Assembly (NCBI RefSeq): GCF_053078305.1 | Contig: NZ_CP166879.1 | Direction: 5' to 3' (one strand) | Length of the DNA stretch: 64,000 bases | Shown: positions 1-64,000 of the stretch, piece by piece | Layout of the letters: every line of letters starts with the position of its first letter | Position numbering within the stretch: position 1 is the first letter of the stretch | The notes under the pieces: model-generated | Database searches by the model: none | What the model saw: only the letters and a program-made list of their open reading frames with translations | What the model was told of the DNA's origin: nothing | Program-made: the position numbers and the translations under genes

Positions 1-5
1 CGGGG

Positions 6-1604
6 GTGCTGGTAGTGGGACGTATAATTGATCTTGACGGAAAACCTTTCTCCTTTGACCCGGAGATGCAGAGTGCCGCGCTGGATATTCCGCAGATTGC
101 CAGCCGTTATATTGAACATCCGGCCTCGGGTATCACCCCGAACCGGGCGGCGCAGTGCCTTCGCGGGGCTGAACGTGGCGATCTGATTGCCCAGTCCGAT
201 CTGGCCGCTGACATTGAAGAAAAGGATACCCACCTTTTTGCAGAGCTGGGCAAGCGACGTCTTGCCATTCAGGGGGTGCCATGGAGTATTGAGCCGCCAC
301 CGAACGCCAGCGCGAATGAGAAAAAGGACGCGGAAATGCTCGACGAATATCTGCATTCCGCCGACTGGTTTGATGCCATGCTGTTTGATGCCACCGATGC
401 CATCCTGAAGGGCTATTCCTGCATGGAGATTGAGCACGGGATGCTCGGTAAAATGCACATCATCCGCGCCATCCGCTGGCGTGACAGCGGGCATTTCTGC
501 CTTAACCCGGATGATTTGAGCGAACTGCGGCTGCGTGACGGCAGCCATGCCGGGGTGGCGTTTCAGCCCTTTGGCTGGATAGTGCATCAGTCGCGTTCAC
601 GCACTGGCTACGGTGGTGCGACGGGGCTTGTCAGAACGCTTATCTGGCCGTTCATTTTCAAAAACTATTCCGTGCGCGATCTGGCTGAATTTCTGGAGGT
701 GTACGGCCTGCCGATGAAGGTCGGGAAATACCCGTCCGGGGCAACACCGGAGCAGAAAAGCGCCCTGATGCGGGCGGTGATGGATATCGGGCGACGTACA
801 GGCGGGATCATCCCTGCCGGGATGTCGCTGGAGTTTCAGGCAGCCGCGAACGGTCAGGCCGATCCGTTTGAAACCATGATTTCGTGGGGGGAGCGTTCCA
901 TCTCCAAAGCTATCCTCGGCGGCACGCTGACCACGGAAGCCGGAGACAAGGGCGCGCGTTCGCTGGGTGAAGTGCATAACGAGGTGCGCCGGGAAATCAG
1001 GGATTCTGATTTACGTCAGCTGGCCGCCACGCTGAACCGCGATCTGGTGTATCCGCTGTATGCCCTGAACACCGCCCACGCCATTGATATCCGTCGCCTG
1101 CCGCGTATCTGTTTCCAGACCAAAGAGCCGGGGGATATCACCAAAATCACCAGTGCGGTGATGCAGCTCAGTACGGGGATGGATATTCCAGATCCCTGGG
1201 TACGGGAGCAGACCGGTATTCCACAGCCAGCCCCCGGTGAAGCCATCTTCCGTGTCCGGCAGAGCAGTAATGAACCCGCGCAGATCAACAGGGAAACACC
1301 GCCGGAAAAACAGGAAAAGACAGAGCAGACGGCGCTGTCAGCCCGAGTGCCGGAAGCGAAAAGCAGCCCCCGTGATGAACTGGACGACATGGGGGATGCG
1401 GTGCCTGCCCGCCGGTTACAGGAGGCCATCGACCCGCTACTGGAGCCGGTCATTGATGCCATCAGAACGCGGGGGCTGGCGGATGCGCTGGCAGACCTGC
1501 CTGCCCTTTACCGTGAAATGGATGATTCCCGCCTGATGACGCTGCTCAGTGATGCCATGTTTGCTGCGGAAATGAAGGGGATGCTGGATGGCTCAGGGGA
1601 TTGA
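6..1604 (+). CDS. portal protein (Mu gp29/H-like, DUF935 type)
   Basis: 532-aa ORF heading the Mu-like head block. N-terminus (HPASGITP...AADIEEKDTHLF) fits DUF935 portals. The frame is open to the window edge, so the true start may be upstream. Confidence 0.8.
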   Translation: MLVVGRIIDLDGKPFSFDPEMQSAALDIPQIASRYIEHPASGITPNRAAQCLRGAERGDLIAQSDLAADIEEKDTHLFAELGKRRLAIQGVPWSIEPPPNASANEKKDAEMLDEYLHSADWFDAMLFDATDAILKGYSCMEIEHGMLGKMHIIRAIRWRDSGHFCLNPDDLSELRLRDGSHAGVAFQPFGWIVHQSRSRTGYGGATGLVRTLIWPFIFKNYSVRDLAEFLEVYGLPMKVGKYPSGATPEQKSALMRAVMDIGRRTGGIIPAGMSLEFQAAANGQADPFETMISWGERSISKAILGGTLTTEAGDKGARSLGEVHNEVRREIRDSDLRQLAATLNRDLVYPLYALNTAHAIDIRRLPRICFQTKEPGDITKITSAVMQLSTGMDIPDPWVREQTGIPQPAPGEAIFRVRQSSNEPAQINRETPPEKQEKTEQTALSARVPEAKSSPRDELDDMGDAVPARRLQEAIDPLLEPVIDAIRTRGLADALADLPALYREMDDSRLMTLLSDAMFAAEMKGMLDGSGD

Positions 1605-2913
1605 TTTAGGTTATGCCGCCACGCTTCCCTCAAAAGAGGCGGTGGCATACTTCCGCGCCAAAGGGGCGCATATCAGCTGGAACTGGTTCGAAACAGACGC
1701 GGATGTTCATGCCCGTTCATTCACGGCGGCAAAAGTGGCACGCCTGGACGTACTGACCACACTACAGGCGGAAGTGCAGCGTGCTGTTGATGAGGGGATT
1801 TCACAGAAAGCATTTATCCGCACACTGACACCCCGCCTGCAAAAGCTGGGATGGTGGGGAAAGCAGATTGTGGTGGACAGTGCCGGTAACGCGGAAGAAG
1901 TGCAGCTGGGCAGCCCCCGCCGTCTGGCGCTGATTTACAACGTGAACACCCGCGTGGCTTACAATGCCGGGCGTTACACGCAGATGATGAACAACACGGA
2001 CACGCATCCGTTCTGGCAGTATGTAGCGGTGATGGACAGCCGCACCCGCCCGGCGCATTCCGCCCTTAACGGGCTGGTATTCCGCTATGACGATCCGTTC
2101 TGGAATACACACTACCCACCCAATGGCTGGAACTGCCGCTGCCGTGTCCGGCCATTGTCTCAGGCCCGTCTGGATGCAATGGGGTTATCCGTTTCATCCG
2201 GTCAGGATCATCTTTCCACCCGCAATGTTGAGGCTGGCGTGGATAAGCAGACCGGAGAAGTCAGAGAAATGCCGGTGACCACATATTCAGATGGCACCAG
2301 AACCATGACACCGGATGTGGGCTGGTCATATAACCCCGGTTCGGCGGCGTTCGGCACAGACCAGGCGCTGATCCGCAAGCTGATCGAAGTGAAAAGCCCG
2401 GCGTTACGGGAAATGGTGGTTCAGGAGATGAACAACAGCCCGGAGCGGCAGCTGGCGTTCCGCATCTGGGCAAAAAACATCATGAAAACCCGGCGAGGCG
2501 GTAACGATATCCGCACGCTGGGCTTTATGACCGAAAGTATTGCGCAGGCGGTGGAAAGCCGGACGGGAACGCCACCGGCCCGCCTGCTGGCGATGAGCGG
2601 TAAAAATGTGCTCCATGCGGACAGCGTGAAACATCAGAATGACGGTATCGCCCTGACGCCGGAGGATTTCGCGCAGCTTCCCGCCATGCTGGCTTCCCCC
2701 GATGCCGTGCTGTGGGATCATGTCCATCAGAACCTGCTTTACATCACTGAAACCCGTGACGGAACGGCAAAGATTGCCGTCAATGCGCCTTATGGTGTGA
2801 AGCGCCAGCCGGATAAGCTGGATGTGGTAATTAATGCTTACCGGGTAAATAAATTTGATATTGAAAAAGCAATAGAGGGCGGAAAGCTGGAACTACTGGA
2901 AGGTAAATTGTAA
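1588..2913 (+). CDS. MuF-like head morphogenesis protein (gp30 type) with a distinct C-terminal ~125-aa module
   Basis: Core motif PFWQYVAVMDSRTRPAHSALNGLVF...NGWNCRCRVRP is typical of the Mu F / SPP1 gp7 family. It overlaps the portal gene by 17 nt. Confidence 0.85.
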   Translation: MAQGIDLGYAATLPSKEAVAYFRAKGAHISWNWFETDADVHARSFTAAKVARLDVLTTLQAEVQRAVDEGISQKAFIRTLTPRLQKLGWWGKQIVVDSAGNAEEVQLGSPRRLALIYNVNTRVAYNAGRYTQMMNNTDTHPFWQYVAVMDSRTRPAHSALNGLVFRYDDPFWNTHYPPNGWNCRCRVRPLSQARLDAMGLSVSSGQDHLSTRNVEAGVDKQTGEVREMPVTTYSDGTRTMTPDVGWSYNPGSAAFGTDQALIRKLIEVKSPALREMVVQEMNNSPERQLAFRIWAKNIMKTRRGGNDIRTLGFMTESIAQAVESRTGTPPARLLAMSGKNVLHADSVKHQNDGIALTPEDFAQLPAMLASPDAVLWDHVHQNLLYITETRDGTAKIAVNAPYGVKRQPDKLDVVINAYRVNKFDIEKAIEGGKLELLEGKL

Positions 2914-2993
2914 GCCGGTGACGGGGGTCGAACCCGCATAAACATATGACCCCTGAGGGTTTATGCCGCTTTACCAGTTAAGAGTACACCGGC
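2914..2993 (-). other. tRNA-like cloverleaf element (non-canonical; not a confident tRNA gene)
   Basis: On the minus strand: 7-bp acceptor-like stem GCCGGTG/CACCGGC; T-arm GCGGG-TTCGACC-CCCGT; weak D-arm with a GG loop. The middle arm is an extended 5+4-bp stem with a 4-nt loop instead of an anticodon loop. Confidence 0.3.
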
Positions 2994-3031
2994 CTGTATT
3001 TATTTTAATCAGATAGTTTTAAGGAGGCAAC

Positions 3032-3505
3032 ATGTCATCCATCGATGCAGCCGTGGTGGTGGACGTTGCGCGTCTCCAGCGGGTCTTTGCCCGGCTTCAG
3101 TTTGTGGGTGGTGGAAAAGACCTGGCCCGCAGTGTGGCGGCGAGTCTTCTGTCATCGTCAGAAATGGCGTTTGAACAGGAAAAAGAGCCGGACGGCGAAC
3201 GCTGGCATGACTGGTCAGATCCTTACCGCAAGTGGCGTACCCGTAAGGGATACATGCCCGGCAAAATCCTGACGCTGAACGGCGATCTGGCCCGACGCCT
3301 GACCACGGATTATGGCGACACCTGGGCGCTGATTGGATCAAATGAGCCTTATGCGGCCATTCATCAGTGGGGTGGCCTGCCCGGTATGCCACCGGGACCG
3401 GCGGCCATTGGTGCACGTCCGTATATGGGCTTTGATCAGGTGGCAGAGCAGGAGATCATGGACGAAATCAGAAAACGCTTTAAAAAGGCCACAGAAACGC
3501 CTTAA
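3032..3505 (+). CDS. virion morphogenesis protein (Mu G/gp31-like)
   Basis: 157 aa with strong SD (AAGGAGG). Position after MuF and size match Mu G. Confidence 0.7.
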   Translation: MSSIDAAVVVDVARLQRVFARLQFVGGGKDLARSVAASLLSSSEMAFEQEKEPDGERWHDWSDPYRKWRTRKGYMPGKILTLNGDLARRLTTDYGDTWALIGSNEPYAAIHQWGGLPGMPPGPAAIGARPYMGFDQVAEQEIMDEIRKRFKKATETP

Positions 3506-3681
3506 TTGTTTAAGGTATGCAAATGCATTACCTTACCCCCTTCAGGCGCGTGTCGTGATTTTCTAACCTGTATTTAACGGGCTTTAAAATCTGCGTGAAG
3601 CGCCTTTGTATTTTTCCCCTGGAAGCACTTCCTGAAATCCCGCAAAACCCGCCCTGAAAATTCCCGGCTTATGCTGCCGGA

Positions 3682-4806
3682 ATGAAGACGAAAAACACGC
3701 CCAAACTTGCTTATGCCATTCTGAATGCCATCAGCCTGTCCGCAGACGGGGACGGTGACTGGTGTCAGATCATGCCAGCCGGTCGGGTAAAGGCCCGTGA
3801 CGGTCGCCCGGAAAAACCGGCTGAAGGCTGGCTGATTAACCGTGCGACCGTTGAGCGCATGGTATCCCGGGTTGTGGCGCTCAATCAGCCGGTAAAAATT
3901 GACTACAACCACCAGACCCTGATTAAGGGGCATCAGGCACCGGCTGCCGGTTTTGTGATGGCCTCACCGGAGAATTTTCGCTTCAGTGAAGAGCGTGGCT
4001 TCGAGGTGCGCCCGAAGTGGAATCCTCCGGCCCTTGAACATCTGCGTAATAACGAATTCCCCTGGTTTTCACCGGTGATTGGCTATGACGAGAGCACCGG
4101 CGAACCTGTCGAACTTCGGATGCTGGCTATTACCGGTGACCCCGGTCTGACCGGCATGAATCCTGTCGCCGCGCTGTCGGCGGATGACCTTTATAACGCC
4201 TTAAACCCTCCTTTAAAGGATACCTCCATGAATGAGCAATTACGCCAGTTGCTGACGGCGCTCGGTCTGACCGTGGCTGACGGTGACGAATTTACGCCGG
4301 AGCTGGGCACGGCAGCGCTGTCTGCCCTCACCGGGATCAAAACCCGTGCGGATGCACACGACAACCTGAAAACACAGGTTGCCAGCCTGTCGGCAGAGCT
4401 GGAAACCGCAAAAGGCACACCGGCTGGCGGCAGTATTGATCTGACGAAATACGTGCCTGTTGAAACGTATAACGCCCTGCGTACCGAATACGTTGCGCTG
4501 TCGGCGCAGCACGGCAGCACCACGCTGGAGCAGGTGCTGGACAAGGCTGAATCCGAAGGGCGCATCTTCAAAAGCGAACGCGGCTATCTGGAACAACTGG
4601 GCGGGCAGATTGGCGTGGCGGCACTTTCTGCACAGCTTGACGCCCGCCAGCCGGTTGCGGCCCTGACCGGCCTTCAGACCGACACCGTGACCGTGCCGGA
4701 TAAAAAGACTGCCACCGCTGTGCTGTCGGCTGAAGATATCGCGGCCGCCAAACTGCTGGGTAAAACCGAAGCCGAGTTCCTGAAAATGAAAGAGGAAATG
4801 CAATAA
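3682..4806 (+). CDS. head maturation protease/scaffold (Mu I/gp32-like)
   Basis: 374 aa. N-terminal Mu-like prophage I protein pattern, with an Ala/Leu/Glu-rich coiled C-terminal half (scaffold-like). Lies immediately upstream of the major head gene. Confidence 0.8.
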   Translation: MKTKNTPKLAYAILNAISLSADGDGDWCQIMPAGRVKARDGRPEKPAEGWLINRATVERMVSRVVALNQPVKIDYNHQTLIKGHQAPAAGFVMASPENFRFSEERGFEVRPKWNPPALEHLRNNEFPWFSPVIGYDESTGEPVELRMLAITGDPGLTGMNPVAALSADDLYNALNPPLKDTSMNEQLRQLLTALGLTVADGDEFTPELGTAALSALTGIKTRADAHDNLKTQVASLSAELETAKGTPAGGSIDLTKYVPVETYNALRTEYVALSAQHGSTTLEQVLDKAESEGRIFKSERGYLEQLGGQIGVAALSAQLDARQPVAALTGLQTDTVTVPDKKTATAVLSAEDIAAAKLLGKTEAEFLKMKEEMQ

Positions 4807-5753
4807 TGCCTACCCCGATTACACCGGCGATGATCACCGCCCTGATGACGGGCTACCGTTCTGATTTTCAGGCCGGGATGTCCATGGCCCCGTCGCAGTA
4901 CAAAAAAATTGCGATGACCGTGCCCTCCACATCGAAATCCAACACCTACGGCTGGCTGGGGCATGCGCCTCATTTTCGTGAGTGGATTGGTTCTCGTGTG
5001 ATCCAGAAAATGAAAGCGCACGGTTATTCCATTGTAAACAAGACCTGGGAAGATACCGTCCCTGTTAATCGTGATGATTTTGAGGACGATAATCTCGGTA
5101 TTTACTCGCCTTTATTTCAGGAGCTTGGTCGTGCCGCTGCTGTTCAGCCGGATGAGCTTGTATTTGCTGCTCTGCGTGATGGTCTGAAAAGTGCGTGTTA
5201 CGACGGTCAGAACTTCTTTGATACCGAACACCCCGTCTACCCAAATGTGGATGGTACCGGTGATGTGGCGCTGGTCAGCAACATGTTTGTGGCAAAAACC
5301 GGCTCTGTCGGTGCACAGGCAGATTACAGCGGACCGGCCTGGTATCTGCTCGACTGCTCCCGTGCAATAAAACCCATCATCTATCAGAGCCGCCGCAAGG
5401 TTGAACTGGTTGCACAGACAAAAATTGATGAAGGTCGCGCATTCACTGATAACGAGTTTGTGTTCGGTGCATCCGTTCGTCACAACGTGGGCTACGGCTT
5501 CTGGCAGATGGCCTACATGATGCAGTCACCGCTGACGCTGGATGCGCTGTGGCATGGCTGGTCCGCCATGCGTGAGTTTACCGCTGACGGTGGCCGCAAA
5601 CTCGGCATCAAACCCACCCATATTGTTGTCCCCACCTCGCTGGAAAAACAGGCGGTGCAGCTGCTGGAGCGTGAACTGTTCGCAGACGGAAACGCAACCG
5701 TCTCTAACGAGATGAAGGGCAAGCTGGAGCTGGTTGTCGCGGATTATCTGTAA
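4806..5753 (+). CDS. major head subunit (Mu T/gp34-like)
   Basis: 315 aa. ATG overlaps the upstream stop (TAATG). Followed by a GC hairpin at 5760-5785. Position and size match Mu T. Confidence 0.8.
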   Translation: MPTPITPAMITALMTGYRSDFQAGMSMAPSQYKKIAMTVPSTSKSNTYGWLGHAPHFREWIGSRVIQKMKAHGYSIVNKTWEDTVPVNRDDFEDDNLGIYSPLFQELGRAAAVQPDELVFAALRDGLKSACYDGQNFFDTEHPVYPNVDGTGDVALVSNMFVAKTGSVGAQADYSGPAWYLLDCSRAIKPIIYQSRRKVELVAQTKIDEGRAFTDNEFVFGASVRHNVGYGFWQMAYMMQSPLTLDALWHGWSAMREFTADGGRKLGIKPTHIVVPTSLEKQAVQLLERELFADGNATVSNEMKGKLELVVADYL

Positions 5754-5796
5754 ATGGTGAGCCGGGCTTACGGCCCGGCCCCTGCGGAGGGCAAAT

Positions 5797-6228
5797 ATGA
5801 ATGAACATCACACTGTGGCAGCAACAGATGATTCAGGTCTTCAGATCAGTGGTGACAATTCTGTCACGGTGCTGGCAGAAGTGCGTTGCAGTCGTTCGGC
5901 GTTTCGTCGTGCGGGGTTCCTGTTCACGCGTGGACGTCAGCAGGTTGAGGTCACCCCGGAGCAGCTTGCCCGACTGGAGGCGGAGCCATGCCTCACTGTG
6001 CGAATACTACAGACGTCTGCTGATGATGCGGGGAGCGTGGCGGGTGTGGTTCATGCAGTGGCCTGTACAGATTTAGCCGAAGCCGAAGCCGAAGCCGAAG
6101 CCGAAGCCGAAGCCGAAGCCGAAGCCGAAGCCGAAGCCGAAGCCGAAGCCGAAGCCGAAGCCGGACAGGATGCTCCCCGGAAAAAGACCGGTAACAAAGC
6201 GAAACAGGCGAAAAAGGCCCGCGCATGA
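5797..6228 (+). CDS. gp35-like small head-region protein with (Ala-Glu)14 linker and Lys-rich tail
   Basis: 143 aa. The N-terminal domain resembles the FluMu/HI1506-type domain (RRAGFLF...TPEQLARLEAEP). It contains the hexanucleotide repeat. Confidence 0.6.
   Translation: MNEHHTVAATDDSGLQISGDNSVTVLAEVRCSRSAFRRAGFLFTRGRQQVEVTPEQLARLEAEPCLTVRILQTSADDAGSVAGVVHAVACTDLAEAEAEAEAEAEAEAEAEAEAEAEAEAEAGQDAPRKKTGNKAKQAKKARA
6076..6159 (+). repeat. perfect tandem hexanucleotide repeat (GCCGAA)x14, in frame (AE)14
   Basis: Counted directly: 84 nt of uninterrupted GCCGAA, in the frame of the 5797..6228 ORF. Confidence 0.98.
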
Positions 6229-6644
6229 ATTACGCCACTGAAACCGATATGCGGGCGCGTTACCGCGAGGATTTGCTCAGGCCGTTACTGGCTGTGCCCC
6301 GTTCGGATGAGCCGGACACGCGCAAGCTGAACCGGGCGCTGACAGATGCGTCAGCCCTTATCGACAGCTATCTGTCCGCCCGTTACACGCTGCCGCTGGA
6401 GGTTATTCCGGCCGTTCTTGTTCAGCACTGTTGCGCGATTGCCTTTTATTACCTGTGCGATCAGCGAGCCTCCGATCAGGCGCGTGACCGTTACCGTGAA
6501 GCGCTGGCCTGGCTGAAAGATGTCATGAACGGCAATGTGCCGGTCGGTGTGGATACGAACGGTGCGGCCCCTGAATCCGGGGATTTACCACAGGTTCTGT
6601 CTGATGCAGCGGTATTCGGGCGCAACCAGAAGGGCTTCATATGA
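6225..6644 (+). CDS. head-tail connector-type protein (Mu gp36-like, DUF1320 type)
   Basis: 139 aa with ATGA overlap to the upstream gene. N-terminus MNYATETDMRARY... fits the DUF1320 pattern; correct position. Confidence 0.65.
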   Translation: MNYATETDMRARYREDLLRPLLAVPRSDEPDTRKLNRALTDASALIDSYLSARYTLPLEVIPAVLVQHCCAIAFYYLCDQRASDQARDRYREALAWLKDVMNGNVPVGVDTNGAAPESGDLPQVLSDAAVFGRNQKGFI

Positions 6645-7201
6645 TTACGGAAACCGAACAGGCATACATCGCCCGTATCCGTGAGTATTTCGGGAATGAA
6701 CTGGTGTCTGTTGACACGCATCCCGGCGACTGGAGCGACAGCGTACTGCGCACCATGCTGATTAACGCCCCGGCGATCTACGTTGCCTGGCTGGGTGCCG
6801 GTGAAGGCCGTACCCGTGGTCGTCTGGTCAGTCACTGGGTGTTCTACGTCATCGGCGACATGCTCAACGGGCGTGAGGCCAGCCGTCCCGGACTGTATCA
6901 GATTGTGGCCCGGCTGATTGCCGTGCTTAACGGCTTCAGAACAGAAAAAACCTCACCGCTTTACTTTGAAAAGGCGGTCAACGGTTACACCGAAACCCAG
7001 GCGGACAGTGGTGCGGTGATGTATGCGCTTTATTTCTCCTGCGAGGAAATGATCGCGCCACTGACGGATATCAGCTCGCTGGACGACTTCCTGCGTCATT
7101 ACGAAACCTTTGTGGAGCCGCCCGGTACGCCGCCGTTTGAGGCACATATTGATTTGCCGGGGAACACGACAACGGCGGTCGAACCGCCGGAGGAACTGTA
7201 A
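6641..7201 (+). CDS. Mu gp37-like protein (DUF1834 type)
   Basis: 186 aa, translationally coupled; position equivalent to Mu gp37. Confidence 0.6.
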   Translation: MITETEQAYIARIREYFGNELVSVDTHPGDWSDSVLRTMLINAPAIYVAWLGAGEGRTRGRLVSHWVFYVIGDMLNGREASRPGLYQIVARLIAVLNGFRTEKTSPLYFEKAVNGYTETQADSGAVMYALYFSCEEMIAPLTDISSLDDFLRHYETFVEPPGTPPFEAHIDLPGNTTTAVEPPEEL

Positions 7202-7447
7202 ATGAAAACCATCTTTATCAAACCCGCGCCGGGACGCCTGATTCGTGATCCCGACACAATGCGCCCGCTGGCACAGGAGGGGGAGGAAAAGCCCTTCACG
7301 CCGTTCTGGTGTCGGCGTCTTGATGACGGCGATGTCATTCAGGCTGAAAAAGCCGCTGAAGAGGCTCCGGCTGTATCTGCGGATGCAACGACTGCGACAG
7401 AAAAACCGGTCGCCCAACCGGCATCCGATAAGGAGAAACCGCAATGA
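7202..7447 (+). CDS. Mu gp38-like small protein
   Basis: 81 aa. MKTIFIKPAPGRLIRDPDT...WCRRLDDGDV pattern matches small proteins preceding Mu-type sheath genes. Confidence 0.55.
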   Translation: MKTIFIKPAPGRLIRDPDTMRPLAQEGEEKPFTPFWCRRLDDGDVIQAEKAAEEAPAVSADATTATEKPVAQPASDKEKPQ

Positions 7448-8946
7448 TTAATTTTGACGGGATCGGTAATGACCGCCGTATACCGCTGATTGAGGTTGAG
7501 TTTAATAACTCCATGGCTGTCACCGGCACCCCGGCACAGCGTCAGTGTGTACTGCTGTTTGGTCAGGCGAGAATGAAAGAGAATGCCGTGGACGGTACCG
7601 GTGTTCTGGATGTTCCGGTCAGGATCACCCGTGCGTCTCAGGCAACAGAACTCTGGGGGCGCGGCTCCATGATTGCCCTGATGGTGGCGGAATTTATCGC
7701 CATCAATCCTGATGCTGAACTGTATGCCATTGCTCAGGGGAATGGCACCGGACAGGCAACGGCTGCGGCCATGAATCTGACCGGAACGGTCACCCGTGAC
7801 GGGATTGTTTATGCCTGCGTGGGGGGGCGGCGTTATACACTCCCGGCACCAAAAGGTAAGAAAGGCAAAGAACTGACCGACGAGCTGGCCGCGCTGATCA
7901 ATGCCGATCCTGACGCGCCCTTCACGGCCTCCTCTGGTGCAGGAAGTGGTGATAATGGCGCAGGTCTGAAAGGGTCTCTGGGGATCACCGCCCGCTTTAC
8001 CGGTGAATGCTCCGTGCATGATGTGCGCCTGAACTATCACGACGGGGAAGCAACCCCGGAAGGAATACAGGTCGCTATAGCCTATCCGAAACAAAAAGCG
8101 GCTAACCCGGATATCACCCGAAGCGTGGCGGGTATGGGCGATCGCCAGTACAACTATGTCGTCATGCCCTATAAGGATGATGCAAACCTGAAAATCATCA
8201 GTGATGAGCTTCTGAAACGCTGGGGACCGGCCAAAATGTCTGACGGCGTGCTGTGGCTGGCACATACCGGCACGTTTGGTGAGGTGCAGGCATTCGGGGC
8301 AAAACGCAATGATTTTCTGGCGACCTGCACATCCATTCCCAAAGCCCCTGAACCGGATTACCTCTGGGCCGCGGCGGTCTGCGCCACCTGTGCACCCTCT
8401 CTGGGAGCAGATCCTGCGCGTCCGCTTCAGACGCTGGCGCTTCCGTCACGCATGGCCCCGGCTCCGGCCGATCGTCTGACGCGTGAAGAGCGTAACAGTC
8501 TGCTGTGGGGAGGGATTGCCTCGGTCAGTGTGGCTGCCGGTGATGTGGTTCAGATCGAACGTCAGGTGACCATGTATCGCCAGAACGTGTACGGCGAAAG
8601 TGATCCCAGCTATCTGGATGTGGAAACCATCTACACCCTCTCCTGGCTGCGTTATTCCCTGCGTACTTTTATCACACAACGTTTTCCGCGCCATAAACTG
8701 GCTGATGACGGGACGCCCGTTCGTGCCGGTCAGAATATCGTGACGCCGGAGATCATGAAGCTTCAGTTAATTTCGCTGGGTGAAGAGTGGGTGGAACTCG
8801 GGCTGGTCGAAAATCTGGACACCTTTAAAAAGAATCTGCTTGTGGAGCGTAATGCGTCAGATCGAAACCGTCTTGACGTGTTATGCACGCCGGATCTGGT
8901 TAACCAGTTCCGCTTCCTGGCAGCACAGATCCGTTTCATTTTGTGA
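7444..8946 (+). CDS. contractile tail sheath protein (Mu L-like)
   Basis: 500 aa (Mu L is ~495 aa). Followed by tube gene, chaperone and tape measure. Confidence 0.85.
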   Translation: MINFDGIGNDRRIPLIEVEFNNSMAVTGTPAQRQCVLLFGQARMKENAVDGTGVLDVPVRITRASQATELWGRGSMIALMVAEFIAINPDAELYAIAQGNGTGQATAAAMNLTGTVTRDGIVYACVGGRRYTLPAPKGKKGKELTDELAALINADPDAPFTASSGAGSGDNGAGLKGSLGITARFTGECSVHDVRLNYHDGEATPEGIQVAIAYPKQKAANPDITRSVAGMGDRQYNYVVMPYKDDANLKIISDELLKRWGPAKMSDGVLWLAHTGTFGEVQAFGAKRNDFLATCTSIPKAPEPDYLWAAAVCATCAPSLGADPARPLQTLALPSRMAPAPADRLTREERNSLLWGGIASVSVAAGDVVQIERQVTMYRQNVYGESDPSYLDVETIYTLSWLRYSLRTFITQRFPRHKLADDGTPVRAGQNIVTPEIMKLQLISLGEEWVELGLVENLDTFKKNLLVERNASDRNRLDVLCTPDLVNQFRFLAAQIRFIL

Positions 8947-8954
8947 GGTAACGC

Positions 8955-9320
8955 ATGAGCGGAAAACAGTATCAGGGCACGGCCACTATCCGTGTGAACG
9001 GTCAGGAATACGAGACGCTTGAGGGGGCTACATTTTCTCCGTCAGGTTTTGAACGTGAAGTGGTGAAAGGCGCGAAAGTCTATGGTTACCGCCAGAAACC
9101 ACGTGAAGCGACGCTGGACTGCAAATTTCCGGCAGGCGGAGAAGGCTCACCAGCCGCTGATGAAATCAACAACTGGACTGCGGTCACCATCGAGTTTGTG
9201 GCGGATACCGGCGAAGTCCACATGATGACGAAGGCCTGGAGCAGTGAACCGGCCTCGCTTGACGGTGGCGGGGAGATCTCCGTGAAGTTCGCCAGCGCCT
9301 CCAGTACCCGTGTTCAGTGA
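8955..9320 (+). CDS. tail tube protein (Mu M-like)
   Basis: 121 aa, directly after the sheath gene. Confidence 0.75.
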   Translation: MSGKQYQGTATIRVNGQEYETLEGATFSPSGFEREVVKGAKVYGYRQKPREATLDCKFPAGGEGSPAADEINNWTAVTIEFVADTGEVHMMTKAWSSEPASLDGGGEISVKFASASSTRVQ

Positions 9321-9811
9321 TCAGGAAAAATAAAATGACCACACGTAAGAAAAAAACGGCAGTTTCCGATGCCGCCGTGATGGAGGCAATCCGGGAAGCA
9401 CTTGAGGGGGCTGATCCACGCACTGCCGGGCTGACAGAGCAACTGGCAAAGGGATATGTGGATCTGCTTGATGGTCTGCCGTTTGGTGAGACCCGTGAAT
9501 ATCGTGTCACGTTCCGGGAACTGACTGCGAAAGACAGTATTGACGCAGAAGCAGAAGCCGAGCGCGTGGTGGAGACAAACAATGGCCCGATGCTGATAGC
9601 GTCTCCGTCGTTACGCGGTGTTGCACTGCTGCGCCGTCAGATTGCCGCAGTGGGAGACATTGAGGGTCCGTTGTCACCCCGTCAGATTGGGCGGTTAAGC
9701 GAGCGCGATCTCTCCCGCCTGATGGCAGCGGTCAGCCTGCTGGATACCGCGCTTGCCGGAAAGCTGGCTGCTGACCGGGGGCGATCAGGCGCAGTGTCGG
9801 GATCAGATTGA
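9317..9811 (+). CDS. tail assembly chaperone (Mu gp41-like)
   Basis: 164 aa, located between tube and tape measure. An overlapping downstream frame is typical of frameshifted chaperone pairs. Confidence 0.6.
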   Translation: MIRKNKMTTRKKKTAVSDAAVMEAIREALEGADPRTAGLTEQLAKGYVDLLDGLPFGETREYRVTFRELTAKDSIDAEAEAERVVETNNGPMLIASPSLRGVALLRRQIAAVGDIEGPLSPRQIGRLSERDLSRLMAAVSLLDTALAGKLAADRGRSGAVSGSD

Positions 9812-9935
9812 AGAAGCGGCAATTATCCTGGGGATGGTGACAAAAAGCGGCCCGGAATGGGCGCTTAACCTCCCCCTGTCGCAACTTTACCGGCACTGCC
9901 GACAGACAGAAAAAATCATCAGAACGAAGCAGTAA
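9723..9935 (+). CDS. putative frameshift extension of the tail assembly chaperone (alternate frame, no SD or good start of its own)
   Basis: The frame is open from 9723 to the stop at 9933-9935, 2 nt before the tape-measure ATG. It lies +1 (equivalently -2) relative to the chaperone frame. The -1 frame is closed (TGA at 9772). Confidence 0.4.
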   Translation, partial: WQRSACWIPRLPESWLLTGGDQAQCRDQIEEAAIILGMVTKSGPEWALNLPLSQLYRHCRQTEKIIRTKQ

Positions 9936-9937
9936 GT

Positions 9938-12013
9938 ATGGCCCGAAATCTCAGAGCATCTCTGATAGTTGATTTGCTCGGCAATATCTCAGCCAAATCC
10001 CGCCAGTGGTCTCAGGAGCTGGGGGCATTCTCACGCTCCGGCCAGGCGGGGCTGGGTGGTCTGGGAAATGCTGCCCGCCGTGCCGGGCAGGAAACAGATG
10101 TACTCGGAAGCAGGATGCAGCGCACGCTGGCCGGGGTGCGGGGCAGTATCCGCCATGTCACTTCTGATTTTGACCGTCTTCAGGGCAGTATTACCGGCAC
10201 CATCGGGCGGATCAGCAATCTTTACGGAATGCTGGCCGGTGGTGCTGCTGTATATGGCTTTAACCGGGGATTTATTCGCCCGGCAGCGGAGATGGAAACC
10301 TATATGATTCGCCTGAACTCCCTTTACAAAGGGGATCGGGCGAAAACGGATGATGTCCGCAGGTGGGCAATACAGAATGCGAAGGAAACCACCTGGGGGC
10401 TGGCTGGCGTCATGCAGGAATATACGTCCAGTCTGGGCTTTGGTATGAGTGACAGGGAGGCCCGAAATTTTGTCACCATGCTTCAGGATCAGGGTGCCGT
10501 GGGCGGCTGGTCACTGTCCGATGCACAGGGGGCATCCCTGCAACTGAAACAGATGTATGCAAGAGGCAGTATTCAGGCGGCGGATGCAAATATTCTTGCC
10601 ACCTACGGCATTAATGCCTACCGCGTGCTGGCTGATCGTCTGGGTGTGGACCAGAAAGTGGTCAGAAAACTTGGTGAAAAAGGGCTGCTTGGGCCGGACA
10701 GTATTCGCCTGTTATTTCAGACGCTGGCGGAACAGGCCAGGGGAGCACAAAAGGACGCAATGAATTCCTGGAGTGGCCTGACGGCCATGATGGGTGACGT
10801 CTGGGACCAGTTTGCCCGGGATGTGATGGACAGTGGGCCATTTGAAAAACTGAAGGGTAATCTCAGGGGATTTCTTTCATGGGTTGACAGTGCCAAATCT
10901 GATGGCAGTTACCATTCCCTGGCGGAAAGCACGGCATCAGCCATGAACCAGGGCTTTGAGTATGCCCGTGATGCAGTGACAGGGTTTTATCAGGCGATCA
11001 GAAAGGTACGCGACACGCTTCAGGCTCTGCGGGATGCGGGCTATGGTGATGCGCTGGATCGCATTGGTCAGGGGGCACAGACTGCCGCGAAATACCTGCT
11101 GTACATGTATCTCGCCACCCGTGCCCTGAAAATGGCGCGGGCTGTCGGAACGGGGATTATACGTCCGGGTGCTGCATTGCTGGGATACGGATTATCAGCG
11201 GCGGCCTTCCTGACTTCACCTTTCCGGCGCTCTCCTCCGGCCGGAACACCACCAGGCACATCTCAGGGACGAGGGCAACGTTTTATGAACTTTCTTACCG
11301 GGGTAAATCCGGCAGCCGTTCAGCCAGTGCTTGTAACAAACTGGCCCGCAGGAGGACTGTCCGGCACCGGCGCGACCGATACATCCTCAGGCGGACGTCA
11401 GGGACGGGGCCGCAGGAAACGCGGACCGGGGCGCGGAAGACCGGTCACGCCTCCCCTGCCACCGTCCCCTGTACCACCGTCGCCCTCTTCTGGTGGGTCA
11501 GGGTTCTGGGGGCGCATGATGGGGCGCGCCGGTGGGTTGCTTTCGTCTGCCGGTAACCGCATGGGACTGGGGCGTTTCTCCGGCTTTTTCCGCAGTGCCG
11601 GTGGACTGGCTGGACGGCTGGGTGGCGGTGCCCTGTGGGCTGGCGCGATGGCAGCCCCGGTTCTGCTGGATGGCAGCGCCAGTATCACAGACAAGGGAGA
11701 AGCGGTCGGCTCTCTTGCAGGCAGTATTGCCGGTGGTGCGCTGGGGGCGGCAGCCGGACCTGTGGGGATTGCCATTGGTTCTACGGTGGGCAGCTATCTC
11801 GGTAACTATCTGGGGGGGTGGCTGACTGAAGCCTGGCAGAAATTACGGGGCAGTGATAATGAAAGCAGTGGACAGGCGGTACAAAAAGCCTCTGCCCGTG
11901 TGGAGCTGGTTGCCCCGGAAGGGTGGCAGGCTCGCAGTATTGATATTGATGACACGTCCGGTCACGGACTGGATGTGAATGTCTGGAACGGAGGGAATTA
12001 TGGCCTCTGGTGA
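9938..12013 (+). CDS. tail tape measure protein
   Basis: 691 aa. Helical N-terminal two-thirds, Gly/Pro/Arg-rich low-complexity region, and Gly/Ala-rich hydrophobic C-terminus. Canonical position. Confidence 0.85.
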   Translation: MARNLRASLIVDLLGNISAKSRQWSQELGAFSRSGQAGLGGLGNAARRAGQETDVLGSRMQRTLAGVRGSIRHVTSDFDRLQGSITGTIGRISNLYGMLAGGAAVYGFNRGFIRPAAEMETYMIRLNSLYKGDRAKTDDVRRWAIQNAKETTWGLAGVMQEYTSSLGFGMSDREARNFVTMLQDQGAVGGWSLSDAQGASLQLKQMYARGSIQAADANILATYGINAYRVLADRLGVDQKVVRKLGEKGLLGPDSIRLLFQTLAEQARGAQKDAMNSWSGLTAMMGDVWDQFARDVMDSGPFEKLKGNLRGFLSWVDSAKSDGSYHSLAESTASAMNQGFEYARDAVTGFYQAIRKVRDTLQALRDAGYGDALDRIGQGAQTAAKYLLYMYLATRALKMARAVGTGIIRPGAALLGYGLSAAAFLTSPFRRSPPAGTPPGTSQGRGQRFMNFLTGVNPAAVQPVLVTNWPAGGLSGTGATDTSSGGRQGRGRRKRGPGRGRPVTPPLPPSPVPPSPSSGGSGFWGRMMGRAGGLLSSAGNRMGLGRFSGFFRSAGGLAGRLGGGALWAGAMAAPVLLDGSASITDKGEAVGSLAGSIAGGALGAAAGPVGIAIGSTVGSYLGNYLGGWLTEAWQKLRGSDNESSGQAVQKASARVELVAPEGWQARSIDIDDTSGHGLDVNVWNGGNYGLW

Positions 12014-13349
12014 CGGTCGTGGTGCGTTCCGTGGTGTGCCGTTCCTCGTCTGGCGTGAGCAGCGCGAACGTGGCGGGCGAAACATTGTCCGTCGGGAATA
12101 TCCGTTACGGGAAACCGGTGGAGCAGACGATCTGGGACCTAAACTGGCTGAATTTACGTTCAGTGTACTTGTGATGGGGGATGATGTTCAGACGCAGCGA
12201 AATCGTCTGCGTGATGCCCTTCGTGCTCCCGGTGCCGGGGAGCTGCTTCACCCGGATTACGGCACGTTAAATGTGCTGATAAACAGCTTTGAAAGTCGTT
12301 ATAACGCCGCTGAACAGGGCGTGGTTGAGTTCACCATTAATGTCACGCCGGTAAGTGATGATACCGCACCTGCTGTCACACAGGACACGGCCGCCATTCT
12401 GGAGCAGAAGAGTACCACCGCGCTCGGGCAGGTTTTTGAAACCCTGGAAGCGGGCTGGACGGTGATTTCTGACGGAATGCACGATGTCCAGGCAATGACC
12501 GAAACCATCAGCGATAAGGTGTCCGCCCTGGAAAATGCCGTTTCCGGCATGGGGATTGTGCAGGATATCAGTGCCTTTACTGCCACGTTCACGGCGCTGA
12601 AAGGGAATGCCACGGCATTACTGACAGCACCTTCCCGCATGGCCTCATCTTTTGCGGGGCTTTTCAGTGCCCTGATCACCCTGCCATCGCTGCCGTCACT
12701 GTCTTCAGGAGGCCTGAATACCCGGCCCGGTGGCAGTATCGGCCGGACGACATCCGCCGTCTATCAGGGAATGCCGCAACTGTACAGGACATTATCTTCC
12801 CTGCGTTACGTGCTGGATGAGCAGGATAATCCGCAGACTCTCATCGGTCTGACACCGGCAGCACAAAAGAATATTCGTCTGATACGGGCGGTAATGCAGA
12901 GTGCTGCCGTGGTGGCCCAGGCACAGACCGTGGGAAAACTGCTGGATCAGGTTCTCAGTCAGGAAACCCTGCCGGATAGTGACGCAGCCCACCGTACCTG
13001 GCCTGTCTGGCTGGAAAGTTCAGTCGATCTTCAGCGCATTAACCGTGACTTAAGCGAAGCGCTCGAACGGCAGGTGATGACACTGTCCGGGCAGGGGTAT
13101 ACCGCCACGGCGCTGACGCTTCGTGATGCCAGACTGGCACTGACAGAGGATCTGAATACACGGGGAGTTCAGCTACCCGGTGCAACAGTAGTGACTGTAC
13201 GTACCACCGAGCCTGCACTGGTGACCCTGTACCGTGCCACCGGGAACAGTACCGGCTGGCAACGTTTTGTGCGCCGTAACGGTATTGTTGATCCGCTGTT
13301 CATTCCCGGAGGCCATTCAGTGGAGGTGATTAGTGAGCAGCAGGGTTGA
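12000..13349 (+). CDS. DNA circularization protein N-like (Mu gp43)
   Basis: ATG at 12000 preceded by GGAGGG and overlapping the TMP stop. N-terminus ...FRGVPFLV matches the Mu N family start. The track ORF begins 21 nt earlier. Confidence 0.75.
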   Translation: MASGDGRGAFRGVPFLVWREQRERGGRNIVRREYPLRETGGADDLGPKLAEFTFSVLVMGDDVQTQRNRLRDALRAPGAGELLHPDYGTLNVLINSFESRYNAAEQGVVEFTINVTPVSDDTAPAVTQDTAAILEQKSTTALGQVFETLEAGWTVISDGMHDVQAMTETISDKVSALENAVSGMGIVQDISAFTATFTALKGNATALLTAPSRMASSFAGLFSALITLPSLPSLSSGGLNTRPGGSIGRTTSAVYQGMPQLYRTLSSLRYVLDEQDNPQTLIGLTPAAQKNIRLIRAVMQSAAVVAQAQTVGKLLDQVLSQETLPDSDAAHRTWPVWLESSVDLQRINRDLSEALERQVMTLSGQGYTATALTLRDARLALTEDLNTRGVQLPGATVVTVRTTEPALVTLYRATGNSTGWQRFVRRNGIVDPLFIPGGHSVEVISEQQG

Positions 13350-14466
13350 ACTGTATCTGGGCGGTGAGATTTTTTCCGGCTGGCTGACGGTGAGTGTTCG
13401 TCGCTCTCTTGAACATCTGGCGGGCTCCTTTGAACTGGGGGTAATGATGCCCGGTGTACGCCTTCCGTCATCCGTCCGTGCCGGTCAGTCTCTGGAATTG
13501 CGCATTGACGGTCAGCCTGTGATCACCGGCTGGCTGGATCAGGTCCGGCAGCGCATCAGCGCCACGCGTTTTCAGATCACGCTCAGCGGACGGGATAAAA
13601 CCGGTGACCTGGTGGACTGTTCAGCCATTCATCCGGGCAGCCAGTGGAGGAACCGTACGCTGGAGCACATTGCTTCAGATTTGTGTGCTCCGTTCGGGGT
13701 CACGGTGCGCTGGCAGGTAAATGATGCAACGGCAGCCCGGCCCTTTTCCACCTTCACACTGGAAAACTCAGAAACCGTGGCAGATGCGCTGACACGGGCC
13801 GCGAGACACAGAGGCGTCCTGGTAACCAGTAATGCCGCCGGTGAACTGGTTTTCACTCAGGCCGGCAGTCAGCGTGGCGACACGCTGACGCTGGGCGAAA
13901 ATCTGCTGGATTTGGATCACAACGTGGATCACCGTCTGCGCCACAGTGAATACCGTGTACGGGGGCACGGGCGTGGTGGTGGTCATGCCGGGGATGCACT
14001 GACAGCCGGAACGCTGGCCGCACCCGTTGGTACGGTGACAGACAGTGCCATCCACCGTTACAGACCGAAAATTGTGCTGGCGGATCATGCTGTTGATGCA
14101 GACGGTGCACGCCAGAGGGCTGTCCGGGAAATGCGCCGGGCGGTTGCCCGCTCTGTGCGCCTGACAGCCACCGTGCGGCACTGGTTTCGGGAGAACGGCC
14201 AGTTGTGGGATATCAACCTGCTGACGGCTGTCACGGCTCCCCGCACCGGAGTGGAAGAGCGTGATCTTCTTGTCTGTCAGGTGGAGTTTTCGCTGGATGC
14301 AAATCACGGCGAAACCACCCGTCTGATTCTGGCACCCCGTGACGGCTTTATTGTTCCGGCAGAGCCGGACAGCCGGGGAAACAGCGGAAGCGGAAATGCG
14401 GGTGATGTGGACGCCTTCGTGCGGGCACAGATGAAAAAACAGGGGATTAAATTCAATGATGAATGA
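13333..14466 (+). CDS. baseplate hub protein (Mu P/gp44-like)
   Basis: 377 aa (Mu P is ~379 aa), GTG start after GGAGG; position after N. Confidence 0.75.
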   Translation: MSSRVELYLGGEIFSGWLTVSVRRSLEHLAGSFELGVMMPGVRLPSSVRAGQSLELRIDGQPVITGWLDQVRQRISATRFQITLSGRDKTGDLVDCSAIHPGSQWRNRTLEHIASDLCAPFGVTVRWQVNDATAARPFSTFTLENSETVADALTRAARHRGVLVTSNAAGELVFTQAGSQRGDTLTLGENLLDLDHNVDHRLRHSEYRVRGHGRGGGHAGDALTAGTLAAPVGTVTDSAIHRYRPKIVLADHAVDADGARQRAVREMRRAVARSVRLTATVRHWFRENGQLWDINLLTAVTAPRTGVEERDLLVCQVEFSLDANHGETTRLILAPRDGFIVPAEPDSRGNSGSGNAGDVDAFVRAQMKKQGIKFNDE

Positions 14467-15070
14467 CGAAGTCATCAGCCGCCTTCTGGCCCCCGTGATG
14501 CGGGGTGTTCGTCTGCTGTTCGGGCGTGGTGTACTGACCGGCACAACGGACACGCTGAAAATCCAGAATGTGCAAATCACCGGTATGGATGGTGAAACCT
14601 TTGATGACGTTGAGCGCCCCCAGCAGTACGGGCAAATCAGCGTCCCCCTGCCTGGTGCGGAAGTTTTTCTGGCCTGTGCTGGTGGACAACGGGATCAGGC
14701 CGTGGTGCTTGTGGTGGAAGACCGCCGCAGTCGCCCGACCGGACTTACCGCCGGAGATACCGGCGTGTATCACCATGAGGGGCACCGTATACGTCTGACA
14801 AAGAACGGCCGGATCATTGTGACCTGTAAGACGCTGGAGATTTACGCCGATGAAGGAGTTCAGGTGGATACACCGGAGGCTCACTTTACCGGTAATGTCA
14901 CAGTGGATAAGAACCTGCATGTCAAAGGCAATGTGTCCATTGACGGCACCGGAAGATCACAGGGGACGTTCACGATGTCCGAAGCGGTTATTGCCGGGAT
15001 CACCTATTCAGGTCATGTGCATCACGATAACGGTGAAGGCAGCAAAACGGGAGGACCAGAGAATGGCTGA
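14456..15070 (+). CDS. baseplate assembly/spike protein V (Mu gp45-like)
   Basis: 204 aa in the gpV-type position. C-terminal HHDNGEG-type motif. Confidence 0.7.
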   Translation: MMNDEVISRLLAPVMRGVRLLFGRGVLTGTTDTLKIQNVQITGMDGETFDDVERPQQYGQISVPLPGAEVFLACAGGQRDQAVVLVVEDRRSRPTGLTAGDTGVYHHEGHRIRLTKNGRIIVTCKTLEIYADEGVQVDTPEAHFTGNVTVDKNLHVKGNVSIDGTGRSQGTFTMSEAVIAGITYSGHVHHDNGEGSKTGGPENG

Positions 15071-15500
15071 TATTGCTGTCGTCTGGGATCAGGGTTGTGG
15101 TTCCCTGCAACTGAACGGCGCAGATCTTCTGACGGATAACAGCCTGCTGACTGCGGTCATTATTTCACTGTTTACGGACAGGCGGGCGCTGGATTCCGAT
15201 GAAATCCCTGACGGCACCCGTGACCGTCGGGGATGGTGGGGAGACAGTTTCCGGGAGCGCCCCATTGGCTCCCGTCTCTGGCTGTTAAGCCGTGAAAAGA
15301 CGCTGTCCTCCGTGGTCAGCCGTGCACAGGCCTATGCTGATGAAGCGCTGGCGTGGCTGCATAAAAGCGGTGCTGCCACATCCGTGGTATGTCATGCCAT
15401 GCGTGTGGGGCATGATCGCCTTTCGCTTTCCGTGAAAATCACCCTGCCGGACGGAAGCAGACATCCGATGATTTTTTATGCTGATATGAAGGGGGAATGA
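15063..15500 (+). CDS. baseplate protein (Mu gp46-like)
   Basis: ATG at 15063 (MADIAVVWDQ...) overlaps the gp45 stop. The 71-codon N-terminal extension in the ORF track overlaps gp45 and is unlikely to be real. Confidence 0.7.
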   Translation: MADIAVVWDQGCGSLQLNGADLLTDNSLLTAVIISLFTDRRALDSDEIPDGTRDRRGWWGDSFRERPIGSRLWLLSREKTLSSVVSRAQAYADEALAWLHKSGAATSVVCHAMRVGHDRLSLSVKITLPDGSRHPMIFYADMKGE

Positions 15501-16582
15501 TGCCTTATCAGCCCTTACCACTGGCGCAACTGATCACACAGACACAACAGGATATCAGCCAGCGCCTGCCCGGTTCGCAGCCGGGCGTGAATGAAACCAC
15601 CCTGAATGCCATTGCGTATGCACTGGCGGGTCTGTCAGCACAGGAGCATGAACATCTGGCCTGGATCTCCCGGCAGATAATTCCGACAGAAGCTGATGAA
15701 GCCGAACTCCTGAAACACTGCGCATTCTGGGGTGTCATCCGTAAACCGGCTTCCCGCGCTGACGGACCGGTACAACTGATGCTGACCACGGATGCAGGGA
15801 TCACGGAAGGCGTACTCCTTCAGCGAAGCGATGGTGTTGTGTACCGCATCACCGGCTCTGCGACCGGAAAAGCCGGAACACTGAATGTTAATGTGGAGGC
15901 GGAAAGTGCGGGGCGCGCTGGAAATACCCCGACCGGAACCCGCCTGTCCTTTATCACGCCACAGGCGGGCATCAACCAGACAGCCACGGTCACCGGCACG
16001 GGACTCACCGGTGGTGCGGATGTGGAAACGGTGCCGGAGTTGCTGTCCAGGCTGGTATTCCGGGTACAGAACCCGCCATCAGGGGGAACACAGTATGATT
16101 TTGAACGCTGGGCACGGGAAGTACCGGGCGTGACGCGGGCATGGTGTAAGCCTGAATGGCCTGAGGCGGGTAGTGTTGGTGTGACTTTTGTTCAGGATAA
16201 TAACCCTGACATTTTCCCCGGAGAAGGTGATGTGAAGCGGGTGGCGGATTATATCCGCAGTCATGATGATCCGGCGACGGGCCAGCCCGTTGGTCAGCCA
16301 CTTGGGCCGACAATCAGCGTGTTTAAGCTGACCAATAAGTCGGTGGCGTTTGAGATCAGGATTGTACCCAAAACGCCGGAAAATCAGGCTGCCGTAAAAC
16401 AGGCATTAACGGACCTGCTTTATAACGAATCGCGGCCGGGTGGACTTGTATTGCCTTCATCATTCTGGCGGGCTGTTGCAGGGGTGAAAGGACTGGAGGA
16501 TTTTGAAGTTCGCAGTCCGCTGAAGTCCGTGATGGCCGGAGATACAGAGTTGCTGACCGTGGGGGAAATCACATGGCTGTAA
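15497..16582 (+). CDS. baseplate J-like protein (Mu gp47-like)
   Basis: 361 aa, ATGA-coupled; baseplate J position and size. Confidence 0.8.
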   Translation: MMPYQPLPLAQLITQTQQDISQRLPGSQPGVNETTLNAIAYALAGLSAQEHEHLAWISRQIIPTEADEAELLKHCAFWGVIRKPASRADGPVQLMLTTDAGITEGVLLQRSDGVVYRITGSATGKAGTLNVNVEAESAGRAGNTPTGTRLSFITPQAGINQTATVTGTGLTGGADVETVPELLSRLVFRVQNPPSGGTQYDFERWAREVPGVTRAWCKPEWPEAGSVGVTFVQDNNPDIFPGEGDVKRVADYIRSHDDPATGQPVGQPLGPTISVFKLTNKSVAFEIRIVPKTPENQAAVKQALTDLLYNESRPGGLVLPSSFWRAVAGVKGLEDFEVRSPLKSVMAGDTELLTVGEITWL

Positions 16583-17130
16583 CCCTGACCCCGCATCAGC
16601 GCGCCCTGTTGCAGTTGCTGCCTGACGGGCTGGCATGGGATAAGCGGCCGTCATCCGTTCTTGCAGCTTTGTGCCTGGGCCTCAGTCATTCCACGGAGCG
16701 TGTTTCCTGGACCGGTAACCAGATGCTGGCAGAACGTTTTCCTGATTCATCCCGTCTGCTGCTGGAAGACTGGGAGCGTTATCTGGGGTTGCCGGAATGT
16801 GATATGACCGGCGCAACCATTCAGGAACGTCAGCGTTATGCCGGGAATAAATACCGGATGAAACCCTCTCTTAACCGTGAATTTTATATCCGGTTTGCGG
16901 CTGAGTTTGGTTATGAAATAGATATCCAGCCATCACCGGAATCACAATGGATCAGTATTGTGACAGTGAAGACGGCGGTGGGATACCGTCACATGAATGT
17001 ACTGGACGATATTCTTACACCACTGCGAATTTATGATGCAAGTGCGCTGGAGTGCATTTTAAACCGTTATAAGCCAGCCTGGCAGACGTTTTTATATCTG
17101 TACGAAAACAGTCATGAGGAGACGGAGTAA
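16573..17130 (+). CDS. baseplate/tail protein (Mu gp48-like)
   Basis: 185 aa, between the J-like gene and the tail fibre gene. Confidence 0.65.
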   Translation: MAVTLTPHQRALLQLLPDGLAWDKRPSSVLAALCLGLSHSTERVSWTGNQMLAERFPDSSRLLLEDWERYLGLPECDMTGATIQERQRYAGNKYRMKPSLNREFYIRFAAEFGYEIDIQPSPESQWISIVTVKTAVGYRHMNVLDDILTPLRIYDASALECILNRYKPAWQTFLYLYENSHEETE

Positions 17131-18017
17131 TGTATTTTGTCGACAACAATTCAGGTGTGACCGATATGCCACCACTGGCCCCCTCTCAGGGTACGCAGGT
17201 TAAATGGTTTACTGAAGGTGACGGACGCAAAGGGATCAGCCATATCGGTCAGGACTGGCTGAACATCGTGCAGGCAGAGCTGCTTGCCATTCTGACAGAA
17301 GGAAAGGTTCAGCCGGATAAGGCAAAACTGAACCAGCTGGTGACAGCCATTAAGGCAATCATTGCAGCAAACGCATACAGCCGGAAAAACAACCTTAAGG
17401 AGATTGCGGATGCAGGTGCAGAAGCACAGGCTGCTGCCCGCCGTCATCTGGGGCTGGGAGGATTATCAGGAAAAGACAGTCTGGCTGCTGCTGATGTGGG
17501 AGCACTGGAGAAATCCCGGAATTTTGACGATGTACCGGATAAACCGACGGCCCGCCTGAATCTTGATGTTTACAGTAAGGGAGAAGGCGATGAGCGTTAT
17601 CTGCGCAGGGACCAGAATGGCGCGGATATCCCGGACAAAGGAACCTTTATCGATAACCTCGGTTTACGGGAAACGGTAAATAAGGCTGCTGATGCCCTGC
17701 CATCGGGTGGAACCGCCGTGGCAGCGAATAAACTCGCCACCCCAGTAAATATTAATGGCGTTCCTTTCGACGGAACGCAGGATATCAATATTACATCGGG
17801 GATGACGCAGTCTGTGGCTGACTCACGTTATGTTCAAAGCATTCGAAGAGGTTCAAGGTCAACGATTGGAATGCAATATAATATTTTTGAAGTTCCTGAC
17901 GGATGCGTACTTACAGGGCTTGATGTCGCTGGTGATGGTAATGCAACGGTAACCGCATATTATCGCCCTGTTCAGTTTCTGATAAATGGTTCGTGGAAAA
18001 CAGCTTCCAGCGCATAA
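17130..18017 (+). CDS. S: tail fibre protein S (constant part plus currently expressed variable tip Sv)
   Basis: 295 aa. The frame crosses the left gix site at 17647-17672. The C-terminal tip is homologous to the silent cassette and to the lambdoid Stf tip (YYRPVQ...W[KR]T). Confidence 0.8.
   Translation: MYFVDNNSGVTDMPPLAPSQGTQVKWFTEGDGRKGISHIGQDWLNIVQAELLAILTEGKVQPDKAKLNQLVTAIKAIIAANAYSRKNNLKEIADAGAEAQAAARRHLGLGGLSGKDSLAAADVGALEKSRNFDDVPDKPTARLNLDVYSKGEGDERYLRRDQNGADIPDKGTFIDNLGLRETVNKAADALPSGGTAVAANKLATPVNINGVPFDGTQDINITSGMTQSVADSRYVQSIRRGSRSTIGMQYNIFEVPDGCVLTGLDVAGDGNATVTAYYRPVQFLINGSWKTASSA
17655..17788 (+). repeat. left arm of perfect 134-bp inverted repeat of the invertible segment
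   Basis: Exact reverse complement of 18906-19039, compared by eye base by base. Imperfect homology continues to about 17813. Confidence 0.9.
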
Positions 18018-19034
18018 AAGTGCAGTAGTTCAAAAAACAGATTATCTGAATAAATATATGATGATTTTGTCTTTTCAACAAAAACAAGGTGAAATAATGG
18101 AGCTTATTAACGTAAAACGATATTACCCGGAACACAAACCCTATGGTGAGGATGTTCAGTATTTCCAGAGTGAGGACGGAAGGGATTTTTATGAATCTCT
18201 CCCGCTTTTCACAAAGAAATACAAACTCTGTATTTCGCCTGTAACGGGTATTATCTGCTCTGTTGCTGAAGATGTCTCTGCTTTATATCCGGCAGGTTTT
18301 ACTGTTGTTGAAGTGGACGAACTGCCGGAAGGTGTGGATATTGACGGTAACTGGCAGTTTTCTGATGGCCTGATATCAAAGGTGCCGGTAAACTGGAAGA
18401 CGGTTGCTGAAAAGCGCCGCTCATCGCTGCTCCAGGAAGCCAACGAAACTGTGGATGACTGGAAAACGGAATTAAAACTGGACATGATTAGCGATGAAAA
18501 TAAATTACAGCTGACGCGCTGGATGGCGTATATCCGACAGCTTAAAGAAATGCACTTTAATGATATTGCCAGTGAGGGGCATTACCAGGCGATTCCCTGG
18601 CCGGAAAAACCGGAATAATTCAGAGGGTGCATTCAGCACCCTTTTCTGTGGTTTACACTGAACTTACCGTTCTCCAGGCATTATTAATATAAATCTGAAC
18701 CGGGCGATAATAGACCCCACCGATATTGTCCGCAGACCGGGAGCCGGTTTCCTGCACGTTAATACCGGAAAGCATACAACCGGAAGGTGCGCTGTAATTC
18801 CATGACATTTCATTGCCTCCGGGTGAATGATAGCTCTGTGCTCCAAGCTGAACATTCTGTACATACCGGCCATCTGCGGTTGACTGCGTCATTCCTGACG
18901 TGATGTTGATATCCTGCGTTCCGTCGAAAGGAACGCCATTAATATTTACTGGGGTGGCGAGTTTATTCGCTGCCACGGCGGTTCCACCCGATGGCAGGGC
19001 ATCAGCAGCCTTATTTACCGTTTCCCGTAAACCG
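17660..19034. mobile_element. Gin-invertible (G-segment-like) DNA segment, ~1.37 kb
   Basis: Bounded by inverted 26-bp gix-like sites: 17647-17672 TTATCGATAACCTCGGTTTACGGGAA and 19022-19047 TTCCCGTAAACCGAGGTTTCAGGGAT. A serine invertase gene lies adjacent. Confidence 0.8.
18097..18618 (+). CDS. U: tail fibre assembly chaperone (Mu U / lambda Tfa family)
   Basis: ATG at 18097 after AAGGTGA. 173 aa (Mu U is ~175 aa). The N-terminal motif SEDGRDFYESLPLF parallels SEDGQDWYECQSLF of the lambdoid Tfa at 37334. Confidence 0.75.
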   Translation: MELINVKRYYPEHKPYGEDVQYFQSEDGRDFYESLPLFTKKYKLCISPVTGIICSVAEDVSALYPAGFTVVEVDELPEGVDIDGNWQFSDGLISKVPVNWKTVAEKRRSSLLQEANETVDDWKTELKLDMISDENKLQLTRWMAYIRQLKEMHFNDIASEGHYQAIPWPEKPE

Positions 19035-19039
19035 AGGTT
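18653..19039 (-). CDS. silent alternative tail-fibre C-terminal cassette (Sv'), promoterless, expressed only after inversion
   Basis: Minus-strand frame is open from just inside gixR (TGA at 19042-19040 closes it outside) to the stop at 18653. Its first ~45 codons are identical to S residues encoded at 17655-17788. Confidence 0.75.
   Translation of the reverse strand, partial: NLGLRETVNKAADALPSGGTAVAANKLATPVNINGVPFDGTQDINITSGMTQSTADGRYVQNVQLGAQSYHSPGGNEMSWNYSAPSGCMLSGINVQETGSRSADNIGGVYYRPVQIYINNAWRTVSSV
18906..19039 (-). repeat. right arm of perfect 134-bp inverted repeat of the invertible segment
   Basis: Exact reverse complement of 17655-17788. Confidence 0.9.
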
Positions 19040-19101
19040 TCAGGGATGTCGTATATCTGCTTTAAAAGGCATTTTCACCTCTTTTTAAGGAAGGTAAATA
19101 C

Positions 19102-19662
19102 ATGCTGATTGGCTATATACGCGTATCAACAAATGACCAGAACACAGGTTTACAAAGAAATGCGCTGGAATGTGCAGGATGTAAGCTGATTTTTGAAGAT
19201 AAAATGAGCGGAAAAACAACGCAGCGGCCGGGACTGAAGCGGGCACTGAAGAAACTAAAACCCGGTGACACGCTGATGGTCTGGAAACTGGACAGGCTGG
19301 GGCGCAGTATGCGCCACCTTGTTGCGCTGACAGATGAATTACAGCAACAGGGGATAAATTTTCGTAGTCTTACTGACAACATTGATACGTCAACCCCCAT
19401 GGGGCGCTTCTTTTTTCACATAATGGGTGCGCTGGCAGAAATGGAGCGTGAATTGATTGTCGAACGGACACGGGCTGGTCTTGCAGCTGCCCGTGAAAGG
19501 GGACGAACCGGTGGCAGACCCCGTCGTCTCACGCAGGAACAATACGAGCAGGTCGGGCGTTTACTGGCCGGGGGTGTCAGCCGAAGACAGGTGGCACTTA
19601 TTTTTGATATCGGCCTTTCAACCCTTTATCGTTATTATCCTGCAAGCATTTCGGAAAAATAA
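19102..19662 (+). CDS. gin: serine DNA invertase (Gin/Hin/Pin/Cin family)
   Basis: 186 aa. MLIGYIRVSTNDQNT...VWKLDRLGRS...GINFRSLTD...MGRFFFH is near-collinear with Mu Gin as recalled. Sits beside gix sites. Confidence 0.92.
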   Translation: MLIGYIRVSTNDQNTGLQRNALECAGCKLIFEDKMSGKTTQRPGLKRALKKLKPGDTLMVWKLDRLGRSMRHLVALTDELQQQGINFRSLTDNIDTSTPMGRFFFHIMGALAEMERELIVERTRAGLAAARERGRTGGRPRRLTQEQYEQVGRLLAGGVSRRQVALIFDIGLSTLYRYYPASISEK

Positions 19663-19752
19663 GACGCTCCCTTTGTTGGGCCTTTACTGAATTAACGCAA
19701 AATGGCGTTTATCGGTCTGTGGATATGATAATTCTGTTTATTCAGGAACAGG

Positions 19753-21810
19753 ATGAATATTATGACGTCCAAATGGGTTCAACTATCATCAATGCCCGGA
19801 AACTTTACCGTTAAAGTTTCCGGTGGTACAGCGGCATTTCTTGAGGCTCCTTTTCCTCCGGCTGAAACGAAAGGAGGAATGACATTTGCTGACTGTCTCA
19901 TCAGTTTTAATACACAGGATTGCCTGTGGGTAAGGCCAGTATCCGGTGATCCGAACGTGGAAATTACCGGAGCGGGTATTGGTGCTGTCATTCCGTTAAG
20001 TGCTGATGTTGCCGGTACTACTGAACCGTCAGACTGGGATAATGCTGAAACACATACCCGTCCGGCAGGAAATGAAACGGCTTCCAGCTCCCCTTCCTGG
20101 TATTACGTGATTGTTATAGCCGGTCAGTCCAATGCTTCATCTTATGGTGAAGGGTTGCCCCTGCCGGATTCTTATGATCGTCCTGATCCACGTATTATGC
20201 AGCTGGCACGCAGGAATACACAAACCCCCGGAGGTATTCCCTGCAAATACAATGAAATCATTCCAGCAGATCACTGCCTTCATGATGTTCAGAATATGAG
20301 TCTGCTGAACCATCCAAAAGCAGACCTGAAAAAAGGGCAGTATGGTTGTGTGGGTCAGGGACTTCATATTGCGAAAAAAGTATTACCGGTGATTCCTGCT
20401 GATGCCGGGATTTTACTGGTTCCCTGTGCCCGTGGCGGCTCTGCTTTTACAACCGGCGCAGTTGGCTCATTCGATCCGGCAAGTGGTGCAGCCGAGGCGT
20501 CACTACGCTGGGGAGTGGATACCCCACTGTATCAGGATCTTGTCAGTCGAACGAAAGCGGCACTTGAGGCGAATCCAAAGAATGTGCTGTTATCTGTCGT
20601 ATGGATTCAGGGGGAAGGAGACCTTAAAGCGACCCCGGCCCAGCATGGTGCCCAGTTTACTGCGATGGTGAAAAAATTCCGTGCGGATCTTGGTGCTTTC
20701 TCCGGTCAGTGTATTGGTGGTTCATCAGACAGTGTGCCGTGGTTATGTGGTGACACAACCTATGACTGGAAAGAGAAGAACCCGGCGGCATATGAAACCA
20801 TTTATAGCGGATATAAAAACCGGGCTTCCGAGAACATTCACTTTGTTCCACTGATGCACGATGAGTTCGGTAATAAAACCGCGACCAACCTGCCGGAGCA
20901 CGACCCGGATATCGCTTCTGCCGGGTATTATGGTGCGGAATCACGGGGAGATGGCAACTGGACAACAGCATCCAGGGCAACCCATTTTAGCTCCTGGGCG
21001 CGCCGTTTTCTGGTCTCAGATCGTTTTGCATCAGCAATTCTTAAATATGCAGGTCTGACCTCTGCATTTATTGCCGGTGTGGCCCCTGATGGTGAAGCCC
21101 TGCCTCAGCCCGCGCCGGGTGGAAAACCGGAAGCTCCGACAGGTAGTCAGCCAGGAAGCAGTGAGTCCCCCCAGCCGACATCCCCGTCACTCCGTACGCT
21201 GCTTTCACTTAAAGCATCAGCAGGGGAAGCCCCGGCTCAGGGATGGAAAATTACAGATGGTACAATCCAGCTGACGGACGAAGGTAAAGCGCTGACCGTA
21301 TCCAAACAAAGCGGAAAAACCTGGTCACTTACCCATGCGACCAGTGCTGCCGGAGAGCTGTTGCAGCATGGTGGTCAGTTGACCTGTAAATTCCGTCTGT
21401 CAGGTGAAGTAAAAGAAGGCCAGTTTGCTCTGGGTATTTACCTCCACACCGATACGGTCCCGGAAGGTGTAACCATGAGTGGTACAGGCACACCGTTCCT
21501 GATGGCGTATTATCTCCAGACAACAGGCGGCCAGTTAAATCTGATGCACCATAAAACAGGGGGGAATACGAAACTGGGATCATTTGGAGCCTACAATAAC
21601 CAGTGGCATACACTTGTCCTGAAGTTTACGGCGGGAAGTGCCCAGGTAACGCCTGTGCTGGATGGCACTCCGGGCCAGGCATTCCAGATGGTGAAAGATG
21701 CACTTTCCCCTGCCAAAGATACGCTGACACTGACAGATGTCACCAAAGGGGCAACTTATGGCGTGTCTTTTGAGAGCGTTGTCCTTGAGGTTAATACCCC
21801 TGCGGCATAA
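19753..21810 (+). CDS. SGNH/SASA-type (sialate O-acetylesterase-like) carbohydrate esterase fused to a LamG/ConA-like C-terminal domain
   Basis: 685 aa. GQSN block at aa 124-127 (nt 20122-20133) and VWIQGEGD block are typical of the DUF303/SASA esterase family (NanS-like). Pro/Ser-rich linker. The ~190-aa beta-rich C-terminus has a lectin-like pattern. Confidence 0.5.
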   Translation: MNIMTSKWVQLSSMPGNFTVKVSGGTAAFLEAPFPPAETKGGMTFADCLISFNTQDCLWVRPVSGDPNVEITGAGIGAVIPLSADVAGTTEPSDWDNAETHTRPAGNETASSSPSWYYVIVIAGQSNASSYGEGLPLPDSYDRPDPRIMQLARRNTQTPGGIPCKYNEIIPADHCLHDVQNMSLLNHPKADLKKGQYGCVGQGLHIAKKVLPVIPADAGILLVPCARGGSAFTTGAVGSFDPASGAAEASLRWGVDTPLYQDLVSRTKAALEANPKNVLLSVVWIQGEGDLKATPAQHGAQFTAMVKKFRADLGAFSGQCIGGSSDSVPWLCGDTTYDWKEKNPAAYETIYSGYKNRASENIHFVPLMHDEFGNKTATNLPEHDPDIASAGYYGAESRGDGNWTTASRATHFSSWARRFLVSDRFASAILKYAGLTSAFIAGVAPDGEALPQPAPGGKPEAPTGSQPGSSESPQPTSPSLRTLLSLKASAGEAPAQGWKITDGTIQLTDEGKALTVSKQSGKTWSLTHATSAAGELLQHGGQLTCKFRLSGEVKEGQFALGIYLHTDTVPEGVTMSGTGTPFLMAYYLQTTGGQLNLMHHKTGGNTKLGSFGAYNNQWHTLVLKFTAGSAQVTPVLDGTPGQAFQMVKDALSPAKDTLTLTDVTKGATYGVSFESVVLEVNTPAA

Positions 21811-21867
21811 TCGTGACGGCCGGGAATTTATCCGGCTGTAACATCAGTTAATAAGAGTGAGGCTTAT

Positions 21868-22047
21868 ATGACATATATAAACGTCTGCCTGCTGTATTTC
21901 TGCACGGTGGTTTGTTGTCTGTTGCTTGTCAGCGGTGGTTATAAAATTATTCGCAATTATTTTCGAAATAAAATTGATGCAGCTGCCGAGGAAAAGATAA
22001 AAAGCGGTGCTGTAATGCCGCAGCCGAAAGACTCCGGTCAGATTTAA
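21868..22047 (+). CDS. 59-aa single-pass membrane peptide (below ORF-track cutoff)
   Basis: ATG at 21868 with SD AGTGAGG. MTYINVCLLYFCTVVCCLLLVSGGYKIIRNYFRNK... has a hydrophobic N-terminus followed by a basic/charged tail. Confidence 0.5.
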   Translation: MTYINVCLLYFCTVVCCLLLVSGGYKIIRNYFRNKIDAAAEEKIKSGAVMPQPKDSGQI

Positions 22048-22082
22048 TTTTTTGTGAACCAGAAAAGGAAAGGAGAATATTC

Positions 22083-22328
22083 ATGCCAGAGATTAAAGGC
22101 ACGGTTACTGAAGAGCTTGTCAAACAGGCACTTTATTCTGAAGAAGTGAACCGCGTGCTGAAGGCGCAGGTTCGCAAGGATTTTGAGGCACAAATCGACG
22201 CATATGTTGATGAAGTGCTGGCCCGAATGGTTGGCCATTCTCCGGCTGAAAACAGCACGGAGAATGAGCCTCAGCCCGTAGAGCAACCAGAGCCGGTTCA
22301 GCCCGGAACTGACAGTGCCATGATGTAA
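22083..22328 (+). CDS. hypothetical 81-aa protein (helical N-terminus, acidic Pro/Glu-rich C-terminus)
   Basis: ATG with strong SD (AAAGGAGAA). Followed directly by a strong terminator. Confidence 0.5.
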   Translation: MPEIKGTVTEELVKQALYSEEVNRVLKAQVRKDFEAQIDAYVDEVLARMVGHSPAENSTENEPQPVEQPEPVQPGTDSAMM

Positions 22329-22333
22329 CAATA

Positions 22334-22367
22334 CAAACCGACAGCTTCTCCTGTCGGTTTGATTTTC
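22334..22367 (+). terminator. rho-independent terminator of the esterase operon
   Basis: 11-bp stem CAAACCGACAG / CTGTCGGTTTG, 6-nt loop, then ATTTTC. Confidence 0.65.
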
Positions 22368-22402
22368 ATGGGCGATGTATATACCAGTCAGAGGAAATAA
22401 TC

Positions 22403-22603
22403 ATGGACAAGAACAAAAAGCAGCCCGATACCAAAGGTCTGGAAATATTAAGCGCAGAAATTATCAATGCGCTACGTTCAGGACTTGATGAAAATACATT
22501 ACAGGATCGAAACTTCACCACTGCAATGTGGATAGCGATGCAGATCCTGTGTACCCCAAGATGCGCTATTTTTGCGGTTCGTGAGGGTCAGTTGACTCGC
22601 TGA
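22403..22603 (+). CDS. hypothetical 66-aa protein
   Basis: ATG preceded by GAGGAA. No recognisable family. Its 3' end overlaps a convergent ORF by 38 nt. Confidence 0.4.
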   Translation: MDKNKKQPDTKGLEILSAEIINALRSGLDENTLQDRNFTTAMWIAMQILCTPRCAIFAVREGQLTR

Positions 22604-22772
22604 TTGCCCGAATTACATCAGAAAAGCACGCGTTCCATAATTGCATAGCTGATGAATCACCAGCTGTATGAAAAGAGGTAAAGACACAACTGGTGGATGT
22701 CATTGCTGCAATTGTGATATCAGCTGCAATTCGCGCAGCCTGTAACTTTTGGTCGGTGGTCAGTTTATCCAT
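22566..22772 (-). CDS. hypothetical 68-aa protein
   Basis: ATG at 22772 preceded by AGGAGA (the track ORF starts 24 nt further upstream). No recognisable family. Confidence 0.4.
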   Translation of the reverse strand: MDKLTTDQKLQAARIAADITIAAMTSTSCVFTSFHTAGDSSAMQLWNACFSDVIRAISESTDPHEPQK

Positions 22773-22823
22773 TTTCTCCTGCCTGAACAGATGCATCTCT
22801 GCTTTACAGGAGGCCGGGGAATA

Positions 22824-23144
22824 TCATAGGATACACCACGAGCTCAGAGTGAAGCATTGATGCAGTTTTTTACAGATTGACCCAGAATAGTTCGCGCTAT
22901 CTGAGTCGCCATTTATGTAGTCCCGAAGTAAAGCATTGATGCAAACTTGTCTAAATCGGCCCAGCATAGTTCCAGCTATGCTGGGTTTCCCTTTTATGTA
23001 GTATCCTGTTGATTTGAAACATACTACATATACGCGCGATCCTACCTTCACTGGATAAAAAGTCAATAAAATGATCATTTTATGATCGTTTTCACCACCT
23101 AACTCTTCGTTTTCTTTAAGTAAATAATCACCGCCCTGAATCAT
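22824..23144 (-). CDS. doubtful 106-aa ORF spanning the tandem hairpin repeats
   Basis: No SD. The C-terminal half is encoded by the two ~80-bp repeat units and overlaps the putative mom regulatory region. May be non-coding. Confidence 0.2.
   Translation of the reverse strand: MIQGGDYLLKENEELGGENDHKMIILLTFYPVKVGSRVYVVCFKSTGYYIKGKPSIAGTMLGRFRQVCINALLRDYINGDSDSANYSGSICKKLHQCFTLSSWCIL
22850..23006 (+). repeat. two tandem, diverged ~79-81-bp repeat units, each with a hairpin
   Basis: AAGCATTGATGCA recurs at 22852 and 22931. CCCAG(A/C)ATAGTTC recurs, and TATGTAG recurs at 22914 and 22995. Unit 2 has a perfect 10-bp stem (22960-22969/22976-22985) plus a U-rich tail. Confidence 0.7.
23066..23087. 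promoter_or_regulatory. 18-bp perfect palindrome centred on GATC, plus an adjacent second GATC (candidate Dam-sensitive operator of the com-mom region)
   Basis: ATAAAATGATCATTTTAT (23066-23083) is self-complementary, with GATC at 23073. A second GATC is at 23084. Confidence 0.4.
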
Positions 23145-23190
23145 TGTTGATGACTTTTCAATCTATTTGTTGTATCAATTAAACAAATCG

Positions 23191-23215
23191 AATCGATCGT
23201 TTTTGTCGATCGATT
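23191..23215. promoter_or_regulatory. 9-bp inverted repeat AATCGATCG-N7-CGATCGATT, each arm carrying a GATC, just upstream of com
   Basis: Arms at 23191-23199 and 23207-23215; GATC at 23195 and 23208. In Mu, mom transcription is Dam/OxyR- and C-controlled. Confidence 0.4.
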
Positions 23216-23258
23216 GCATGAGAAAGGCATCAACAACAAAGCAGGAGGTTATGCGGCC

Positions 23259-23459
23259 ATGTATCGAAACATACGGTGCCGACACTGCAATAAGCTACTG
23301 GCACGGGCCAGTTTCAGTTATCTGGAAGTAAAATGTCCGCGCTGTAAAACCCTCAATCAAATCACATCTCCGAGCGCCACAGAGCACCCCACATACACAA
23401 GGAAATCCTGTCGTGGGGAACAGAAAGCAAGTCACATCCCGTATCATCAGCACGCCTGA
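23259..23459 (+). CDS. com: Com-like zinc-finger translational activator of mom
   Basis: 66 aa from the ATG after [14 protein letters not shown]...X17...CPRCKTLN parallels Mu Com CKNCNKLL...CPRCKRHI. Its 3' end overlaps the mom start, as in Mu. Confidence 0.8.
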
Positions 23460-24150
23460 ACTTATTCGCTATAACGACAATATCGTTGGTTATGGTTCCC
23501 GTGAGTTGCGGGTTGAGACAATAAGTTGCTGGCTGGCCAGACTGGTTATCGTCAATAAACATTACAGCCACCGTTTCGTAAATAACTCCTACCTTCATCT
23601 GGGCATATTTTCAGAACGGGAACTTGTTGGCGTAATGCAATGGGGTTACGCCCTTAACCCAAACAGTGGTGCACGCGTCGTAACGGGTACGCAGAACCGA
23701 GAATATATGGAGCTGAACCGGCTATGGATGCATGACTGTATGCCGAGAAACTCCGAATCAAGGGCAATCAGTTACGCGCTCAAGCTAATCAGGCAGCTTT
23801 ATCCGCAGGTACAGTGGGTTCAGTCGTTTGCAGATGAGCGTTGTGGCTGTCTTGGTGTCGTGTATCAGGCAAGCAATTTTGATTATGTAGGCAGCCATGA
23901 AACAATATTCTATGAACTTGATGGCGAGTGGTATCACGAGATTTGCAGGAATGCCATTAAACGAGGCGGACAACGAGGTGAACATCTGAGGGCTAATATC
24001 GACAGAGCCAGTGTGCATAAGTTCCGACAGTTTCGTTACATCCGGTTTCTGAACAAGAGGGCCAGAAAACGCCTCAACACAAAGCTATTCAAAGTCCAGC
24101 CTTACCCAAAACCACAAACAGTTAAAACTGGTTTGAAAGAGAGTGAATGA
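23413..24150 (+). CDS. mom: Mom-like DNA (adenine) modification protein
   Basis: 245 aa overlapping com. GNAT-like Mom-family pattern (KHYSHR...LGIF...LVGVMQWG...ELNRLW...[10 protein letters not shown]...SFADE...GVVYQASNF). Last gene before the phage end, as in Mu. Confidence 0.7.
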
Positions 24151-24189
24151 GCGCTTAAAAACTCATTCTAAAACTCAAAAGAAAAGCGC

Positions 24190-24259
24190 CGATTTAGTAT
24201 CAAATAAGTTGCGTATCGGCGTTTTTCAGCGGTATCAAATGAAATGCAAATCGGTATCA
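24190..24259 (+). mobile_element. Mu-like right end (attR) with three putative transposase-binding repeats and terminal CA
   Basis: GTATCA at 24197, 24232 and 24254; the last two are 22 bp apart. The element ends ...CGGTATCA at 24259. Read inward it begins TGATACCG. Confidence 0.6.
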
Positions 24260-24391
24260 AAAAAATCGCCGCGCTATATGCCGCTGACCACAGCATTTAA
24301 ACAGAATATTGAACGTATCCGGCGTGAACGCCTGCCAGAAGAACTGGCATATGCGCTGAAACAACAACTGAGGATTGCGATAAAACGATGA
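24260..24391 (+). pseudogene. Z: 3' fragment (last ~43 codons) of minor tail gene Z, truncated by the Mu-like insertion
   Basis: Translation [43 protein letters not shown], versus the recalled lambda gpZ C-terminus ...VKIPMAVPLTTAFKQNIERIRRERLPKELGYALQHQLRMVIKR. ATGA overlap with U. Confidence 0.75.
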
Positions 24392-24783
24392 AACATACTG
24401 ATATCCGTGCAGCCGTACTGGATGCACTGGAGAAGCATGACACCGGGGCGACGCTGTTTGATGGTCGCCCCGCTGTTTTTGAGGAGGCGGATTTTCCGGC
24501 GGTCGCGGTTTATCTGACGGATGCAGAGTATACCGGTGAAGAGCTGGATGCTGATACCTGGCGGGCCACACTGCATATTGAGGTGTTTTTACCGGCACAG
24601 GTACCGGATTCAGAGCTTGATCAGTGGATGGAAAGCCGGATTTACCCGGCGATGGCGGCGATCCCTGCACTGGCAGGCATGATTACCACGATGGTTACGC
24701 AGGGCTATGAGTATCGTCGTGATGACGATATGGCATTGTGGAGCTCTGCAGATCTGACTTATTCCATTACATACGAGATGTGA
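24388..24783 (+). CDS. U: tail terminator protein U
   Basis: 131 aa, lambda gpU-like, in the correct position. Confidence 0.9.
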
Positions 24784-24790
24784 GGATGAT

Positions 24791-25540
24791 ATGGCAACAC
24801 CAAATCCCCTGGCGCCGGTAAAAGGTTCCGGCACCACGCTCTGGGTTTACACCGGTAAGGGCGATGCTTATGCAAACCCGCTGTCAGATGATGAGTGGAC
24901 GCGTCTGGCAAAAATAAAGGATCTGACCCCCGGCGAGATGACGGCGGAATCCTACGACGATAACTATCTGGATGATGAGGATGCTGACTGGGTATCCACC
25001 GGGCAGGGGCAGAAATCTGCCGGTGACACCAGTTTTACGCTGGCCTGGAAGCCCGGCGAGAAAGGGCAGCGTGATTTGATTGCCTGGTTTGACAGCAGTG
25101 AGACCCGGGCCTACAAAATCCGCTTCCCGAACGGTACGGTGGATGTGTTCCGTGGCTGGGTGAGCGCCATTGGTAAAGCGGTGACTGCCAAAGAAGTGAT
25201 TACCCGTACGGTAAAAATCACCAATATTGGTCGTCCGTCGCTGGCGGAGGATCGGGGAGAAATCACACCGGTCACCGGTATTACCGTGACGCCACTAACG
25301 GGGAATGTGGCAAAAGGTCAGAGCACCACCCTGACTGTGGCCGTTCAGCCGGAAGGCGCAACGGATAAAACATTCCGCGCAACGTCGGCAAATCAGAATT
25401 TCGCCACCATTACCGTGAAAGGGAACACGATCACCGTGAAAGGTGTTGCGGCAGGTAAAGCGCAGATCCCTGTTGTCACCGGCAACGGTGAGTTTGCGGC
25501 GGTGGCGGAGATCACCGTTACGGATGGCGCTGCGGGCTGA
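24791..25540 (+). CDS. V: major tail protein V (with C-terminal Ig-like domain)
   Basis: 249 aa. ...[12 protein letters not shown]...[18 protein letters not shown]...[14 protein letters not shown] is near-identical in pattern to lambda gpV. Confidence 0.92.
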
Positions 25541-25556
25541 GGGGAGGAGATCAAGC

Positions 25557-25979
25557 ATGTTCCTGAAAACAGAACAATTTGAATATAACGGTGTGTCCGT
25601 CACGCTGTCGGAACTGTCCGCGCTGCAGCGGTTTGATTATATAAAGTTTGTTTCAGACGCAGCACAACAGGAGACAACGGAGCATGATGCCGTGCACATT
25701 AACCAGCGATATCTGGAAACGGCATCCCTGCTTGTGGCGATGTCGCTATGGCATTCCCATTCCCTCAAAGGCACTCTGGCCTCTCCGGAGACAGAGATGC
25801 AGCAGATCCGCCGTGAAGTGATGCTGGGATGGCCTGCTGATGCACTGAATCAGGCAACGAACCGGGTGCTTTATCTTTCAGGTATGCTGGATAACCGGCA
25901 CGATGCCGATCCTGAACAAACCGGGAAAGCAGAAGCGACTGAGCCGGTAACATCAAAAAAGCATTCGAAGGCGAGCTGA
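25557..25979 (+). CDS. G: tail assembly chaperone G
   Basis: MFLKTEQFEYNGVSVTLSELSALQR... matches lambda gpG MFLKTESFEHNGVTVTLSELSALQR. The track ORF has a spurious 38-codon upstream extension. Confidence 0.9.
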   Translation: MFLKTEQFEYNGVSVTLSELSALQRFDYIKFVSDAAQQETTEHDAVHINQRYLETASLLVAMSLWHSHSLKGTLASPETEMQQIRREVMLGWPADALNQATNRVLYLSGMLDNRHDADPEQTGKAEATEPVTSKKHSKAS

Positions 25980-26419
25980 ACTTTGTCCTGAAACTGGCGC
26001 GTGAGATGGGGAGAGCCGACTGGCGCGCCATGCTTGCCGGGATGACATCCACCGAATATGCCGACTGGCGACGTTTTTACTGCACGCATTATTTTCAGGA
26101 TACCCAACTGGACGCTCATTTTTCCGGGCTGATGTACGCCGTACTCAGCCTGTTTTTTGGCGATCCGGATATGCATCCGGCGGATTTCAGTCTGCTTGCT
26201 CCAGCGTGTGAGGAAGAGCAGACGGAGATGCCGGACGAGGAAGAAATGCTGATGCAGAAAGCGACAGGAGTTGCCGGAGGCGTCCGGTTCGGAGGGGACG
26301 GGGGACGCGATATTTCACCTTCTGCGGATGTGGTGGATGTCAGCGAGGATGATGTTGCATTAATGATGGCTTCAGCGGGGATTTCCGGAGGTGTGAGATA
26401 TGTCCCAGCCAGCGGGTGA
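25557..26419 (+). CDS. T: tail assembly chaperone G-T fusion made by -1 programmed frameshift
   Basis: The T frame (26006..26419 in the track) is -1 relative to G and open back past the slip site. Same arrangement as lambda G/GT. Confidence 0.8.
25923..25929 (+). promoter_or_regulatory. G GGA AAG slippery heptamer for the G/G-T -1 frameshift
   Basis: GGGAAAG lies near the 3' end of G, identical to the lambda slip sequence. Confidence 0.8.
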
Positions 26420-29012
26420 TCTGGTTATTGATTTGAGTCTGGATGCGGCCCGGTTTGATGAACAGATGGCCCGGGTACGCCGTCATTTTTCCAGTCTGGA
26501 GGCGGATGCCAGAAAAACCGCCAGTACTGTTGAACAGGGGCTGAGCCGACAGGCGCTGGCTGCACAAAAAGCCGGGATATCAGTCGGACAGTATAAGGCT
26601 GCCATGCGCACACTGCCCGCACAGTTCACGGATATTGTCACTCAGCTTGCCGGTGGTCAGAATCCCTTCCTTATCATGCTGCAGCAGGGGGGGCAGATCA
26701 GCGATTCATTCGGTGGACCGCTCAGCCTGCTTACCCTGCTGAAGGAGGAACTTCTCGGGATCAGGGATGCCTCTGAATCATCAGAGGATTCGCTGTCAGA
26801 TACGGCAAATGCTCTGGCTGAAAATGCCCGGAATGCCGGTGAACTGGGACGATTTATGTCGGTGGCCCGTGTGGCGGCAGGTGGCGGGGTTGCCGTACTG
26901 GCCGCGCTTGCTGCTGCCGCCTGGCAGGCAGAGCAGGCTGACCGGGCCTTATTGCGTTCACTGACCCTGACCGGAGGGGCGGCTGCCACCACAACGGCCG
27001 AATTGTGGAAAATGGCCGGGGTGATCAGCGATGAAGCCGGTGGTGGTATCAGACAGGCGGCAGAAAATCTGGCCCGTCTGGCAGAAAGCGGGAAATATAC
27101 CGCCGGGCAGCTACGGATCATGGGGGAAACCTCTCAGAGATGGCTGCAGACGGTGGGGGACGATGCCGGGAAGGTGGAAAAAGCCTTTGAAGGGATTGCA
27201 GCAGATCCGGTGAAGGCGCTGGCCTCCCTGAATCAGCAGTATAACTTCCTGAGCGTTTCCCAGTTACGCCATATTGATGAGCTTGAGCGCACGAAAGGTA
27301 AACAGGCTGCGGTGACGGAGGCGATGTCCCTGTTTGCGGATGTTATGAATGCACGTCTGGAGCAACTTGATAAAGCGGCCACGCCGGTGGAAAAAATCTG
27401 GGACGATGTTAAAACCTGGACTTCTGACGCATGGGCATGGATAGGTGATCATACACTGGGGGCACTCAGTCTGATCACTGACGTGGTGGCAGGAACCGTT
27501 GAACAGGTGAAGCTGCTGCTTGTGCAGGGGGATCTGGCGCTGGCTGAATTTATTCAGTCAGCCTGGGAAACGACAAAGAATGTGCCCGGCGTTGGTGCGT
27601 TGTTTGGTGAACTGGCAGAAGAGAACCGCGTATTTATTGAGAAAACAAAACGCGATGAACTGGCGCTGAGAAAATCCATTGCGGAACGGGATGCGCGTAT
27701 ACGCCAGGGGGAAATGGGGTACATCAACCGTTCGCGTGCAACAGGCGTCAGCAAAGGTCCGGGGCAGCAGGAAGCCGTCAGCCGTCTGGCTGAAGAGCTG
27801 ACAGGTAAAAAGCATACATCACCGAAAACGCGCTCTGCCGGGGAGAGGGAAGAGGAGCAGGCAAGAGAGGCTCTGCTTGCCCTTGAAGCTGAACTCAGGA
27901 CGCTGGAAAAACACAGCGGTGCGAATGAGAAAATCAGCCGGCAACGCCGTGATTTATGGAAGGCGGAAAGTCAGTATGCGGTCCTGAAAGAGGCTGCCAC
28001 GAAACGACAGTTATCCGGGCAGGAAAAATCCCTGCTGGCCCATGAGAAAGAGACGCTGGAGTACAAACGCCAGCTGGCTGAGCTGGGCGACAAGGTTGAA
28101 TACCAGAAACGCCTGAATGAGCTGGCACAGCAGGCGGCACGGTTTGAAGAGCAGCAGAGCGCGAAGCAGGCCGCCATCAGCGCAAAAGCCCGTGGTCTCA
28201 CTGACCGTCAGGCGCAGCGGGAGTCTGAAGCGCAGCGTCTTCGTGACGTGTATGGCGATAATCCGCAGGCGCTGGCACAGGTCACCGGGGCACTGAAACA
28301 GACATGGGCGGATGAAGACATGCTGCGCGGTGACTGGCTGGCCGGGCTGAAGTCCGGCTGGGGCGAGTGGGCAGAAAGTGCGACGGACAGTTTTTCGCAG
28401 GTTAAAAGTGCTGCCACGCAGACCTTTGACGGTATTGCGCAGAATATGGCGGCGATGCTGACCGGTGCAGAGGCAGACTGGCGGGGATTCACCCGTTCGG
28501 TGCTGTCCATGATGACAGAAATCCTGCTTAAACAGGCCATGGTGGGAATTGTCGGGCGTATCGGCAGTGCCATTGGTGGTGCTTTCGGTGGTGGTGCATC
28601 TGCTTCCTCGGGGACGGCCATTGAGGCTGCGGCGGCGAACTTCCATTTCGCGACCGGAGGATTTACGGGGACGGGCGGCAAATATGAGCCTGCGGGGATA
28701 GTTCACCGCGGGGAGTTTGTTTTCACGAAAGAGGCAACCAGCCGGATAGGTGTGGGGAATCTTTACCGTCTGATGCGCGGGTATGCGGAAGGTGGTTATG
28801 TGGGTGCTGCCGGAAGTCCGGCGCAGATGCGGCGGGCGGAAGGTATTAATTTTAATCAGAACAATCACGTGGTGATTCAGAACGACGGTATCAACGGACA
28901 GGCGGGGCCGCAGCTGATGAAGGCGGTGTATGACATGGCCCGTAAGGGGGCGCAGGATGAACTCCGGCTGCAGTTACGTGATGGCGGTATGTTATCAGGG
29001 AGCGGGCGATGA
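26400..29012 (+). CDS. H: tail tape measure protein H
   Basis: 870 aa. N-terminus (GDLVIDLSLDAARFDEQMARVRRHFS) and C-terminus (KYEPAGIVHRGEFVFTKEATSRIGVGNLYRLMRGYA) match lambda gpH. Confidence 0.92.
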   Translation: MSQPAGDLVIDLSLDAARFDEQMARVRRHFSSLEADARKTASTVEQGLSRQALAAQKAGISVGQYKAAMRTLPAQFTDIVTQLAGGQNPFLIMLQQGGQISDSFGGPLSLLTLLKEELLGIRDASESSEDSLSDTANALAENARNAGELGRFMSVARVAAGGGVAVLAALAAAAWQAEQADRALLRSLTLTGGAAATTTAELWKMAGVISDEAGGGIRQAAENLARLAESGKYTAGQLRIMGETSQRWLQTVGDDAGKVEKAFEGIAADPVKALASLNQQYNFLSVSQLRHIDELERTKGKQAAVTEAMSLFADVMNARLEQLDKAATPVEKIWDDVKTWTSDAWAWIGDHTLGALSLITDVVAGTVEQVKLLLVQGDLALAEFIQSAWETTKNVPGVGALFGELAEENRVFIEKTKRDELALRKSIAERDARIRQGEMGYINRSRATGVSKGPGQQEAVSRLAEELTGKKHTSPKTRSAGEREEEQAREALLALEAELRTLEKHSGANEKISRQRRDLWKAESQYAVLKEAATKRQLSGQEKSLLAHEKETLEYKRQLAELGDKVEYQKRLNELAQQAARFEEQQSAKQAAISAKARGLTDRQAQRESEAQRLRDVYGDNPQALAQVTGALKQTWADEDMLRGDWLAGLKSGWGEWAESATDSFSQVKSAATQTFDGIAQNMAAMLTGAEADWRGFTRSVLSMMTEILLKQAMVGIVGRIGSAIGGAFGGGASASSGTAIEAAAANFHFATGGFTGTGGKYEPAGIVHRGEFVFTKEATSRIGVGNLYRLMRGYAEGGYVGAAGSPAQMRRAEGINFNQNNHVVIQNDGINGQAGPQLMKAVYDMARKGAQDELRLQLRDGGMLSGSGR

Positions 29013-29338
29013 AAACCTTTCGCTGGAAAGTGAAGCCGGATATGGAGGTGAACTCGCAGCCGTCGGTGCGTGAAGTGCGTTTTGGTGACGGGTACTCACA
29101 GCGTATGGCGGCAGGGCTGAATGCTGACCTGAAAACATACCGGGTGATGCTTTCCGTGACCCGGGAGGAGGCCCGGCATCTGGAAGCGTTCCTGGCAGAG
29201 CACGGGGGCTGGAAGGCATTTTTGTGGAAGCCACCCTATGCATACCGGCAGATAAAGGTGACCTGTGCCGGGTGGTCTGCGCGGGTCGGGATGCTGCGCG
29301 TTGAGTTCAGCGCGGAGTTTAAGCAGGTGGTGAACTGA
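29009..29338 (+). CDS. M: minor tail protein M
   Basis: 109 aa in the lambda gpM position, ATGA-coupled. Confidence 0.9.
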   Translation: MKTFRWKVKPDMEVNSQPSVREVRFGDGYSQRMAAGLNADLKTYRVMLSVTREEARHLEAFLAEHGGWKAFLWKPPYAYRQIKVTCAGWSARVGMLRVEFSAEFKQVVN

Positions 29339-30036
29339 TGCAGGATATTCACGAAGAAACTCTTAACGAGTCGGTTAAGTCAGAGCAGTCACCGCGGGTG
29401 GTGCTCTGGGAAATCGACCTGACGGCGCAGGGCGGTGAGCGGTATTTTTTCTGCAATGAGCTGAATGAAAAAGGGGAGCCGGTGACCTGGCAGGGGCGTG
29501 AATATCAGGCGTACCCGATTGAGGGCAGCGGCTTTGAGATGAACGGAAAGGGCAGCAGTGCCCGCCCGTCGCTGACAGTGTCCAATCTTTTTGGGCTGGT
29601 CACCGGGATGGCGGAGGATTTGCAGAGCCTGGTGGGTGCCACGGTGGTCCGCCGCCGGGTGTATGCGCGTTTTCTGGATGCGGTGAATTTTGTGGCAGGC
29701 AATCCGGAGGCAGACCCTGAGCAGGAGCTGATGGACCGGTGGGTGGTGGAGCAGATGTCAGCGCTGACGGCCATGACGGCCTCGTTTGTGCTGGCGACAC
29801 CGACGGAGACGGACGGTGCGCTGTTTCCCGGTCGCATCATGCTGGCGAACACCTGTATGTGGGATTACCGGGGCGATGAATGCGGGTATAACGGTCCGGC
29901 AGTGGCGGATGAGTTCGACAACCCCACCACGGATATCCGGAAGGACAGATGCAGTAAATGCATGCGCGGGTGTGAGATGCGCGGCATGGTGGCTAATTTC
30001 GGCGGTTTCCTTTCCATTAATAAACTTTCGCAGTAA
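29338..30036 (+). CDS. L: minor tail protein L
   Basis: 232 aa, lambda gpL-like, including the C-terminal Cys cluster. Confidence 0.9.
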   Translation: MQDIHEETLNESVKSEQSPRVVLWEIDLTAQGGERYFFCNELNEKGEPVTWQGREYQAYPIEGSGFEMNGKGSSARPSLTVSNLFGLVTGMAEDLQSLVGATVVRRRVYARFLDAVNFVAGNPEADPEQELMDRWVVEQMSALTAMTASFVLATPTETDGALFPGRIMLANTCMWDYRGDECGYNGPAVADEFDNPTTDIRKDRCSKCMRGCEMRGMVANFGGFLSINKLSQ

Positions 30037-30046
30037 ATCCCGTTTT

Positions 30047-30790
30047 ATGACACAGACTGAATCAGCGATTCTGGCGCATGCCCGGCGGTGTGCGCCAGCG
30101 GAGTCGTGCGGCTTCGTGATAAGCACCCCGGAGGGCGAACGGTACCAGCCCTGCGTGAATATCTCCGCAGAGCCGGAGGCGTATTTTCGTATTGCACCGG
30201 AAGACTGGCTGCGGGCAGATATGCAGGGGGAGATTGTGGCGCTGGTCCACAGTCATCCCGGTGGTCTGCCCTGGCTGAGCGAGGCGGACCGGCGGCTGCA
30301 GATAAAGAGTGCCCTGCCCTGGTGGCTGGTCTGCCGGGGCGACATTCACCGGTTCCGCTGTGTGCCGCACCTGACCGGACGGCGCTTTGAACACGGTGTG
30401 ACGGACTGTTACAGCCTGTTCCGGGATGCATACCATCTGGCGGGGATAACGCTGCCGGATTTTGTGCGTGAGGATGACTGGTGGCGCAACGGCCAGAACC
30501 TGTACCTGGACAACCTGGCGGACAACGGCTTTTACCGGGTGTCTCCGTCCTGTGCACAGGCGGGCGATATCCTGCTGTGCTGCTTTGGTTCATCGGTGCC
30601 GAATCATGCCGCCATTTACTGTGGCAACGGTGAACTGCTTCACCATATACCTGAACAACTGAGTAAACGGGAGAGGTATTCTGAAAAATGGCAACGACGA
30701 ACGCATTCTGTCTGGCGTCACCGCCACTGGTCCGTATCTGCCTTCACGGGGATTTACAACGATTTGGTCGCCGCATCAGCCTGTATGTGA
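30047..30790 (+). CDS. K: tail tip assembly protein K (NlpC/P60 + JAB-like)
   Basis: MTQTESAILAHARRCAPAESCGFV... is identical in pattern to lambda gpK. The track ORF start at 29786 is an upstream artefact overlapping L. Confidence 0.9.
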   Translation: MTQTESAILAHARRCAPAESCGFVISTPEGERYQPCVNISAEPEAYFRIAPEDWLRADMQGEIVALVHSHPGGLPWLSEADRRLQIKSALPWWLVCRGDIHRFRCVPHLTGRRFEHGVTDCYSLFRDAYHLAGITLPDFVREDDWWRNGQNLYLDNLADNGFYRVSPSCAQAGDILLCCFGSSVPNHAAIYCGNGELLHHIPEQLSKRERYSEKWQRRTHSVWRHRHWSVSAFTGIYNDLVAASACM

Positions 30791-31368
30791 ACACGGCAGC
30801 GGAGGCCATACGTGCCCTGTCACTGCAGGTGCCGGGATTCCGCGGTCAGATGAACGAAGGCTGGTACCGGATACGTATTGCCGGTGAGGATACCGCGCCG
30901 GAGGCGGTGTATGCCCGTCTTCACGAACAACTGGGTGAGGGAGCGGTCATCCACATTGTACCGCGACTGGCCGGAGCCGGGGGAAATGGTGTTTTTCAGG
31001 TGGTGCTGGGGGCAGCAGCCATCGTGGGCTCTTTCTTCACAGCCGGTGCAACGATGGCGTTGTGGGGCGCAGCCCTGAGTGCCGGAGGGCTGACTGCCAC
31101 CACGATGCTGTTCTCACTGGGTGCCAGCATGATACTGGGTGGTGTGGCTCAGATGCTGGCCCCGAAGGCAAAGACGCCGGAGTACAAAAGTACGGATAAC
31201 GGTAAACAGAACACGTATTTTTCGTCACTGGACAACATGATTGCCCAGGGTAACCCGATGCCGGTACCTTACGGTGAAATGCTGGTTGGTTCACGACGGA
31301 TATCCCAGGACATTAGCACCCGTGATGAGGGCGGAGACGGGAAAGTGGTGGTTATCGGACGGGGATAA
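30688..31368 (+). CDS. I: tail tip assembly protein I
   Basis: 226 aa. ...ICLHGDLQRFGRRISL...DNGKQNTYFSSLDNM... matches lambda gpI. Overlaps the K 3' end as in lambda. Confidence 0.9.
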   Translation: MATTNAFCLASPPLVRICLHGDLQRFGRRISLYVNTAAEAIRALSLQVPGFRGQMNEGWYRIRIAGEDTAPEAVYARLHEQLGEGAVIHIVPRLAGAGGNGVFQVVLGAAAIVGSFFTAGATMALWGAALSAGGLTATTMLFSLGASMILGGVAQMLAPKAKTPEYKSTDNGKQNTYFSSLDNMIAQGNPMPVPYGEMLVGSRRISQDISTRDEGGDGKVVVIGRG

Positions 31369-31370
31369 AA

Positions 31371-31406
31371 ATAAAAAAATCCCGCAGAGTTAGTGGAGCT
31401 GCGGGA
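31371..31406 (-). terminator. minus-strand rho-independent terminator in the I-J spacer
   Basis: Minus strand reads UCCCGCAG-11 nt loop-CUGCGGGA, followed by UUUUUUUAUUUUU. Confidence 0.65.
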
Positions 31407-31535
31407 AATAACGATGAAGATTAATGTTATGGAGTTATTTTTTTGGGCAGAAAAACAGTAACGCAGCGTCATTATAGCGGCTACAGGCAATTGCCGGAAA
31501 TGTGAAGAATTTCAGAAATTTTATTCCGTCATGAC

Positions 31536-31566
31536 ACAGGCACCCTCCGGGGTGCCTGTTGTTTTT
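31536..31566 (+). terminator. plus-strand rho-independent terminator immediately upstream of J
   Basis: 10-bp stem ACAGGCACCC/GGGTGCCTGT, loop TCCG, then TGTTTTT. Confidence 0.7.
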
Positions 31567-31609
31567 GGGCATAAACAGATTCAGACATCAGACAGGAGAG
31601 GGGGACAGA

Positions 31610-34600
31610 GTGGGTAAAGGGGGCGGCAAGGGGCACACACCGCGTGAGGCGAAGGACAATCTCAAATCCACGCAGATGATGAGCGTGATTGATGCCATTG
31701 GTGAGGGACCGGTGGAAGGTCCGGTGAAGGGACTGCAGAGTATTCTGGTGAACAAAACCCCGCTGACGGACACGGACGGTAATCCCGTGATACACGGTGT
31801 GACCGCCGTCTGGCGCGCCGGGGAGCAGGAGCAGACACCGCCGGAAGGCTTTGAGTCCTCCGGGGCAGAAACCGCACTGGGCGTGGAGGTGACGAAGGCA
31901 AAGCCGGTGACGCGCACCATCACGTCAGCGAACATTGACCGTCTGCGGGTCACCTTCGGGGTGCAGTCACTGGTGGAGACCACCTCAAAGGGTGACCGTA
32001 ATCCCTCTTCTGTCCGCCTGCTGATTCAGCTTGAGCGTAACGGGCACTGGGTGACGGAGAAGGATATCACCATTAACGGCAAGACCACCTCGCAGTACCT
32101 GACGTCTGTGATTCTGAATAATCTCCCTGAGCGCCCCTTTAACATCCGGATGGTCAGGGAGACGGCGGACAGCACCACGGACCAGCTGCAGAACAGAACG
32201 CTGTGGTCGTCATACACCGAAATCATCGATGTGAAACAGTGCTACCCGAACACGGCCATTGTGGGGCTGCAGGTGGATGCGGAGCAGTTTGGTGGCCAGC
32301 AGCTGACGGTGAACTACCATATCCGTGGTCGCATCATTCAGGTGCCGTCAAACTATGACCCGGAAAAACGCACCTACAGCGGTATCTGGGACGGGAGTCT
32401 GAAACCGGCATACAGCAATAACCCGGCCTGGTGCCTGTGGGACATGCTGACCCACCCGCGCTACGGCATGGGAAAACGCCTGGGGGCCGCGGATGTGGAC
32501 AAGTGGGCACTGTATGCCATCGGGCAGTACTGCGACCAGACGGTCCCGGATGGTTTCGGGGGAACAGAGCCGCGGATGACTTTCAATGCGTACCTGTCAC
32601 AGCAGCGTAAGGTGTGGGATGTCCTGGGGGATTTCTGCTCGGCGATGCGCTGTATGCCGGTATGGAACGGCCAGACGCTGACGTTCGTTCAGGACCGTCC
32701 GTCGGATGTGGTGTGGCCGTACACCAACAGCGATGTGGTGGTGGATGATAACGGCGTGGGGTTCCGCTACAGCTTCAGTGCCCTGAAGGACCGGCACACG
32801 GCGGTGGAGGTGAATTACACCGACCCGCAGAACGGCTGGCAGACCTCCACGGAACTGGTGGAAGACCCGGACGCCATCCTGCGCTACGGACGCAACCTGC
32901 TGAAGATGGATGCGTTTGGCTGTACCAGCCGCGGTCAGGCCCACCGTGCCGGACTGTGGGTGATAAAGACCGAACTGCTGGAAACGCAGACGGTGGATTT
33001 CACGCTCGGGTCACAGGGGCTGCGGCATACGCCCGGTGACATCATTGAAATCTGTGATAACGACTATGCCGGGACCCTGACCGGCGGACGCATCCTGTCC
33101 ATTGATGCCGCCAGCCGCACACTGACGCTGGACCGTGAGGTGACACTGCCGGAAGCAGGGACATCGACGGTGAACCTGATTAACGGCAGCGGTAAGCCGG
33201 TGCGCGTGGACATCACTGCACACCCCGCGCCGGACCGGATACAGGTCAGCGCCCTGCCGGATGGCGTGGAGACATACGGTGTGTGGGGACTCTCCCTGCC
33301 GTCACTGCGTCGTCGCCTGTTCCGCTGTGTTTCCATCCGGGAAAACACGGACGGCACTTTTGCCATCACGGCAGTGCAGCACGTACCGGAAAAAGAAGCC
33401 ATTGTGGATAACGGGGCTCGCTTTGAGCCGCTGTCCGGTTCACTGAACAGCGTTATCCCGCCGGCAGTGCAGCACCTCACGGTGGAGGTGAGTGCCTCAG
33501 ACGGCCAGTATCTGGCGCTGGCGAAATGGGACACGCCGCGGGTGGTGAAGGGCGTGCGCTTCAGTCTGCGCCTGACCAGCGGAAACGGTGAAAACAGCCG
33601 CCTGGTGACCACCGCCATCACTGCCGACACGGAGCACCGTTTCAGTGGCCTGCCTCTGGGGGAATACACCCTGACGGTCAGGGCGATAAACAGCTACGGC
33701 CAGCAGGGCGAACCTGCCACCACCGCGTTCCGGATTAATGCGCCTGCAGCACCGGCCAGCATTGAGCTGACGCCGGGGTATTATCAGATAACAGCAGTAC
33801 CGGTGCTGGCGGTGTATGACCCGACGGTACAGTTTGAGTTCTGGTTCTCGGAGGCAAAAATCGCAGACACATCTCAGGTGGAAACCTCTGCCCGTTATCT
33901 GGGGACAGGCAGCCAGTGGAGCGTCTCCGGCCCGCACATCAAGCCGGGGAAGGATTTCTGGTTTTATGTGCGCAGCGTTAACCTGGTGGGGAAATCTGCG
34001 TTTGTGGAAGCCAGTGGCCGGGCGAGCAATGATGCAGAAGGGTATCTGGGGCTGTTTCGGGAAAAGATAGGAAAACTGCATCTGGCACAGGGGATGTGGG
34101 AGCTGATTGATAACAGCCAGCTTGACAATGAGATGGCGGAGATGAAGACCACCATCACCGAAACCCGCAATGAAATCACGCAGACGGTCAGTAAAACCCT
34201 GGAAGACCAGAGCGCCACCATACAGCAGATACAGCGGGTGCAGACAGACACAAATAACGACCTGGCTGCGCTGTACATGCTGAAGGTGCAGAAAACAAAA
34301 AACGGCATTCCGTATGTTGCCGGTATAGGTGCGGGGATTGAGGATGCTGATGGCCAGCCCCTGAGCAATATTCTGCTGCAGGCGGACCGTATCGCGATGA
34401 TTAACCCGGAGAACGGCAACACCACGCCGCTGTTTGTGGCGCAGGGGAATCAGCTGTTCATGAACGATGTGTTCCTGAAGCGGTTGTTTGCAGTGAGCAT
34501 CACCTCGTCCGGCAATCCCCCGACGTTTTCCCTGACGCCGGACGGGAAACTGACGGCCCGCAATGCTGATATCAGCGGACATATCAGTGCGAACTCGGGC

Positions 34601-35077
34601 ACGCTGAATAATGTCGTGATAGCGGAGAACTGTACGATAAATGGCACGCTGAAAGCGGAGAACATTATTGGTGATCTTGTGAAATGTGCAGGGGTGGCTT
34701 TTCCGGTGGATGGTAGTTACCTTGCGAACGGTACACGAACGCTGACGGTATATGACGATCACAGCTTTGACCGGCAGATTATAATCCCGCCGATAATCTA
34801 TGTCGGGTCAAAACAGGAATCCCGTACCAGTAATGACATCTGGACAGAGTGCTTCCTGCATGTTGATCAGAACGGACGCCGGATTTATTCAGGCAGGTCA
34901 GTGACAGAGCCGGGAATTTTCAGCGGGATCATCGATATGCCAGCCGGAGGTGGTCATATCACCCTGAGTTTTACCGTAAGTTCACGACGTCAGAACGGGA
35001 GTTTTGGCAGTTCACGTATCAGTAACCTTCAGGCGATAGTGGTGAAGAAAAACAGCGCGGGGATCAGTATCCGCTGA
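31610..35077 (+). CDS. J: tail tip / host specificity protein J
   Basis: GTG at 31610 after [33 protein letters not shown]... matches lambda [22 protein letters not shown]. Collinear with lambda J for ~1000 aa; the last ~130 aa diverge. Confidence 0.92.
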
Positions 35078-35275
35078 ACATCGCGCCCCGGGATTGCCGG
35101 AAGGAGACAAAAACCGTACAGTATGCGCGGGTGCCTTTGGCTGATGGCCGGAGGGAACACCTGAAGGCCGGAAAGACGAAGGCCCCGGACAAACATTCAT
35201 GTTTAACCCGAGGCCTGACTTTCGATCTTCAGCAAATTGAAGGTTAGCGCCTCTCCGTAAAAGGAGCAAGCGTTT

Positions 35276-35416
35276 ATGTCGCAAAAACCGTTAAAAACCA
35301 CCGTGATTTGTACCACGGTAGTGCTCATTATCTGGATCACCCACACTTCACTGTGCGAGTTCCGGTTCCGGATAGCGGGCGCGGAGATTGCGGCGTTCTT
35401 ACAGTGTAAGCAGTAA
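35276..35416 (+). CDS. Hok/Gef-family type I toxin peptide (46 aa; below ORF-track cutoff)
   Basis: ATG at 35276 after AAGGAG. MSQKPLKTTVICTTVVLIIWITHTSLCEFRFRIAGAEIAAFLQCKQ has a TM helix, then the LCE(F/I/V)R...E(I/V)AAF signature of Hok/Gef/RelF peptides. Confidence 0.7.
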   Translation: MSQKPLKTTVICTTVVLIIWITHTSLCEFRFRIAGAEIAAFLQCKQ

Positions 35417-35510
35417 GAAACCGTGGCGTGGGAGAATATCCCCCGCCGACCGGTTGCTGAGGGTGGTCAGCCGGATGGCACCGTTTTAACACCAACAAAC
35501 CACAAATATT

Positions 35511-35545
35511 ACCGCAGGCCGGGAAACCGGTACTGCGGTTTTTTT
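35511..35545 (+). terminator. rho-independent terminator downstream of the hok-like gene
   Basis: Stem ACCGCAG/CTGCGGT enclosing an inner CCGG-GAAA-CCGG hairpin, followed by T7. Confidence 0.7.
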
Positions 35546-35558
35546 ATGGGGGAAATCC

Positions 35559-37292
35559 ATGACAGTCAGAATATCGGGTGTGCTGAAGGATGGTACGGGA
35601 AAAGCGGTACCGGGATGCACGATAGAGCTGAAAGCGCGCCGCACAACGGAGACGGTGATTGTCACCACGGTGGCGTATGGTCAGCCGGGGGAAACCGGCA
35701 GTTACAGTATGGATGTTGAGCCGGGGTTGTACCGGGTGACGCTGAACACGGAAGGGTACGCGCCGTCATATGTGGGTGACATTCTGGTGAAGGCGGATTC
35801 TGCACCGGGAACGCTGAATAAATTTCTGATGGACCTGGAAGACGCACAGTATTACCCGAAAGCCCTTGCAGAGCTGGAAGCGGTGGCAGCGGAAATCCTG
35901 AAGCGTGCAGAAGCGTCAGCGGCCAGTGCAGAGGAAGCGAAGAAACGGGCAGAGAATGCGCGGGGACCGAAGGGGGATAAGGGAGACACCGGGCCACAGG
36001 GGATTCCCGGGCCAAAAGGCGATACCGGCGAGCGGGGGCCAAAGGGTGAGCGTGGTGAGACAGGGCCACAGGGGCTTCAGGGTGTGAAAGGTGAACGGGG
36101 AGAGAAGGGCGAAAAAGGCGAGCCGGGAGGGCCGGATGCGACGACGGCACAGAAGGGAATTGTGCAGTTAAGCAGCGCAACGGACAGTGATGATGAAACG
36201 AAGGCAGCCACGCCGAAAGCGGTGAAAGCGGCAATGGACAAAGCGGACGGATGCCTGGAGAAAGCGAAAAACGGTGACGATATCCCGGATAAGGTGAAGT
36301 TTCTGAACACCGTGGGAGCAGCCAGAGTATACGGGCGGGACATTCATACGGGGGCCGGTGAATGGACCACGAGTGAGTTTGTCGCCTGGCTGAAAGAAAA
36401 AGGGGCATTTGACCAGCCTTACTGGATGATGAAGGCATCACTGCTTGCGTCAATGAATAAAGTCATCACAGATGTCGGACCGGGAAAACTCAATCTGGGT
36501 GGCTGTGTCATTGAGGTGATGGGAACGTATGAGGCTGCCATAGTCCGGGTCACCATTGGCGAATACGGTGCAACGGGGTTTATTAATGGCACGGTCTGTA
36601 CCTGTACGGTTTACGGCGACACACAGTATTTCCACTGGCGGGTGGATTACAGCACAAAAAACAAACCGGATACGGTCAGCCAGCGGGATGCCAGTACGAC
36701 GCAGAAAGGTGTGGTGCAGTTAAGCAGTGATACTGGCAGTAATGACGAAACAAAGGCAGCCACGCCGAAGGCCGTGAAGGCGGCAATGGATGTGGCAAAT
36801 GAAGCGAAAACAAAGGCAGAAGAGGCTGCAGCAGGAGGTGGTGTTCCCGGTCCGAAAGGAGAGAAAGGTGACCCCGGAGCACAGGGTCCGAAAGGTGAAA
36901 CGGGAGCAACAGGCCCCGCTGGTCCGCGGGGAGCGCAGGGACCGAAAGGGGAGAAAGGCGACCCCGGTCCCAGAGGTGAGCGTGGAGAAACCGGGCCGAT
37001 GGGGCCGCCGGGGGCATCAGGAGATGACGGGAAGAGTCGTGTCATGGGCTTCAGGCTGGGGAATCCGGTAACGTATGAGTTGCAGGAGGGGGACCATGGC
37101 TGGTCAGTTAATCTGGCTGATGGTTCAGTCATTACAGGGCTTTCGGGGAACACTCAGGGCGGCGTCAGCCGTGTTACAACGATTTACTACAGGCCGCTGC
37201 AGATGACGTTTGATGGCTCTCACTGGCGCACCGTTGGTGTTGGTGAGTATGTGTCGTCAGGAGCGCCGGGGCGTGAGTATTTTTCATTATAA
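35559..37292 (+). CDS. stf: side tail fibre (Stf-like) with two collagen-like G-X-Y tracts and duplicated fibre repeats
   Basis: N-terminus [28 protein letters not shown]... matches lambda Stf [31 protein letters not shown] runs at about 35941-36130 and 36840-37020. The repeat QKG(I/V)[21 protein letters not shown] occurs twice. Confidence 0.85.
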
Positions 37293-37333
37293 AGCGCATC
37301 ACTTGTCAGACATGTAACCGGGAGGACTTACAG

Positions 37334-38005
37334 ATGCACATAAAGAATTTCAGACAATACACGCCGGAAAATCCGGATGTGCCGGGTGCGATGTACCTGA
37401 AATCAGAGGATGGTCAGGACTGGTATGAGTGTCAGTCGTTATTTTCAGCAGAGACGCTGAAGGTGGTTTATAACAGTGCCGGGGTCATTACCGGCATCAG
37501 CAGGGTGGCATCAGTTCTGTGGCCTGTGAATCAGAGTGTGGTGGAGGTGGCGGATACGGAAGAAAACCGCAAAGCTGACATCTCCGGGCGCTGGGGTTTT
37601 GACGGGGAGAAAATCACGGACCTGCTGACCGCGGAGAAAGCGCGAGGGATGAAGGGCGATGAAATTAACGCCTGGCGTAATGCGATGGAAGCGGCGAACT
37701 ACACGTTTGAGCACAATGGGCGTAAATGGGACTACGGGAAGTCAACGCAGACGCGTCTTGAGCCGTCGGTGGCGGCAGCGAAAGCGGGGAAACTGCCGGA
37801 GGCGTTTTTCTGGACGGATGCGGAAAACAATGATGTGCCGGTGACAGCAGACGAGCTTATTGCGCTGAGTGAAGCGGCAGAGCAGGCGATGTTTACCAAA
37901 GGGATGGAAATCCACGTCCGGCAGCGCACCATGAAGAAAGAGCTGGAAAAGCTGACCAGTGAGGATGAGATACTGGCATACAGGGTTGGCTGGGCACAGG
38001 AATAA
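37334..38005 (+). CDS. tfa: tail fibre assembly protein (Tfa family)
   Basis: 223 aa directly after stf. Tfa/U-family N-terminal motif (YLKSEDGQDWYECQSLF). Hairpin terminator at 38016-38039. Confidence 0.85.
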   Translation: MHIKNFRQYTPENPDVPGAMYLKSEDGQDWYECQSLFSAETLKVVYNSAGVITGISRVASVLWPVNQSVVEVADTEENRKADISGRWGFDGEKITDLLTAEKARGMKGDEINAWRNAMEAANYTFEHNGRKWDYGKSTQTRLEPSVAAAKAGKLPEAFFWTDAENNDVPVTADELIALSEAAEQAMFTKGMEIHVRQRTMKKELEKLTSEDEILAYRVGWAQE

Positions 38006-38317
38006 CAGACAAAAAGATGGGGGACCATCACCTCCCCCATGAACTGCGTTGACTATGTAATTATTGTGAAGAGACCTTACCTACACAGATAAAGAGTGCC
38101 ACGGAAAAGTTAATTCCGGAAGTGATGGAGCTCTCATTTTTGCGTGCTTTTTGTTCATGGGATTTACATGGGGCATCTTGGGGCATATATGGGACAAAAG
38201 AAGTCCTCAGATAAACAGAGAAATCGAGTTCAGGATTCTTATTGAAAAATGTAATTATCTGAAAAAACTTAGAAAACGCAAATAAGGCCACAGAATGTTA
38301 GAAAACATCTATGAATT

Positions 38318-39601
38318 ATGGATTTCCAGTTATATTCGCTCGGCGCAGCGTTAGTGTTTCATGAAATATTTTTTCCTGAATCATCAACGGCAATGGCGTT
38401 AATTTTGGCAATGGGAACCTACGGTGCAGGTTATGTGGCGCGTATTGTCGGAGCATTTATTTTCGGCAAAATGGGCGACAGAATAGGGCGTAAAAAAGTG
38501 CTCTTTATTACCATCACCATGATGGGGATCTGTACCACCTTAATTGGTGTGTTACCGACCTATGCACAGATTGGTGTTTTTGCCCCCATCTTGCTGGTGA
38601 CGCTGCGTATTATTCAGGGGTTGGGTGCAGGTGCGGAAATTTCCGGTGCCGGTACGATGCTGGCGGAATATGCGCCAAAAGGTAAGCGCGGAATTATCTC
38701 CTCATTTGTAGCTATGGGAACTAACTGCGGAACCTTGAGCGCAACGGCAATCTGGGCCTTTATGTTCTTCATTCTCAGTAAAGAGGAACTGCTGGCGTGG
38801 GGATGGCGTATACCGTTCCTGGCGAGCGTTGTCGTGATGGTCTTTGCTATCTGGTTGCGTATGAATCTGAAAGAAAGCCCGGTCTTTGAGAAGGTTAACG
38901 ACAGCAACCAACCGACAGCAAAACCTGCACCTGCTGGTAGCATGTTCCAGAGCAAATCCTTCTGGCTGGCAACAGGGCTGCGTTTTGGTCAGGCAGGTAA
39001 CTCCGGGTTAATTCAGACTTTCCTTGCAGGCTATTTAGTACAGACGTTATTGTTTAACAAAGCAATTCCAACAGATGCATTGATGATCAGTTCGATTCTC
39101 GGCTTTATGACCATTCCGTTCCTTGGTTGGTTATCCGATAAAATTGGTCGCCGGATCCCGTATATTATTATGAATACCTCTGCGATTGTGCTGGCATGGC
39201 CAATGCTTTCTATCATCGTAGATAAAAGCTATGCCCCGAGCACCATTATGGTTGCACTGATTGTGATTCATAACTGTGCGGTGCTGGGATTATTTGCTCT
39301 GGAAAACATTACCATGGCAGAAATGTTCGGCTGTAAAAACCGCTTTACCCGGATGGCTATTTCTAAAGAAATTGGTGGTCTTATCGCTTCCGGTTTTGGT
39401 CCTATCCTTGCGGGTATTTTCTGCACCATGACGGAATCCTGGTATCCGATCGCCATTATGATCATGGCATATTCAGTGATTGGTTTAATCTCTGCGCTGA
39501 AAATGCCAGAAGTGAAAGACCGTGATTTAAGTGCGCTGGAAGACGCTGCGGAGGATCAACCGCGTGTTGTAAGAGCTGCGCAACCTTCCAGAAGTCTGTA
39601 A
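38318..39601 (+). pseudogene. ydfJ: ydfJ', MFS (metabolite:H+ symporter type) transporter lacking its N-terminus because of prophage integration
   Basis: 427 aa, beginning MDFQLYSLGAALVF inside the conserved ...(W/F)xDFxxY... start of TM1 for this family. In-frame TGA two codons upstream. Same truncated form as K-12 ydfJ next to Qin. Confidence 0.8.
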
Positions 39602-39689
39602 ATCCTCAATCCCTTCTCTTACCGGAGAGGGGATTTTTATTCATATAACAAAACATGTAGCTTGCCATATTTAAATTTAAGGAATTGTT

Positions 39690-41150
39690 ATGGGAAATAA
39701 TTTGTTATCAGCAAAAGCGACACTCCCTGTTTATGATCGTTATAACCTGGCCCCAAGAATTGTTCATTTAGGCTTTGGTGCATTTCACCGTGCGCATCAG
39801 GGCGTGTATGCCGATATTCTTGCTACAGAACATTTCAGTGACTGGGGATATTATGAGGTCAACTTAATCGGCGGCGAACAGCAAATTGCCGATTTACAAC
39901 AGCAAGATAATCTTTATACCGTTGCGGAAATGTCGGCCGATGCGTGGACGGCTCGCGTCGTTGGCGTCGTTAAAAAAGCCTTGCACGTACAGATAGATGG
40001 CTTAGAAACCGTGTTGGCTGCGATGTGTGAACCGCAAATCGCGATTGTCTCTCTGACAATCACCGAAAAAGGGTATTTCCACTCTCCGGCGACCGGACAG
40101 TTAATGCTCGATCACCCGATGGTCGTTGCCGATGTACAAAATCCCCACCAGCCGAAAACTGCAACAGGGGTGATAGTCGAGGCGCTGGCTCGCCGTAAAG
40201 CGGCAGGACTTCCCGCATTTACCGTCATGTCATGTGACAACATGCCAGAAAACGGTCATGTTATGCGTGACGTTGTCACTTCCTACGCGCAAGCTGTTGA
40301 TGTAAAATTGGCACAATGGATCGAAGAAAACGTGACTTTCCCATCAACAATGGTGGACCGTATTGTGCCCGCAGTGACAGAGGATACGCTGGCGAAAATC
40401 GAACAACTTACCGGTGTGCGCGATCCTGCGGGCGTTGCCTGTGAACCTTTCCGCCAGTGGGTTATCGAAGATAACTTTGTTGCCGGACGTCCGGAATGGG
40501 AAAAAGCGGGAGCCGAACTGGTTAGTGATGTGCTGCCTTATGAAGAGATGAAGTTGCGCATGCTCAACGGCAGTCATTCATTCCTGGCGTATTTGGGTTA
40601 TCTTGCTGGATATCAGCACATTAATGACTGTATGGAAGATGAACATTATCGTTATGCGGCGTATGGCTTGATGTTGCAGGAACAAGCGCCGACGCTGAAA
40701 GTGCAGGGCGTTGATTTGCAAGATTACGCTAACCGATTAATTGAACGCTATAGCAACCCGGCGTTACGTCATCGAACCTGGCAGATTGCGATGGATGGCA
40801 GCCAGAAATTGCCACAGCGGATGTTGGATTCTGTTCGCTGGCATCTGGCGCATGACAGCAAGTTCGATCTGCTGGCGCTGGGCGTCGCGGGTTGGATGCG
40901 TTATGTCGGTGGTGTTGATGAACAGGGAAATCCGATAGAAATCAGTGACCCACTGTTACCTGTTATTCAGAAGGCTGTACAAAGTAGTGCCGAAGGGAAA
41001 GCGCGCGTCCAGTCATTGCTGGCGATTAAGGCAATCTTTGGTGATGATTTGCCAGACAATTGCTTGTTTACTGCAAAAGTGACGGAAGCGTACTTGTCTT
41101 TATTAGCGCATGGCGCGAAAGCGACCGTGGCGAAATATTCCGTGAAGTAA
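39690..41150 (+). CDS. ydfI: mannitol dehydrogenase-family oxidoreductase
   Basis: 486 aa, long-chain mannitol/mannonate dehydrogenase family. Synteny with ydfJ/ydfZ. Confidence 0.85.
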
Positions 41151-41185
41151 AAAAAGCAATGCCGCCATCGGCGGCATTCACACGC

Positions 41186-41389
41186 TTAGTTCATGCCGAG
41201 ACGAATCAGGTCCAGTGGTGCCAGTTTCTCTTCACAACCTTCAACAACTACGGTTTTTCCGCGGCGGATTTGCTCAGCGGTCAGACCTTCAGTATCAATC
41301 GACAGGATCTTGCCAGTGTGACCGGTGCCGCTAACCATAACACGGCTGCCAGTGGTGATTGCGTTACGGTTACGATCGTAGGTCGTCAT
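41186..41389 (-). CDS. ydfZ: small selenium-binding-type protein YdfZ
   Basis: 67 aa, [35 protein letters not shown]...; matches K-12 YdfZ as recalled. Confidence 0.9.
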
Positions 41390-41565
41390 AGGTGTTTTCT
41401 CCTTTCTGATTTACAGTCGAAGCCCACGTAACGGGCGCAATATAAATACTCCTGTCGAGTGAAATATTTTTTGTTTTTGATCAAGCTCACATCTTTTTTG
41501 ATGCATGCATGAGCCATAAGGCGGGGGAAAAGACTCTCACCCCGGATGGGATGAGAGGAAATGAA

Positions 41566-42252
41566 TTACTCTTCGCTAAACCAGTCGCTATTTTCCTGGC
41601 GGATCTGGCGCACGGATTCGCTGATTTCCTGCAAATGTTGCGTCATTGCACGTTCTACCGCATCGCCATCACGTTTTTGCAGGGCAGAGAAAATATCAAG
41701 ATGCTGGCGTAACAGCATTTCTGGTGGTGAAACGTGGTCGAAACTCATATAGCGCACGCGATCAACGGTCGCTTTCAGGTTCTCAATGGTATCCCACGCC
41801 AGTTGACAGTCGGCAATCTGCGTCAGGAGTTGATGGAAGTTGTCATCAAGTTCAAAAAAATCATCCAGTTGCTTGCGCTCAATGGCAATGCGTTGCTGGT
41901 GAAGATTTTGTTCCAGTTGGTAGCACTGGCTTTCGGTAATCATGCTCGCCGCCCGACGCGCCACCGCGCACTCAATGGCCTGACGGATAAAACTGCCGTT
42001 GCGCACCTGGGCCATGGAAATTTTGTTGACGTAGCTGCCACGCTGTGGACGAATTTGAATCAGGCCGTTTTCCGCCAGTTTAATAAAGGCTTCACGAACC
42101 GGCTGGCGAGACACATTGAAACGAACAGAAACTTCTTTTTCCGACAACGGTGTGCCTGGGGCAATCAGGCAATGGACAATGTCGCGACGAAGGATACGAT
42201 AAATCTGCTGATTGACAGGCTGTGTGGGATTAAGTTGCGTTTCGACGGTCAT
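41566..42252 (-). CDS. ydfH: GntR-family transcriptional regulator
   Basis: 228 aa with an N-terminal GntR wHTH and an FCD domain. Synteny. Confidence 0.85.
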
Positions 42253-42340
42253 TCGTTCTTGCTTGTGAGTGAGTTAACTGCATGAGTCTACCACTTTTTT
42301 ATGACAAGCAATAACCCGGCAGTTACGCCGGGTATAAAAA

Positions 42341-43087
42341 TTACTGACGGTGGACATTCAGCCCGGCATAGCTTTGGGTAACCGGCATCATTTCCAGGGT
42401 ATTGATATTGACGTGAGCAGGCAGCGTTGACACCCACCAGACGGCTTCGCTGACATCTTCCGGCGTTAATGCAACGGTATTTTGATAGGTTTTTTCCGCT
42501 TTACCGTCATCGCCTTTAAAGCGGACATTGGAAAACTCGGTGCCACCCACCAGACCCGGTTCGATGTCGGTGACGCGCACCGCCGTACCATGCAGGTCCG
42601 TACGCAGATTCAGGCTAAACTGACGAACAAAGGCTTTCGTCGCACCGTAAACGTTACCACCGGCATACGGCCAGCTGCCTGCCGTTGAGCCAATGTTAAT
42701 AATATGACCATGATTACGTTCAACCATACCCGGTAAGACGGCGCGCGTCATATATACCAGGCCTTTGTTGTTGGTATCAATCATCGTTTCCCAGTCTTCA
42801 ATGCTGGCTTTATGCGCAGGCTCCATGCCCAACGCCAGGCCGGCATTATTTACCAGGATATCAATATTGCTCCACTCGGCAGGGAGCGATGCCAGCATCT
42901 CTTCAATAGCGGCGCGGTTGCGAACGTCCAGTTGGGCGATGTACAGATTATCTCCCAGTTCGTCTTTTAACTCCTGCAACCGTTCCTGGCGACGGCCAGT
43001 GGCGATAACTTTATGCCCTTGTTGAATAAAACGACGAGTAATGCATTCACCAAAACCTGCCGTTGCTCCAGTTACTAAAACGATCAT
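42341..43087 (-). CDS. ydfG: NADP-dependent 3-hydroxy acid dehydrogenase (SDR)
   Basis: 248 aa from MIVLVTGATAGFGECITRRF...; the track ORF has 5 extra N-terminal codons. Confidence 0.9.
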   Translation of the reverse strand: MIVLVTGATAGFGECITRRFIQQGHKVIATGRRQERLQELKDELGDNLYIAQLDVRNRAAIEEMLASLPAEWSNIDILVNNAGLALGMEPAHKASIEDWETMIDTNNKGLVYMTRAVLPGMVERNHGHIINIGSTAGSWPYAGGNVYGATKAFVRQFSLNLRTDLHGTAVRVTDIEPGLVGGTEFSNVRFKGDDGKAEKTYQNTVALTPEDVSEAVWWVSTLPAHVNINTLEMMPVTQSYAGLNVHRQ

Positions 43088-43223
43088 CTCACTGTTCCTC
43101 AACGCTTTTGTGTGTCAATAACATAGCACGTGATGCTTAAGAGCGGGTAATACTGGTTTGCAAGATTGCACTCCGTTATCAGTAAGCCTACGCTATGGAA
43201 CACCTCGCGTTCAGGAGAACAAA

Positions 43224-45269
43224 ATGACAACAATGAATCCTTTCCTTGTGCAAAGCACACTGCCGTATCTGGCTCCCCATTTTGATCAAATTGCCAATCA
43301 TCACTATCGCCCGGCATTCGATGAGGGAATGCTGCAAAAGCGGGCAGAAATTGCTGCCATTGCGCTTAACCCGCAAACACCTGATTTCAACAATACTATT
43401 CTGGCACTGGAACAAAGCGGAGAATTACTTACCCGCGTTACCAGCGTCTTTTTTGCGATGACTGCGGCGCATACCAATGATGAATTACAGCGTCTTGACG
43501 AGCAGTTTTCCGCTGAACTGGCGGAACTGGCTAATGATATCTATCTGAATGGTGAATTATTCGCGCGGGTAGATGCTGTCTGGCAGCGCCGTGAATCTCT
43601 TGGGCTTGATAGTGAATCCATCCGCCTGGTGGAGGTGATTCATCAACGTTTTGTCCTTGCCGGAGCCAAACTTGCGCAAGCTGATAAAGCAAAATTAAAA
43701 GTATTGAATACAGAAGCTGCGACCCTGACCAGCCAGTTTAACCAGCGATTACTGGCAGCAAATAAATCCGGCGGTCTGGTTGTGAACGATATCGCGCAGC
43801 TGGCAGGAATGAGTGAGCAAGAGATTGCGCTGGCGGCAGAGGCGGCTCGCGAGAAAGGTCTGGATAACAAATGGCTGATTCCGCTGCTGAATACCACCCA
43901 ACAACCGGCGCTTGCCGAAATGCGCGATCGTGCGACGCGTGACAAACTGTTTATTGCGGGCTGGACGCGAGCGGAAAAAAATGATGCCAATGATACCCGC
44001 GCTATCATTCAACGTCTGGTGGAGATCCGTGCACAACAGGCAACACTACTTGGTTTTCCTCATTATGCCGCATGGAAAATCGCCGATCAGATGGCAAAAA
44101 CACCTGAAGCAGCACTTAACTTTATGCGGGAAATTGTTCCAGCGGCGCGTCAACGTGCGAGCGATGAATTAGCCTCCATACAGGCGGTTATCGATAAGCA
44201 GCAAGGCGGGTTTAGCGCGCAGCCGTGGGACTGGGCATTTTATGCCGAACAGGTCCGGCGGGAGAAATTTGATCTTGATGAGGCGCAGCTCAAGCCATAT
44301 TTTGAATTAAACACGGTGTTGAATGAAGGTGTATTCTGGACCGCGAATCAGCTCTTCGGTATTAAGTTTGTCGAACGTTTTGATATTCCTGTCTACCATC
44401 CTGACGTTCGTGTGTGGGAAATTTTTGATCATAATGGCGTGGGACTGGCGTTATTTTACGGTGATTTCTTCGCCCGTGATTCAAAAAGCGGCGGTGCATG
44501 GATGGGCAATTTTGTTGAGCAATCAACGCTTAATGAAACGCATCCGGTAATTTATAACGTCTGCAATTATCAGAAACCCGCTGCCGGTGAGCCTGCGTTG
44601 TTACTCTGGGATGATGTCATAACCTTATTCCATGAATTTGGTCATACGCTGCACGGCCTTTTTGCCCGCCAGCGTTATGCCACGCTCTCCGGCACCAACA
44701 CGCCGCGTGATTTTGTCGAATTTCCGTCGCAAATCAACGAACACTGGGCAACGCATCCGCAGGTATTCGCTCGCTACGCCCGGCATTATCAGAGCGGGGC
44801 AGCAATGCCTGACGAACTGCAACAGAAAATGCGTAATGCCAGCCTGTTCAATAAAGGGTATGAGATGAGCGAACTGCTTAGCGCCGCACTTCTCGATATG
44901 CGCTGGCATTGCCTGGAAGAAAACGAAGCAATGCAGGATGTCGATGAATTTGAATTGCGGGCGCTGGTGGCGGAAAATATGGATCTTCCTGCTATACCGC
45001 CACGCTATCGCAGCAGTTATTTCGCCCATATTTTTGGTGGCGGATATGCCGCAGGTTATTACGCTTATCTGTGGACGCAAATGTTGGCCGATGATGGTTA
45101 TCAGTGGTTTGTTGAGCAGGGCGGATTAACGCGTGAAAATGGGCTGCGTTTTCGCGAGGCGATCCTTTCCAGAGGTAACAGCGAAGATCTGGAACGCCTG
45201 TATCGACAATGGCGCGGTAAGGCTCCTCAGATTATGCCGATGCTGCAACATCGTGGCTTGAACATATAA
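43224..45269 (+). CDS. dcp: dipeptidyl carboxypeptidase II (M3 family)
   Basis: 681 aa from MTTMNPFLVQSTLPYLAPHFDQI; HEFGH zinc motif. The track ORF has a 22-codon upstream extension. Confidence 0.95.
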   Translation: MTTMNPFLVQSTLPYLAPHFDQIANHHYRPAFDEGMLQKRAEIAAIALNPQTPDFNNTILALEQSGELLTRVTSVFFAMTAAHTNDELQRLDEQFSAELAELANDIYLNGELFARVDAVWQRRESLGLDSESIRLVEVIHQRFVLAGAKLAQADKAKLKVLNTEAATLTSQFNQRLLAANKSGGLVVNDIAQLAGMSEQEIALAAEAAREKGLDNKWLIPLLNTTQQPALAEMRDRATRDKLFIAGWTRAEKNDANDTRAIIQRLVEIRAQQATLLGFPHYAAWKIADQMAKTPEAALNFMREIVPAARQRASDELASIQAVIDKQQGGFSAQPWDWAFYAEQVRREKFDLDEAQLKPYFELNTVLNEGVFWTANQLFGIKFVERFDIPVYHPDVRVWEIFDHNGVGLALFYGDFFARDSKSGGAWMGNFVEQSTLNETHPVIYNVCNYQKPAAGEPALLLWDDVITLFHEFGHTLHGLFARQRYATLSGTNTPRDFVEFPSQINEHWATHPQVFARYARHYQSGAAMPDELQQKMRNASLFNKGYEMSELLSAALLDMRWHCLEENEAMQDVDEFELRALVAENMDLPAIPPRYRSSYFAHIFGGGYAAGYYAYLWTQMLADDGYQWFVEQGGLTRENGLRFREAILSRGNSEDLERLYRQWRGKAPQIMPMLQHRGLNI

Positions 45270-45280
45270 ACACCACCAAT

Positions 45281-45310
45281 GGCTGTCCTGGAGATATCGC
45301 CAGGACAGCC
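45281..45310. terminator. bidirectional hairpin between convergent dcp and ydeJ
   Basis: 11-bp stem GGCTGTCCTGG/CCAGGACAGCC with an 8-nt loop. Confidence 0.6.
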
Positions 45311-45313
45311 TGG

Positions 45314-45832
45314 TTATAGCAGTAACTGCAGCAGCTGGGCGAGGGCAAACCTCACCGCTAAAGCTAATACCGTTTCGCAGTCGCCAGCAAAATGCATAAC
45401 CGCAGTGTAGTTCTGGCCTTTAATATGCCACGCGAACCAGACGGTACCCGCAGGCGTACCATCTTCACCGCCCTCCGGTCCGCCGTAGCCGGTAATGGCA
45501 ATACTGACATCAGCATCCGCACGCTCTATGGCACCGGTTGCCATTTCTGCTGCCACTTTCTCACTCACCGCAGAATATCGTTCAAGAGATTGCTGGCTTA
45601 CGCTGAGGATTTTCATCTTTGCCTGATCGGTGAAAGTAACAAAGCCTGCACCGTAAAATTTGGGTGTATCTTCAGCTGCACACAGGGCGCTAGCCAACTT
45701 ACCGCCGGTGCATGATTCGGCGGTAGTTAAGCGTAATTGATCCGCGATAAGTCTTTGACTCAACGCGGATGTCAGGTTTTCAATAGTGTCGGTATCTGCA
45801 AGTTGTACAATTTTATCTTTATTAATGTTCAC
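45314..45832 (-). CDS. ydeJ: CinA/PncC-like (NMN amidohydrolase family) protein
   Basis: 172 aa with a CinA C-terminal domain pattern. Synteny. Confidence 0.85.
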   Translation of the reverse strand: MNINKDKIVQLADTDTIENLTSALSQRLIADQLRLTTAESCTGGKLASALCAAEDTPKFYGAGFVTFTDQAKMKILSVSQQSLERYSAVSEKVAAEMATGAIERADADVSIAITGYGGPEGGEDGTPAGTVWFAWHIKGQNYTAVMHFAGDCETVLALAVRFALAQLLQLLL

Positions 45833-46107
45833 TGTTTTTTGTCCACGCTATTATATGTAAAGGTGATTTGCTTTTTCTGTATGCTCGTCCAATATAATAA
45901 TTTTCAAACATATAAATCCGATTATTCTGAAAATATGTTTAAGACTCTTCAATCTTCTTAACTTTAGTGAGTTAAATTCTCTGAATATTTGACAGCTAGT
46001 TGGCTGATTTTAAATGCCTTATAACAATTGGCAGTATTCTTATTTGGCAATTATAAAAATAGCAACCAGACTTAATAAGTCAAACCAAACGCAATTAAGG
46101 AGTTAGT

Positions 46108-46500
46108 ATGAAATTTCAGGCCATTGTATTAGCAAGTTTTCTTGTCATGCCTTATGCGTTGGCAGATGACCAGGGCGGTTTAAAACAGGATGCAGCGCCA
46201 CCGCCGCCTCATGCAATAGAAGATGGCTATCGCGGAACCGATGATGCAAAAAAAATGACCGTTGATTTCGCAAAAACCATGCACGATGGCGCTTCGGTTT
46301 CACTACGCGGTAATTTGATTTCTCACAAAGGAGAAGACCGTTACGTTTTTCGAGATAAGAGCGGTGAAATTAATGTCGTTATTCCTGCGGCCGTTTTTGA
46401 TGGACGAGAAGTTCAGCCGGACCAGATGATCAACATTAGCGGCAGTCTGGATAAGAAAAGCGCGCCGGCCATTGTTCGGGTCACTCATTTGCAGAAATAA
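46108..46500 (+). CDS. ydeI: periplasmic OB-fold (YgiW/BOF family) stress protein
   Basis: 130 aa with a signal peptide ([19 protein letters not shown]). Synteny. Confidence 0.8.
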
Positions 46501-46754
46501 AAATAAATTAGCCTGATGGCCTGAACTACTGGGCCATTAGGGTATTGGGTTATGCTTTTTGTCATCCTTTTATTTACGATAATGCAGAGGTAATTTACAG
46601 AATTAAACACTTTTTTATCCGCTGATTTTGTTTTAAATCACAATGTTATCTCAGAGATGACTCATAACTTCGGATTTCTATGAAAATATTGACGTAATTT
46701 TGCTTTTCTCTCGTTAGAATAGCGCGCACAAGGAACTGTGAAAAAGGAGTGGCA

Positions 46755-47645
46755 ATGATCAAGAAGACAACGGAAATTGATGCCATCTTGTTAAATCTCA
46801 ATAAGGCTATCGATGCCCACTACCAGTGGCTGGTGAGTATGTTTCACAGCGTGGTCGCGAGAGATGCCAGTAAGCCAGAAATAACGGATAACCATTCTTA
46901 TGGACTGTGCCAGTTTGGTCGGTGGATTGATCATCTGGGGCCACTCGATAACGATGAATTACCTTACGTTCGGCTAATGGATTCTGCCCATCAACATATG
47001 CATAACTGTGGTCGGGAATTAATGCTGGCTATTGTTGAAAATCACTGGCAGGACGCGCATTTCGCCGCTTTTCAGGAAGGGTTACTTTCTTTTACTGCGG
47101 CATTAACCGATTACAAAATTTATTTGCTGACAATCCGTAGCAATATGGATGTTTTGACGGGATTGCCGGGGCGTCGGGTTCTTGATGAATCCTTTGATCA
47201 TCAGTTACGCAACACTGAGCCTCTGAATCTTTATTTAATGTTGTTGGATATTGACCGATTTAAATTGGTTAATGATACCTACGGGCATTTAATCGGCGAT
47301 GTAGTATTACGCACCCTGGCAACTTACTTAGCCAGTTGGACGCGTGATTACGAAACGGTTTATCGCTACGGGGGCGAAGAATTTATCATTATTGTCAAAG
47401 CGGCTAATGATGAAGAAGCATGTCGTGCAGGTGTCAGAATTTGCCAGTTAGTCGATAACCATGCCATCACACATTCTGAAGGGCATATCAACATTACCGT
47501 GACAGCTGGTGTCAGTCGCGCATATCCTGAAGAGCCTCTGGATGTGGTCATTGGAAGAGCAGACCGGGCAATGTATGAGGGTAAGCAAACCGGAAGAAAT
47601 CGCTGCATGTTTATTGACGAACAAAATGTGATTAACCGAGTTTAA
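46755..47645 (+). CDS. dgcZ: zinc-regulated diguanylate cyclase (CZB + GGDEF)
   Basis: 296 aa from MIKKTTEIDAILLNLNKAIDAHYQWL...; GGEEF motif. Matches K-12 DgcZ (YdeH). Confidence 0.93.
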   Translation: MIKKTTEIDAILLNLNKAIDAHYQWLVSMFHSVVARDASKPEITDNHSYGLCQFGRWIDHLGPLDNDELPYVRLMDSAHQHMHNCGRELMLAIVENHWQDAHFAAFQEGLLSFTAALTDYKIYLLTIRSNMDVLTGLPGRRVLDESFDHQLRNTEPLNLYLMLLDIDRFKLVNDTYGHLIGDVVLRTLATYLASWTRDYETVYRYGGEEFIIIVKAANDEEACRAGVRICQLVDNHAITHSEGHINITVTAGVSRAYPEEPLDVVIGRADRAMYEGKQTGRNRCMFIDEQNVINRV

Positions 47646-47655
47646 GCTCCGTTTA
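47639..47655 (+). promoter_or_regulatory. PhoP box (direct repeat aGTTTA-N5-cGTTTA) of the mgrR promoter, overlapping the dgcZ stop codon
   Basis: AGTTTAAGCTCCGTTTA fits (T/G)GTTTA-N5-(T/G)GTTTA. A candidate extended -10 (TGcTACTGT) lies ~23 nt downstream. Confidence 0.55.
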
Positions 47656-47689
47656 ACATTCATTGAGAAAACTGATGCTACTGTGTCAA

Positions 47690-47790
47690 CGATCCGTTAT
47701 CAGTGCAGGAAAATGCCTGTTAGCGTAAAAGCAAAACACAAATCTATCCATGCAAGCATTCACCGCCGGTTTACTGGCGGTTTTTTTTTT
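47690..47790 (+). ncRNA. mgrR: MgrR sRNA (PhoP-activated, Hfq-dependent); 5' end approximate
   Basis: Location between dgcZ and mgtS as in K-12. Upstream PhoP box. Terminator stem 47763-47780 followed by T10 (47781-47790). Confidence 0.55.
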
Positions 47791-47865
47791 CGCCGTCATA
47801 AAAATCAGGCCCCTTGTACACAACTGTAACAAGGGGCCGGTTAGGTGAGGGATTATCTCCGTTCA

Positions 47866-47961
47866 TTAGTCATCCCATTTGTGGCTGAAATACGCGGCCA
47901 GAAAACCAGAAAATAAAATTATTCCCAGTACGGCCATAAAAACATTCATATTACCCAGCAT
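47866..47961 (-). CDS. mgtS: 31-aa membrane peptide MgtS (YneM), below ORF-track cutoff
   Basis: Minus-strand translation MLGNMNVFMAVLGIILFSGFLAAYFSHKWDD is identical to MgtS as recalled. SD GGAGG lies upstream. Confidence 0.9.
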   Translation of the reverse strand: MLGNMNVFMAVLGIILFSGFLAAYFSHKWDD

Positions 47962-48068
47962 TATTTGCCTCCGTTTATGGTGTGGTGTGTTTCCTCGCTT
48001 ACCTTAATTTTCATCTCAATGAGAAAGATATTAGCAGAGGTTATCTAAACAAAGGCTGAATCAGGCGA

Positions 48069-49065
48069 TTATTGTGATGGGGAACGGCTGTTTTTGCGAT
48101 ATTGCGAAGGAGATAATAAAAAACGTTGGTGAAAGTGATGACGCAATAACGCTGAATTGCCAAAACCCGTCAGCTCGGCAATTTTCTCGATGTTAAAAAC
48201 CGAATTTTGCAGATAATCCTGTACTCGTATTAAGCGCTCATTGAGCAGCCAGCGGGCGGGCGTCATGCCAGTTAACGCCTCAAAACGTCTTAAAAAAGTG
48301 CGCGGACTCATATTTACCCGTTCGGCGAGGGAAGACACAGTATGTGTTTGTGCCAGATTCTGCTGCAAAAAGTCGAATAAGGCACCTAACGTCTGGCTTT
48401 CACGCGGTGAGGCCATTGGGCGCGTCAGATTTTGTGGTTGATCCCCCTGGCGATGTGGCTGAATGACCAGTCGCCGGGCGACATTATTAGCAATCTCATG
48501 ACCAAAATCTTTGCGCACGATATGTAAACACAGATCGATCCCCGCGGCGCTTCCGGCGGAGGTCATCACTTGTCCTTCATCCTGATATAACACATTGTCA
48601 CTTACGCTGATTGAAGGGTAACGGTGCTGGAGTTGTTCAGTGTAGCGCCAGTGGGTGGTTGCTTTTCGCTGATGAAGAAGGCCCGCAGCAAGCAGCAAGG
48701 ACAAACACGCCAGAGCATATTGATACCAGGCGAGTACCGCGCTGGTGTGCCTCGCGCAATGACTGGCATAGCATCTCCGGCACTTTGGCATCTATTCCGC
48801 GCCAGCCAGGAATAATAATCATATCGGCGTTGGGCAATAACTCCAGTCCACCATCTGCAACCACGTGGATCCCCCCGGTGGCTTGTAGCGCACCAGGTTC
48901 TACCGCAGCAACAGCAAAACGATACCAATTATCGCCCAGTTCCGGTCGTGGCAGGCCGAATATTTCAACGGCAACGCCAAATTCAAAAGTACATAGCCCG
49001 TCATATGCCAGTGCAATGACCAGCGGACGTTGTAACGTTGTCATCATTTTGCTCATTTCTGGCAT
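48069..49065 (-). pseudogene. GlxA-family (DJ-1/PfpI + AraC HTH) transcriptional regulator, frameshifted by a 7-bp tandem duplication
   Basis: The two overlapping minus-strand ORFs (48637..49065 and 48069..48791) together give a complete GlxA-like protein. The frames switch at CAGCAAGCAGCAAG (48686-48699). Confidence 0.8.
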
Positions 49066-49138
49066 ATCGAGAGGCGGTCAGTGAAAGGTAGATTAGTTAC
49101 ATTATTGTTAACACAACAAACCAAAAGGACAAAGCAAT

Positions 49139-49534
49139 ATGCGTTATGTCACTGAATTTACCACAGCGAAGCCAGAAGTTGCTGAGGCGCATTTTCTCGC
49201 GCGCTTGAGTGTCGAAACAGATTGCGCCGATGTTCATGACTCTCTGGCTTATATTGGCGATGATTTCGTTTTACTTCATGTGGTTGGACGTGAAGAGGAC
49301 TTCGCGCGTCGGCATATCCCAGGCGCTCTCCATTTACCCCATAAGCAAATGACCGCAGAAAGAATGGCCGAATGGCCCGACGATACGCTATTTGTGGTGT
49401 ATTGCGCGGGGCCACATTGTAACGGTGCAGACCGTGCGGCACTCAAACTGGCTCGACTCGGAAAGCCGGTTAAAATCATGCTCGGCGGGATAACCGGCTG
49501 GGAAGATGAAGGCTATGCCTTTGCCTCAGAATAA
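49139..49534 (+). CDS. rhodanese-like domain protein
   Basis: 131 aa. ...HIPGALHLP...VVYCAGPHCNGA...GGITGWEDEGY is a rhodanese active-site loop pattern. Divergent from the GlxA-like gene. Confidence 0.65.
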   Translation: MRYVTEFTTAKPEVAEAHFLARLSVETDCADVHDSLAYIGDDFVLLHVVGREEDFARRHIPGALHLPHKQMTAERMAEWPDDTLFVVYCAGPHCNGADRAALKLARLGKPVKIMLGGITGWEDEGYAFASE

Positions 49535-49574
49535 TGATTAGCGAAGCCGTGCCAGTAGTGGAACGGCACGAACG

Positions 49575-50762
49575 TCAACAGAGTGCTGGTTGCCTCTGGG
49601 GTCTGGCGTTAATACCTTTTAACATCAGCGCCCACGCGGCAATGATGACTAACGCCAGAATGATAAACAGCGAAGACGACGGGAGAGTGGTAAGTACAAC
49701 ACCACTCACTAATGGATTTACCGCTGCGCCCAACCAGCCTAAAGACTGGGCGGAAAAATAGCTGGCTTTCATTCCTGGCGGCGCAATATGGTCAATCAAC
49801 ATATACTCGCCCGGCGCATAAATGATTTCACCGACAGTAAATACCGCAGCTGACATACCCCACAATAGCAGGCTGTTGCCGGAAAAAATAAAACCGACCA
49901 GACCGATGACGAAACAGAGGGTGCCAGCTGTCATCAGCGCGCGGATGTTAGCCGGGTTAAGGCGGCGGCCCACGGAATATTGCAACGTAACCACCATGGC
50001 AGCATTCACCGGAAGAACAACCGCGACCACCTTTTCGGCAAAATCCCCATCAGCAATCACCATCACATATTGTGAGATGCATGAAGCAAATGCGCCACTA
50101 ACAAAAGAAGCCAGAAAGCCAGAGCAGGTAAACCACAACAGTGCTTTATCTTGTAATAAAACTTTCGGCGACCAGACACTGTCTGTTTCCGTGGCGATGA
50201 TTTTCTCGCTGCGCTTTACCCAAATTTGAATGAAAAGCATGGGAAACGCGGAACAGATAGCTGCCAGCCAAAAGGGCAGATTGATGCTCTGCATCACCAA
50301 CAGCGTGCCGAGCGGCGGGCCGACGGTCCAGCCAATATTGAGCATGGTGTAGTTGATCGAGAAGATCTTCGTTTTGCTGGTGGATGAAAGATTGTCGGCA
50401 AACCAGGCTTTCAACACTGTGGCAAAAACGGAATAGGCGCAGTTGATGAGTGCGAAAAAAAGTACCACCAGCGTGACGCTGTCCACCAGGGGAATAGCAA
50501 TAAAACCGCTGGCGAAGGCCGTAATTGCCAGTAACATATAGCGTTTCTTGTCGAACTTATCCGCCAGGATACCAAAACCGAGGCTAAAAACGACGCCAAT
50601 AGTGAGCGCAATTGTCATCGCATAACCAATGAGATCGACACTCAGGCTGTACTGACGACTTAAGTAAATAGTCATAAATGGCAGCGTGGCGCCGCGTCCG
50701 ATAGTTAATAACAATGACGAGGCGAGAAGGGCGCAAGTAGAGCGTCTCAGAGATAAGTTCAT
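49575..50762 (-). CDS. ydeE: MFS efflux transporter
   Basis: 395 aa, 12-TM MFS. Synteny next to eamA. Confidence 0.85.
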   Translation of the reverse strand: MNLSLRRSTCALLASSLLLTIGRGATLPFMTIYLSRQYSLSVDLIGYAMTIALTIGVVFSLGFGILADKFDKKRYMLLAITAFASGFIAIPLVDSVTLVVLFFALINCAYSVFATVLKAWFADNLSSTSKTKIFSINYTMLNIGWTVGPPLGTLLVMQSINLPFWLAAICSAFPMLFIQIWVKRSEKIIATETDSVWSPKVLLQDKALLWFTCSGFLASFVSGAFASCISQYVMVIADGDFAEKVVAVVLPVNAAMVVTLQYSVGRRLNPANIRALMTAGTLCFVIGLVGFIFSGNSLLLWGMSAAVFTVGEIIYAPGEYMLIDHIAPPGMKASYFSAQSLGWLGAAVNPLVSGVVLTTLPSSSLFIILALVIIAAWALMLKGINARPQRQPALC

Positions 50763-50955
50763 TTGGCTGTCCGACAGTGCATTTCGTTATGTTTTGTTTT
50801 GGAGATGTAAAGAAATAGCATGGCAAAAATCCGAAGTATAGCGACTTATTTGCCATTAATGCTGTGGTAAACGGTGATTAATGAATGAACTGTTAAATAA
50901 AAGTAAATTCAGCTAAGTTGATTGCTGACAAAAAATGAAATTCAGAGGCGGGAAA

Positions 50956-51855
50956 ATGTCGCGGAAAGATGGGTTGTTGGCGCTACTAGTCGTCGTTGTA
51001 TGGGGGCTTAATTTTGTGGTCATCAAAGTGGGGCTTCATAACATGCCACCGCTGATGCTGGCCGGTTTGCGCTTTATGCTGGTCGCCTTCCCGGCAATCT
51101 TTTTCGTGGCACGACCAAAAGTACCGCTGAATTTACTGCTGGGGTATGGTTTAACCATCAGTTTTGCACAGTTTGCCTTTCTCTTCTGCGCCATTAACTT
51201 CGGTATGCCGGCTGGACTGGCCTCGCTGGTCTTACAGGCTCAGGCGTTTTTTACTATCGTGCTCGGTGCTTTTACTTTTGGCGAACGGCTGCACGGTAAG
51301 CAACTGGCGGGGATTGCGTTAGCGATTTTTGGCGTACTGGTGTTAATCGAAGATAGCTTTAACGGTCAGCATGTGGCGATGCTCGGTTTTATGTTGACTC
51401 TGGCAGCGGCATTTAGTTGGGCGAGTGGCAATATCTTCAACAAAAAGATCATGTCTCATTCATCCCGTCCGGCGGTAATGTCTCTGGTCGTCTGGAGCGC
51501 ATTAATCCCGATAATTCCGTTTTTTGTCGCCTCGCTCATTCTCGATGGCTCCGGAAAAATGATTCACAGTCTGGTCACTATCGACATGACCACCATTCTG
51601 GCGTTGATGTATCTGGCATTTGTAGCGACGATAGTTGGCTACGGGATTTGGGGTACGCTGCTTGGACGCTATGAAACATGGCGTGTCGCACCATTATCAT
51701 TACTGGTGCCGGTAGTCGGTCTGGCAAGTGCAGCGTTACTGCTGGATGAACGCTTAACGGGTCTGCAATTTTTCGGCGCGGTGCTCATTATGACCGGGCT
51801 GTATATCAATGTATTTGGTTTGCAGTGGCGTAAAGCGGTGAAGGTAAGAGGTTAA
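50956..51855 (+). CDS. eamA: cysteine/O-acetylserine exporter (DMT family)
   Basis: 299 aa from MSRKDGLLALLVVVVWGLNFVVIKVG...; matches K-12 EamA. The track ORF starts 7 codons upstream. Confidence 0.93.
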   Translation: MSRKDGLLALLVVVVWGLNFVVIKVGLHNMPPLMLAGLRFMLVAFPAIFFVARPKVPLNLLLGYGLTISFAQFAFLFCAINFGMPAGLASLVLQAQAFFTIVLGAFTFGERLHGKQLAGIALAIFGVLVLIEDSFNGQHVAMLGFMLTLAAAFSWASGNIFNKKIMSHSSRPAVMSLVVWSALIPIIPFFVASLILDGSGKMIHSLVTIDMTTILALMYLAFVATIVGYGIWGTLLGRYETWRVAPLSLLVPVVGLASAALLLDERLTGLQFFGAVLIMTGLYINVFGLQWRKAVKVRG

Positions 51856-51885
51856 CAAGCCCCGATATGCCGGGGCCTGAATATA

Positions 51886-52104
51886 CTACATGGCTTGTTG
51901 GTTATAATAGGGCACGCCCAGCGCATCCGATTTGTCACTGCCTGTACCCATGTGATTTAAATCGAACGGTGGTTGTTCCTGCGATGGGGGAACAACCACC
52001 ACATCGCCACAGGAAGTAACGAGCGGTTGCTGGGTTTGTTCCGCAACGCCCTGCGCGGAAAAGAGAATAAGCGCAGCTGCTATTGCGGATAAAAGCGGTT
52101 TCAT
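51886..52104 (-). CDS. marB: periplasmic protein MarB
   Basis: 72 aa, MKPLLSAIAAALILFSAQGVAEQT...GVPYYNQQAM. Confidence 0.9.
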   Translation of the reverse strand: MKPLLSAIAAALILFSAQGVAEQTQQPLVTSCGDVVVVPPSQEQPPFDLNHMGTGSDKSDALGVPYYNQQAM

Positions 52105-52135
52105 AATTGCCTCAGTGACGTTGTCACGTTTTCAA

Positions 52136-52519
52136 CTAGCTGTTGTAATGATTTAATGGATGTAAAAAGCGCGATTCGCCCTGCATATTGGTCATCCGGT
52201 ATTTATGTGGCGGGACATCAAAGTAATTTTTGAAGGTTCGGGTCAGAGTTTGTTGCGACTCGAAGCCATATCGTTCTGCCAGATAGAGTATTGGCTCGTT
52301 ACTTTCCTTCAGCTTTTGCGCGATTTCCGTCATCTTACGGCTGCGGATGTATTGGCCTAATGAATGACCGGTTTCTTTTTTAAACATCCGTTGCAGGTGC
52401 CATTTGGAGTAACCCGAACGCTCTGACACTTTCTCCAGTGACAGTGGCGATTCCAGGTTGTCCTCGATCCAGTCCAAAATGCTATGAATGGTAATAGCGT
52501 CAGTATTGCGTCTGGACAT
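52136..52519 (-). CDS. marA: multiple antibiotic resistance activator MarA (AraC/XylS)
   Basis: 127 aa from [31 protein letters not shown]...; the upstream part of the track ORF overlaps marR. Confidence 0.95.
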
Positions 52520-52538
52520 CGTCATACCTCTTTTTTGT

Positions 52539-52973
52539 TTACGGCAGGACTTTCTTAAGCAAATGCTCAAGTGTTGCCACTTCGTCCGCCGTCAGGTTTT
52601 TTGTTAATTCTTGATGCAGGTCCTGGCCAACTAATTGATGGCATTGTTCACATATTGCCGCGCCGCTGGTGGTAAGTTTTACCAGTACGCCGCGCTTATC
52701 ATTCGGGTTCGGCAACCTTTCCACCCAGCCTTTACAGACCAGGCGATCCAGCATACGGGTCAGTGCTCCCAGGTCGACCGACAACACTTTTTTCAGTTCA
52801 ACCGGAGTAATACACGCCGCGCAGCGGATAGAGCAGAGCACCTTAAACTGTGCCGCAGTAATATCCAGCGGAGACAGATACTCGTTAAGCAGACGATCTT
52901 TCTTCTGATTAACCATATGGATTAAGCGACCCAATGGAATAATTTCATTGAACAGATCGCTGGTACTTTTCAC
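52539..52973 (-). CDS. marR: repressor MarR
   Basis: 144 aa, [49 protein letters not shown]... Confidence 0.95.
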
Positions 52974-53184
52974 ATTAGTTGCCCTGGCAAGTAATTAGTT
53001 GCAGGGGATAATATTGCCCAGGCAAGTATAAGTCAAATGAATGAATTGACCGATGCCACGTTTTGCTAAATCGGTTCAAGTTTTGGTCAATGCGATGCAA
53101 GGTTAGCTAAAGAGTGACACTTTATCCTTGTTTACCCCTTATACTTTTCGCTGATAACCCAGATACACAGGATAACAACCACCA
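52974..53184 (-). promoter_or_regulatory. marO: marRAB promoter/operator (two MarR operators and the marbox), divergent from marC
   Basis: TTGCCCTGGCAA (52979-52990) and TTGCCCAGGCAA (53014-53025) are palindromes. Marbox ATGCCACGTTTTGCTAAATC is at 53053-53072. Confidence 0.85.
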
Positions 53185-53850
53185 ATGTTAGATTTGTTTA
53201 AAGCAATTGGCCTGGGGCTGGTGGTGTTACTGCCGTTAGCTAACCCATTAACAACTGTCGCGTTATTTCTTGGCCTGGCAGGCAACATGAACAGTGCCGA
53301 ACGTAATCGTCAGTCGTTGATGGCCTCGGTGTACGTCTTTGCCATCATGATGGTGGCGTATTACGCCGGGCAACTGGTGATGGATACATTTGGCATTTCG
53401 ATTCCCGGTCTGCGAATTGCAGGCGGCTTAATCGTCGCGTTTATCGGTTTTCGGATGCTCTTTCCGCAACAGAAAGCGATTGATTCACCGGAAGCGAAAA
53501 GCAAGTCGGAAGAGCTGGAAGATGAACCCAGCGCCAATATTGCTTTTGTACCACTGGCAATGCCAAGTACCGCCGGTCCGGGAACCATTGCGATGATTAT
53601 TAGCTCGGCGTCCACAGTGCGTCAGAGTTCAACCTTCGCTGATTGGGTACTGATGGTTGCGCCGCCGCTGATCTTTTTCCTGGTGGCGGTTATTTTGTGG
53701 GGAAGTCTACGCAGCTCTGGCGCAATTATGCGGCTGGTGGGCAAGGGTGGCATTGAAGCGATCTCCCGCCTGATGGGGTTCCTGCTGGTATGTATGGGTG
53801 TGCAGTTTATTATTAACGGCATCCTGGAAATCATTAAAACGTACCATTAA
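53185..53850 (+). CDS. marC: inner membrane protein MarC
   Basis: 221 aa, MarC/UPF0056 family. Synteny. Confidence 0.9.
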
Positions 53851-53874
53851 AAAAGGCCCGAATGGGCCTTTCAA

Positions 53875-55065
53875 CTATTGCGTCTGTTCTTCGAGTGTCA
53901 CTGGCCAGCGGCGAAATATAATGATTGACCATATTAACGCGGCAAAAGCAGGCACCGCGCCCACATAACCAATCATCGACATTGACCAGTGCAGACTCAC
54001 CTGATTACCTACCAACGCACCCGCCCCGATTCCAATATTAAATATCCCGGAGAATAGCGCCATCGCGACGTCGGTAGCATCTGGTGCCAGCGCCAGCACT
54101 TTAACCTGCATACCAAGCCCGATGATCATCATCGCGATCCCCCAGAAAATACTCAGCATCCCGAGGTGTATTTCACTGTTCGCCGCAGGTAGCAGCAGTG
54201 CCAGGCACACCAGCAACAGCGCAATCGCCGTACTTACCAACGCAGACGCATACTGATTACCCAGTTTACCGAAAATCACGCTGCCAATAATGCCCGCACC
54301 ACCGAGTAATAACAGTAATGCCGTGGCAAAGTTGGCGCTGAATCCCGCAATGTTTTGCACAAAAGGCTCAATATAGCTGTATGCCGTGTAATGGGCGGTG
54401 ACAACCACCACAGTTAACAAATAAATGCTCATCAATGCCGGGCGGCGGAACAATAGCGGGAGGCTTTTCAATGAACCGGAATGCTCACTGGGCAGTAAGG
54501 GAAGTAACTTAATCAGGCACAAAAGGGTAATAAGCGCCCCGATACCAATCGCGAAGAAGGTCATTCGCCAACCGAAATACTGCCCCACAATGCGCCCGAG
54601 AGGTAATCCTAATACCATTGCCAGTGCTGTACCTGTGGCAATTAAACTCAATGCCTGTGCTCGCTTCCCGGCCGGAGCCATACGGATCGCCAGGGACGCC
54701 GTAATCGACCAGAAAATCGCATGTGCAAAAGCCACACCAATGCGACTGATCACCAGGACGGTAAAGCTCCACGATAAAAACGACAGTACGTGGCTGGCAA
54801 TAAACACCACAAACAGGCAGATCAGTAATTTGCGCCGTTCAACCTGGCTGGTCATTAACATAAAAGGCAATGACATTAGCGCTACTACCCATGCGTAAAT
54901 GGTCAACATGATGCCGACCTGAGCGGTTTGCATGTGAAAACTTTGCGCAATGTCAGAGAGCAGGCCAACAGGGACAAATTCGGTGGTGTTGAAGATGAAG
55001 GCGGCGACTGCCAGCGTAACGACCCGTAGCCACGCCACTTTGCGGGAAACAGTGTTTGTTGTCAT
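53875..55065 (-). CDS. sotB: MFS sugar efflux transporter
   Basis: 396 aa MFS. Position next to marC as for K-12 sotB (ydeA). Confidence 0.85.
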
Positions 55066-55215
55066 AACAGATTATCGGGTGAGTTGCGAAAAAGTGATGA
55101 AATGATCTTAAAACGGTTAATGATGTGAATACAATGCATTTGTGATCTGGATCGCGTTTTCCGTTTCTCTGACGCTGATTCTTTCACGCGTCAGAGAGAC
55201 GGTAAACATCACGGT

Positions 55216-56331
55216 TTAATGACGATCAGGAATGTCTGGCGTTTTGGAGGTTGCGGGTATAGGTGGTCTGACAGGGGAGCGAGGCCTGTTTTTCACCAGG
55301 TCTTCATGAGTAACTTTTGGCGGTGTTTCATTTTTTACAAACAGTTTGAGGGTCTTGCGCGCCATATGTTTGATAATTTTATCATCACTTAATGATGCTG
55401 GCATCAACACGTCATTCAAATCACTTTCATTGGGATTCATAAATTGGTGATAGTGTAACAACATATTGGCGAAAAATAAAAACAAGTCCTGAAAATGAGG
55501 AGATTCTTGTTCTGCTAAAAGGGATAAAAAACAGATGCAGACTTCGGGTAGTACATGTTTGTTAGAACCTAATGAATCCATCAGGCTTTGCAATAAATCC
55601 TCTTTTAATTCGCTGTCCGTTATGTCGAGAATGGCGGTGATCAAGTTAGGATCTTTATTGACGAACCATCTGTGAACCTCAGAGTTATTCCATAATCGGG
55701 GGAGTATGACAAAATTACCGCGAGAGATAAAATTCAGGACAAGCAAATCAAACTGGCGTAAGTAATCTGCAGCGGTATGGTGATCCGGAGGCAGGGGTTC
55801 AATATGTGGTGTATGCGCTCTTTTGATGGGAACGCCAGGGTTGATCATTGGGAATTGTTCAATAAAATCATTCAGAAACAGAAAGAGCACACGCTCGACG
55901 CCGGTCTGAAATACGCGCCCCATAGTAACAGGCTTTGGGTTGGGAGCGCAAAAAATATTAATTTCTCCATCATGGCGGAAATTATCTAAATAAATAGGGC
56001 TTAAATTTATTACTACCTGAAATTCAATATTTTCTTTGTGTCTTCCATTCCTGGCGGGATAAGTGAGTTTAAACTGAACCTTTTCATTGTATAGCGTGTC
56101 GTTACCCCGAAAAGAAGTCCTCTGAATATATGATAAGTTGTCAAGATTATTAAATATCTTTTTTGTGGCTGAGTTGATGTTTAAAGACGTGCGCCACTCT
56201 TCATTACATATTATTGTACTAAGTGCATCAATAAAATCCTTTAAAACTTCTTTTACCTGCTGTGCAATATTACGAACGGGAAAATCATCAGGAAGAGATA
56301 TGTAATTGCTGATGCTTACTGGCGTAACCAT
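55216..56331 (-). CDS. yneK: uncharacterised protein YneK
   Basis: 371 aa, AT-rich gene. Position between sotB and yneJ as in K-12. Confidence 0.7.
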   Translation of the reverse strand: MVTPVSISNYISLPDDFPVRNIAQQVKEVLKDFIDALSTIICNEEWRTSLNINSATKKIFNNLDNLSYIQRTSFRGNDTLYNEKVQFKLTYPARNGRHKENIEFQVVINLSPIYLDNFRHDGEINIFCAPNPKPVTMGRVFQTGVERVLFLFLNDFIEQFPMINPGVPIKRAHTPHIEPLPPDHHTAADYLRQFDLLVLNFISRGNFVILPRLWNNSEVHRWFVNKDPNLITAILDITDSELKEDLLQSLMDSLGSNKHVLPEVCICFLSLLAEQESPHFQDLFLFFANMLLHYHQFMNPNESDLNDVLMPASLSDDKIIKHMARKTLKLFVKNETPPKVTHEDLVKNRPRSPVRPPIPATSKTPDIPDRH

Positions 56332-56408
56332 ATTTGCCCCATATAGTCATAAGTCATCGGAACATCACTATATAGAGCATATTAGCCGCAAGAACTATCA
56401 AAAATAGC

Positions 56409-57290
56409 TCATTGATATCCCTGTCTTGCCGAGTCAGGCACATCCAGCAGTTGAATAAATGCCTCGAGCGGACGTGTTTTCGCACCACGACGCCAGACCA
56501 GCCAGGTTGTTAACCAACGCCATTGCTCAGCTAACGGCCACGCTTCAACCTGGTGATGCCCCGGCATACTTTCCAGCATAGAGCGCGGAATAAGCGCAAT
56601 GCCTGCTCCTGCGACTACACAGGCCAACATTCCGTGATAAGACTCCATCTCATGGATAGTTCCCGGAGCGGCACCGTCAGCATGAAACCAGCTCTCGAAG
56701 TGGCGACGATACGAACAATTGGCGCGGAAGGCATAAATGTTACTGCCATTAACCTGACTGGCACGGATTACTGGCGCATTACCTTGTGGCGTGACGATCA
56801 TCAGCTCCTCGCGGTATACCGGTATCCCGTCAATGGCAGTATGGTTAATGGGTCCATCAATAAACGCCGCGGTAAGTTTTCCCTCCAGCACACCTTCCAG
56901 CATAGTGCCGGAAGGGCCGGTGGAAAGTGAAAACTGAATTTTGGGATAACGACGGTTGAATTCCGCCAGCGTGGCCGGAATGCGAACTGCTGCGGTGCTT
57001 TCCAGCGAACCCAGAGAAAATAAACCTTGCGGCTCATCGCCAGCGACAACGCTCCGCGCTTCATCCACTAACGCGAGAATTTGTTGGCTATAGCGTAAAA
57101 AGTTATGCCCGGCAGGAGATAGACGTAAACGCTGATTCTCGCGAATAAACAGATCTACCCCCAGTTCTGTTTCCAGCTGGCGTAGACGGGTAGTGAGATT
57201 CGACGGCACGCGATGCACTATTGATGCAGCCTGCGTAATGCTGCCAGCTTCGGCAACCGCGTTGAACATCTCCAGTTGGGTCAGATCCAT
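56409..57290 (-). CDS. yneJ: LysR-family transcriptional regulator
   Basis: 293 aa with a LysR HTH N-terminus. Divergent from sad. Confidence 0.8.
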
Positions 57291-57390
57291 AATATTCTCG
57301 ATTCGTGAATAAGTGGCTTAATATTATTCATTTTAAAGCAAGAGTAAATCTGCGTATCTTCATACCATGACTCATAAAGGAGATACCCCG

Positions 57391-58779
57391 ATGACCATTA
57401 CTCCGGCAACTCATGCAATTTCGATAAATCCTGCCACGGGTGAACAACTTTCTGTGTTGCCGTGGGCTGGCGCTGATGATATCGAAAACGCACTTCAGCT
57501 GGCGGCAGCAGGCTTTCGTGACTGGCGCGAGACAAATATAGATTATCGTGCTGAAAAACTGCGTGATATCGGTAAGGCTCTGCGCGCCCGTAGCGAAGAA
57601 ATGGCGCAAATGATCACCCGCGAAATGGGCAAACCAATCAACCAGGCGCGCGCTGAAGTGGCGAAATCGGCGAATTTGTGTGACTGGTATGCAGAACATG
57701 GTCCGGCAATGCTGAAGGCGGAACCTACGCTGGTGGAAAATCAGCAGGCAGTTATTGAGTATCGACCGTTGGGGACGATTCTGGCGATTATGCCGTGGAA
57801 TTTTCCGTTATGGCAGGTGATGCGTGGCGCTGTTCCCATCATTCTTGCTGGTAACGGATACTTACTTAAACATGCGCCGAATGTGATGGGCTGTGTTCAG
57901 CTCATTGCCCAGGTGTTTAAAGATGCGGGAATCCCACAAGGCGTATATGGCTGGCTGAATGCCGACAATGACGGTGTCACTCAGATGATTAAAGACTCGC
58001 GCATTGCTGCTATCACGGTGACCGGAAGTGTTCGTGCTGGAGCGGCTATTGGTGCACAGGCTGGAGCGGCACTGAAAAAATGCGTACTGGAACTGGGCGG
58101 TTCGGATCCATTTATTGTGCTTAACGATGCCGATCTGGAACTGGCGGTTAAAGCGGCGGTAGCCGGACGTTATCAGAATACCGGACAGGTTTGTGCAGCG
58201 GCAAAACGCTTTATTATCGAAGAGGGAATTGCTTCGGCATTTACCGAACGTTTTGTGGCAGCTGCGGCAGCCTTGAAAATGGGCGATCCCCGTGACGAAG
58301 AGAACGCTCTCGGACCAATGGCTCGTTTCGATTTACGTGATGAGCTGCATCATCAGGTGGAGAAAACCCTGGCGCAGGGTGCGCGTTTGTTACTGGGCGG
58401 GGAAAAGATGGCTGGGGCAGGTAACTACTATCCGCCAACGGTTCTGGCGAATGTTACCCCAGAAATGACCGCTTTTCGGGAAGAAATGTTTGGCCCCGTT
58501 GCGGCAATCACCATTGCGAAAGATGCAGAACATGCGCTGGAACTGGCTAATGATAGTGAGTTCGGCCTTTCAGCGACCATTTTTACCACCGACGAAACAC
58601 AGGCCAGACAGATGGCGGCACGTCTGGAATGCGGTGGGGTGTTTATCAATGGTTATTGTGCCAGCGACGCGCGAGTGGCCTTTGGTGGCGTGAAAAAGAG
58701 TGGCTTTGGTCGTGAGCTTTCCCATTTCGGATTACACGAATTCTGTAATATCCAGACGGTGTGGAAAGACCGGATCTGA
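57391..58779 (+). CDS. sad: NAD+-dependent succinate semialdehyde dehydrogenase
   Basis: 462 aa from [20 protein letters not shown]...; aldehyde dehydrogenase family. The track ORF starts 8 codons upstream. Confidence 0.9.
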
Positions 58780-58842
58780 CGCGACATATTCAGCTCTGAT
58801 ATACTCGCAGGTCTTTTCAGACCTGCGGTCCAGGAGTAGAAA

Positions 58843-59769
58843 GTGGCAGTCGCCATGGATAATGCAATTTTAGAAAACATCTTGCGGCAAGTGCGGCCGC
58901 TCATTGGTCAGGGTAAAGTCGCGGATTATATTCCGGCGCTGGCTACAGTAGACGGTTCCCGATTGGGCATTGCTATCTGTACCGTTGACGGACAGCTTTT
59001 TCAGGCCGGAGACGCGCAAGAACGTTTTTCCATTCAGTCTATTTCTAAAGTGCTGAGTCTCGTTGTCGCCATGCGTCATTACTCCGAAGAGGAAATCTGG
59101 CAACGCGTCGGCAAAGATCCGTCTGGATCACCGTTCAATTCTTTAGTGCAACTGGAAATGGAGCAGGGTATTCCGCGTAATCCGTTTATTAATGCTGGTG
59201 CGCTGGTGGTCTGCGATATGTTGCAAGGGCGATTAAGCGCACCACGGCAACGTATGCTGGAAGTCGTGCGCGGCTTAAGCGGTGCGTCTGATATTTCCTA
59301 CGATACGGTGGTAGCGCGTTCCGAATTTGAACATTCCGCGCGAAATGCGGCTATCGCCTGGCTGATGAAGTCGTTTGGCAATTTCCATCATGACGTGACA
59401 ACCGTTCTGCAAAACTATTTTCATTACTGCGCTCTGAAAATGAGCTGTGTAGAGCTGGCCCGGACGTTTGTCTTTCTGGCTAATCAGGGGAAAGCTATTC
59501 ATATTGATGAACCTGTGGTGACGCCAATGCAGGCACGGCAAATTAACGCGCTGATGGCGACCAGTGGTATGTACCAGAACGCGGGGGAGTTTGCCTGGCG
59601 GGTGGGACTACCGGCGAAATCTGGCGTTGGTGGCGGTATTGTGGCGATTGTTCCGCATGAAATGGCCATCGCAGTCTGGAGTCCGGAACTGGATGATGCA
59701 GGTAACTCGCTTGCGGGTATCGCCGTCCTTGAACAATTGACGAAACAGTTAGGGCGTTCGGTTTATTAA
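58843..59769 (+). CDS. glsB: glutaminase 2
   Basis: 308 aa, [34 protein letters not shown]...; serine-dependent glutaminase family. Confidence 0.9.
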
Positions 59770-60128
59770 TGCAGTCTCTCGATCCACTCTTCGCGCGTTT
59801 ATCCCGTTCAAAATTTCGATCTCGCTTTCGTTTGGGCATGAAAGAGCGTCAGTATTGTCTGGAGAAAGGCGCGCCAGTCATCGAACAACATGCGGCGGAT
59901 TTTGTCGCTAAACGTCTTGCTCCGGCATTACCGGCTAATGACGGTAAACAAACCCCCATGCGCGGGCATCCGGTGTTTATCGCTCAGCACGCCACCGCGA
60001 CCTGCTGTCGCGGTTGTCTGGCTAAGTGGCATAACATTCCGCAGGGTGTTTCGTTAAGCGAAGAACAACAACGTTATATCGTGGCGGTAATCTATCACTG
60101 GCTGGTTGTACAGATGAATCAGCCATGA
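59769..60128 (+). CDS. yneG: DUF4186-type protein YneG
   Basis: 119 aa, coupled to glsB (TAATG). Confidence 0.8.
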   Translation: MQSLDPLFARLSRSKFRSRFRLGMKERQYCLEKGAPVIEQHAADFVAKRLAPALPANDGKQTPMRGHPVFIAQHATATCCRGCLAKWHNIPQGVSLSEEQQRYIVAVIYHWLVVQMNQP

Positions 60129-60266
60129 GAATTGCGGAAAACGATAAAATAGCATTCCCAGGGTACCTTTATTTGCCGCCGCTGTCAGCGAACATGCTAT
60201 CCTTTATGAGAATTTACTTATTACGTTGAGATAATTGCCACCCGCAATTGTATGGACAGATAATTA

Positions 60267-61685
60267 ATGCATGTACACCCCATTTCAACTTTCCGTTTGT
60301 TCCAGGAAGGTCATCTGCTACGTAATAGCATCGCTATTTTTGCGCTAACCACGCTGTTCTATTTTATTGGTGCAGAGTTACGGCTGGTTCACGAACTTTC
60401 TCTTTTCTGGCCGCTGAATGGCGTAATGGCGGGGGTGTTTGCCCGCTATGTCTGGCTTAATCGACTGCATTACTATGCGATCAGTTATGTGGCGATGCTG
60501 GTTTATGATGCCATAACCACCGAATGGGGACTGGTTTCACTGGCTATCAATTTCTCCAATATGATGTTTATTGTTACCGTCGCCTTACTGGTCGTGCGGG
60601 ATAAGCGTTTGGGGAAAAATAAGTATGAGCCAGTAAGTGCCTTACGGCTATTTAATTACTGTCTGATTGCCGCATTATTATGCGCTATTGTCGGGGCGAT
60701 TGGTTCGGTCAGTATTGATAGTCTGGATTTCTGGCCTTTGCTTGCGGACTGGTTCAGTGAGCAATTCTCAACGGGCGTGTTGATCGTGCCTTGTATGCTG
60801 ACGTTGGCTATTCCTGGAGTGCTGCCGCGCTTTAAAGCAGAACAGATGATGCCCGCCATCGCGCTTATTGTGTCGGTTATTGCCTCGGTAGTCATTGGTG
60901 GAGCGGGGAGTCTGGCGTTCCCGCTGCCTGCATTAATCTGGTGTGCAGTGCGCTATACGCCGCAGGTAACATGTCTGTTGACCTTTGTCACCGGTGCGGT
61001 GGAAATCGTACTGGTGGCTAATTCGGTGATTGATATCTCGGTCGGTTCGCCGTTCTCCATTCCGGAAATGTTCTCCGCACGTCTCGGTATTGCCACGATG
61101 GCGATATGCCCAATTATGGTTTCTTTTAGCGTGGCAGCGATCAATTCGCTAATGAAGCAAGTTGCGCTGCGAGCCGACTTTGATTTTCTGACTCAGGTTT
61201 ACTCACGGTCCGGTCTTTATGAGGCGCTGAAAAGTCCATCGCTGAAACAGACACAACATCTGACTGTCATGCTGCTTGATATCGACTATTTCAAAAGTAT
61301 TAACGATAACTATGGACATGAATGTGGCGATAAAGTGTTAAGCGTGTTTGCCCGGCATATCCAGAAGATTGTCGGTGATAAGGGGCTGGTGGCGCGAATG
61401 GGCGGCGAAGAATTTGCTGTTGCAGTGCCGTCGGTGAATCCTGTCGATGGTCTGCTAATGGCGGAAAAAATCCGTAAAGGCGTTGAACTGCAACCATTCA
61501 CCTGGCAACAAAAAACGCTTTATCTCACGGTAAGTATTGGCGTCGGTAGTGGTCGCGCATCGTACCGAACGCTGACCGATGACTTTAATAAATTGATGGT
61601 CGAAGCCGATACGTGTCTGTATCGCTCGAAGAAAGATGGGCGCAACCGTACCAGCACTATGCGTTACGGTGAGGAAGTTGTCTGA
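60267..61685 (+). CDS. dgcF: membrane diguanylate cyclase (MASE1-like + GGDEF)
   Basis: 472-aa ORF with a multi-TM N-terminus and GGEEF motif. The position of K-12 yneF/dgcF. The true start could be internal. Confidence 0.8.
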   Translation: MHVHPISTFRLFQEGHLLRNSIAIFALTTLFYFIGAELRLVHELSLFWPLNGVMAGVFARYVWLNRLHYYAISYVAMLVYDAITTEWGLVSLAINFSNMMFIVTVALLVVRDKRLGKNKYEPVSALRLFNYCLIAALLCAIVGAIGSVSIDSLDFWPLLADWFSEQFSTGVLIVPCMLTLAIPGVLPRFKAEQMMPAIALIVSVIASVVIGGAGSLAFPLPALIWCAVRYTPQVTCLLTFVTGAVEIVLVANSVIDISVGSPFSIPEMFSARLGIATMAICPIMVSFSVAAINSLMKQVALRADFDFLTQVYSRSGLYEALKSPSLKQTQHLTVMLLDIDYFKSINDNYGHECGDKVLSVFARHIQKIVGDKGLVARMGGEEFAVAVPSVNPVDGLLMAEKIRKGVELQPFTWQQKTLYLTVSIGVGSGRASYRTLTDDFNKLMVEADTCLYRSKKDGRNRTSTMRYGEEVV

Positions 61686-61911
61686 CATCTTTATTCATTC
61701 AGAGTGATTTGAATGCAATGTGTTCTACCACTTTATGATCCAGGAAAAGGCGTATTTCCTCGATTAAACCATGATCCGCGCCACACTTTTCTCATAAAAC
61801 TGCTCATTAATCATCAGGAGTTGATCAAAACAGGGGTTCGGCGTATTAAAGTTTGCTAACCTGTCGTACCAATTCAAACAGGTTGTATGACTAATCAGAA
61901 GGGAACCCATT

Positions 61912-63363
61912 GTGAAAACACTAAATCGTCGCGATTTTCCCGGTGCACAGTATCCAGAACGTATCATTCAGTTTGGTGAAGGTAACTTCCTGCGCGCCTT
62001 TGTTGACTGGCAAATCGATCTCCTGAATGAGCACACCGATCTGAATTCTGGTGTGGTCGTTGTTCGTCCGATTGAAACTTCATTCCCGCCGTCACTGAGC
62101 ACGCAGGATGGTCTGTACACCACCATTATCCGTGGCCTGAATGAGAAGGGGGAAGCGGTCAGCGACGCGCGTCTGATTCGCTCTGTTAATCGTGAAATCA
62201 GCGTCTACAGTGAATACGATGAATTCCTGAAACTGGCGCACAACCCGGAAATGCGCTTTGTTTTCTCTAACACCACCGAAGCGGGTATCAGCTACCATGC
62301 GGGCGATAAATTCGATGACGCGCCAGCGGTAAGTTATCCGGCAAAACTGACTCGTCTACTGTTCGAACGTTTCAGTCATTTCAACGGCGCGCAGGATAAA
62401 GGTTGGATCATCATCCCTTGTGAACTGATCGACTATAACGGCGATGCGCTGCGTGAACTGGTTCTGCGCTACGCACAAGAGTGGGCGCTACCAGAAGCAT
62501 TTATTCAATGGCTGGATCAGGCTAACAGCTTCTGCTCTACGCTGGTGGATCGTATCGTTACCGGTTATCCGCGTGATGAAGTGGCGAAACTGGAAGAAGA
62601 ACTGGGTTATCACGATGGTTTCCTCGACACCGCGGAACACTTTTACCTGTTTGTGATTCAGGGGCCGAAATCCTTAGCGACTGAACTGCGGCTGGACAAA
62701 TATCCGCTCAACGTGCTGATTGTTGACGATATTAAACCGTATAAAGAGCGCAAAGTGGCAATCCTCAACGGTGCGCACACCGCGCTGGTGCCGGTGGCGT
62801 TCCAGGCAGGGCTGGATACCGTAGGTGAAGCGATGAACGATGCTGAAATTTGCGCATTCGTTGAAAACGCTATCTACGAAGAGATTATTCCGGTACTGGA
62901 TTTGCCACGCGATGAGCTGGAATCTTTTGCCAGTGCAGTCACCGGGCGTTTCCGTAACCCGTACATTAAGCATCAGCTGCTGTCTATCGCGCTCAACGGT
63001 ATGACCAAGTTCCGCACCCGCATCCTGCCGCAGCTACTGGCAGGGCAGAAGGCAAACGGCACACTTCCGGCGCGCCTTACTTTCGCATTAGCGGCATTGA
63101 TTGCGTTCTATCGCGGTGAGCGTAACGGAGAAACATATCCGGTACAGGACGATGCACACTGGCTGGAACGTTATCAGCAACTCTGGAGCCAGCATCGTGA
63201 CCGTGTTATCGGTACCCAGGAACTGGTTGCGATTGTGTTGGCAGAAAAAGACCACTGGGAGCAGGACCTGACGCAAGTGCCTGGTCTGGTCGAGCAGGTT
63301 GCTAATGACCTGGATGCGATTCTTGAAAAAGGGATGCGCGAAGCTGTACGTCCGTTGTGCTAA
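61912..63363 (+). CDS. uxaB: altronate (tagaturonate) oxidoreductase
   Basis: 483 aa, mannitol dehydrogenase family. GTG start ([30 protein letters not shown]). Hairpin terminator at 63371-63392. Confidence 0.9.
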
Positions 63364-63559
63364 TACTCTGAACCCGGTTTCGACCGGGTTTCTTATTTCA
63401 TTATATTAGTTACAACATCCTATGAGCCTTTATCATTAACAGGTGCCACATGCAGCGCCTGTTAATGTTGTAATTTTGTAGGTAATTTGTAAGTAGCGTC
63501 TTGAGAATGTGATCGTAATCACGTTTAATAGGGCGACTTTTCCACGCCTGAAGATAACC

Positions 63560-64000
63560 ATGATTGTTCGTCCACAACAACACTGGCTGCGCCGTATTTT
63601 TGTCTGGCACGGTTCAGTATTATCCAAGATATCCTCGCGCTTACTACTCAATTTTCTCTTTTCTATCGCTGTTATTTTCATGCTGCCCTGGTACACGCAT
63701 TTGGGCATTAAATTCACCCTCGCACCGTTCAGCATTCTCGGTGTCGCCATCGCCATTTTTCTTGGTTTTCGTAATAATGCCGGTTACGCCCGTTACGTTG
63801 AAGCGCGAAAACTTTGGGGGCAGTTGATGATTGCCTCGCGGTCGTTACTGCGCGAGGTAATAACGACATTGCCGGATTCGGCAAGTGTAAGGGAGTTTGC
63901 CCGGCTGCAAATCGCCTTCGCTCACTGTTTACGCATGACATTACGCAAACAGCCACAGGCGGAAGTGCTGGCTCATTATCTCAAGACTGAAGATCTTCAG
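63560..64000 (+). CDS. yneE: bestrophin-family membrane protein, 5' part (runs off the window end)
   Basis: ATG at 63560. MIVRPQQHWLRRIFVWHGSVLSKI... is open for 147 codons to the window edge (not in the ORF track because there is no stop). Synteny after uxaB. Confidence 0.8.
   Translation, partial: MIVRPQQHWLRRIFVWHGSVLSKISSRLLLNFLFSIAVIFMLPWYTHLGIKFTLAPFSILGVAIAIFLGFRNNAGYARYVEARKLWGQLMIASRSLLREVITTLPDSASVREFARLQIAFAHCLRMTLRKQPQAEVLAHYLKTEDLQ

What the first reader, a model, noticed from the sequence alone, without database searches (positions are those of the whole stretch)
2914..2993. tRNA-like cloverleaf antisense to the late operon, between the MuF and G genes
This 80 nt starts immediately after the MuF stop. 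Read on the minus strand it folds as follows:
- a 7-bp acceptor-type stem, GCCGGTG...CACCGGC;
- a T-arm with a canonical-looking loop, GCGGG-TTCGACC-CCCGT;
- a weak D-arm (CTCT/AAAG, with GG in an 8-nt loop).

The central arm, however, is an extended helix (GCATA/TATGT plus ACCC/GGGT) capped by a 4-nt TCAG loop rather than a 7-nt anticodon loop, and no CCA is encoded. Two G-U pairs on the minus strand become A-C mismatches on the plus strand, which favours a minus-strand RNA.

It could be a decayed tRNA or an integrase-target remnant. It could also be a tRNA mimic (a substrate or decoy for RNase P, the CCA-adding enzyme or anticodon nucleases), or just a structured spacer.
Basis: seen in the sequence. 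Interest (0 to 1): 0.45.

Follow-up and report, generated by a model that had tools for sequence, protein, structure and literature searches.

The report
Anticodon-less tRNA mimic gene in Mu-like phages
Between two head genes of a Mu-like prophage sits a small, separately transcribed gene for an RNA that keeps the full body of a tRNA but has a closed hairpin where the anticodon should be; it belongs to a conserved, so far undescribed family shared by these phages and a small P4-like island that may be their satellite, and its job is unknown.

Summary
Window 2914-2993 (minus strand) passes the Rfam tRNA threshold (31.4 bits, cut-off 29), although ARAGORN finds nothing. NCBI's pipeline labels the same spot "tRNA-OTHER".

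It is not a decayed tRNA, an integrase remnant or a plain spacer. I collected 89 copies (23 distinct) in two settings only:
- antisense between the MuF stop and the G ribosome site of Sp18-type Mu-like phages (E. coli, Citrobacter, Edwardsiella);
- tandem arrays of 2-3 units after a Mor-family gene in an 8.4-kb P4-like island.

Acceptor, D and T stems covary, and all letters that build the tRNA elbow are invariant. The anticodon arm is always a long, kinked, closed hairpin, often with a UNCG tetraloop. It comes in discrete non-homologous alleles. Each allele stays 96-97% identical across phage lineages whose flanks are about 70% identical.

The end helix runs 2-7 bp beyond the usual 7 bp. A conserved TAAAAT -10 box places the transcription start at its first paired base. 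No CCA is encoded.

Best reading: a stable, non-decoding, probably non-chargeable tRNA mimic acting in trans. Its partner and function are unknown. Phage Mu itself lacks it. I found no literature on it.

The parts
2912..2995 (-). Predicted whole RNA: the 80-nt tRNA-like unit plus 2 extra base pairs at the ends (A2995-U2912, G2994.U2913), giving a 9-bp terminal helix
   Evidence: Positions -1/73 pair in 20 of 22 distinct relatives (GC, UA, GU, AU) and -2/74 in 20 of 22 (AU, CG, UG). Folds.
   Evidence: Rfam tRNA 31.4 bits; own model R1 64.2 bits, the only copy in the window; annotation.
2987..2993 (-). Acceptor-type stem, 5' strand GCCGGUG
   Evidence: Pairs with 2914-2920. 96.8% of cells are paired and 4 of 7 pairs show changes on both sides.
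2914..2920 (-). Acceptor-type stem, 3' strand CACCGGC
2968..2986 (-). U8, A9, an extra C, then the D arm (UCUU / AACUGGUA / AAGC) with A14, A15, G18, G19 and A21
   Evidence: These letters are invariant in alignment A1. D-stem pairs are counted.
2942..2966 (-). Central arm that replaces the anticodon arm: GCAUA/UAUGU, internal loop A / CA, ACCC/GGGU, tetraloop UCAG (allele A, class 1)
   Evidence: In other phages the loop of this allele is UCAA, UCCG or UUCG while the rest is kept.
2938..2941 (-). 4-nt variable loop UUAU (U48 partners A15)
   Evidence: Alignment A1, columns 43-46.
2921..2937 (-). T arm GCGGG-UUCGACC-CCCGU with a canonical T loop
   Evidence: 100% of cells are paired and 2 pairs change on both sides. 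U54, U55, C56 and A58 are invariant among the 22 aligned sequences.
3002..3007 (-). -10 hexamer TAAAAT of the unit's own promoter
   Evidence: Consensus scan. It is kept in all phage-context copies except the Edwardsiella type, although the spacer is only about 60% identical between lineages.
3025..3030 (-). -35-like TTGCCT, 17 nt upstream of the -10. It is the complement of AGGCAA between the ribosome site and the ATG of gene G.
   Evidence: A relative without the unit also carries TTGCCT, so this hexamer predates the insertion.
2911..2913 (+). Stop codon of MuF. Its complement supplies positions 73-75 of the RNA trailer.
3032..3505 (+). Gene G (virion morphogenesis, Phage_tail_S), the downstream neighbour on the other strand
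1588..2913 (+). MuF (Phage_Mu_F + MuF_C), the upstream neighbour. Its last ~25-100 residues vary together with the RNA allele.

Best explanation
This is a functional, independently transcribed gene for a stable tRNA-shaped RNA that cannot decode. It was inserted as an optional cassette (a moron) between the head genes F and G of Sp18-type Mu-like phages.

Shown:
- the RNA keeps the acceptor, D and T arms and every letter that builds the tRNA elbow;
- the anticodon arm is replaced by a longer, kinked, closed hairpin;
- the end helix is 9 bp or more, because positions -1/73 and -2/74 pair;
- no CCA is encoded;
- the arm exists as discrete alleles, each held constant across diverged phages;
- related units stand in tandem arrays in a P4-like island.

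Inferred:
- a sigma-70 promoter (TTGCCT-17-TAAAAT) starts transcription at the first paired base, so no 5' leader needs removing;
- the 3' end is made by trimming back to the helix;
- the tRNA body makes the RNA long-lived, as in the engineered 'tRNA scaffold';
- because it points against the late operon, it is most likely made in the lysogen or early in infection.

Proposed mechanism (weakest step): it acts in trans as a tRNA look-alike that binds a protein which normally recognises the tRNA body. The kinked arm would act as the allele-specific part. It never enters translation.
For: Identity as tRNA-like:
- Rfam tRNA hit above threshold. Relatives score 34.2, 31.2 and 26.9 bits, and the island units 35.0 and 33.9 bits.

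Covariation:
- acceptor 96.8% paired, with 4 pairs changed on both sides;
- T stem 100% paired;
- 0 of 500 shuffles reach the observed score, and slid controls collapse to 35-55% paired.

Elbow: U8, A9, A14, A15, G18, G19, A21, U48, U54, U55, C56 and A58 are invariant in the 22 aligned sequences.

Arm: always one extended irregular hairpin, in 20 different sequences.

Selection:
- the same allele is 96-97% identical between lineages whose F and G flanks are 68-74% identical;
- the adjacent F tail carries many synonymous changes, 19 of 45 codons for allele C;
- different alleles within one lineage are only 73-75% identical, although G is 97% identical.

Optional insertion: absent from Mu, where F and G overlap, and from L063.

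Promoter: TAAAAT is conserved. Spacings of 8, 9, 10 and 14 nt go with helix extensions of 2, 4, 4 and 7 bp. The predicted start is therefore always within 1 nt of the first paired base.

Strand: in the island the units lie on the sense strand behind Mor, so only the tRNA-like sense is common to both settings.

Stability precedent: replacing the anticodon stem-loop of a tRNA by a hairpin gives RNAs that E. coli processes and does not degrade (PMC3753655).

Mimic precedent: YrlA is a tRNA-like domain modified by DusA and TruB with no established translational role (PMC4201824).
Against: - No expression data: the transcript, its ends and its abundance are all inferred.
- The promoter match on its own is not above chance (1 site found, 0.6 expected).
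- No terminator was found on the minus strand.
- No partner protein was identified.
- Nothing shows that the arm alleles differ in function. They could be independent neutral solutions for 'a stable hairpin', although the conserved bulges argue otherwise.
- A 7-bp acceptor is a good RNase P substrate (PMC4201824). The RNA might therefore be matured like a tRNA and receive CCA, which would change the model.
- A T-loop A58C variant exists in some copies.
Confidence: 0.5

Rival explanations
1. A regulatory antisense RNA presented on a tRNA scaffold, working like the C4 RNA of phages P1/P7 or the CI RNA of P4. The tRNA body only gives processing and stability. The variable arm pairs with a target RNA and defines a specificity (immunity) type.
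For: - The arm alleles are discrete, non-homologous and conserved within type, and are shuffled among lineages. This is the pattern expected of specificity determinants.
- Class 2 alleles have 6-14-nt loops.
- The island carries one unit of each of the three arm classes.
- The same island uses genuine C4/isrK RNAs, so RNA-based control is at home there.
Against: - The commonest alleles (A and C) end in 4-nt UNCG-type loops that cannot pair. Those loop letters change freely while the stems and bulges are kept.
- No complementarity beyond chance was found between any arm and the surrounding phage or island DNA. Only exact matches and the available sequence were tested.
- The Rfam C4 model does not match the unit, although it finds true C4 genes in the island.
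Confidence: 0.12
2. A true tRNA-type molecule. RNase P removes the short leader, the trailer is trimmed, the host enzyme adds CCA and a synthetase that ignores the anticodon charges it. The RNA then serves outside decoding or ties up the synthetase.
For: - The acceptor stem is a canonical 7 bp and the elbow is complete.
- A 7-bp acceptor is a major RNase P determinant, and M. smegmatis YrlA is cleaved and receives CCA (PMC4201824).
- Half of the distinct sequences have G-1 paired with C73. From my own knowledge, that pair is the main histidine identity mark in E. coli.
Against: - The discriminator varies (U, C, A) and -1 varies (G, A, U), so there is no common identity set.
- There is no G3-U70 and no long variable arm.
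- Positions 73 and 74 are paired in 20 of 22 sequences, so the 3' end is not a free NCCA stalk.
- The predicted start coincides with the first paired base, which suggests the extra pairs are part of the final molecule.
- No CCA is encoded in any of the 23 sequences.
Confidence: 0.12
3. A cis-acting element rather than a trans-acting RNA. It could be a structured processing or stability site in the late F-G messenger (plus strand), or a conserved DNA linker that promotes recombination at a mosaic joint.
For: - The plus strand folds well (-30.1 kcal/mol, z = -3.0).
- The unit sits exactly at a mosaic boundary: G is 97% identical and the F tail about 72%.
Against: - 24 G-U cells in the core helices would be mismatches on the plus strand.
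- The invariant T-loop and D-loop letters only make sense on the minus strand.
- In the island the tRNA-like sense is itself the transcribed sense.
- Compensatory changes point to RNA pairing, not DNA identity.
- Phage Mu works without it.
Confidence: 0.05
4. A decaying tRNA pseudogene, an attachment-site leftover, or a chance cloverleaf with no function.
For: - ARAGORN does not call it.
- PGAP cannot assign an isotype.
- Some copies carry a T-loop A58C change.
Against: - Strong purifying selection and covariation.
- Fixed position in phages whose MuF proteins are as little as 34% identical.
- A conserved promoter.
- The unit is internal to the elements, not at their ends.
Confidence: 0.03

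Closest known systems
Canonical tRNA (Rfam RF00005), including phage-encoded tRNA genes and clusters
   Same: - 7-bp acceptor stem, D arm, 4-nt variable loop and T arm, with all elbow-forming letters.
- Scores above the Rfam threshold.
- Phage-borne, and arrayed in tandem in the island like phage tRNA clusters.
   Different: - No 5-bp stem with a 7-nt anticodon loop. Instead there is an 8-11-bp kinked hairpin, often with a tetraloop.
- One extra base between positions 9 and 10.
- Positions 73 and 74 are paired with -1 and -2.
- No CCA is encoded.
- No isotype can be assigned.
YrlA, the tRNA-like domain of bacterial and phage Y RNAs (PMC4201824; bioRxiv 10.1101/312249)
   Same: - A tRNA mimic with conserved D and T arms.
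- No role shown in decoding. S. Typhimurium YrlA was not detectably cleaved at the acceptor-like stem, so charging is not thought to be general.
- Partner of the tRNA-like part unknown.
   Different: - YrlA lies next to the Ro60 (rsr) gene and carries a Ro-binding module in addition to the tRNA-like domain.
- From my own knowledge, its 5' and 3' ends sit on the anticodon-arm side and the acceptor-like stem is closed; here the topology is the reverse.
- Here the neighbours are MuF and G.
- No Y RNA family was reported by Rfam in the region.
C4 antisense RNA of P1/P7 and CI RNA of P4 (Rfam RF01695)
   Same: - Small, stable phage or satellite RNAs.
- From my own knowledge: they have an acceptor-like end helix recognised by RNase P, and type-specific variable parts define immunity.
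- Genuine C4 genes occur in the same island.
   Different: - From my own knowledge, C4/CI have no D/T elbow and act through loops complementary to known targets.
- The unit does not match the C4 model.
- No complementary target was found.
Engineered 'tRNA scaffold' for making recombinant RNA in E. coli (PMC3753655)
   Same: The design is identical: acceptor, T and D arms are kept, and the anticodon stem-loop is replaced by an arbitrary hairpin. The product is treated as a tRNA by the cell and escapes degradation.
   Different: The scaffold is man-made, is matured to a normal CCA end, and has no biological role of its own.
tRNA-like domain of tmRNA
   Same: A tRNA mimic that lacks an anticodon and has a canonical T arm.
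   Different: - From my own knowledge, tmRNA is charged with alanine through G3-U70, has a reduced D arm, carries a messenger part and needs SmpB.
- None of these is present here. ARAGORN finds no tmRNA and there is no G3-U70.

Membership tests
tRNA (RF00005) | Cloverleaf scoring at or above the Rfam gathering score | tested here: met
   31.4 bits against a cut-off of 29 in a 501-nt search. It was not listed in the whole-window gathering scan, which uses the fast filters.
tRNA (RF00005) | 7-bp acceptor, D and T stems maintained by compensatory change | tested here: met
   acceptor 96.8% paired, T stem 100%, D stem 84%; 12 pairs change on both sides.
tRNA (RF00005) | Conserved elbow letters (U8-A14, R15-Y48, G18-U55, G19-C56, U54-A58) | tested here: met
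   Invariant columns of alignment A1.
tRNA (RF00005) | 5-bp anticodon stem closed by a 7-nt loop with U33 and an anticodon | tested here: not met
   15 nt stand in place of 7 in the window. In all alleles but one the loop is 4-6 or 9-18 nt in the predicted fold. One allele (Edwardsiella) can be drawn with a 7-nt loop, UUAGUCA, on an 8-bp stem, but it has C at position 37.
tRNA (RF00005) | Free 3' end: unpaired discriminator plus CCA, encoded or added | tested here: not met
   No CCA in any of the 23 sequences. Position 73 pairs with -1 and 74 with -2 in 20 of 22. Addition of CCA after transcription cannot be tested here.
tRNA (RF00005) | Detected by a dedicated tRNA finder | tested here: not met
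   ARAGORN finds 0 genes in the window and in L001-L004. PGAP records 'tRNA-OTHER', that is, no isotype.
tRNA (RF00005) | Aminoacylation and use in translation | not testable with these tools
   Needs acid-gel or periodate assays.
C4 / CI antisense RNA (RF01695) | Match to the family model | tested here: not met
   No C4 hit at E <= 10 in 2700-3200. The same library finds two C4 genes in island L032 (77.8 and 72.3 bits).
C4 / CI antisense RNA (RF01695) | Loops complementary to target sites in the same element | tested here: not met
   The best exact complements of the arms (8-11 nt) are no longer than those of shuffled arms. Imperfect pairing was not tested.
YrlA / bacterial Y RNA | Encoded next to a Ro60 (rsr) gene; carries a Ro-binding module | tested here: not met
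   The neighbours are MuF and G. The 5' and 3' ends form the acceptor-type helix.
YrlA / bacterial Y RNA | tRNA-like D and T arms without a decoding role | tested here: met
tmRNA | G3-U70 alanine identity pair and a tag reading frame | tested here: not met
   Pair 3:70 is C-G, U-A, A-U or U-G. ARAGORN finds no tmRNA.
Attachment-site remnant of a tRNA-targeting integrase | A partial 3' tRNA segment at the edge of an integrated element, next to an integrase | tested here: not met
   The unit is full length and sits in the middle of the late operon of a Mu-like phage. In the island the array ends about 230 nt inside the right end, which is marked by the repeat AAAAAGGCATAC, and the integrase is at the other end.
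Moron (independent accessory gene in a phage operon) | Present or absent between otherwise syntenic relatives | tested here: met
   Absent in Mu and in L063; present in the other F-G loci.
Moron (independent accessory gene in a phage operon) | Own promoter and own terminator | tested here: inconclusive
   A promoter-like site is conserved. No terminator was found. There are no transcript data.

The most novel reading that the evidence does not exclude
The units may be an RNA-based recognition system shared by Mu-like helper phages and their P4-like satellites. The tRNA body would be a constant handle and the kinked arm a 'key' that comes in three classes. Each phage carries one key. The satellite carries one of each class, so that it can match, hijack or block any helper, or so that both can disarm a host factor that reads tRNA shape. 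This would be a new kind of allele-specific, protein-free determinant in phage-satellite or phage-defence conflict.
Probability: 0.15. Interest if true: 0.8.

Novelty: new variant of a known kind. Interest (0 to 1): 0.6.

Why it matters
tRNA look-alikes that do not decode are rare in bacteria; tmRNA and YrlA are the main cases. None is known as a stand-alone phage accessory gene.

This family is well defined:
- it is present in about 4% of complete E. coli genomes (229 of 5,426), many of them Shiga-toxin-producing strains;
- it is under strong selection;
- it is polymorphic in a way that suggests specificity types.

It also links Mu-like phages to a small island that looks like an undescribed kind of satellite for them.

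If the RNA turns out to bind a tRNA-recognising enzyme or defence protein, it would add an RNA decoy to the known ways phages deal with tRNA-directed immunity. It would also be a natural precedent for the tRNA scaffold used in RNA engineering.

On the practical side, current pipelines label it 'tRNA-OTHER' or, for one island unit, wrongly 'tRNA-Tyr'.

Tried and rejected
- ARAGORN on the window and four loci found nothing.
- The whole-window Rfam gathering scan did not list the unit.
- The first scan of species-representative genomes, with a strict pattern, gave 0 hits. A looser pattern gave only Citrobacter braakii and Edwardsiella anguillarum.
- Ten literature searches found no description of this RNA. 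The one prophage sRNA preprint that mentions 'tRNA-like' concerns lambdoid Pas sRNAs.
- I searched the window and loci for complements of the arms and found nothing above shuffled controls (the first script timed out).
- I looked for a parent tRNA. blastn against phage genomes gave only weak T-arm matches (E >= 0.3) to actinophage and Caulobacter phage tRNA-Cys. No real E. coli tRNA gene cross-hit.
- The attachment-site idea was rejected from the island ends.
- A toxin-immunity idea (MuF toxin plus RNA immunity) was rejected. MuF has only the Phage_Mu_F and MuF_C domains, and the island has units without MuF.
- A 35-codon frame starting in the unit (2945-2838) is not kept in other alleles.
- I looked for a motif shared by the region upstream of the island array and the phage late-promoter regions and found none.
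- A search for the island's Mor protein in viral contigs gave nothing useful.
- The 'places per record' figure could not be used to test phage-island co-occurrence, because repeats within an array inflate it.
Full report
**1. What is at the site**

The window carries the late region of a Mu-like prophage of the E. coli O157 Sakai Sp18 type:
- portal gene, 6-1604;
- MuF, 1588-2913 (Phage_Mu_F + MuF_C);
- G, 3032-3505 (Phage_tail_S);
- I, 3682-4806;
- T, 4806-5753.

The 118-nt gap between the MuF stop and the G start holds the reported element. Read on the minus strand (2993->2914) it is:

GCCGGUG UA C UCUU AACUGGUA AAGC G GCAUA A ACCC UCAG GGGU CA UAUGU UUAU GCGGG UUCGACC CCCGU CACCGGC

The Rfam tRNA model scores 31.4 bits (gathering 29, E = 1e-4 in a 501-nt search), with 15 nt in place of the 7-nt anticodon loop. 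ARAGORN reports nothing. Folding energy alone does not single out the region or the strand.

**2. It is a family, in two settings**

blastn against 5,426 complete E. coli genomes finds the window's allele in 77 genomes and related units in 229. PGAP usually labels them 'tRNA-OTHER'. Pattern scans of viral, metagenome and species-representative collections, together with synteny searches, brought the total to 89 units and 23 distinct sequences.

A tblastn map shows only two contexts.

(i) Directly after the MuF stop and before the G ribosome site, always antisense to the late genes.
- The host phages have MuF proteins 100% down to 34% identical to the window's.
- They include prophages of Citrobacter braakii and Edwardsiella anguillarum.

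(ii) Tandem arrays of 2-3 units, about 24 nt apart, on the same strand as and just after a Mor-family gene.
- The arrays lie at the end of an ~8.4-kb island.
- The island carries a P4-type integrase, AlpA, isrK and two C4 RNA genes in front of Icd-like genes, a helicase, SSB and PerC.

Phage Mu, and by the same protein search D108 and SfMu, have homologues of G. In Mu, F and G overlap by four bases and there is no unit. One relative with 70% MuF identity (L063) also has F and G abutting. The unit is therefore an optional insertion. My own covariance model finds a single copy in the 64-kb window.

**3. Selection on an RNA of the minus strand**

I cut out the variable arm and aligned 22 distinct scaffolds, then counted the named pairs.

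| Helix | Cells paired | Notes |
|---|---|---|
| Acceptor | 96.8% | 4 of 7 pairs change on both sides |
| T stem | 100% | 2 pairs change on both sides |

None of 500 shuffles reaches the observed covariation. Sliding the partners drops pairing to 35-55%.

The invariant letters include U8, A9, A14, A15, G18, G19, A21, U48, U54, U55, C56 and A58. This is the full set that builds the tRNA elbow; A15-U48 and A9-A23-U12 are standard isosteric choices (established tRNA knowledge). Twenty-four G-U cells in the core helices would be A-C mismatches on the plus strand. In the island it is the tRNA-like sense that lies in the direction of transcription. The functional strand is the minus strand.

**4. 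What departs from a tRNA**

(a) *The central arm.* In 20 different arm sequences the minimum-energy fold is one extended, irregular hairpin of roughly 7-11 bp. The arms fall into three classes.

| Class | Architecture |
|---|---|
| 1 (window) | GGCAUA-A-ACCC-[tetraloop]-GGGU-CA-UAUGUU |
| 2 | GGCA-CC...[loop of 6-14 nt]...GG-A-UGUU |
| 3 | CGGUGCC...[tetraloop]...GAUCAUG |

- Most arms keep one or two unpaired bases, usually including an A, on the 3' side a few pairs above the base. This predicts a kink.
- The tetraloops are mostly UNCG type (UCCG, UUCG). The window has UCAG.

(b) *The end helix.* Positions -1/73 pair in 20 of 22 sequences (GC 11, UA 4, GU 3, AU 2). Positions -2/74 pair in 20 of 22 (AU 10, CG 6, UG 4). 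Some alleles extend to 11-14 bp.

(c) *The 3' end.* No CCA is encoded in any copy.

(d) *An extra base.* There is one extra C between positions 9 and 10.

The RNA therefore cannot decode, and as transcribed it has no free acceptor end.

**5. Own promoter**

The consensus scan finds one sigma-70-like site on the minus strand: TTGCCT (3030-3025), 17 nt, TAAAAT (3007-3002). On its own this is not above chance (0.6 sites expected).

Across phages, however, the -10 box is kept as TAAAAT, TACAAT or TATACT, although the spacer is only about 60% identical between lineages. The distance from the -10 box to base 1 also tracks the length of the helix extension.

| Distance from -10 to base 1 | Helix extension |
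|---|---|
| 8 nt | 2 bp |
| 9 nt | 4 bp |
| 10 nt | 4 bp |
| 14 nt | 7 bp |

The usual start, the 7th base after the box, therefore falls within 1 nt of the first paired base every time. I infer a leaderless primary transcript whose 5' end is flush in the helix.

The -35 hexamer is the complement of AGGCAA between the ribosome site and the ATG of G. It is also present in the relative that lacks the unit, so the inserted cassette runs from the -10 box to the unit.

No terminator was found on the minus strand. The trailer is antisense to the MuF tail. The 3' end is presumably made by trimming; this is inference.

**6. Alleles are old and held constant**

| Comparison | Unit identity | Flank identity |
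|---|---|---|
| Allele A in two lineages (window vs L057) | 96% | last 300 nt of F 73%, first 300 nt of G 69% |
| Allele C in two lineages (L005 vs L058) | 96% | F 70%, G 71% |
| Different alleles, one lineage (window vs L005) | 75% | G 97% |

(All.)

The F tail next to the unit carries many synonymous differences: 19 of 45 codons for allele C, and six silent changes within the 17-codon A-specific peptide. The linkage is therefore old, and the unit, arm included, is under strong purifying selection.

Within an allele it is the tetraloop letters that change (UCAG, UCAA, UCCG, UUCG), while the stems and bulges stay.

The last ~25 residues of MuF co-segregate with the allele in both lineages. The body of MuF is 98-99% identical among E. 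coli-lineage phages with different alleles. This may be plain linkage, since alleles E and F share a tail but differ in loop. Functional coupling is not excluded.

**7. How it most likely works**

*Shown:* a selected, tRNA-shaped, non-decoding RNA gene of the minus strand, optional, with discrete arm alleles, shared with a P4-like island.

*Inferred:*
- It has its own constitutive promoter.
- Its ends are flush and paired.
- It is highly stable. The same architecture, a tRNA body with the anticodon stem-loop replaced by a hairpin, is what makes recombinant RNAs stable in E. coli (PMC3753655).
- It is expressed mainly when the converging late operon is silent.

*Proposed:* it acts in trans as a tRNA look-alike for a protein that reads the tRNA body, with the kinked arm as the variable, type-specific part. 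YrlA is the nearest precedent. It is a tRNA-like domain that tRNA enzymes modify, and the partner of that domain is still unknown (PMC4201824).

I rate the identity claim at about 0.9 and the trans-acting protein-ligand mechanism at about 0.3. The single figure of 0.5 is for the package as worded.

**8. Rivals**

- *Scaffolded antisense RNA of the C4/CI kind.* Disfavoured by the tetraloops, by the lack of complementary targets and by the negative C4 model match.
- *Normal tRNA maturation followed by charging.* Not excluded, because the 7-bp acceptor is a good RNase P substrate and half the sequences have G-1:C73. But identity marks are inconsistent between alleles, and 73/74 are paired.
- *Cis element of the late messenger or of the DNA.* Contradicted by the strand evidence and by the island context.
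- *Pseudogene, attachment-site remnant or chance.* Contradicted by selection, position and the island ends.

**9. Known or new**

Ten full-text searches found no description. The only existing record is the automatic label 'tRNA-OTHER', or for one island unit 'tRNA-Tyr'. That second label is an artefact of a GUA in a palindromic hairpin.

The element fails defining features of a tRNA: the anticodon loop and the free CCA end. It also fails those of C4/CI, YrlA and tmRNA. I therefore file it as a new variant of the known kind 'tRNA mimic / tRNA-like non-coding RNA', not as a member of any of those families.

**10. Limits**

- There are no expression data.
- The ends, processing, modification and partner are all inferred.
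- The sample is dominated by E. coli and by two phage lineages.
- The helper-satellite relation of the island is suggested by two things: a Mor/C-family activator 44-47% identical to the phage gene that precedes lys, and one strain that carries both elements. It was not tested.

Noticed in passing
L032 16440-24870 (E. coli STEC17-183, NZ_CP075652.1, inserted in mdtP); also L003 next to dinD: An ~8.4-kb P4-like island. It carries a P4-type integrase, AlpA, isrK plus two C4 antisense RNA genes ahead of Icd-like genes, an AAA_25 helicase, SSB, PerC and a Mor/C-family activator, followed by the tRNA-like array. The activator is 44-47% identical to the phage gene that precedes lys in Sp18-type phages. 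This suggests a satellite that uses Mu-like helpers. Strain JNEC-KY203 carries both the island array and a Mu-like F-G unit.
   Followed up: partly
L032 24188-24290: Between the Mor stop and the first unit there is a run of GTGAAA-type repeats (GGTGAAAGAA x2, GTGAAAT x4) and a perfect dyad TCTGGT-gct-ACCAGA. These could be iterons or an activator site. No shared motif with the phage late-promoter regions was found.
   Followed up: partly
window 2610-2913 (MuF C-terminus) and the same region in L002, L005, L055, L057, L058: The last ~25-100 residues of MuF are hypervariable, while the rest of the protein is 98-99% identical among E. coli-lineage phages. The tail type co-segregates with the tRNA-like allele in two phage lineages and is kept by purifying selection (silent changes only within type).
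   Followed up: partly
L073 118-199 (minus strand): A short environmental contig holds a second, more diverged tRNA-like unit (32.5 bits with model R1). It also has a long terminal helix and a tetraloop-capped central arm, and lies about 550 nt from the first unit.
   Followed up: no
L042, L044, L049, L052-L054 (phage allele C) and L082 2204-2294 (last unit of an island array): The same T-loop change A58C (UUCGCCC) appears in phage and island copies that share the type II scaffold. It may reflect exchange between phage and island, or a tolerated or degenerating variant.
   Followed up: no
L004 3778-3859 / L032 24558-24639: PGAP labels the last unit of the island array 'tRNA-Tyr'. The GUA lies in a palindromic hairpin (CAGCCU-GUAC-AGGCUG) on an extended arm, not in a 7-nt anticodon loop, and ARAGORN does not call it. 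The label is probably a mis-annotation.
   Followed up: yes
window 47657-47872 and 35129-35287: Rfam gathering-level hits to STnc560 (276 bits) and to the sok antitoxin RNA (63.5 bits) elsewhere in the window. They are unrelated to the finding.
   Followed up: no
window 3506-3681: The 176-nt gap between G and I. In phage Mu the corresponding gap is annotated with the gyrase cut site. It was not examined here beyond a motif comparison.
   Followed up: no
L085 638-720: A weaker unit (35.5 bits) with a mismatched T stem, on a 1.3-kb metagenome contig whose other half looks unrelated (GC-rich, prepilin-like). The contig may be a chimeric assembly, or the copy may be decayed.
   Followed up: no

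What the first reader, a model, noticed from the sequence alone, without database searches (positions are those of the whole stretch)
17647..19047. Minimal Gin-invertible segment: 134-bp perfect inverted repeats, two fibre tips but only one chaperone gene
Inverted 26-bp sites TTATCGATAACCTCGGTTTACGGGAA (17647-17672) and TTCCCGTAAACCGAGGTTTCAGGGAT (19022-19047) match the gix/hix/cix family (Mu gixL as recalled: TTATCCAAAACCTCGGTTTACAGGAA). They form the outer edges of a perfect 134-bp inverted repeat (17655-17788 / 18906-19039). Mu's repeat is 34 bp.

The segment is only ~1.37 kb, against ~3 kb in Mu. It holds Sv, one U-type chaperone (18097-18618) and the silent Sv' cassette (18653-19039, closed by TGA just outside gixR). 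Only 34 bp separate U and Sv'.

Mu and P1 carry one chaperone per orientation (U and U'). Here, after inversion, Sc-Sv' would be expressed but U would point against late transcription. Three explanations are possible. The Sv' tip may not need a dedicated chaperone. U' may have been deleted, leaving one orientation non-productive. Or the Tfa of the surrounding lambdoid prophage (37334-38005, same family) may act in trans.
Basis: partly seen in the sequence, partly recalled or inferred. Interest (0 to 1): 0.55.

Follow-up and report, generated by a model that had tools for sequence, protein, structure and literature searches.

The report
Compact phage host-range switch, one chaperone
This is a working, miniature version of phage Mu's invertible tail-fibre switch, found in a Mu-like (Sp18-type) prophage of E. 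coli, and its one assembly-chaperone gene appears to serve both alternative fibre tips as a self-contained unit, not as one dedicated gene per orientation.

Summary
Two gix-type 26-bp sites (17647-17672, 19022-19047) bound a ~1.38-kb segment. It holds fibre tip Sv, one Mu-U-type tfa (18097-18618), a hairpin, and the reversed tip Sv'. A Gin/Pin-like invertase gene follows (19102-19662).

The element is the O157 Sakai Sp18-type Mu-like prophage switch. It occurs in more than 200 complete E. coli genomes. Both orientations are found, including within O157:H7 and within one isolate, and polymorphisms place the crossover inside the 26-bp site.

The single tfa is the conserved design in every invertase-bearing relative examined, not a recent loss.
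- Sv' is under strong purifying selection (dN/dS 0.04-0.12).
- All tip types share the Mu S distal-domain fold.
- The Tfa fibre-binding N-domain is conserved across all tip combinations.
- Invertase-less derivatives locked with tfa convergent to the fibre gene sit in apparently intact prophages at different insertion sites and keep tfa under selection.
- tfa has a 51-120-nt untranslated spacer, whereas dedicated tfa genes in two-chaperone segments abut their tip gene.
- Analogous one-tfa P2-like segments carry a P2 late-promoter motif in that spacer.
- Published Sakai array data show the tfa and its co-oriented tip cassette regulated together while antisense to the fibre gene.

Most likely this is one shared chaperone expressed independently of orientation. 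The promoter position is unproven.

The parts
17130..18017 (+). Tail-fibre gene in its current state: Sc fused to tip Sv (type A), 295 aa. It is a shortened homologue of Mu S.
   Evidence: The ORF is listed. Residues 1-198 align to Mu S 1-191, and residues 230-295 align to Mu S 436-504 (PDB 5YVQ_A, E 1.6e-50). The gene follows Mu gp45-48-type baseplate genes (Phage_Mu_Gp48).
17647..17672 (.). gixL-type 26-bp recombination site. The crossover dinucleotide TC is at 17659-17660.
   Evidence: The site matches Mu gixL at 23 of 26 positions. In relatives, position 12 stays with the flank while position 26 moves with the segment.
17655..17788 (.). Left arm of the perfect 134-nt inverted repeat. It encodes the shared 45 residues NLGLRETV...DGTQDIN.
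17789..18017 (+). Unique part of tip A (Sv). It has the distal-domain fold of Mu S.
18018..18096 (+). AT-rich 79-nt untranslated spacer upstream of tfa. It is the candidate site of an autonomous promoter and leader (CAAAA at 18031-18035, TATGAT at 18057-18062, SD AAGGTG before the ATG).
   Evidence: The spacer gives an ungapped 31/47 match to the DUF6645 leader (z 5.2; 2 of 2000 shuffles reach the score). It also carries one of the CAAAA-N21/22-TATNNT motif hits. Dedicated tfa genes in two-chaperone segments have gaps of only -4 to +20 nt. No sigma-70 site of 9/12 or better was found.
18097..18618 (+). The single tfa gene, 173 aa, a homologue of Mu U.
   Evidence: Pfam Caudo_TAP, E 1.2e-18. 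PDB 5YVQ_B (Mu U), E 1.9e-15. The N-domain is 74-79% conserved across all tip combinations.
18622..18644 (.). GC-rich 9-bp-stem hairpin with A-run and T-run flanks, lying between tfa and Sv'. It is probably a bidirectional terminator.
   Evidence: The hairpin is present in every variant. In the D'-tip variants it is replaced by a non-homologous hairpin. Mu has one in the gap between U and U'.
18653..19039 (-). Promoterless alternative tip cassette Sv' (type A'), 128 codons. After inversion it fuses in frame to Sc and gives a 303-aa fibre.
   Evidence: dN/dS is 0.04-0.12 across relatives. It is homologous to 9CUY_c (E 2e-16) and to the Mu S tip.
19022..19047 (.). gixR-type 26-bp site. The crossover dinucleotide GA is at 19034-19035. 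The outer half-site contains the TGA that closes the Sv' frame.
19102..19662 (+). Gin/Pin-family serine DNA invertase, 186 aa.
   Evidence: Pfam Resolvase plus HTH_7. It is 69% identical to Gin and 71% to PinE, and the RVST catalytic serine motif is conserved.
19663..19752 (+). Leader and promoter region of the next gene (DUF6645/SASA esterase, 19753-21810). It resembles the tfa spacer.

Best explanation
The locus is the host-range switch of an Sp18-type Mu-like prophage of E. coli.

A Gin/Pin-family serine invertase (19102-19662) exchanges strands at the central dinucleotide of two inverted gix-type sites and flips a ~1.38-kb segment. This fuses the constant fibre part Sc to either tip A (the current state) or tip A'. 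Both tips are short paralogues of the Mu S distal domain. That is the domain the N-domain of Mu Tfa binds.

Unlike Mu, P1 and e14, the segment carries only one tfa. It lies between the two tips, preceded by a 79-nt untranslated spacer and followed by a bidirectional terminator hairpin.

Proposed mechanism. The one Tfa is a generalist that recognises the C-terminal structure shared by all tips of this family. It is made in both orientations because it is transcribed independently of the late fibre operon.
- In the current orientation it can also be read through from the fibre gene.
- In the flipped orientation the late transcript stops at the hairpin after Sv', and tfa is read from its own side.

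Shown here:
- the anatomy of the locus;
- the homologies;
- that the inversion happens in nature and occurs at the gix core;
- that the one-tfa design is conserved;
- that both tips and tfa are under purifying selection;
- that locked derivatives with tfa convergent to the fibre gene are viable.

Inferred:
- that Tfa binds both tips;
- that a promoter exists on the tfa side. Its position is unresolved. It could be in the spacer, or upstream of the co-oriented tip cassette.
For: Inversion is real.
- The window orientation is full-length in 23 complete E. coli genomes, and the simulated flipped form in 181.
- Both states occur within O157:H7.
- L025 and L026, two contigs of one IMG genome, carry the identical 1385-bp segment in opposite orientations.
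- Between L001 and L030, position 12 of the site stays with the flank while position 26 moves with the segment.
- In L035 both cores have co-varied from TC to TT.

The design is conserved. All invertase-bearing relatives have tip, one tfa, then a reversed tip. This holds across 3 tfa/spacer types and 5 tip types, each seen in both orientations.

Sv' is functional.
- dN/dS is 0.04-0.12, with dS up to saturation.
- For the D' tip, dN/dS is 0.07-0.16.

Evidence for a shared chaperone.
- All tips, together with Mu S and S', align as one domain with invariant G, G, G, R, Q and W.
- The fibre aligns to Mu S and the Tfa aligns to Mu U.
- The Tfa N-domain is 74-79% identical across all tip pairings, against 50% for the C-domain.
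- L031 pairs the window's type of tfa with a different co-oriented tip.
- The Mu Tfa N-domain is the part that binds the distal fibre (PMC9608196).

Evidence that expression does not depend on orientation.
- Invertase-less derivatives are frozen as fibre-> <-tfa. They arose by deletion running from the co-oriented tip through pin.
- They lie in apparently intact Mu-like prophages inserted in bcsA and in a lateral flgL gene.
- They keep tfa at dN/dS 0.10-0.23.
- Their tfa-proximal 95 nt evolve 2-6 times more slowly than 4-fold degenerate sites.
- Spacer length separates single tfa genes (51-120 nt here; 72 and 95 nt in two P2-like families) from dedicated ones (-4 to +20 nt, including Mu and e14).
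- The P2-like spacers carry TGT-N12-ACA, the P2 late-promoter consensus (PMC3931495), 45 nt upstream of a -10-like hexamer.
- The window's spacer resembles the leader of the next transcription unit.
- In Sakai, Sp18 is in the flipped state. ECs4990 (tfa) and ECs4991 (co-oriented silent tip) rise together and are the only Sp18 genes in that table of a 70-mer oligo array study (PMC2241611).
Against: - No promoter has been mapped.
- The sigma-70 scan finds nothing of 9/12 or better in the spacer.
- The three spacer types share no motif.
- The Mu C-site geometry (TTAT-N6-ATAA, about 34 nt from the -10) does not fit the window's TTAT-N4-ATAA.
- One of the three spacer-located CAAAA motif hits ends only 6 nt before the start codon of gene I.
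- The Sakai array result points to a start upstream of the co-oriented tip, not in the spacer. It comes from uninduced lysogens and is not a late-infection measurement.
- Purifying selection seen in the locked lineages may be partly inherited through recombination with invertase-bearing relatives, because the alleles are mosaic.
- Binding of Tfa to either tip was not tested.
- Mu itself keeps both U and U' even though its two tips are of the same class. A shared C-terminus therefore does not by itself make one chaperone sufficient.
Confidence: 0.6

Rival explanations
1. tfa is expressed in the flipped state, but from a promoter outside the spacer. The transcript would start upstream of the co-oriented tip cassette, in the inverted-repeat arm or at the pin-proximal border, and run through the silent tip into tfa.
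For: - In Sakai (flipped state), ECs4991 (silent tip) and ECs4990 (tfa) change by the same amount, 2.12 and 2.13, and fall in the same cluster. The fibre and invertase genes are not listed.
- A 10-codon mini-ORF with a strong SD reads leftward from the pin side into gixR (19072-19040; sequence). This hints at leftward transcripts there.
Against: - The locked invertase-less derivatives have lost the right repeat, most of the co-oriented tip and pin, yet they keep tfa under selection.
- No minus-strand promoter-like site is found near 19048-19140 or in the repeat arm.
- This reading does not explain why single tfa genes always have long spacers.
Confidence: 0.15
2. The Sv' (A') tip folds without Tfa. 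The tfa would then be a dedicated partner of the co-oriented tip only and would be silent after inversion.
For: - tfa is always co-oriented with tips A, B or C and never with A' or D'.
- In some relatives the tfa type changes together with the co-oriented tip while A' stays constant (L002, L003).
Against: - The locked derivatives can make only A' or D' fibres, yet they retain an intact tfa at dN/dS 0.10-0.23 together with a conserved upstream region.
- The Tfa fibre-binding N-domain is conserved across all pairings.
- A' has the same distal-domain fold as Mu S, which needs U.
- L031 breaks the covariation between tip and tfa.
Confidence: 0.1
3. After inversion, a Tfa from another resident prophage assembles the Sv' fibre in trans. 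A candidate is the lambdoid 37334-38005 product.
For: - The lambdoid protein shares an N-terminal domain with this Tfa (32% identity over 118 aa, E 7e-15).
- By my own recollection, cross-complementation between Tfa proteins of different phages is known (lambda Tfa for T4 gp38).
Against: - Its C-terminal part is DUF4376, not Caudo_TAP.
- The Mu-like element is found at many different chromosomal sites and in hosts without this lambdoid prophage.
- Dependence on a helper would not explain why tfa is retained in the locked lineages.
Confidence: 0.05
4. The flipped state is simply non-productive. An ancestral U' was lost and Sv' is a remnant.
For: There is only one tfa, and it is antisense after inversion. 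Mu-type ancestors carry U'.
Against: - A' and D' are intact in nearly all loci, with dN/dS 0.04-0.16.
- The flipped state predominates in sequenced genomes.
- Locked flipped derivatives have spread to different insertion sites.
- No trace of a second tfa exists in the 34-nt gap.
Confidence: 0.04

Closest known systems
Phage Mu G segment with Gin (S-U / U'-S')
   Same: - The baseplate-fibre-invertase-com/mom gene order is the same.
- The fibre N-terminus and the tip domain are homologous to Mu S, and the tfa is homologous to U.
- The gix sites match at 23 of 26 positions, and the invertase is 69% identical to Gin.
- A hairpin lies at the centre of the segment.
   Different: - The segment is 1.38 kb against 3.06 kb.
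- The fibre lacks about 245 central residues.
- There is one tfa instead of two.
- The tfa is separated from its tip by 79 nt, against 2 nt in Mu.
- The perfect repeat is 134 bp here against 34 bp in Mu.
Invertible host-specificity region of prophage Sp18 (E. coli O157:H7 Sakai) and its homologue Phi804-3
   Same: It is the same element family: ECs_4989 fibre, ECs_4990 tfa, ECs_4991 tip cassette, ECs_4992 invertase. Tips, tfa and invertase are 98-100% identical to the window's. [quoted passage not shown]
   Different: - The window's Sc is only about 72% identical at the amino-acid level.
- Sakai is in the flipped state.
- The window's repeat has been homogenised to 134 bp.
- I found no published dissection of the one-chaperone layout.
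e14 P segment with PinE (stfP-tfaP / tfaE-stfE)
   Same: - A YmfQ/gp48-type gene lies upstream.
- The fibres are short.
- The invertase is of Pin type (71% identity).
- The inversion is active in culture (PMC4272514, PMC12529663).
   Different: - The e14 segment is 1797 bp and carries two tfa genes, each abutting its tip gene (gaps of 1 and -1 nt).
- Its two tips belong to different C-terminal classes.
- Its pin-side ORF stays open into the segment. Here that frame is closed by TGA.
These may be the P2-like loci reported in EPEC (PMC4272514).
   Same: - A single tfa lies between alternative tips of one C-terminal class.
- A 72-95-nt spacer precedes the tfa.
- Both orientations are seen.
- A Pin-type invertase lies adjacent.
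   Different: - The phage backbone is different (P2 gpI/gpH).
- The tip and tfa families are different.
- The spacer carries the P2 TGT-N12-ACA late-promoter motif. No equivalent motif could be recognised in the Mu-like spacers.
Carotovoricin Er tail-fibre inversion (Nguyen et al. 2001, cited in PMC4272514; details from my own recollection)
   Same: It is a minimal invertase-driven exchange of fibre C-termini.
   Different: As I recall, its segment is about 790 bp with no chaperone gene inside it. It belongs to a tailocin, not a transposable phage. It was not examined here.

Membership tests
Gin/Hin/Cin/Pin DNA-inversion systems | A serine recombinase with a resolvase catalytic domain and a C-terminal HTH, encoded next to the segment | tested here: met
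   Pfam Resolvase E 5e-51 and HTH_7 E 1.7e-14. The protein is 69% identical to Gin and 71% to PinE, and the RVST serine motif is conserved.
Gin/Hin/Cin/Pin DNA-inversion systems | Two 26-bp sites in inverted orientation, each made of two 12-bp half-sites around an identical 2-bp core | tested here: met
   The sites are at 17647-17672 and 19022-19047, with cores TC and GA. In L035 the cores have co-varied to TT in both sites.
Gin/Hin/Cin/Pin DNA-inversion systems | Inversion actually occurs, with exchange at the core | tested here: met
   Both orientations occur in near-identical elements. Flanking polymorphisms map the exchange between positions 12 and 26 of the site. This is comparative evidence. 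No reads from this strain were available.
Gin/Hin/Cin/Pin DNA-inversion systems | A Fis-dependent recombinational enhancer in cis, in the 5' part of the invertase gene | tested here: inconclusive
   The first 120 nt of pin are 75-90% identical to gin and pinE. Fis sites were not identified.
Mu G-type host-range switch | A constant fibre N-terminus outside the segment and alternative C-termini inside it, homologous to Mu S | tested here: met
Mu G-type host-range switch | One dedicated chaperone per orientation (U and U'), each abutting its tip gene | tested here: not met
   There is one tfa only. The other side has a 34-nt gap, and 79 nt separate Sv from tfa.
Tail fibre assembly proteins (Caudo_TAP / Mu U) | Sequence membership, with the two-domain layout (N-domain binds the fibre, C-domain is conserved) | tested here: met
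   PF02413 scores 68 bits against a cut-off of 22.1. 5YVQ_B matches at E 1.9e-15 over residues 17-147.
Tail fibre assembly proteins (Caudo_TAP / Mu U) | Binds and assembles the cognate fibre tip; here, both tips | not testable with these tools
   Support is indirect only: conservation of the N-domain and of the tips' C-termini.
e14 P segment | Two convergent tfa genes between two tips of different classes | tested here: not met

The most novel reading that the evidence does not exclude
Invertible fibre switches may come in two designs.
- Where each tip has its own chaperone, the tfa is fused into the tip's operon, with a gap of 20 nt or less.
- Where the alternative tips share a C-terminal class, a single generalist tfa travels inside the invertible DNA as an autonomous cassette. 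It has its own late promoter and a bidirectional terminator, so it is expressed whichever way the segment points.

The window would be the Mu-like example of a rule that also holds in P2-like phages, where the spacer carries an Ogr-type TGT-N12-ACA element.
Probability: 0.5. Interest if true: 0.55.

Novelty: new variant of a known kind. Interest (0 to 1): 0.42.

Why it matters
The switch itself is ordinary phage biology, and the element is already present in hundreds of sequenced E. coli genomes, including O157 Sakai. What seems not to have been pointed out is the layout: one chaperone for two or more tips, carried as a separate unit inside the invertible DNA.

If confirmed, this would give three things.
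- A simple rule for reading fibre-switch loci. Spacer length and the tips' C-terminal class would predict whether a chaperone is shared or dedicated.
- A natural example of a Tfa that accepts several tips. That is useful for engineering phage or tailocin host range without having to match a chaperone to each tip.
- A compact ~1.4-kb two-state module for synthetic biology.

It also corrects annotation. PGAP marks Sv' as an 'incomplete' pseudogene and sometimes misses the full fibre ORF.

Tried and rejected
- Sigma-70 consensus scan of 17000-19800. No site of 9/12 or better in the tfa spacer or on the minus strand near pin.
- Mu C-activator site. Pmom carries TTAT-N6-ATAA about 34 nt from its -10. 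The window has TTAT-N4-ATAA at 18042, but no -10 at the matching distance. Rejected.
- Search for a motif shared by the three tfa-spacer types. None found at 10-14-mers with 1-3 mismatches.
- Genome-contig scan with Sc. It returned only distant hits to the 25-residue collar-like stretch in unrelated phyla and no enterobacterial relatives. Not used.
- Attempt to show that the EPEC E2348/69 'Mu prophage' inversion (PMC4272514) is this family. The strain was not among the listed hits. Left open.
- Rfam and tRNA scans of the region found nothing.
- Reading the invertase-less loci as the ancestral state. Rejected, because they keep a decayed 3' remnant of a co-oriented tip (..TAYYR..) and sequence from the pin 3' flank. 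They are therefore deletion derivatives.
- The CAAAA-N21/22-TATNNT motif as a late-promoter signature. It is enriched (5 hits against 1.0 expected), but it was partly derived from the sequences it then 'finds'. I treat it as a hint only.
Full report
OBSERVATION

- Inverted repeat. The arms 17655-17788 and 18906-19039 are a perfect 134-nt inverted repeat. It continues at 91% identity to 182 nt.
- Recombination sites. Its outer ends lie in two 26-bp sites. The left one (TTATCGATAACCTCGGTTTACGGGAA) matches Mu gixL, read from the Mu genome, at 23 of 26 positions. The cores are TC (17659-17660) and GA (19034-19035), so they are identical in inverted orientation.
- ORFs. A 295-aa fibre (17130-18017), a 173-aa tfa (18097-18618), the reversed 128-codon cassette Sv' (18653-19039) and a 186-aa invertase (19102-19662).
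- A simulated flip gives an in-frame 303-aa fibre.
- The 34 nt between tfa and Sv' form a 9-bp GC hairpin flanked by A and T runs.
- The host is E. coli.

WHAT THE PARTS ARE

- The genes upstream are Mu gp45-48-type baseplate genes.
- Fibre residues 1-198 align to Mu S 1-191, and residues 230-295 align to Mu S 436-504 (5YVQ_A, E 1.6e-50). The fibre is therefore Mu S without its central ~245 residues.
- The tfa is a homologue of Mu U (5YVQ_B, E 1.9e-15; Pfam Caudo_TAP).
- The invertase is 69% identical to Gin and 71% to PinE.
- com and mom follow at 23214-24150, and lambda-type tail genes come directly after. The Mu-like prophage has therefore inserted into a lambdoid prophage.
- The element is the Sp18 type. 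In O157 Sakai the same genes are ECs_4989 to ECs_4992, in the flipped state. The FRIK804 copy lies inside Phi804-3, the published Sp18 homologue (PMC7430833). Sp18's 'invertible host-specificity region' was mentioned in 2009 without dissection (PMC2669165).

THE INVERSION IS ACTIVE

- Among complete E. coli genomes, 23 hold the window orientation full-length and 181 hold the simulated flipped form. O157:H7 strains appear on both lists.
- Two contigs of one IMG genome (L025, L026) match the window at 99.9% and carry the identical 1385-bp segment in opposite orientations.
- In O157-type elements a G/C polymorphism at position 12 of the site stays with the flank, while an A/T polymorphism at position 26 moves with the segment. 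Exchange therefore happened inside the 26-bp site, as expected for Gin-type recombination. One relative (L035) has changed both cores together from TC to TT.
- The 134-bp perfect repeat is specific to this strain. Relatives have 3-26 bp of perfect identity.

ONE CHAPERONE IS THE DESIGN, NOT AN ACCIDENT

- Every invertase-bearing relative recovered (IMG/VR loci L025-L068 and three annotated E. coli genomes) has the order Sc, repeat, tip, one tfa, reversed tip, repeat, invertase.
- There are three tips co-oriented with tfa (A, B, C) and two convergent tips (A', D'). There are three kinds of tfa spacer. Each combination is seen in both orientations.
- The convergent tips are not decaying. They are intact in nearly all loci. 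dN/dS is 0.04-0.12 for A' and 0.07-0.16 for D', with synonymous divergence up to saturation.

WHY ONE TFA COULD SERVE BOTH TIPS

- All five tips align with the Mu S and S' distal domains as one family, with invariant G, G, G, R, Q and W positions. A' also matches a solved short tail fibre (9CUY_c, E 2e-16).
- In Mu the Tfa N-domain binds this distal part of the fibre (PMC9608196).
- Here the Tfa N-domain is 74-79% identical across all tip pairings, while the C-domain is only 50% identical. One relative (L031) combines the window's tfa type with a different co-oriented tip.
- Mu's own U and U' show the same pattern, N-domain 72% and C-domain 38%. This means a shared tip class permits one chaperone but does not force it.

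IS TFA MADE WHEN IT POINTS THE WRONG WAY?

Four lines of evidence say yes.

1. Seven IMG loci and seven complete genomes carry an invertase-less derivative frozen as fibre-> <-tfa. It arose by deletion from the co-oriented tip through pin. A decayed ..TAYYR.. remnant and sequence from the pin 3' flank remain.
   - These sit in apparently complete Mu-like prophages inserted in bcsA in one strain and in a lateral-flagellar flgL in another. They carry A' or D' tips.
   - Their tfa is intact, with dN/dS 0.10-0.23.
   - The 95 nt upstream of tfa evolve 2 to 6 times more slowly than 4-fold degenerate sites.
2. A census of other Pin-linked segments separates two classes.
   - In two-tfa segments, Mu and e14 included, each tfa abuts its tip (-4 to +20 nt).
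   - Every truly single tfa has a long spacer: 51-120 nt in this family, and 95 and 72 nt in two P2-like families, one of them a three-tip shufflon.
   - Single-tfa segments always have tips of one C-terminal class.
3. The P2-like spacers contain TGT-N12-ACA, the consensus of P2 Ogr-dependent late promoters (PMC3931495).
   - It lies 45 nt upstream of a -10-like hexamer and resembles the element just after pin.
   - In the window, 47 nt of the tfa spacer align without gaps to the leader of the next unit, DUF6645, at 31/47 (z 5.2; 2 of 2000 shuffles).
4. In a 70-mer oligo array study of Sakai, where tfa is antisense to the fibre gene, ECs4990 (tfa) and ECs4991 (the co-oriented silent tip) rise together (2.13 and 2.12).
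   - They are the only Sp18 genes in that table (PMC2241611).
   - This shows tfa-sense transcription in the flipped state. It suggests a start upstream of the tip cassette, not in the spacer.

WHAT REMAINS UNPROVEN

- No promoter has been mapped.
- The sigma-70 scan is negative.
- The three spacer types share no motif.
- The Mu C-site geometry does not fit.
- Selection in the locked lineages may be partly imported by recombination.
- Tfa-tip binding is inferred only.

VERDICT

This is a real, active, compact Mu-type host-range switch of a known prophage family. Its interest lies in the conserved single, uncoupled chaperone. The best reading is a generalist Tfa expressed independently of orientation (confidence 0.6).

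I rate it a new variant of a known kind, of moderate interest.

Noticed in passing
window 1-24150 against 24143-38005: The Mu-like prophage ends with com (23214-23459) and mom (23413-24150). It directly abuts lambda-type tail genes: tube 24791, tape measure 26400, J 31559, Stf 35559. The transposable phage has therefore inserted into the morphogenesis region of a lambdoid prophage. Two Stx-phage records are annotated the same way ('region of the inserted Bacteriophage Mu-like phage').
   Followed up: partly
window 19753-21810: A 685-aa protein with a SASA carbohydrate-esterase domain and a DUF6645 domain is encoded just after the invertase. Its alleles differ widely between otherwise near-identical elements, at 51-62% or 99-100% identity. 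This is what one would expect of a second host-surface-directed tail protein. It probably has its own promoter.
   Followed up: partly
window 19072-19040 (minus strand): A 10-codon mini-ORF (MPFKADIRHP) with a strong SD (GAGGTG) reads from the pin side into gixR. It is closed by the TGA that also shuts the Sv' frame. In e14 the corresponding frame stays open and yields StfE/StfE2 (PMC12529663). Its conservation and function were not examined.
   Followed up: no
L002 4028-4062; L038 3366-3440: Downstream of B-type tips, and in the invertase-less loci, there are short decayed remnants of an A-type tip 3' end (..NGSWRTAGSA*, ..TAYYRLII..). This shows that tip cassettes are replaced by recombination with junctions at the extreme 3' end.
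   Followed up: partly
L128-L132, L181, L163, L170 (IMG/VR P2-like prophages): These P2-like prophages carry Pin-flanked segments of 1.3-1.9 kb with a single tfa. One (L163) has three alternative tips and one tfa. A TGT-N12-ACA element sits in the 72-95-nt spacer upstream of tfa.
   Followed up: partly
L134, L153, L158, L173 (about 5400-5690 in L134 and L158): In some P2-like segments the second tip is followed by a short ORF of about 64-94 aa (MRLFNP...), where a second tfa would be expected. My Tfa profile does not detect it. It may be a different small chaperone.
   Followed up: no
L001 4132-5019 and relatives: PGAP does not annotate the intact 295-aa fibre ORF in O157 strain ECP19-198; only a 204-bp 'tail fiber protein' is called. 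It also labels the alternative tip cassette an incomplete pseudogene. Invertible cassettes are therefore systematically mis-annotated.
   Followed up: no
window 3506-3681 and L104 5352-5431: The 176-nt spacer before the protease/scaffold gene contains a long palindrome (AAGGTATGCAAATGCATTACCTT). In a related prophage, PGAP calls a 'tRNA-OTHER' in the spacer between the head-morphogenesis and virion-morphogenesis genes (L104 5352-5431). ARAGORN finds no tRNA in the window.
   Followed up: partly

Follow-up and report, generated by a model that had tools for sequence, protein, structure and literature searches.

The DNA analysed here (the window) is a 64,000-nucleotide stretch of contig NZ_CP166879.1 that carries a Mu-like prophage with its right end at 24278. 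Close to this end lies an island bordered on the left by gin, the G-segment invertase gene (19102-19662, + strand; Resolvase PF00239, E 5e-51, and HTH_7), whose counterpart carries a recombinase annotation in related prophages. The right border is formed by com (23259-23459, + strand; PF10122 Zn_ribbon_Com, E 3e-12) and mom (23413-24150, + strand; PF25680, E 3e-77), with com overlapping the start of mom and Mom showing 78.6% identity to Mu Mom. Given that gin ends at 19662 and com starts at 23259, the gap between them is 3,596 bp, as opposed to 94 bp in phage Mu (gin end 35673, com start 35768), where it holds Pmom. Compared with Mu, the roughly 3.6 kb of extra DNA described in an earlier note is accessory. 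The ORF list and the repeat and hairpin analysis recovered the features claimed in that note at their positions, including an AT-richer stretch: G+C is ~0.45 over 22300-23050 and 0.37-0.38 over 22900-23350, versus ~0.51 in the esterase gene.

The largest gene of the island (19753-21810, + strand) encodes a 685-aa NanS-p homologue (phrog_143, E 1.5e-273) composed of a phrog_4772-like N-terminus (~aa 1-100), a SASA/SGNH esterase domain (PF03629, aa 108-432) and DUF6645 (PF20350, E 6e-26, aa 481-682). The esterase domain aligns with E. coli NanS (PDB 3PT5) at E 3.6e-110 and the lectin-like C-terminal domain with NanS-p (PDB 6YP6) at E 1.2e-42, in agreement with the earlier description of an esterase/lectin fusion. 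The SGNH motifs GQSN (Ser126), GGSAF, QGE and RATHFSS (His411) occupy invariant columns in the alignment with Stx-phage enzymes; SGNH blocks I-IV of NanS-type esterases are defined in PMC10462455. The protein has neither a signal peptide nor a hydrophobic N-terminal stretch. Its SASA domain is 67% identical to characterised alleles and its C-terminal domain 35-59%. Of the four aromatics proposed to bind glycan in the phi24B enzyme, three have an F or Y in this allele and the fourth aligns with a gap; because one binding aromatic has no counterpart here, the specificity may differ.

Judged by its sequence, the 685-aa protein is a member of the experimentally characterised NanS-p family. According to the review PMC8065619, which cites Saile 2016 and 2018, Feuerbaum 2018 and Franke 2020 for NanS-p enzymology and the growth phenotype, de-O-acetylation by Stx-phage enzymes enables E. 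coli to use Neu5,9Ac2 and mucin sialic acids for growth; the same review cites recombinant enzyme assays on the EDL933 NanS-p alleles. Proteins 50-61% identical to the window NanS-p over aa 71/109-682 are encoded in 353 phage records, mostly of Stx phages. It should also be noted that an IS1 is inserted in nanS-p in some genomes (H161).

The first part of the protein (19753-20067, + strand) is a small domain of ~100 aa with a cupin-like model that matches phrog_4772. It is specific to the Mu-like lineage and stands in the position occupied by DUF1737 in Stx-phage NanS-p; a profile search found no DUF1737 match in the 685-aa protein, and the identity to lambdoid NanS-p N-termini is 16-19%. Among three Mu-like alleles the N-terminal 100 aa are 97-98% identical, whereas the SASA domains are 67-69% and the C-terminal domains 35-48% identical. 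Furthermore, the O157 Mu-like allele is 80% (SASA) and 78% (C-terminal domain) identical to that of P27, and the window C-terminal domain is 59% identical to that of a Stx1a phage. By these comparisons, the catalytic and lectin parts of Mu-like NanS-p are partly closer to different lambdoid alleles. Modestly new is the presence, in place of DUF1737, of a cupin-like domain that hardly changes between alleles whose catalytic and lectin parts differ.

Two small genes follow nanS-p on the + strand. The 59-aa single-pass membrane peptide of the earlier note is encoded at 21868-22047, has one strongly hydrophobic stretch (residues 4-22, mean KD 2.46) and is a DUF1378 protein (PF07125, E 9e-24, 83.8 bits against a cutoff of 25; phrog_494). 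The P27 Stx-phage DUF1378 at the matching position is 54% identical to it by tblastn and 53% identical to the O157 Mu-like allele. The next gene (22083-22328) encodes an 81-aa acidic protein (pI 4.36) belonging to DUF826 (PF05696, E 3e-15, 56.6 bits against a cutoff of 25; phrog_311). This protein shares 47% identity with the one encoded between DUF1378 and holin S in P27. As the earlier note had it, this gene is closed by a terminator with an 11-bp stem. The hairpin (22334-22361) has a perfect stem, a 6-nt loop and a T-rich tail (-17 kcal/mol, z -3.7 relative to shuffles); it resembles a two-way intrinsic terminator and closes the nanS-p/DUF1378/DUF826 unit. The hairpin scan found no terminator-like site between gin and nanS-p.

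Beyond this hairpin, a rare 430-bp replacement (about 22362-22790) holds two convergent genes with a 38-nt overlap, as previously reported: orf66 (22403-22603, + strand, 66 aa), labelled a hypothetical protein in the annotation of related genomes, and orf68 (22566-22772, - strand, 68 aa), which the ORF track lists as a 76-aa version extending to 22796. Shine-Dalgarno-like sequences precede both, that of orf68 being AGGAG 4 nt before the ATG. The replacement is complete in 14 of 5,426 E. coli genomes, and we found no relatives of orf66 below 83% or of orf68 below 88% identity, nor any match for either in Pfam, NCBIfam or PADLOC. Synonymous and non-synonymous changes number 8:3, 5:1 and 6:2 for orf66 against diverged alleles, and 7:4 and 11:4 for orf68 outside the overlap; the orf68 frame is open in every allele that holds the gene. 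Both genes therefore appear, from these counts, to be under purifying selection. This replacement with its two orphan genes is the other modestly new element of the island. A toxin-antitoxin pair was considered and rejected, as the genes are convergent and do not form one operon, match no such family, and in the L015 prophage orf66 is kept while orf68 is lost, a loss that speaks against an obligate pair in which orf68 would be the antidote.

The - strand region at 22790-23144 is an ECs_4996-type pseudogene (phrog_26524, E 2.5e-34, residues 1-77 only). The intact gene of O157:H7 encodes 154 aa with a C-terminal CPAC..CPAC motif; in alignment with O157 FRIK944, the window copy carries 79 additional bp, and its 3' half has been replaced. 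The 106-aa ORF (22824-23144), already doubted in the earlier note, is the frameshifted 5' part of this decayed gene. STEC2018-607 has a near-identical prophage, in which the annotation likewise marks the gene as frameshifted and incomplete. Within the pseudogene, two tandem 79-bp units (22848-23005, starting at 22848 and 22927) form a direct repeat with 75% identity over 53 nt, a pattern matched in 0 of 100 shuffles; O157 prophages have a single hybrid unit in their place (alignment A1, columns 612-690). Of the two tandem hairpin units described earlier, the repeat itself was confirmed, but a strong hairpin exists only in the second unit (22958-22987, + strand; 13 pairs and a T-rich run, z -3.4), the first folding no better than shuffles (z -0.6). 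This hairpin is conserved in all compared prophages, being invariant in a four-sequence alignment, and may possibly terminate + strand transcription and so keep upstream read-through out of com-mom.

The region directly upstream of com (23160-23258, + strand) contains the GATC-centred palindromes that had been reported, at 23191-23215. Its counterpart in the alignment is the GATC cluster that precedes Pmom in Mu, and the motifs ATCAATTAAA, AATCGATCG and GATCGATT are common to it and to Mu 35670-35700. Mu mom is under Dam/OxyR control, and the com-mom pair of the window has a GATC cluster of the Mu type in its upstream region. What the earlier note described as structured DNA can be accounted for in ordinary terms: one terminator, a pseudogene with an internal repeat, and a Mu-like GATC cluster.

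The gin-to-com block is not unusual: it occurs in 232 of 5,426 complete E. coli genomes, O157:H7 Sakai Sp18 (ECs_4993-4996) among them, and is flanked by gin and com-mom at every inspected locus. It is the standard set of accessory DNA that the Sp18-type Mu-like prophages of this species have between gin and com. The earlier note had named a block standard in many Mu-like phages and of known function as an outcome that would speak against its own reading, and this is largely what we found. Nor do the small products as a whole lack families, given the DUF1378, DUF826 and phrog_26524 matches; the earlier claim holds only for the 66- and 68-aa products, which are true orphans. Most of the island is assignable, with DUF1378, DUF826, orf66 and orf68 leaving part of it unexplained.

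Building on the observed family assignments, the conservation of the catalytic motifs, the gene order shared with Stx phages and the distribution of the block, we consider it quite probable that the island is an accessory block of an Sp18-type Mu-like prophage with a nanS-p/DUF1378/DUF826 cassette, ending at 22334-22361, as its core. The remainder would comprise the rare replacement with orf66 and orf68, what is left of the divergently oriented ECs_4996-type gene, and the com-mom upstream region. As regards substrate, timing of expression and benefit to the lysogen, we infer that the cassette would be expressed by read-through from gin or by late transcription, and that NanS-p would de-O-acetylate 9-O-acetylated sialic acids, for example Neu5,9Ac2 on mucins, while its C-terminal jelly-roll domain probably binds the glycan. 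Because it has no signal peptide, the enzyme would have to be released by phage-induced lysis, or travel on the phage particle, to meet its substrate.

The latter possibility can be taken further: NanS-p of Mu-like prophages may be a component of the particle, with the phrog_4772-like domain anchoring it to the virion (capsid or tail-fibre region), so that the virion would bind or process O-acetylated sialoglycans in mucus. By analogy, this would follow phi24B gp84, a capsid-decorating protein bound through DUF1737 (bioRxiv 10.64898/2026.04.10.717836), and the missing signal peptide is consistent with it. A constant N-terminus joined to variable SASA and C-terminal domains is the pattern of tailspike and decoration proteins. 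In L019, a distant Mu-like prophage, a 784-aa protein of the same architecture lies directly after baseplate J, Mu gp48, tail fibre and fibre-assembly genes; in L020, a stand-alone 78-aa phrog_4772 ORF overlaps the fibre-assembly stop codon and precedes a separate SASA-DUF6645 gene. Nevertheless, a constant N-terminus is also expected from recombination alone, since lambdoid donors have no homology upstream of the SASA motif and crossovers must therefore fall inside SASA, and accessory genes are in any case carried at the right end of Mu-like genomes. This proposal, which overlaps with the accessory-block reading, is thus held only tentatively and is on balance unlikely.

The earlier suggestion that the island, or the set of small genes in it (DUF1378, DUF826, orf66/orf68), serves the lysogen as an undescribed system of anti-phage defence or superinfection exclusion fares worse. 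The island does adjoin gin, a gene expressed in lysogens, at one end of the prophage; DUF1378 is small and membrane-bound, and orf66/orf68 are convergent, without function by homology and apparently under purifying selection. However, PADLOC-DB 2.0 gave no match for seven products at E <= 0.01 and NCBIfam none for any product; in Stx phages, DUF1378 and DUF826 accompany nanS-p in the late lysis region, where they lie upstream of holin S; and the rarity of orf66/orf68, their lack of relatives elsewhere and the L015 allele do not fit such a role, which leaves it highly improbable. That the prophage is defective and the island no more than decaying DNA without a function is scarcely credible: the ECs_4996-type pseudogene and the IS1 copies in nanS-p would agree with decay, but nanS-p, DUF1378, DUF826, orf66 and orf68 are all intact, the NanS-p catalytic motifs are conserved, the small ORFs show excess synonymous change, and the nanS-p and DUF1378 stretch (20080-22047) is at least 95% identical in 44 genome records.

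We return to the accessory block to compare it with known systems. Like the Stx/lambdoid NanS-p proteins (933W L0105/z1466; phi24B vb_24B_21/gp84; PDB 6YP6), its enzyme is prophage-borne, combines SASA/SGNH with a DUF6645 jelly-roll and has no signal peptide, and the order nanS-p, DUF1378, DUF826 is that of 933W/P27-type Stx phages, lying just upstream of holin S in P27. It differs in having the unrelated phrog_4772-like domain instead of the capsid-binding DUF1737 N-terminus, and in lying between gin and com-mom of a Mu-like transposable prophage, whereas Stx-phage nanS-p is found between stx/Q and holin S. DUF1378 and DUF826 also adjoin the Shiga toxin genes of Stx phages. Chromosomal NanS is exported. 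With this protein (YjhS, PDB 3PT5), the alignment spans the full-length catalytic domain with the same SGNH block variants, but NanS is a single domain (337 residues in the entry) without the extra N- and C-terminal domains. Sakai Sp18 (ECs_4992-ECs_4998) shares the backbone and the order gin, esterase, DUF1378, DUF826, minus-strand gene, com, mom; its esterase and DUF1378 alleles are, however, only 60% and 59% identical to those of the window, where the ECs_4996 homologue is broken by the 79 extra bp and by the replaced 3' half that brings orf66/orf68. Phage Mu has homologous gin, com and mom and the GATC motifs upstream of com, although with three palindrome GATC sites ~76 bp from com, compared with two at ~51 bp in the window. 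Taken together, these comparisons point not to an undescribed defence system but to a known phage-type NanS-p cassette in a Mu-like setting.

In phage Mu, gin and com are separated by 94 bp holding only the mom promoter, whereas in the Mu-like prophage of the window gin (19102-19662) and com (23259-23459, followed by mom at 23413-24150) lie 3,596 bp apart. The earlier note's claim of a large insert relative to Mu is thus confirmed. Every ORF, the terminator, the 66/68-aa overlapping pair, the tandem 79-bp repeat and the palindromic GATC sites lie at the coordinates it gave, and base composition shows that the final ~0.9 kb of this island is indeed AT-richer than the esterase gene.

The 685-aa island protein (19753-21810, + strand) matches E. 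coli NanS (PDB 3PT5) over residues 108-432 (E 3.6e-110) and the lectin-like C-terminal domain of NanS-p, the phage-type sialate O-acetylesterase (PDB 6YP6), over residues 481-682 (E 1.2e-42). Pfam assigns it SASA and DUF6645, no signal peptide was found in it, and its SGNH block residues fall on invariant columns in an alignment with Stx-phage enzymes (cf. PMC10462455). Judged by its sequence, the protein is a NanS-p homologue. Stx-phage NanS-p enzymes de-O-acetylate 9-O-acetylated sialic acids, as summarized in a review (PMC8065619); by analogy, the same reaction would be the likeliest function of the window's enzyme, which would meet its substrate either once cells have lysed or while borne on the phage particle. 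Pfam places the 59-aa membrane peptide in DUF1378 and the acidic 81-aa protein in DUF826. Stx phage P27 has the gene order nanS-p, DUF1378, DUF826 and holin S, with the P27 DUF1378 and DUF826 proteins 47-54% identical to their counterparts in Mu-like prophages; the placement of these two genes between nanS-p and S has been described (PMC10462455). Given this shared order and identity, the core of the island is a three-gene cassette known from the Stx-phage late region, and a clean terminator at 22334-22361 ends it. Our literature search found nothing linking NanS-p with Mu-like prophages, or naming ECs4993, ECs4994 or ECs4996.

The island matches 232 of the 5,426 complete E. coli genomes. All inspected loci place it in a Mu-like prophage between gin and com-mom, and the host flank differs each time, as expected since the prophage is transposable. 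In the published Sakai prophage Sp18, it corresponds to ECs_4993-4996. Among isolated Mu-family phages (Mu, D108, SfMu and the Yersinia vB_YpM phages), genomes measure 37-39 kb and Mom is 76-79% identical to the window's; the gap inspected among them is that of Mu, from which the island block is absent. Scans of all island products with PADLOC and NCBIfam gave zero matches, and an Rfam scan of 19500-24400 (E <= 1) gave a single snoRNA match at chance level. The earlier suggestions of a defence or exclusion island, and of a possibly undescribed one, did not hold up: nothing supports such a role, and the island is a known cassette in the standard place of a known prophage lineage, differing in its domain architecture and carrying a rare pair of orphan genes. 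It does not merit pursuit as a new defence-system candidate. Its small products had also been called unassignable, which is true of the 66/68-aa pair, while the other three have family matches (DUF1378, DUF826 and phrog_26524).

The esterase and DUF1378 alleles of the window are 99.9% and 100% identical to those of O91:H21 FWSEC0008. The part from DUF826 to com is 99.9% identical to STEC2018-607, where the esterase belongs to another allele, 57% identical to the window's. By these comparisons, the island is a mosaic. Fresh copying of the nanS-p allele from a lambdoid prophage of the same host was rejected, because beyond ~47 E. coli genome records that carry the allele at a DNA identity of at least 80%, none exceeds ~75%; among the matches listed for these records, all carry the DUF6645 and DUF1378 pair. 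One copy of the nanS-p and DUF1378 stretch lies on NZ_CP074995.1, a record of 166,865 bp that probably accounts for one of three plasmid locations counted, and an IS1 sits within the esterase gene of strain SMN197SH3.

The prophage itself ends at 24278 (24278/24279), where the sequence common to five other prophages stops. It is inserted within a lambdoid prophage, just upstream of the lambdoid tail genes (region 24388-35077: gpU-like, 24388-24783; gpV-like, 24791-25540; then tape measure and gpJ). A similar Mu-like insertion is found in two GenBank Stx phage records, LC727881 and LC727895, which are absent among the > 80% identity matches of a tblastn search with Mom against the phage collection, though their island DNA matches the window. 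Upstream of gin lies an invertible G-segment-like region (17130-19085). Its + strand encodes a tail-fibre C-terminus plus an assembly gene, its - strand a second, alternative C-terminus of the fibre (18653-18976); the stretch ANKLATPVNINGVPFDGTQDINITSGMTQS is identical in the two.

The window was aligned with three related prophages. Between DUF826 and com, O157:H7 has a single minus-strand gene, intact and 154 aa long (phrog_26524; ECs_4996 in Sakai), whose product has a CPAC..CPAC motif, no relative in the PDB by sequence and, in Pfam, only sub-threshold zinc-ribbon matches. In the window (remnant at 22790-23144), the gene is broken twice: by 79 extra bp, which form the second unit of a diverged tandem pair, and by the exchange of its 3' half and the O157-type terminator for an unrelated ~430-bp segment. 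The 106-aa ORF is, on this alignment, the frameshifted 5' part of an ECs_4996-type pseudogene; its family match (phrog_26524) is restricted to residues 1-77. The near-identical prophage of STEC2018-607 has the gene annotated as frameshifted and incomplete. Both tandem units had been read as hairpins, and only the second folds better than shuffled sequence. A mobile-element origin of the 79-bp repeat was rejected, as no further copy occurs anywhere in the window. The hairpin of 13 bp at 22958-22987, followed by a T-rich tail, is conserved across all versions compared and may block + strand read-through into com-mom. Three motifs of the island's GATC palindromes, ATCAATTAAA, AATCGATCG and GATCGATT, recur in the GATC cluster upstream of Mu Pmom, which in Mu mediates Dam/OxyR control of mom. 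Given that the ECs_4996-type gene (start 23144, minus strand) and com (start 23259) are divergent and 114 bp apart, the GATC cluster (region 22790-23215) lies between two possible divergent promoters.

The ~430-bp replacement segment is complete in 14 of the 5,426 genomes and was not found elsewhere in the phage and genome collections searched. It carries two convergent ORFs with a 38-nt overlap, orf66 (22403-22603, +) and orf68 (22566-22772, -), and their reading frames are open in every allele containing them. Against alleles 7-9% diverged, synonymous and non-synonymous changes number 8:3, 5:1 and 6:2 for orf66, and 7:4 and 11:4 for orf68 outside the overlap. Open frames and synonymous excess therefore indicate that both are probably real genes. 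One prophage keeps orf66 without orf68. Homologue searches returned only near-identical E. coli proteins, with no relative below ~83% identity; a scan of genome contigs for orf66 gave no match, and one of viral contigs only loci at least 95% identical. Neither ORF has a family match in Pfam, PADLOC or NCBIfam, and a single-sequence AF2 model of orf66 (mean pLDDT 60, pTM 0.25) was too poor for a fold search. The two are the sole truly unassignable parts of the island.

The NanS-p alleles are modular. Over the N-terminal ~100 aa, the window's protein is 97-98% identical to other Mu-like versions but 16-19% to lambdoid ones, which have DUF1737 there; O157 Mu-like versus P27 gives 21%. In the SASA domain, the same three comparisons give 67%, 68% and 80%. 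In the C-terminal domain, the window's protein is 35-40% identical to other Mu-like versions, and 59% (Stx1a phage) and 41.5% (P27) to lambdoid ones, with 78% for O157 Mu-like versus P27. DUF1378 identity (59-100%) tracks the esterase allele, while DUF826 is 95-100% identical in all compared; the N-terminal domain and DUF826 are fixed to the Mu-like backbone. Among Mu-like alleles, the catalytic/lectin/DUF1378 part is highly variable and similar to different lambdoid alleles, consistent with exchange with the latter.

The N-terminal domain belongs to no Pfam family. A structure model predicts, with medium confidence, a small all-beta, cupin-like barrel, and a weak full-length match links the domain to phrog_4772, a 79-aa PHROG family (E 0.002). 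An exhaustive HMMER search of 1.8 billion representatives yielded five matches, of which the two informative ones are fragments fused to SASA; a 1,445-aa repeat protein was set aside as a relative, its match looking like a composition artefact. A scan of genome contigs gave no match. Two distant Mu-like prophages place the domain in a context. In one (IMGVR_UViG_2744054454_000014), baseplate J, Mu gp48, tail fibre and assembly gene are followed directly by the gene of a 784-aa protein that shows this three-domain layout too. That prophage has neither gin nor com-mom; in its region 4226-12837, past the tail-fibre genes, the order is the 784-aa NanS-p-like protein, a DUF1353 protein (phrog_1158, 'tail assembly chaperone'), a C5 cytosine methylase and host genes. 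In the other (IMGVR_UViG_2744054454_000013), the phrog_4772 domain is a stand-alone 78-aa ORF (1264-1500) that begins within the stop codon overlap with the tail-fibre-assembly gene (DUF4376) and is followed by a separate 703-aa SASA-DUF6645 esterase (1516-3627); this is a split version of Mu-type NanS-p. With the 78-aa homologue as query, a tblastn search of phage genomes returned two weak matches, in unannotated records.

In phi24B, the DUF1737 N-terminus of NanS-p (gp84) is a capsid-decoration anchor (2026 preprint, bioRxiv 10.64898/2026.04.10.717836). Together with the constant N-terminal domain and the tail-fibre context in the two distant prophages, this precedent suggests, by analogy, that the Mu-type domain is a virion-docking module equivalent to that anchor. 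The constancy would also arise if crossovers with lambdoid donors started only inside SASA, leaving the N-terminus unchanged anyway. The full docking proposal, which we consider rather unlikely, is that Mu-like prophages would have a virion-borne NanS-p of their own, in which a phrog_4772-family domain, inherited with the tail-fibre cluster, docks exchangeable esterase/lectin modules on the particle as the counterpart of the phi24B anchor.

In STEC strains nanS-p is present in many copies, presumed to aid feeding on O-acetylated mucin sialic acids. To these the analysis adds a non-lambdoid, Mu-type carrier of nanS-p, found in about 4% of complete E. coli genomes, in which, at the loci compared, catalytic and lectin modules vary and the N-terminal domain is unchanged. 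If Mu-type NanS-p were virion-borne, glycan-processing particle decoration would be a trait on which unrelated E. coli phages have converged; and if its N-terminal domain were a virion anchor, this would favour the view, drawn from phi24B, that NanS-p enzymes belong to the particle and are not only fitness factors of the lysogen.

Follow-up and report, generated by a model that had tools for sequence, protein, structure and literature searches.

A probable NanS-p-type sialate O-acetylesterase with an undescribed N-terminal domain, carried as cargo by an Sp18-family Mu-like prophage

The stretch of 64,000 nucleotides analysed in this study (contig NZ_CP166879.1; "the window") contains, in the right-end region of a Mu-like prophage of the Sp18 family, a gene whose product is probably a NanS-p-type sialate O-acetylesterase with three domains, a phage-borne cargo protein that would be released upon lysis and targeted by a lectin domain. 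NanS-p proteins are known from phages of pathogenic E. coli; the present one differs in its carrier, a Mu-like prophage, and in its N-terminal domain, which has not been described so far. The gene, its domains and its neighbours are listed in Table 1.

Table 1. Features in and around the esterase gene of the Mu-like prophage
Feature	Position (nt)	Strand	Basis
Invertible tail-fibre segment	17655..19039	.	182-nt inverted repeats, ORFs, PHROG tail-fibre and assembly matches
gin-type DNA invertase	19102..19662	+	Pfam Resolvase (E 5e-51) and HTH_7; phrog_125 DNA invertase
Esterase gene, Mu-type NanS-p paralogue, 685 aa	19753..21810 (stop codon within)	+	ORF, Pfam SASA and DUF6645, phrog_143, 3PT5, 6YP6
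N-terminal domain and linker, aa 1-107	19753..20073	+	occupies the place of the canonical NanS-p DUF1737
SASA / SGNH type-II catalytic domain, aa 108-432	20074..21048	+	3PT5 match, conserved residues
Pro/Ser/Gly-rich interdomain linker, aa 433-480	21049..21192	+	83% P/S/G/A/T/Q/E
C-terminal lectin-like jelly-roll domain (DUF6645), aa 481-685	21193..21807	+	
DUF1378 small protein, 59 aa, hydrophobic N-terminus	21868..22047	+	Pfam PF07125, E 9e-24
DUF826 small protein, 81 aa	22083..22328	+	Pfam PF05696, E 2.9e-15
Hairpin, 11-bp stem, 6 G-C pairs	22334..22361	.	consensus scan; directly after the DUF826 stop
com	23259-23459	+	Pfam Zn_ribbon_Com, E 3e-12
mom	23413-24150	+	Mom PF25680, E 3e-77

The open reading frame proposed in the initial annotation was found as stated, with an ATG start codon; the start is slightly ambiguous, with AGGA upstream of both M1 and M4, and the 99%-identical RefSeq homologue starts at M14. 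This homologue (WP_044078958.1) is annotated as a 'DUF6645 domain-containing protein'. The esterase was assigned to phrog_143 (E 1.5e-273), and NCBIfam profiles gave no match to the full protein. The proposed relationship to SASA/NanS-type hydrolases was borne out by a match to Pfam SASA (PF03629; aa 119-315, E 1.6e-13, 51 bits at a cut-off of 24.8). The GQSN block lies exactly where it had been placed (aa 124-127, nt 20122-20133; Ser126 codon at nt 20128-20130), the WIQGEGD block is present as well (aa 284-290, nt 20602-20622), and further SGNH positions are Gly229 in RGGS, QGE (aa 286-288) and His411 in an RATHFSS block (nt 20983-20985). The structure of the chromosomal NanS (YjhS) of E. coli (3PT5) matches aa 108-432 with an E-value of 3.6e-110 and 54.8% identity over 321 aligned residues; in this alignment Q125, S126 and H411 correspond to Gln18, Ser19 and His301, and G229 to a Gly, the roles of the NanS residues being taken from PMC9063846. 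Conservation of the catalytic Ser and His had been proposed as a check of the assignment, and Q125, S126, G229 and H411 are indeed invariant in 15 aligned homologues. Block I of the SGNH hydrolases is GQSN and block II RGGS, whereas block III is replaced by QGE and block V has the His without the Asp, and both deviations are the same as in NanS. The RATH block is within the range of the RxxH variants RSSH, RASH and RPTH that have been reported for NanS-p (PMC10462455). The identity of the 685-aa protein as an esterase is well supported, and the O-acetyl groups of sialic-acid sugars are most likely the substrate of the prophage enzyme; esterase activity on Neu5,9Ac2 and on the O-acetyl sialic acids of mucin has been reported only for lambdoid NanS-p and for NanS (PMC8065619). 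NanS is a chromosomally encoded single-domain protein with a solved chain of 337 residues; the Mu-type protein, by contrast, is the cargo of a phage and has an N-terminal domain, a linker and a lectin domain in addition.

The Pro/Ser-rich linker, earlier placed at about aa 445-480, was recovered as the segment given in Table 1, and its length and sequence vary among homologues. The suggestion of a beta-rich, lectin-like C-terminus was also supported: aa 537-647 match the jelly-roll family DUF6645 (PF20350, E 6.3e-26), and the domain is 42% identical to the structure 6YP6. Since the identity is just 42%, and since the Mu-type esterase lacks, by deletion, one of four aromatic residues with which the C-terminal domain of phi24B has been proposed to bind carbohydrate, the ligand could differ. 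After its own family, the nearest structural relatives of the domain are the sialic-acid-binding lectin domain of the Vibrio cholerae sialidase (2W68, 1W0O), with a sequence identity of just 14%, and domains in other sialidase structures.

We suggest O-acetyl esters as the substrates of the SASA domain. Its most likely targets are the 9-O-acetyl group of Neu5,9Ac2 and O-acetylated sialic acids on mucin glycans, a specificity that is extrapolated from homologues with 53-55% identity. Ser126 as the nucleophile and His411 as the base would form a dyad that, as in NanS, works with no catalytic Asp, and Gln125 together with a backbone Gly would provide the oxyanion hole. The ConA-like lectin domain on its flexible Pro/Ser linker may bring the enzyme onto its sialoglycan substrate. 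As noted before, no signal peptide is evident: the 12-residue Kyte-Doolittle mean at the N-terminus is at most 1.0 over the first 30 windows, and there is no hydrophobic signal-like segment; the substrate is thus most likely reached upon lysis of the cell by the phage. Sialidases could then cleave off the de-acetylated sialic acid, and sibling lysogens that survive could use it. Sp18 was reported not to be inducible by mitomycin C (PMC2669165), and the late-induction data for lambdoid nanS-p may therefore not transfer to this prophage.

The genomic context is that of a Mu-like phage, in agreement with the initial annotation: the S fibre gene, the U assembly gene and gin precede the esterase gene, and com and mom follow downstream. 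Two inverted repeats (17655-17836 and 18858-19039; 91%) enclose the variable end of S and U on the plus strand and an alternative S' end on the minus strand. As in the Sp18 family, the window holds Mu-type baseplate genes (gp44-48), the invertible S/U segment together with gin and, where the prophage ends on the right, com-mom, the transposase end being outside the window. Related loci have baseplate Pfam matches (Mu_Gp45, GP46, Baseplate_J, Mu_Gp48) and gp47 and gp48 products that share about 86-100% identity with their counterparts in the window; similar Mu-like phages of STEC have been described as Sp18-like (PMC10132054). The prophage ends at about 24278: Mu-like homology stops at about 24278-24282, and lambdoid homology starts at 24279. 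The spacer between gin and the esterase gene is 90 nt long, and a consensus scan called no terminator-like site between 19662 and 19753. In most Mu-type loci the DUF1378 gene comes next after the esterase gene, and DUF826 is kept behind it. The hairpin after DUF826, which is terminator-like on both strands in the consensus scan, is likely the end of an esterase-DUF1378-DUF826 transcription unit. The seven sigma-70-like sites found (8.0 expected) are at chance level, and no promoter is claimed; transcription of the esterase gene may come by read-through from gin or the tail operon, or from a promoter in 19663-19752. No Pfam match was obtained for the two ORFs that lie on the minus strand between the hairpin and com. 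A strict three-gene cassette was considered and rejected, as the esterase occurs without both small genes in one P2-like, one E. albertii lambdoid and one distant Mu-like locus (L045). Megablast of the DUF1378-DUF826 region against phages gave only two records, both with an inserted Mu-like phage.

The closest known systems are the NanS-p proteins of Stx and other lambdoid prophages (L0105 of 933W, z1466 of EDL933, and vb_24B_21, i.e. gp84, of phi24B), which share with the Mu-type esterase the SASA domain, the Pro/Ser linker, the lectin-like DUF6645, the variants of the SGNH blocks (GQSN, QGE, RxxH) and the location on a prophage. The identity to L0105 is 53% from aa 106 to the end. Lambdoid NanS-p genes are likewise often followed by DUF1378 and DUF826: in 933W a homologue of DUF1378 with 54% identity (protein-level comparison) comes after nanS-p, and some Stx phages are reported to have both small genes in the interval from nanS-p to S (PMC10462455). 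The systems differ in three respects. The N-terminus of canonical NanS-p is DUF1737, whereas the Mu-type protein has an unrelated all-beta domain; the host element is a lambdoid phage in one case and a transposable Mu-like myovirus prophage in the other; and the gene is located between Q/stx and the holin gene in lambdoid phages, as confirmed for 933W and one DUF1737-type homologue, but after S-U-gin and before com-mom here. Thus, the Q/pR' late-transcription logic of lambdoid nanS-p is not applicable to the Mu-type gene.

The N-terminal part of the protein had been left unassigned, and this still holds: aa 1-107 have no Pfam match even at E<=10. A structured all-beta core (about aa 9-81) is followed by a disordered linker (about aa 83-107), and an SSP motif (aa 112-114) precedes the SASA domain. 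DUF1737 (PF08410) did not match aa 1-118 at E<=10, BLASTP detected no similarity of the domain to aa 1-62 of the 933W protein, none of the 88 homologues bearing the Mu-type domain matches the DUF1737 segment of 933W, and both N-termini never occur together (0 of 121 homologues). An exhaustive HMMER search against 1.84 billion representative proteins returned five matches only. Four are fragmentary proteins of this esterase type; the fifth (P0126), a 1445-aa Ala/Gly/Thr-rich repeat protein, was regarded as compositional. A word-indexed homologue search yielded E. coli fragments only, the domain was not found in GTDB at one genome per species, no paralogue elsewhere in the window was better than E 0.1, and the domain model had no significant match among tail proteins. 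With dN/dS values of 0.11-0.16 the domain is under purifying selection. It is unrelated to DUF1737 and constitutes an undescribed all-beta domain of about 80 residues. Release of the enzyme by lysis, as proposed above, assigns no part to this conserved domain.

The N-terminal domain is tied to the Mu backbone, whereas SASA and the lectin part have been swapped with those of other phages: among 44 related loci, the flanks, where present, always contain Sp18-type Mu-like baseplate and fibre genes. The recombination breakpoint is sharp and located at the domain boundary, which shows that unrelated temperate phages exchange the esterase-lectin module. This catalytic and lectin portion is mobile by recombination among phages of the Mu-like, lambdoid and P2-like types, and only the N-terminal domain remains with the Mu-like backbone. 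P0088 of a P2-like prophage (L046) has SASA and a C-terminal domain with 58% identity to that of the Mu-type esterase, among its closest relatives after the own allele. Like the Mu-type gene, it is located in the late region of a myovirus element; unlike it, it combines a (weak) DUF1737 N-terminus with a position between the lysis genes and the tail-completion genes R/S, and lacks DUF1378 and DUF826.

This pattern, a domain under purifying selection that stays with the backbone while the rest is swapped, is the one expected if the domain has a phage-specific partner. It is possible, and we put this forward tentatively, that the N-terminal domain is an anchor specific for Sp18-type Mu-like virions and that the displayed enzyme acts on sialoglycans of mucus or host surfaces. 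According to a preprint (10.64898/2026.04.10.717836), gp84, the NanS-p of phi24B, is an abundant virion protein whose DUF1737 hexamer binds capsid hexons and which is later autoprocessed. This capsid-binding domain is absent from the Mu-type protein, and an unrelated domain takes its place. Display on the virion is also favoured by the Mu-like flanks, by the mutual exclusion of the two N-termini, by the position directly after the tail-fibre genes even in eight loci without gin, the distant L045 included, and by the location of the P2-like homologue inside a structural late operon. Moreover, the SSP motif resembles 'SISSP', the processing site proposed in the same preprint. It is tempting to speculate that NanS-p-type esterases in general are 'anchor plus payload' virion proteins, in which a phage-specific N-terminal anchor holds an exchangeable esterase-lectin payload on the particle; the anchor would be DUF1737 in the case of lambdoid and P2-like capsids and the beta-barrel N-terminal domain in that of Sp18-type Mu-like particles, but we regard this as rather doubtful. 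Display on the virion can coexist with the enzymatic explanation, as it concerns the site of action.

Gp63.1 of phage G7C is a phage-encoded esterase tailspike of the SGNH superfamily that acts on a glycan. A comparable role of the Mu-type enzyme in modifying receptors, i.e. acting on O-acetylated O-antigen or capsule to aid adsorption or to prevent superinfection, is unlikely: the catalytic domain is far closer to the sialate-specific NanS (E 3.6e-110) than to any annotated tailspike, the lectin domain has its nearest structural relatives beyond its own family in sialidases, and no trimerisation or tail-adaptor domain was detected. To our knowledge, the O-antigens of E. coli do not commonly contain sialic acid. 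The NanS-type catalytic domain and the lack of a detectable tail-adaptor or trimerisation module would also distinguish the protein from gp63.1. Yet the gene adjoins the tail-fibre host-range switch, aa 211-315 weakly match a PHROG 'tail protein' (phrog_25867, E 1e-6), the homologue P0109 also bears the phage tail Collar domain (PF07484), and such a role was raised for NanS-p in a review (PMC8065619).

That the gene is a decaying passenger, i.e. a remnant of an old lambdoid recombination that is neither functional nor selected, is very improbable: premature stops occur in three of the 44 related loci (L017, L026, L041) and the adjoining ORF in strain 2012C-4502 is annotated as frameshifted, but the esterase is full-length in 39 and retains the catalytic motifs in 43 of these loci, dN/dS is 0.09-0.24 across its domains despite saturated synonymous divergence, and several divergent alleles keep the same architecture. 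By megablast the esterase gene was detected in 204 of 5,426 complete E. coli genomes, a number that may include cross-matches to lambdoid nanS-p, and one Mu-type protein cluster is present on at least 1,000 contigs; E. coli O91:H21 FWSEC0008 shows 99.7% DNA identity. The phage collection searched contained no isolated phage with a Mu-type esterase.

It is assumed that NanS-p esterases enable Shiga-toxin-producing E. coli to use the O-acetylated sialic acids of gut mucin as food, and strains accumulate several nanS-p copies; the published counts consulted give EDL933 seven or ten alleles and O104:H4 five. The literature searched makes no mention of a Mu-borne copy; as the available descriptions refer to lambdoid prophages and a DUF1737 N-terminus, Mu-type copies may go uncounted. 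If the report on DUF1737 as a capsid anchor holds, the Mu-type variant is a natural domain-swap experiment, with the same payload and a different backbone-linked N-terminal domain, and this swap in a different phage architecture makes the idea of an anchor plus payload directly testable. If the anchor reading were true, the N-terminal domain would be a module for virion binding in Mu-like phages that had so far gone unrecognised, and these transposable phages would carry a surface enzyme that edits sialoglycans, e.g. for dwelling in or penetrating mucus.

The esterase gene behind the tail-fibre switch is an uninterrupted ORF encoding 685 aa, and the initial annotation had read its outline correctly: the GQSN and WIQGEGD blocks lie where they had been placed, Pfam matched the expected SASA domain (PF03629) at aa 119-315 (E 1.6e-13), the proposed linker (aa 433-480) consists to 83% of Pro, Ser, Gly, Ala, Thr, Gln and Glu, and the N-terminus is free of any signal-peptide-like hydrophobic stretch. 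The first ~107 residues, already described as unassigned, gave zero Pfam matches even at E<=10. DUF6645 (PF20350) was matched at aa 537-647 (E 6.3e-26), phrog_143, of unknown function, covers aa 65-684 (E 1.5e-273), and in RefSeq the product carries the name 'DUF6645 domain-containing protein' or 'sialate O-acetylesterase'.

In a comparison with proteins of solved structure, E. coli NanS/YjhS (3PT5) was matched by aa 108-432 (E 3.6e-110, 54.8% identity across 321 aligned residues) and 6YP6, a chain deposited as 'NanS-p', by aa 481-682 (E 1.2e-42). NanS employs Ser19 and His301, with an oxyanion hole formed by Gln18 plus a glycine and without a catalytic aspartate (PMC9063846). The HMMER alignment places Q125, S126 and H411 at the positions of Gln18, Ser19 and His301, and none of the three varies across 15 aligned, diverse homologues, in agreement with the anticipated conservation of the catalytic Ser and His. 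The reference phage enzyme, L0105 of 933W, is 53% identical from query residue 106 to the C-terminus. The suggested ConA-type lectin fold of the C-terminus is likewise supported; its nearest structural and functional analogues bind sialic acid, and three of the four aromatic residues proposed for the carbohydrate site in phi24B are kept (F558, Y563, Y587), the fourth position being deleted. The protein is most likely a sialate O-acetylesterase of the NanS-p type: it has three defining features of this family, namely its catalytic domain with the catalytic residues in place and a lectin domain at the C-terminus, but differs from the canonical form in two, as it has neither a DUF1737 N-terminus nor a lambdoid location between Q and S. 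According to a review (PMC8065619), lambdoid NanS-p enzymes act on Neu5,9Ac2 and the O-acetylated sialic acids of mucin, and bring lysogens a growth advantage. The enzyme itself is ordinary and well explained, and would work like NanS-p: phage lysis would set it free, it would strip O-acetyl groups from the sialic acids of mucin glycans, the lectin domain may concentrate it locally on the substrate, and sibling lysogens could profit from the sialic acid that is released without its acetyl groups, as proposed for lambdoid NanS-p.

The surroundings also proved to be as described, with S and U upstream, gin, and an invertible segment bounded by inverted repeats. Every protein with this N-domain in annotated genomes and metagenome contigs lies in one gene order: Mu_Gp45, GP46, Baseplate_J and Mu_Gp48 lead to S/U, usually followed by gin, the esterase, DUF1378, DUF826, com, mom or a C5-methylase, and the prophage end. 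A scan of IMG/VR supplied 35 further loci (44 in all), and tblastn with the window's neighbouring proteins against all 44 found Mu-type gp47, gp48, S and U upstream of the esterase wherever flanks are present. This holds for eight loci without gin, including the most distant relative, L045 (IMGVR_UViG_2744054454_000014), in which a 784-aa esterase (9989-12343; N-domain 35% identical, an extra C-terminal extension of ~100 residues) immediately follows S and U. L045 is devoid of gin, DUF1378 and DUF826; downstream of the esterase it has a 130-aa ORF and, where mom would be, a C5 DNA methylase. After com, the window has mom, while Mu-like prophages that are otherwise similar (L004-L009, L045) have a C5 DNA methylase of 350 aa (PF00145). 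At this right-end position, one DNA-modification module appears to have been exchanged for another. No strong terminator was found between gin and the esterase, and sigma-70-like promoter matches are at chance level.

The host element is of the type represented by Sp18 in O157 Sakai. Sp18 itself is a predicted intact prophage whose DNA is packaged, yet it is not inducible by mitomycin C (PMC2669165). In 50,697 deposited phage genomes, the N-domain occurs in two records only, each annotated as a Stx phage into which a Mu-like phage has inserted. Mu, D108 and SfMu gave no match, and the gin-mom PCR product of SfMu measures only 1.5 kb (PMC4406740). The esterase gene was matched by megablast in 204 of 5,426 complete E. 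coli genomes, a count that may include cross-matches to lambdoid nanS-p, and the window allele is present over at least 80% of its length in 37 of them.

The invertible segment holds a single U-type assembly gene between the variable end of S and an alternative S' end, whereas Mu has the layout S-U-U'-S'. Two contigs of one IMG genome (L011, L012), 100% identical to the window across the compared proteins, carry the segment in opposite orientations. The two minus-strand ORFs between the esterase unit and com (22366-23200) have no Pfam match; the equivalent region of strain 2012C-4502 is annotated as a frameshifted hypothetical gene. This region is further cargo at the Mu-like right end. From 24279 on, the DNA shares 99.9% identity with the tail regions of lambdoid prophages in other E. 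coli, where the genes for minor tail protein U, major tail protein V and gpG come first. Judged by its position just before U, the ORF running into the junction (ending '...[27 protein letters not shown]') may be the 3' part of a lambda Z-type tail gene. Since lambdoid tail homology starts at the Mu-like end, the Mu-like phage appears to have transposed into a lambdoid prophage tail gene. The junction is absent from all complete E. coli genomes of the collection; for Sp18-like phages, other cases of insertion into a prophage have been described (PMC10132054).

Features of the esterase region and its right-hand neighbourhood
Feature	Position (nt)	Strand	Remarks
Invertible segment	17655-19039		
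Inverted repeats	17655-17836 / 18858-19039		182 nt, 91% complementary
U-type gene	17986/18094-18618	+	
S' end	18653-18976	-	
gin	19102-19662		
Esterase	19753-21810	+	685 aa
SSP motif	20086-20094		aa 112-114
GQSN	20122-20133		aa 124-127
WIQGEGD	20602-20622		aa 284-290
His411	20983-20985		inside RATHFSS block
Hairpin	22334-22361		11-bp stem; likely end of esterase unit, just after DUF826
ORF	22566-22796	-	76 aa, between post-DUF826 hairpin and com
ORF	22824-23144	-	106 aa, between post-DUF826 hairpin and com
Hairpin	22958-22987		13-bp stem
Junction (region 24150-25600)	~24278/24279		Mu-like prophage end ~24278

Canonical NanS-p starts with DUF1737 (PF08410; aa 3-53 in 933W, PMC10462455). Pfam did not find this domain in the window protein, and its first 105 residues gave no alignment to 933W. 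Among 121 full-length homologues recovered, the N-terminus of the window protein is shared by 88 and absent from 33, and none combines both types. When aa 1-110 were compared exhaustively by HMMER with 1.84 billion representative proteins, five matched: four are fragments of the same esterase type, one of them, 27% identical, keeping the layout from N-domain to GQSN; the fifth, a repeat protein, was considered compositional. Scanning a single genome for each bacterial species gave no match. By these searches, the N-domain is very rare in sequence space. The searched literature, which some key subscription papers lay outside, contained no mention of a Mu-borne NanS-p or of the N-domain; neither the domain nor its strict link to Mu-like prophages appears to have been described before.

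The N-domain and the remainder of the protein differ in their relationships. Compared with the common Sp18-type allele (L014), the N-domain is 96-97% identical, but the SASA domain only 68% and the C-domain only 38%; the latter is closer to DUF1737-type proteins (58-62%). Synonymous divergence (pS) from L014 rises from 0.09 in the N-domain to 0.74 in SASA. In the nucleotide comparison, similarity to this allele is ~85% from gin to nt 20864, is then mostly lost (20865-22068, with one 91-nt stretch at 74%), and returns at 95% from nt 22069, within DUF826; similarity to 933W starts at nt 20101, the start of SASA. The replacement of 20865-22068, i. e. the 3' part of the esterase plus DUF1378, points to recent recombination with another nanS-p locus. 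The DUF1737-type relatives occupy the classical lambdoid late region (Q ... esterase-holin), and in the literature found NanS-p is placed in lambdoid prophages only. Unexpectedly, a DUF1737-type SASA-DUF6645 esterase (P0088, from a cluster of 1,558 member sequences) lies in a P2-like late operon (ENA ERZ28665940 scaffold_151, 6001-7878), between holin/endolysin/DUF2570 and the tail-completion genes R and S. From the pattern of identities and breakpoints and from the lambdoid, P2-like and Mu-like locations, the esterase-lectin part is a module exchanged among at least three temperate-phage architectures, and the N-domain stays with the Mu-like backbone during this exchange.

What might such an N-domain do? 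According to a 2026 preprint (10.64898/2026.04.10.717836), the NanS-p gp84 of phi24B is among the most abundant virion proteins; its DUF1737 occupies the capsid hexons as a hexamer, and once released, gp84 undergoes autoprocessing. It is tempting to speculate that the N-domain is a phage-specific anchor that displays the esterase on the Mu-like particle. We regard this as a tentative idea on indirect evidence: DUF1737 is replaced by an unrelated, backbone-linked domain that is under purifying selection and confined to Mu-like prophages, and the esterase gene always directly follows the tail-fibre genes; however, the fold of the N-domain is uninformative, and its linkage to the backbone could merely reflect where recombination happens. 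An SSP motif is located a few residues before the SASA start. SSP-containing linker motifs ('SISSP') are proposed as autoprocessing sites of gp84 (phi24B preprint), but the motif could be a coincidence in a Ser/Pro-rich linker. A receptor-modifying, tailspike-like role, also raised initially, is improbable, as the catalytic domain is of the NanS type and the lectin domain resembles those of sialidases. A 752-aa homologue (P0109) carries a phage tail Collar domain (PF07484) in addition to DUF1737, SASA and DUF6645, a hint that part of the family may be incorporated into tails. The selection data speak against decay as a pseudogene, and the gene is maintained: the ORF is full-length in 39 of the 44 loci, the catalytic motifs are kept in 43, and dN/dS lies at 0.11-0.16 in the N-domain and, where dS could be measured, at 0.09-0.24 in the other domains. 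With the Mu-type variant, the 'anchor plus payload' idea for phage esterases can be put to the test.
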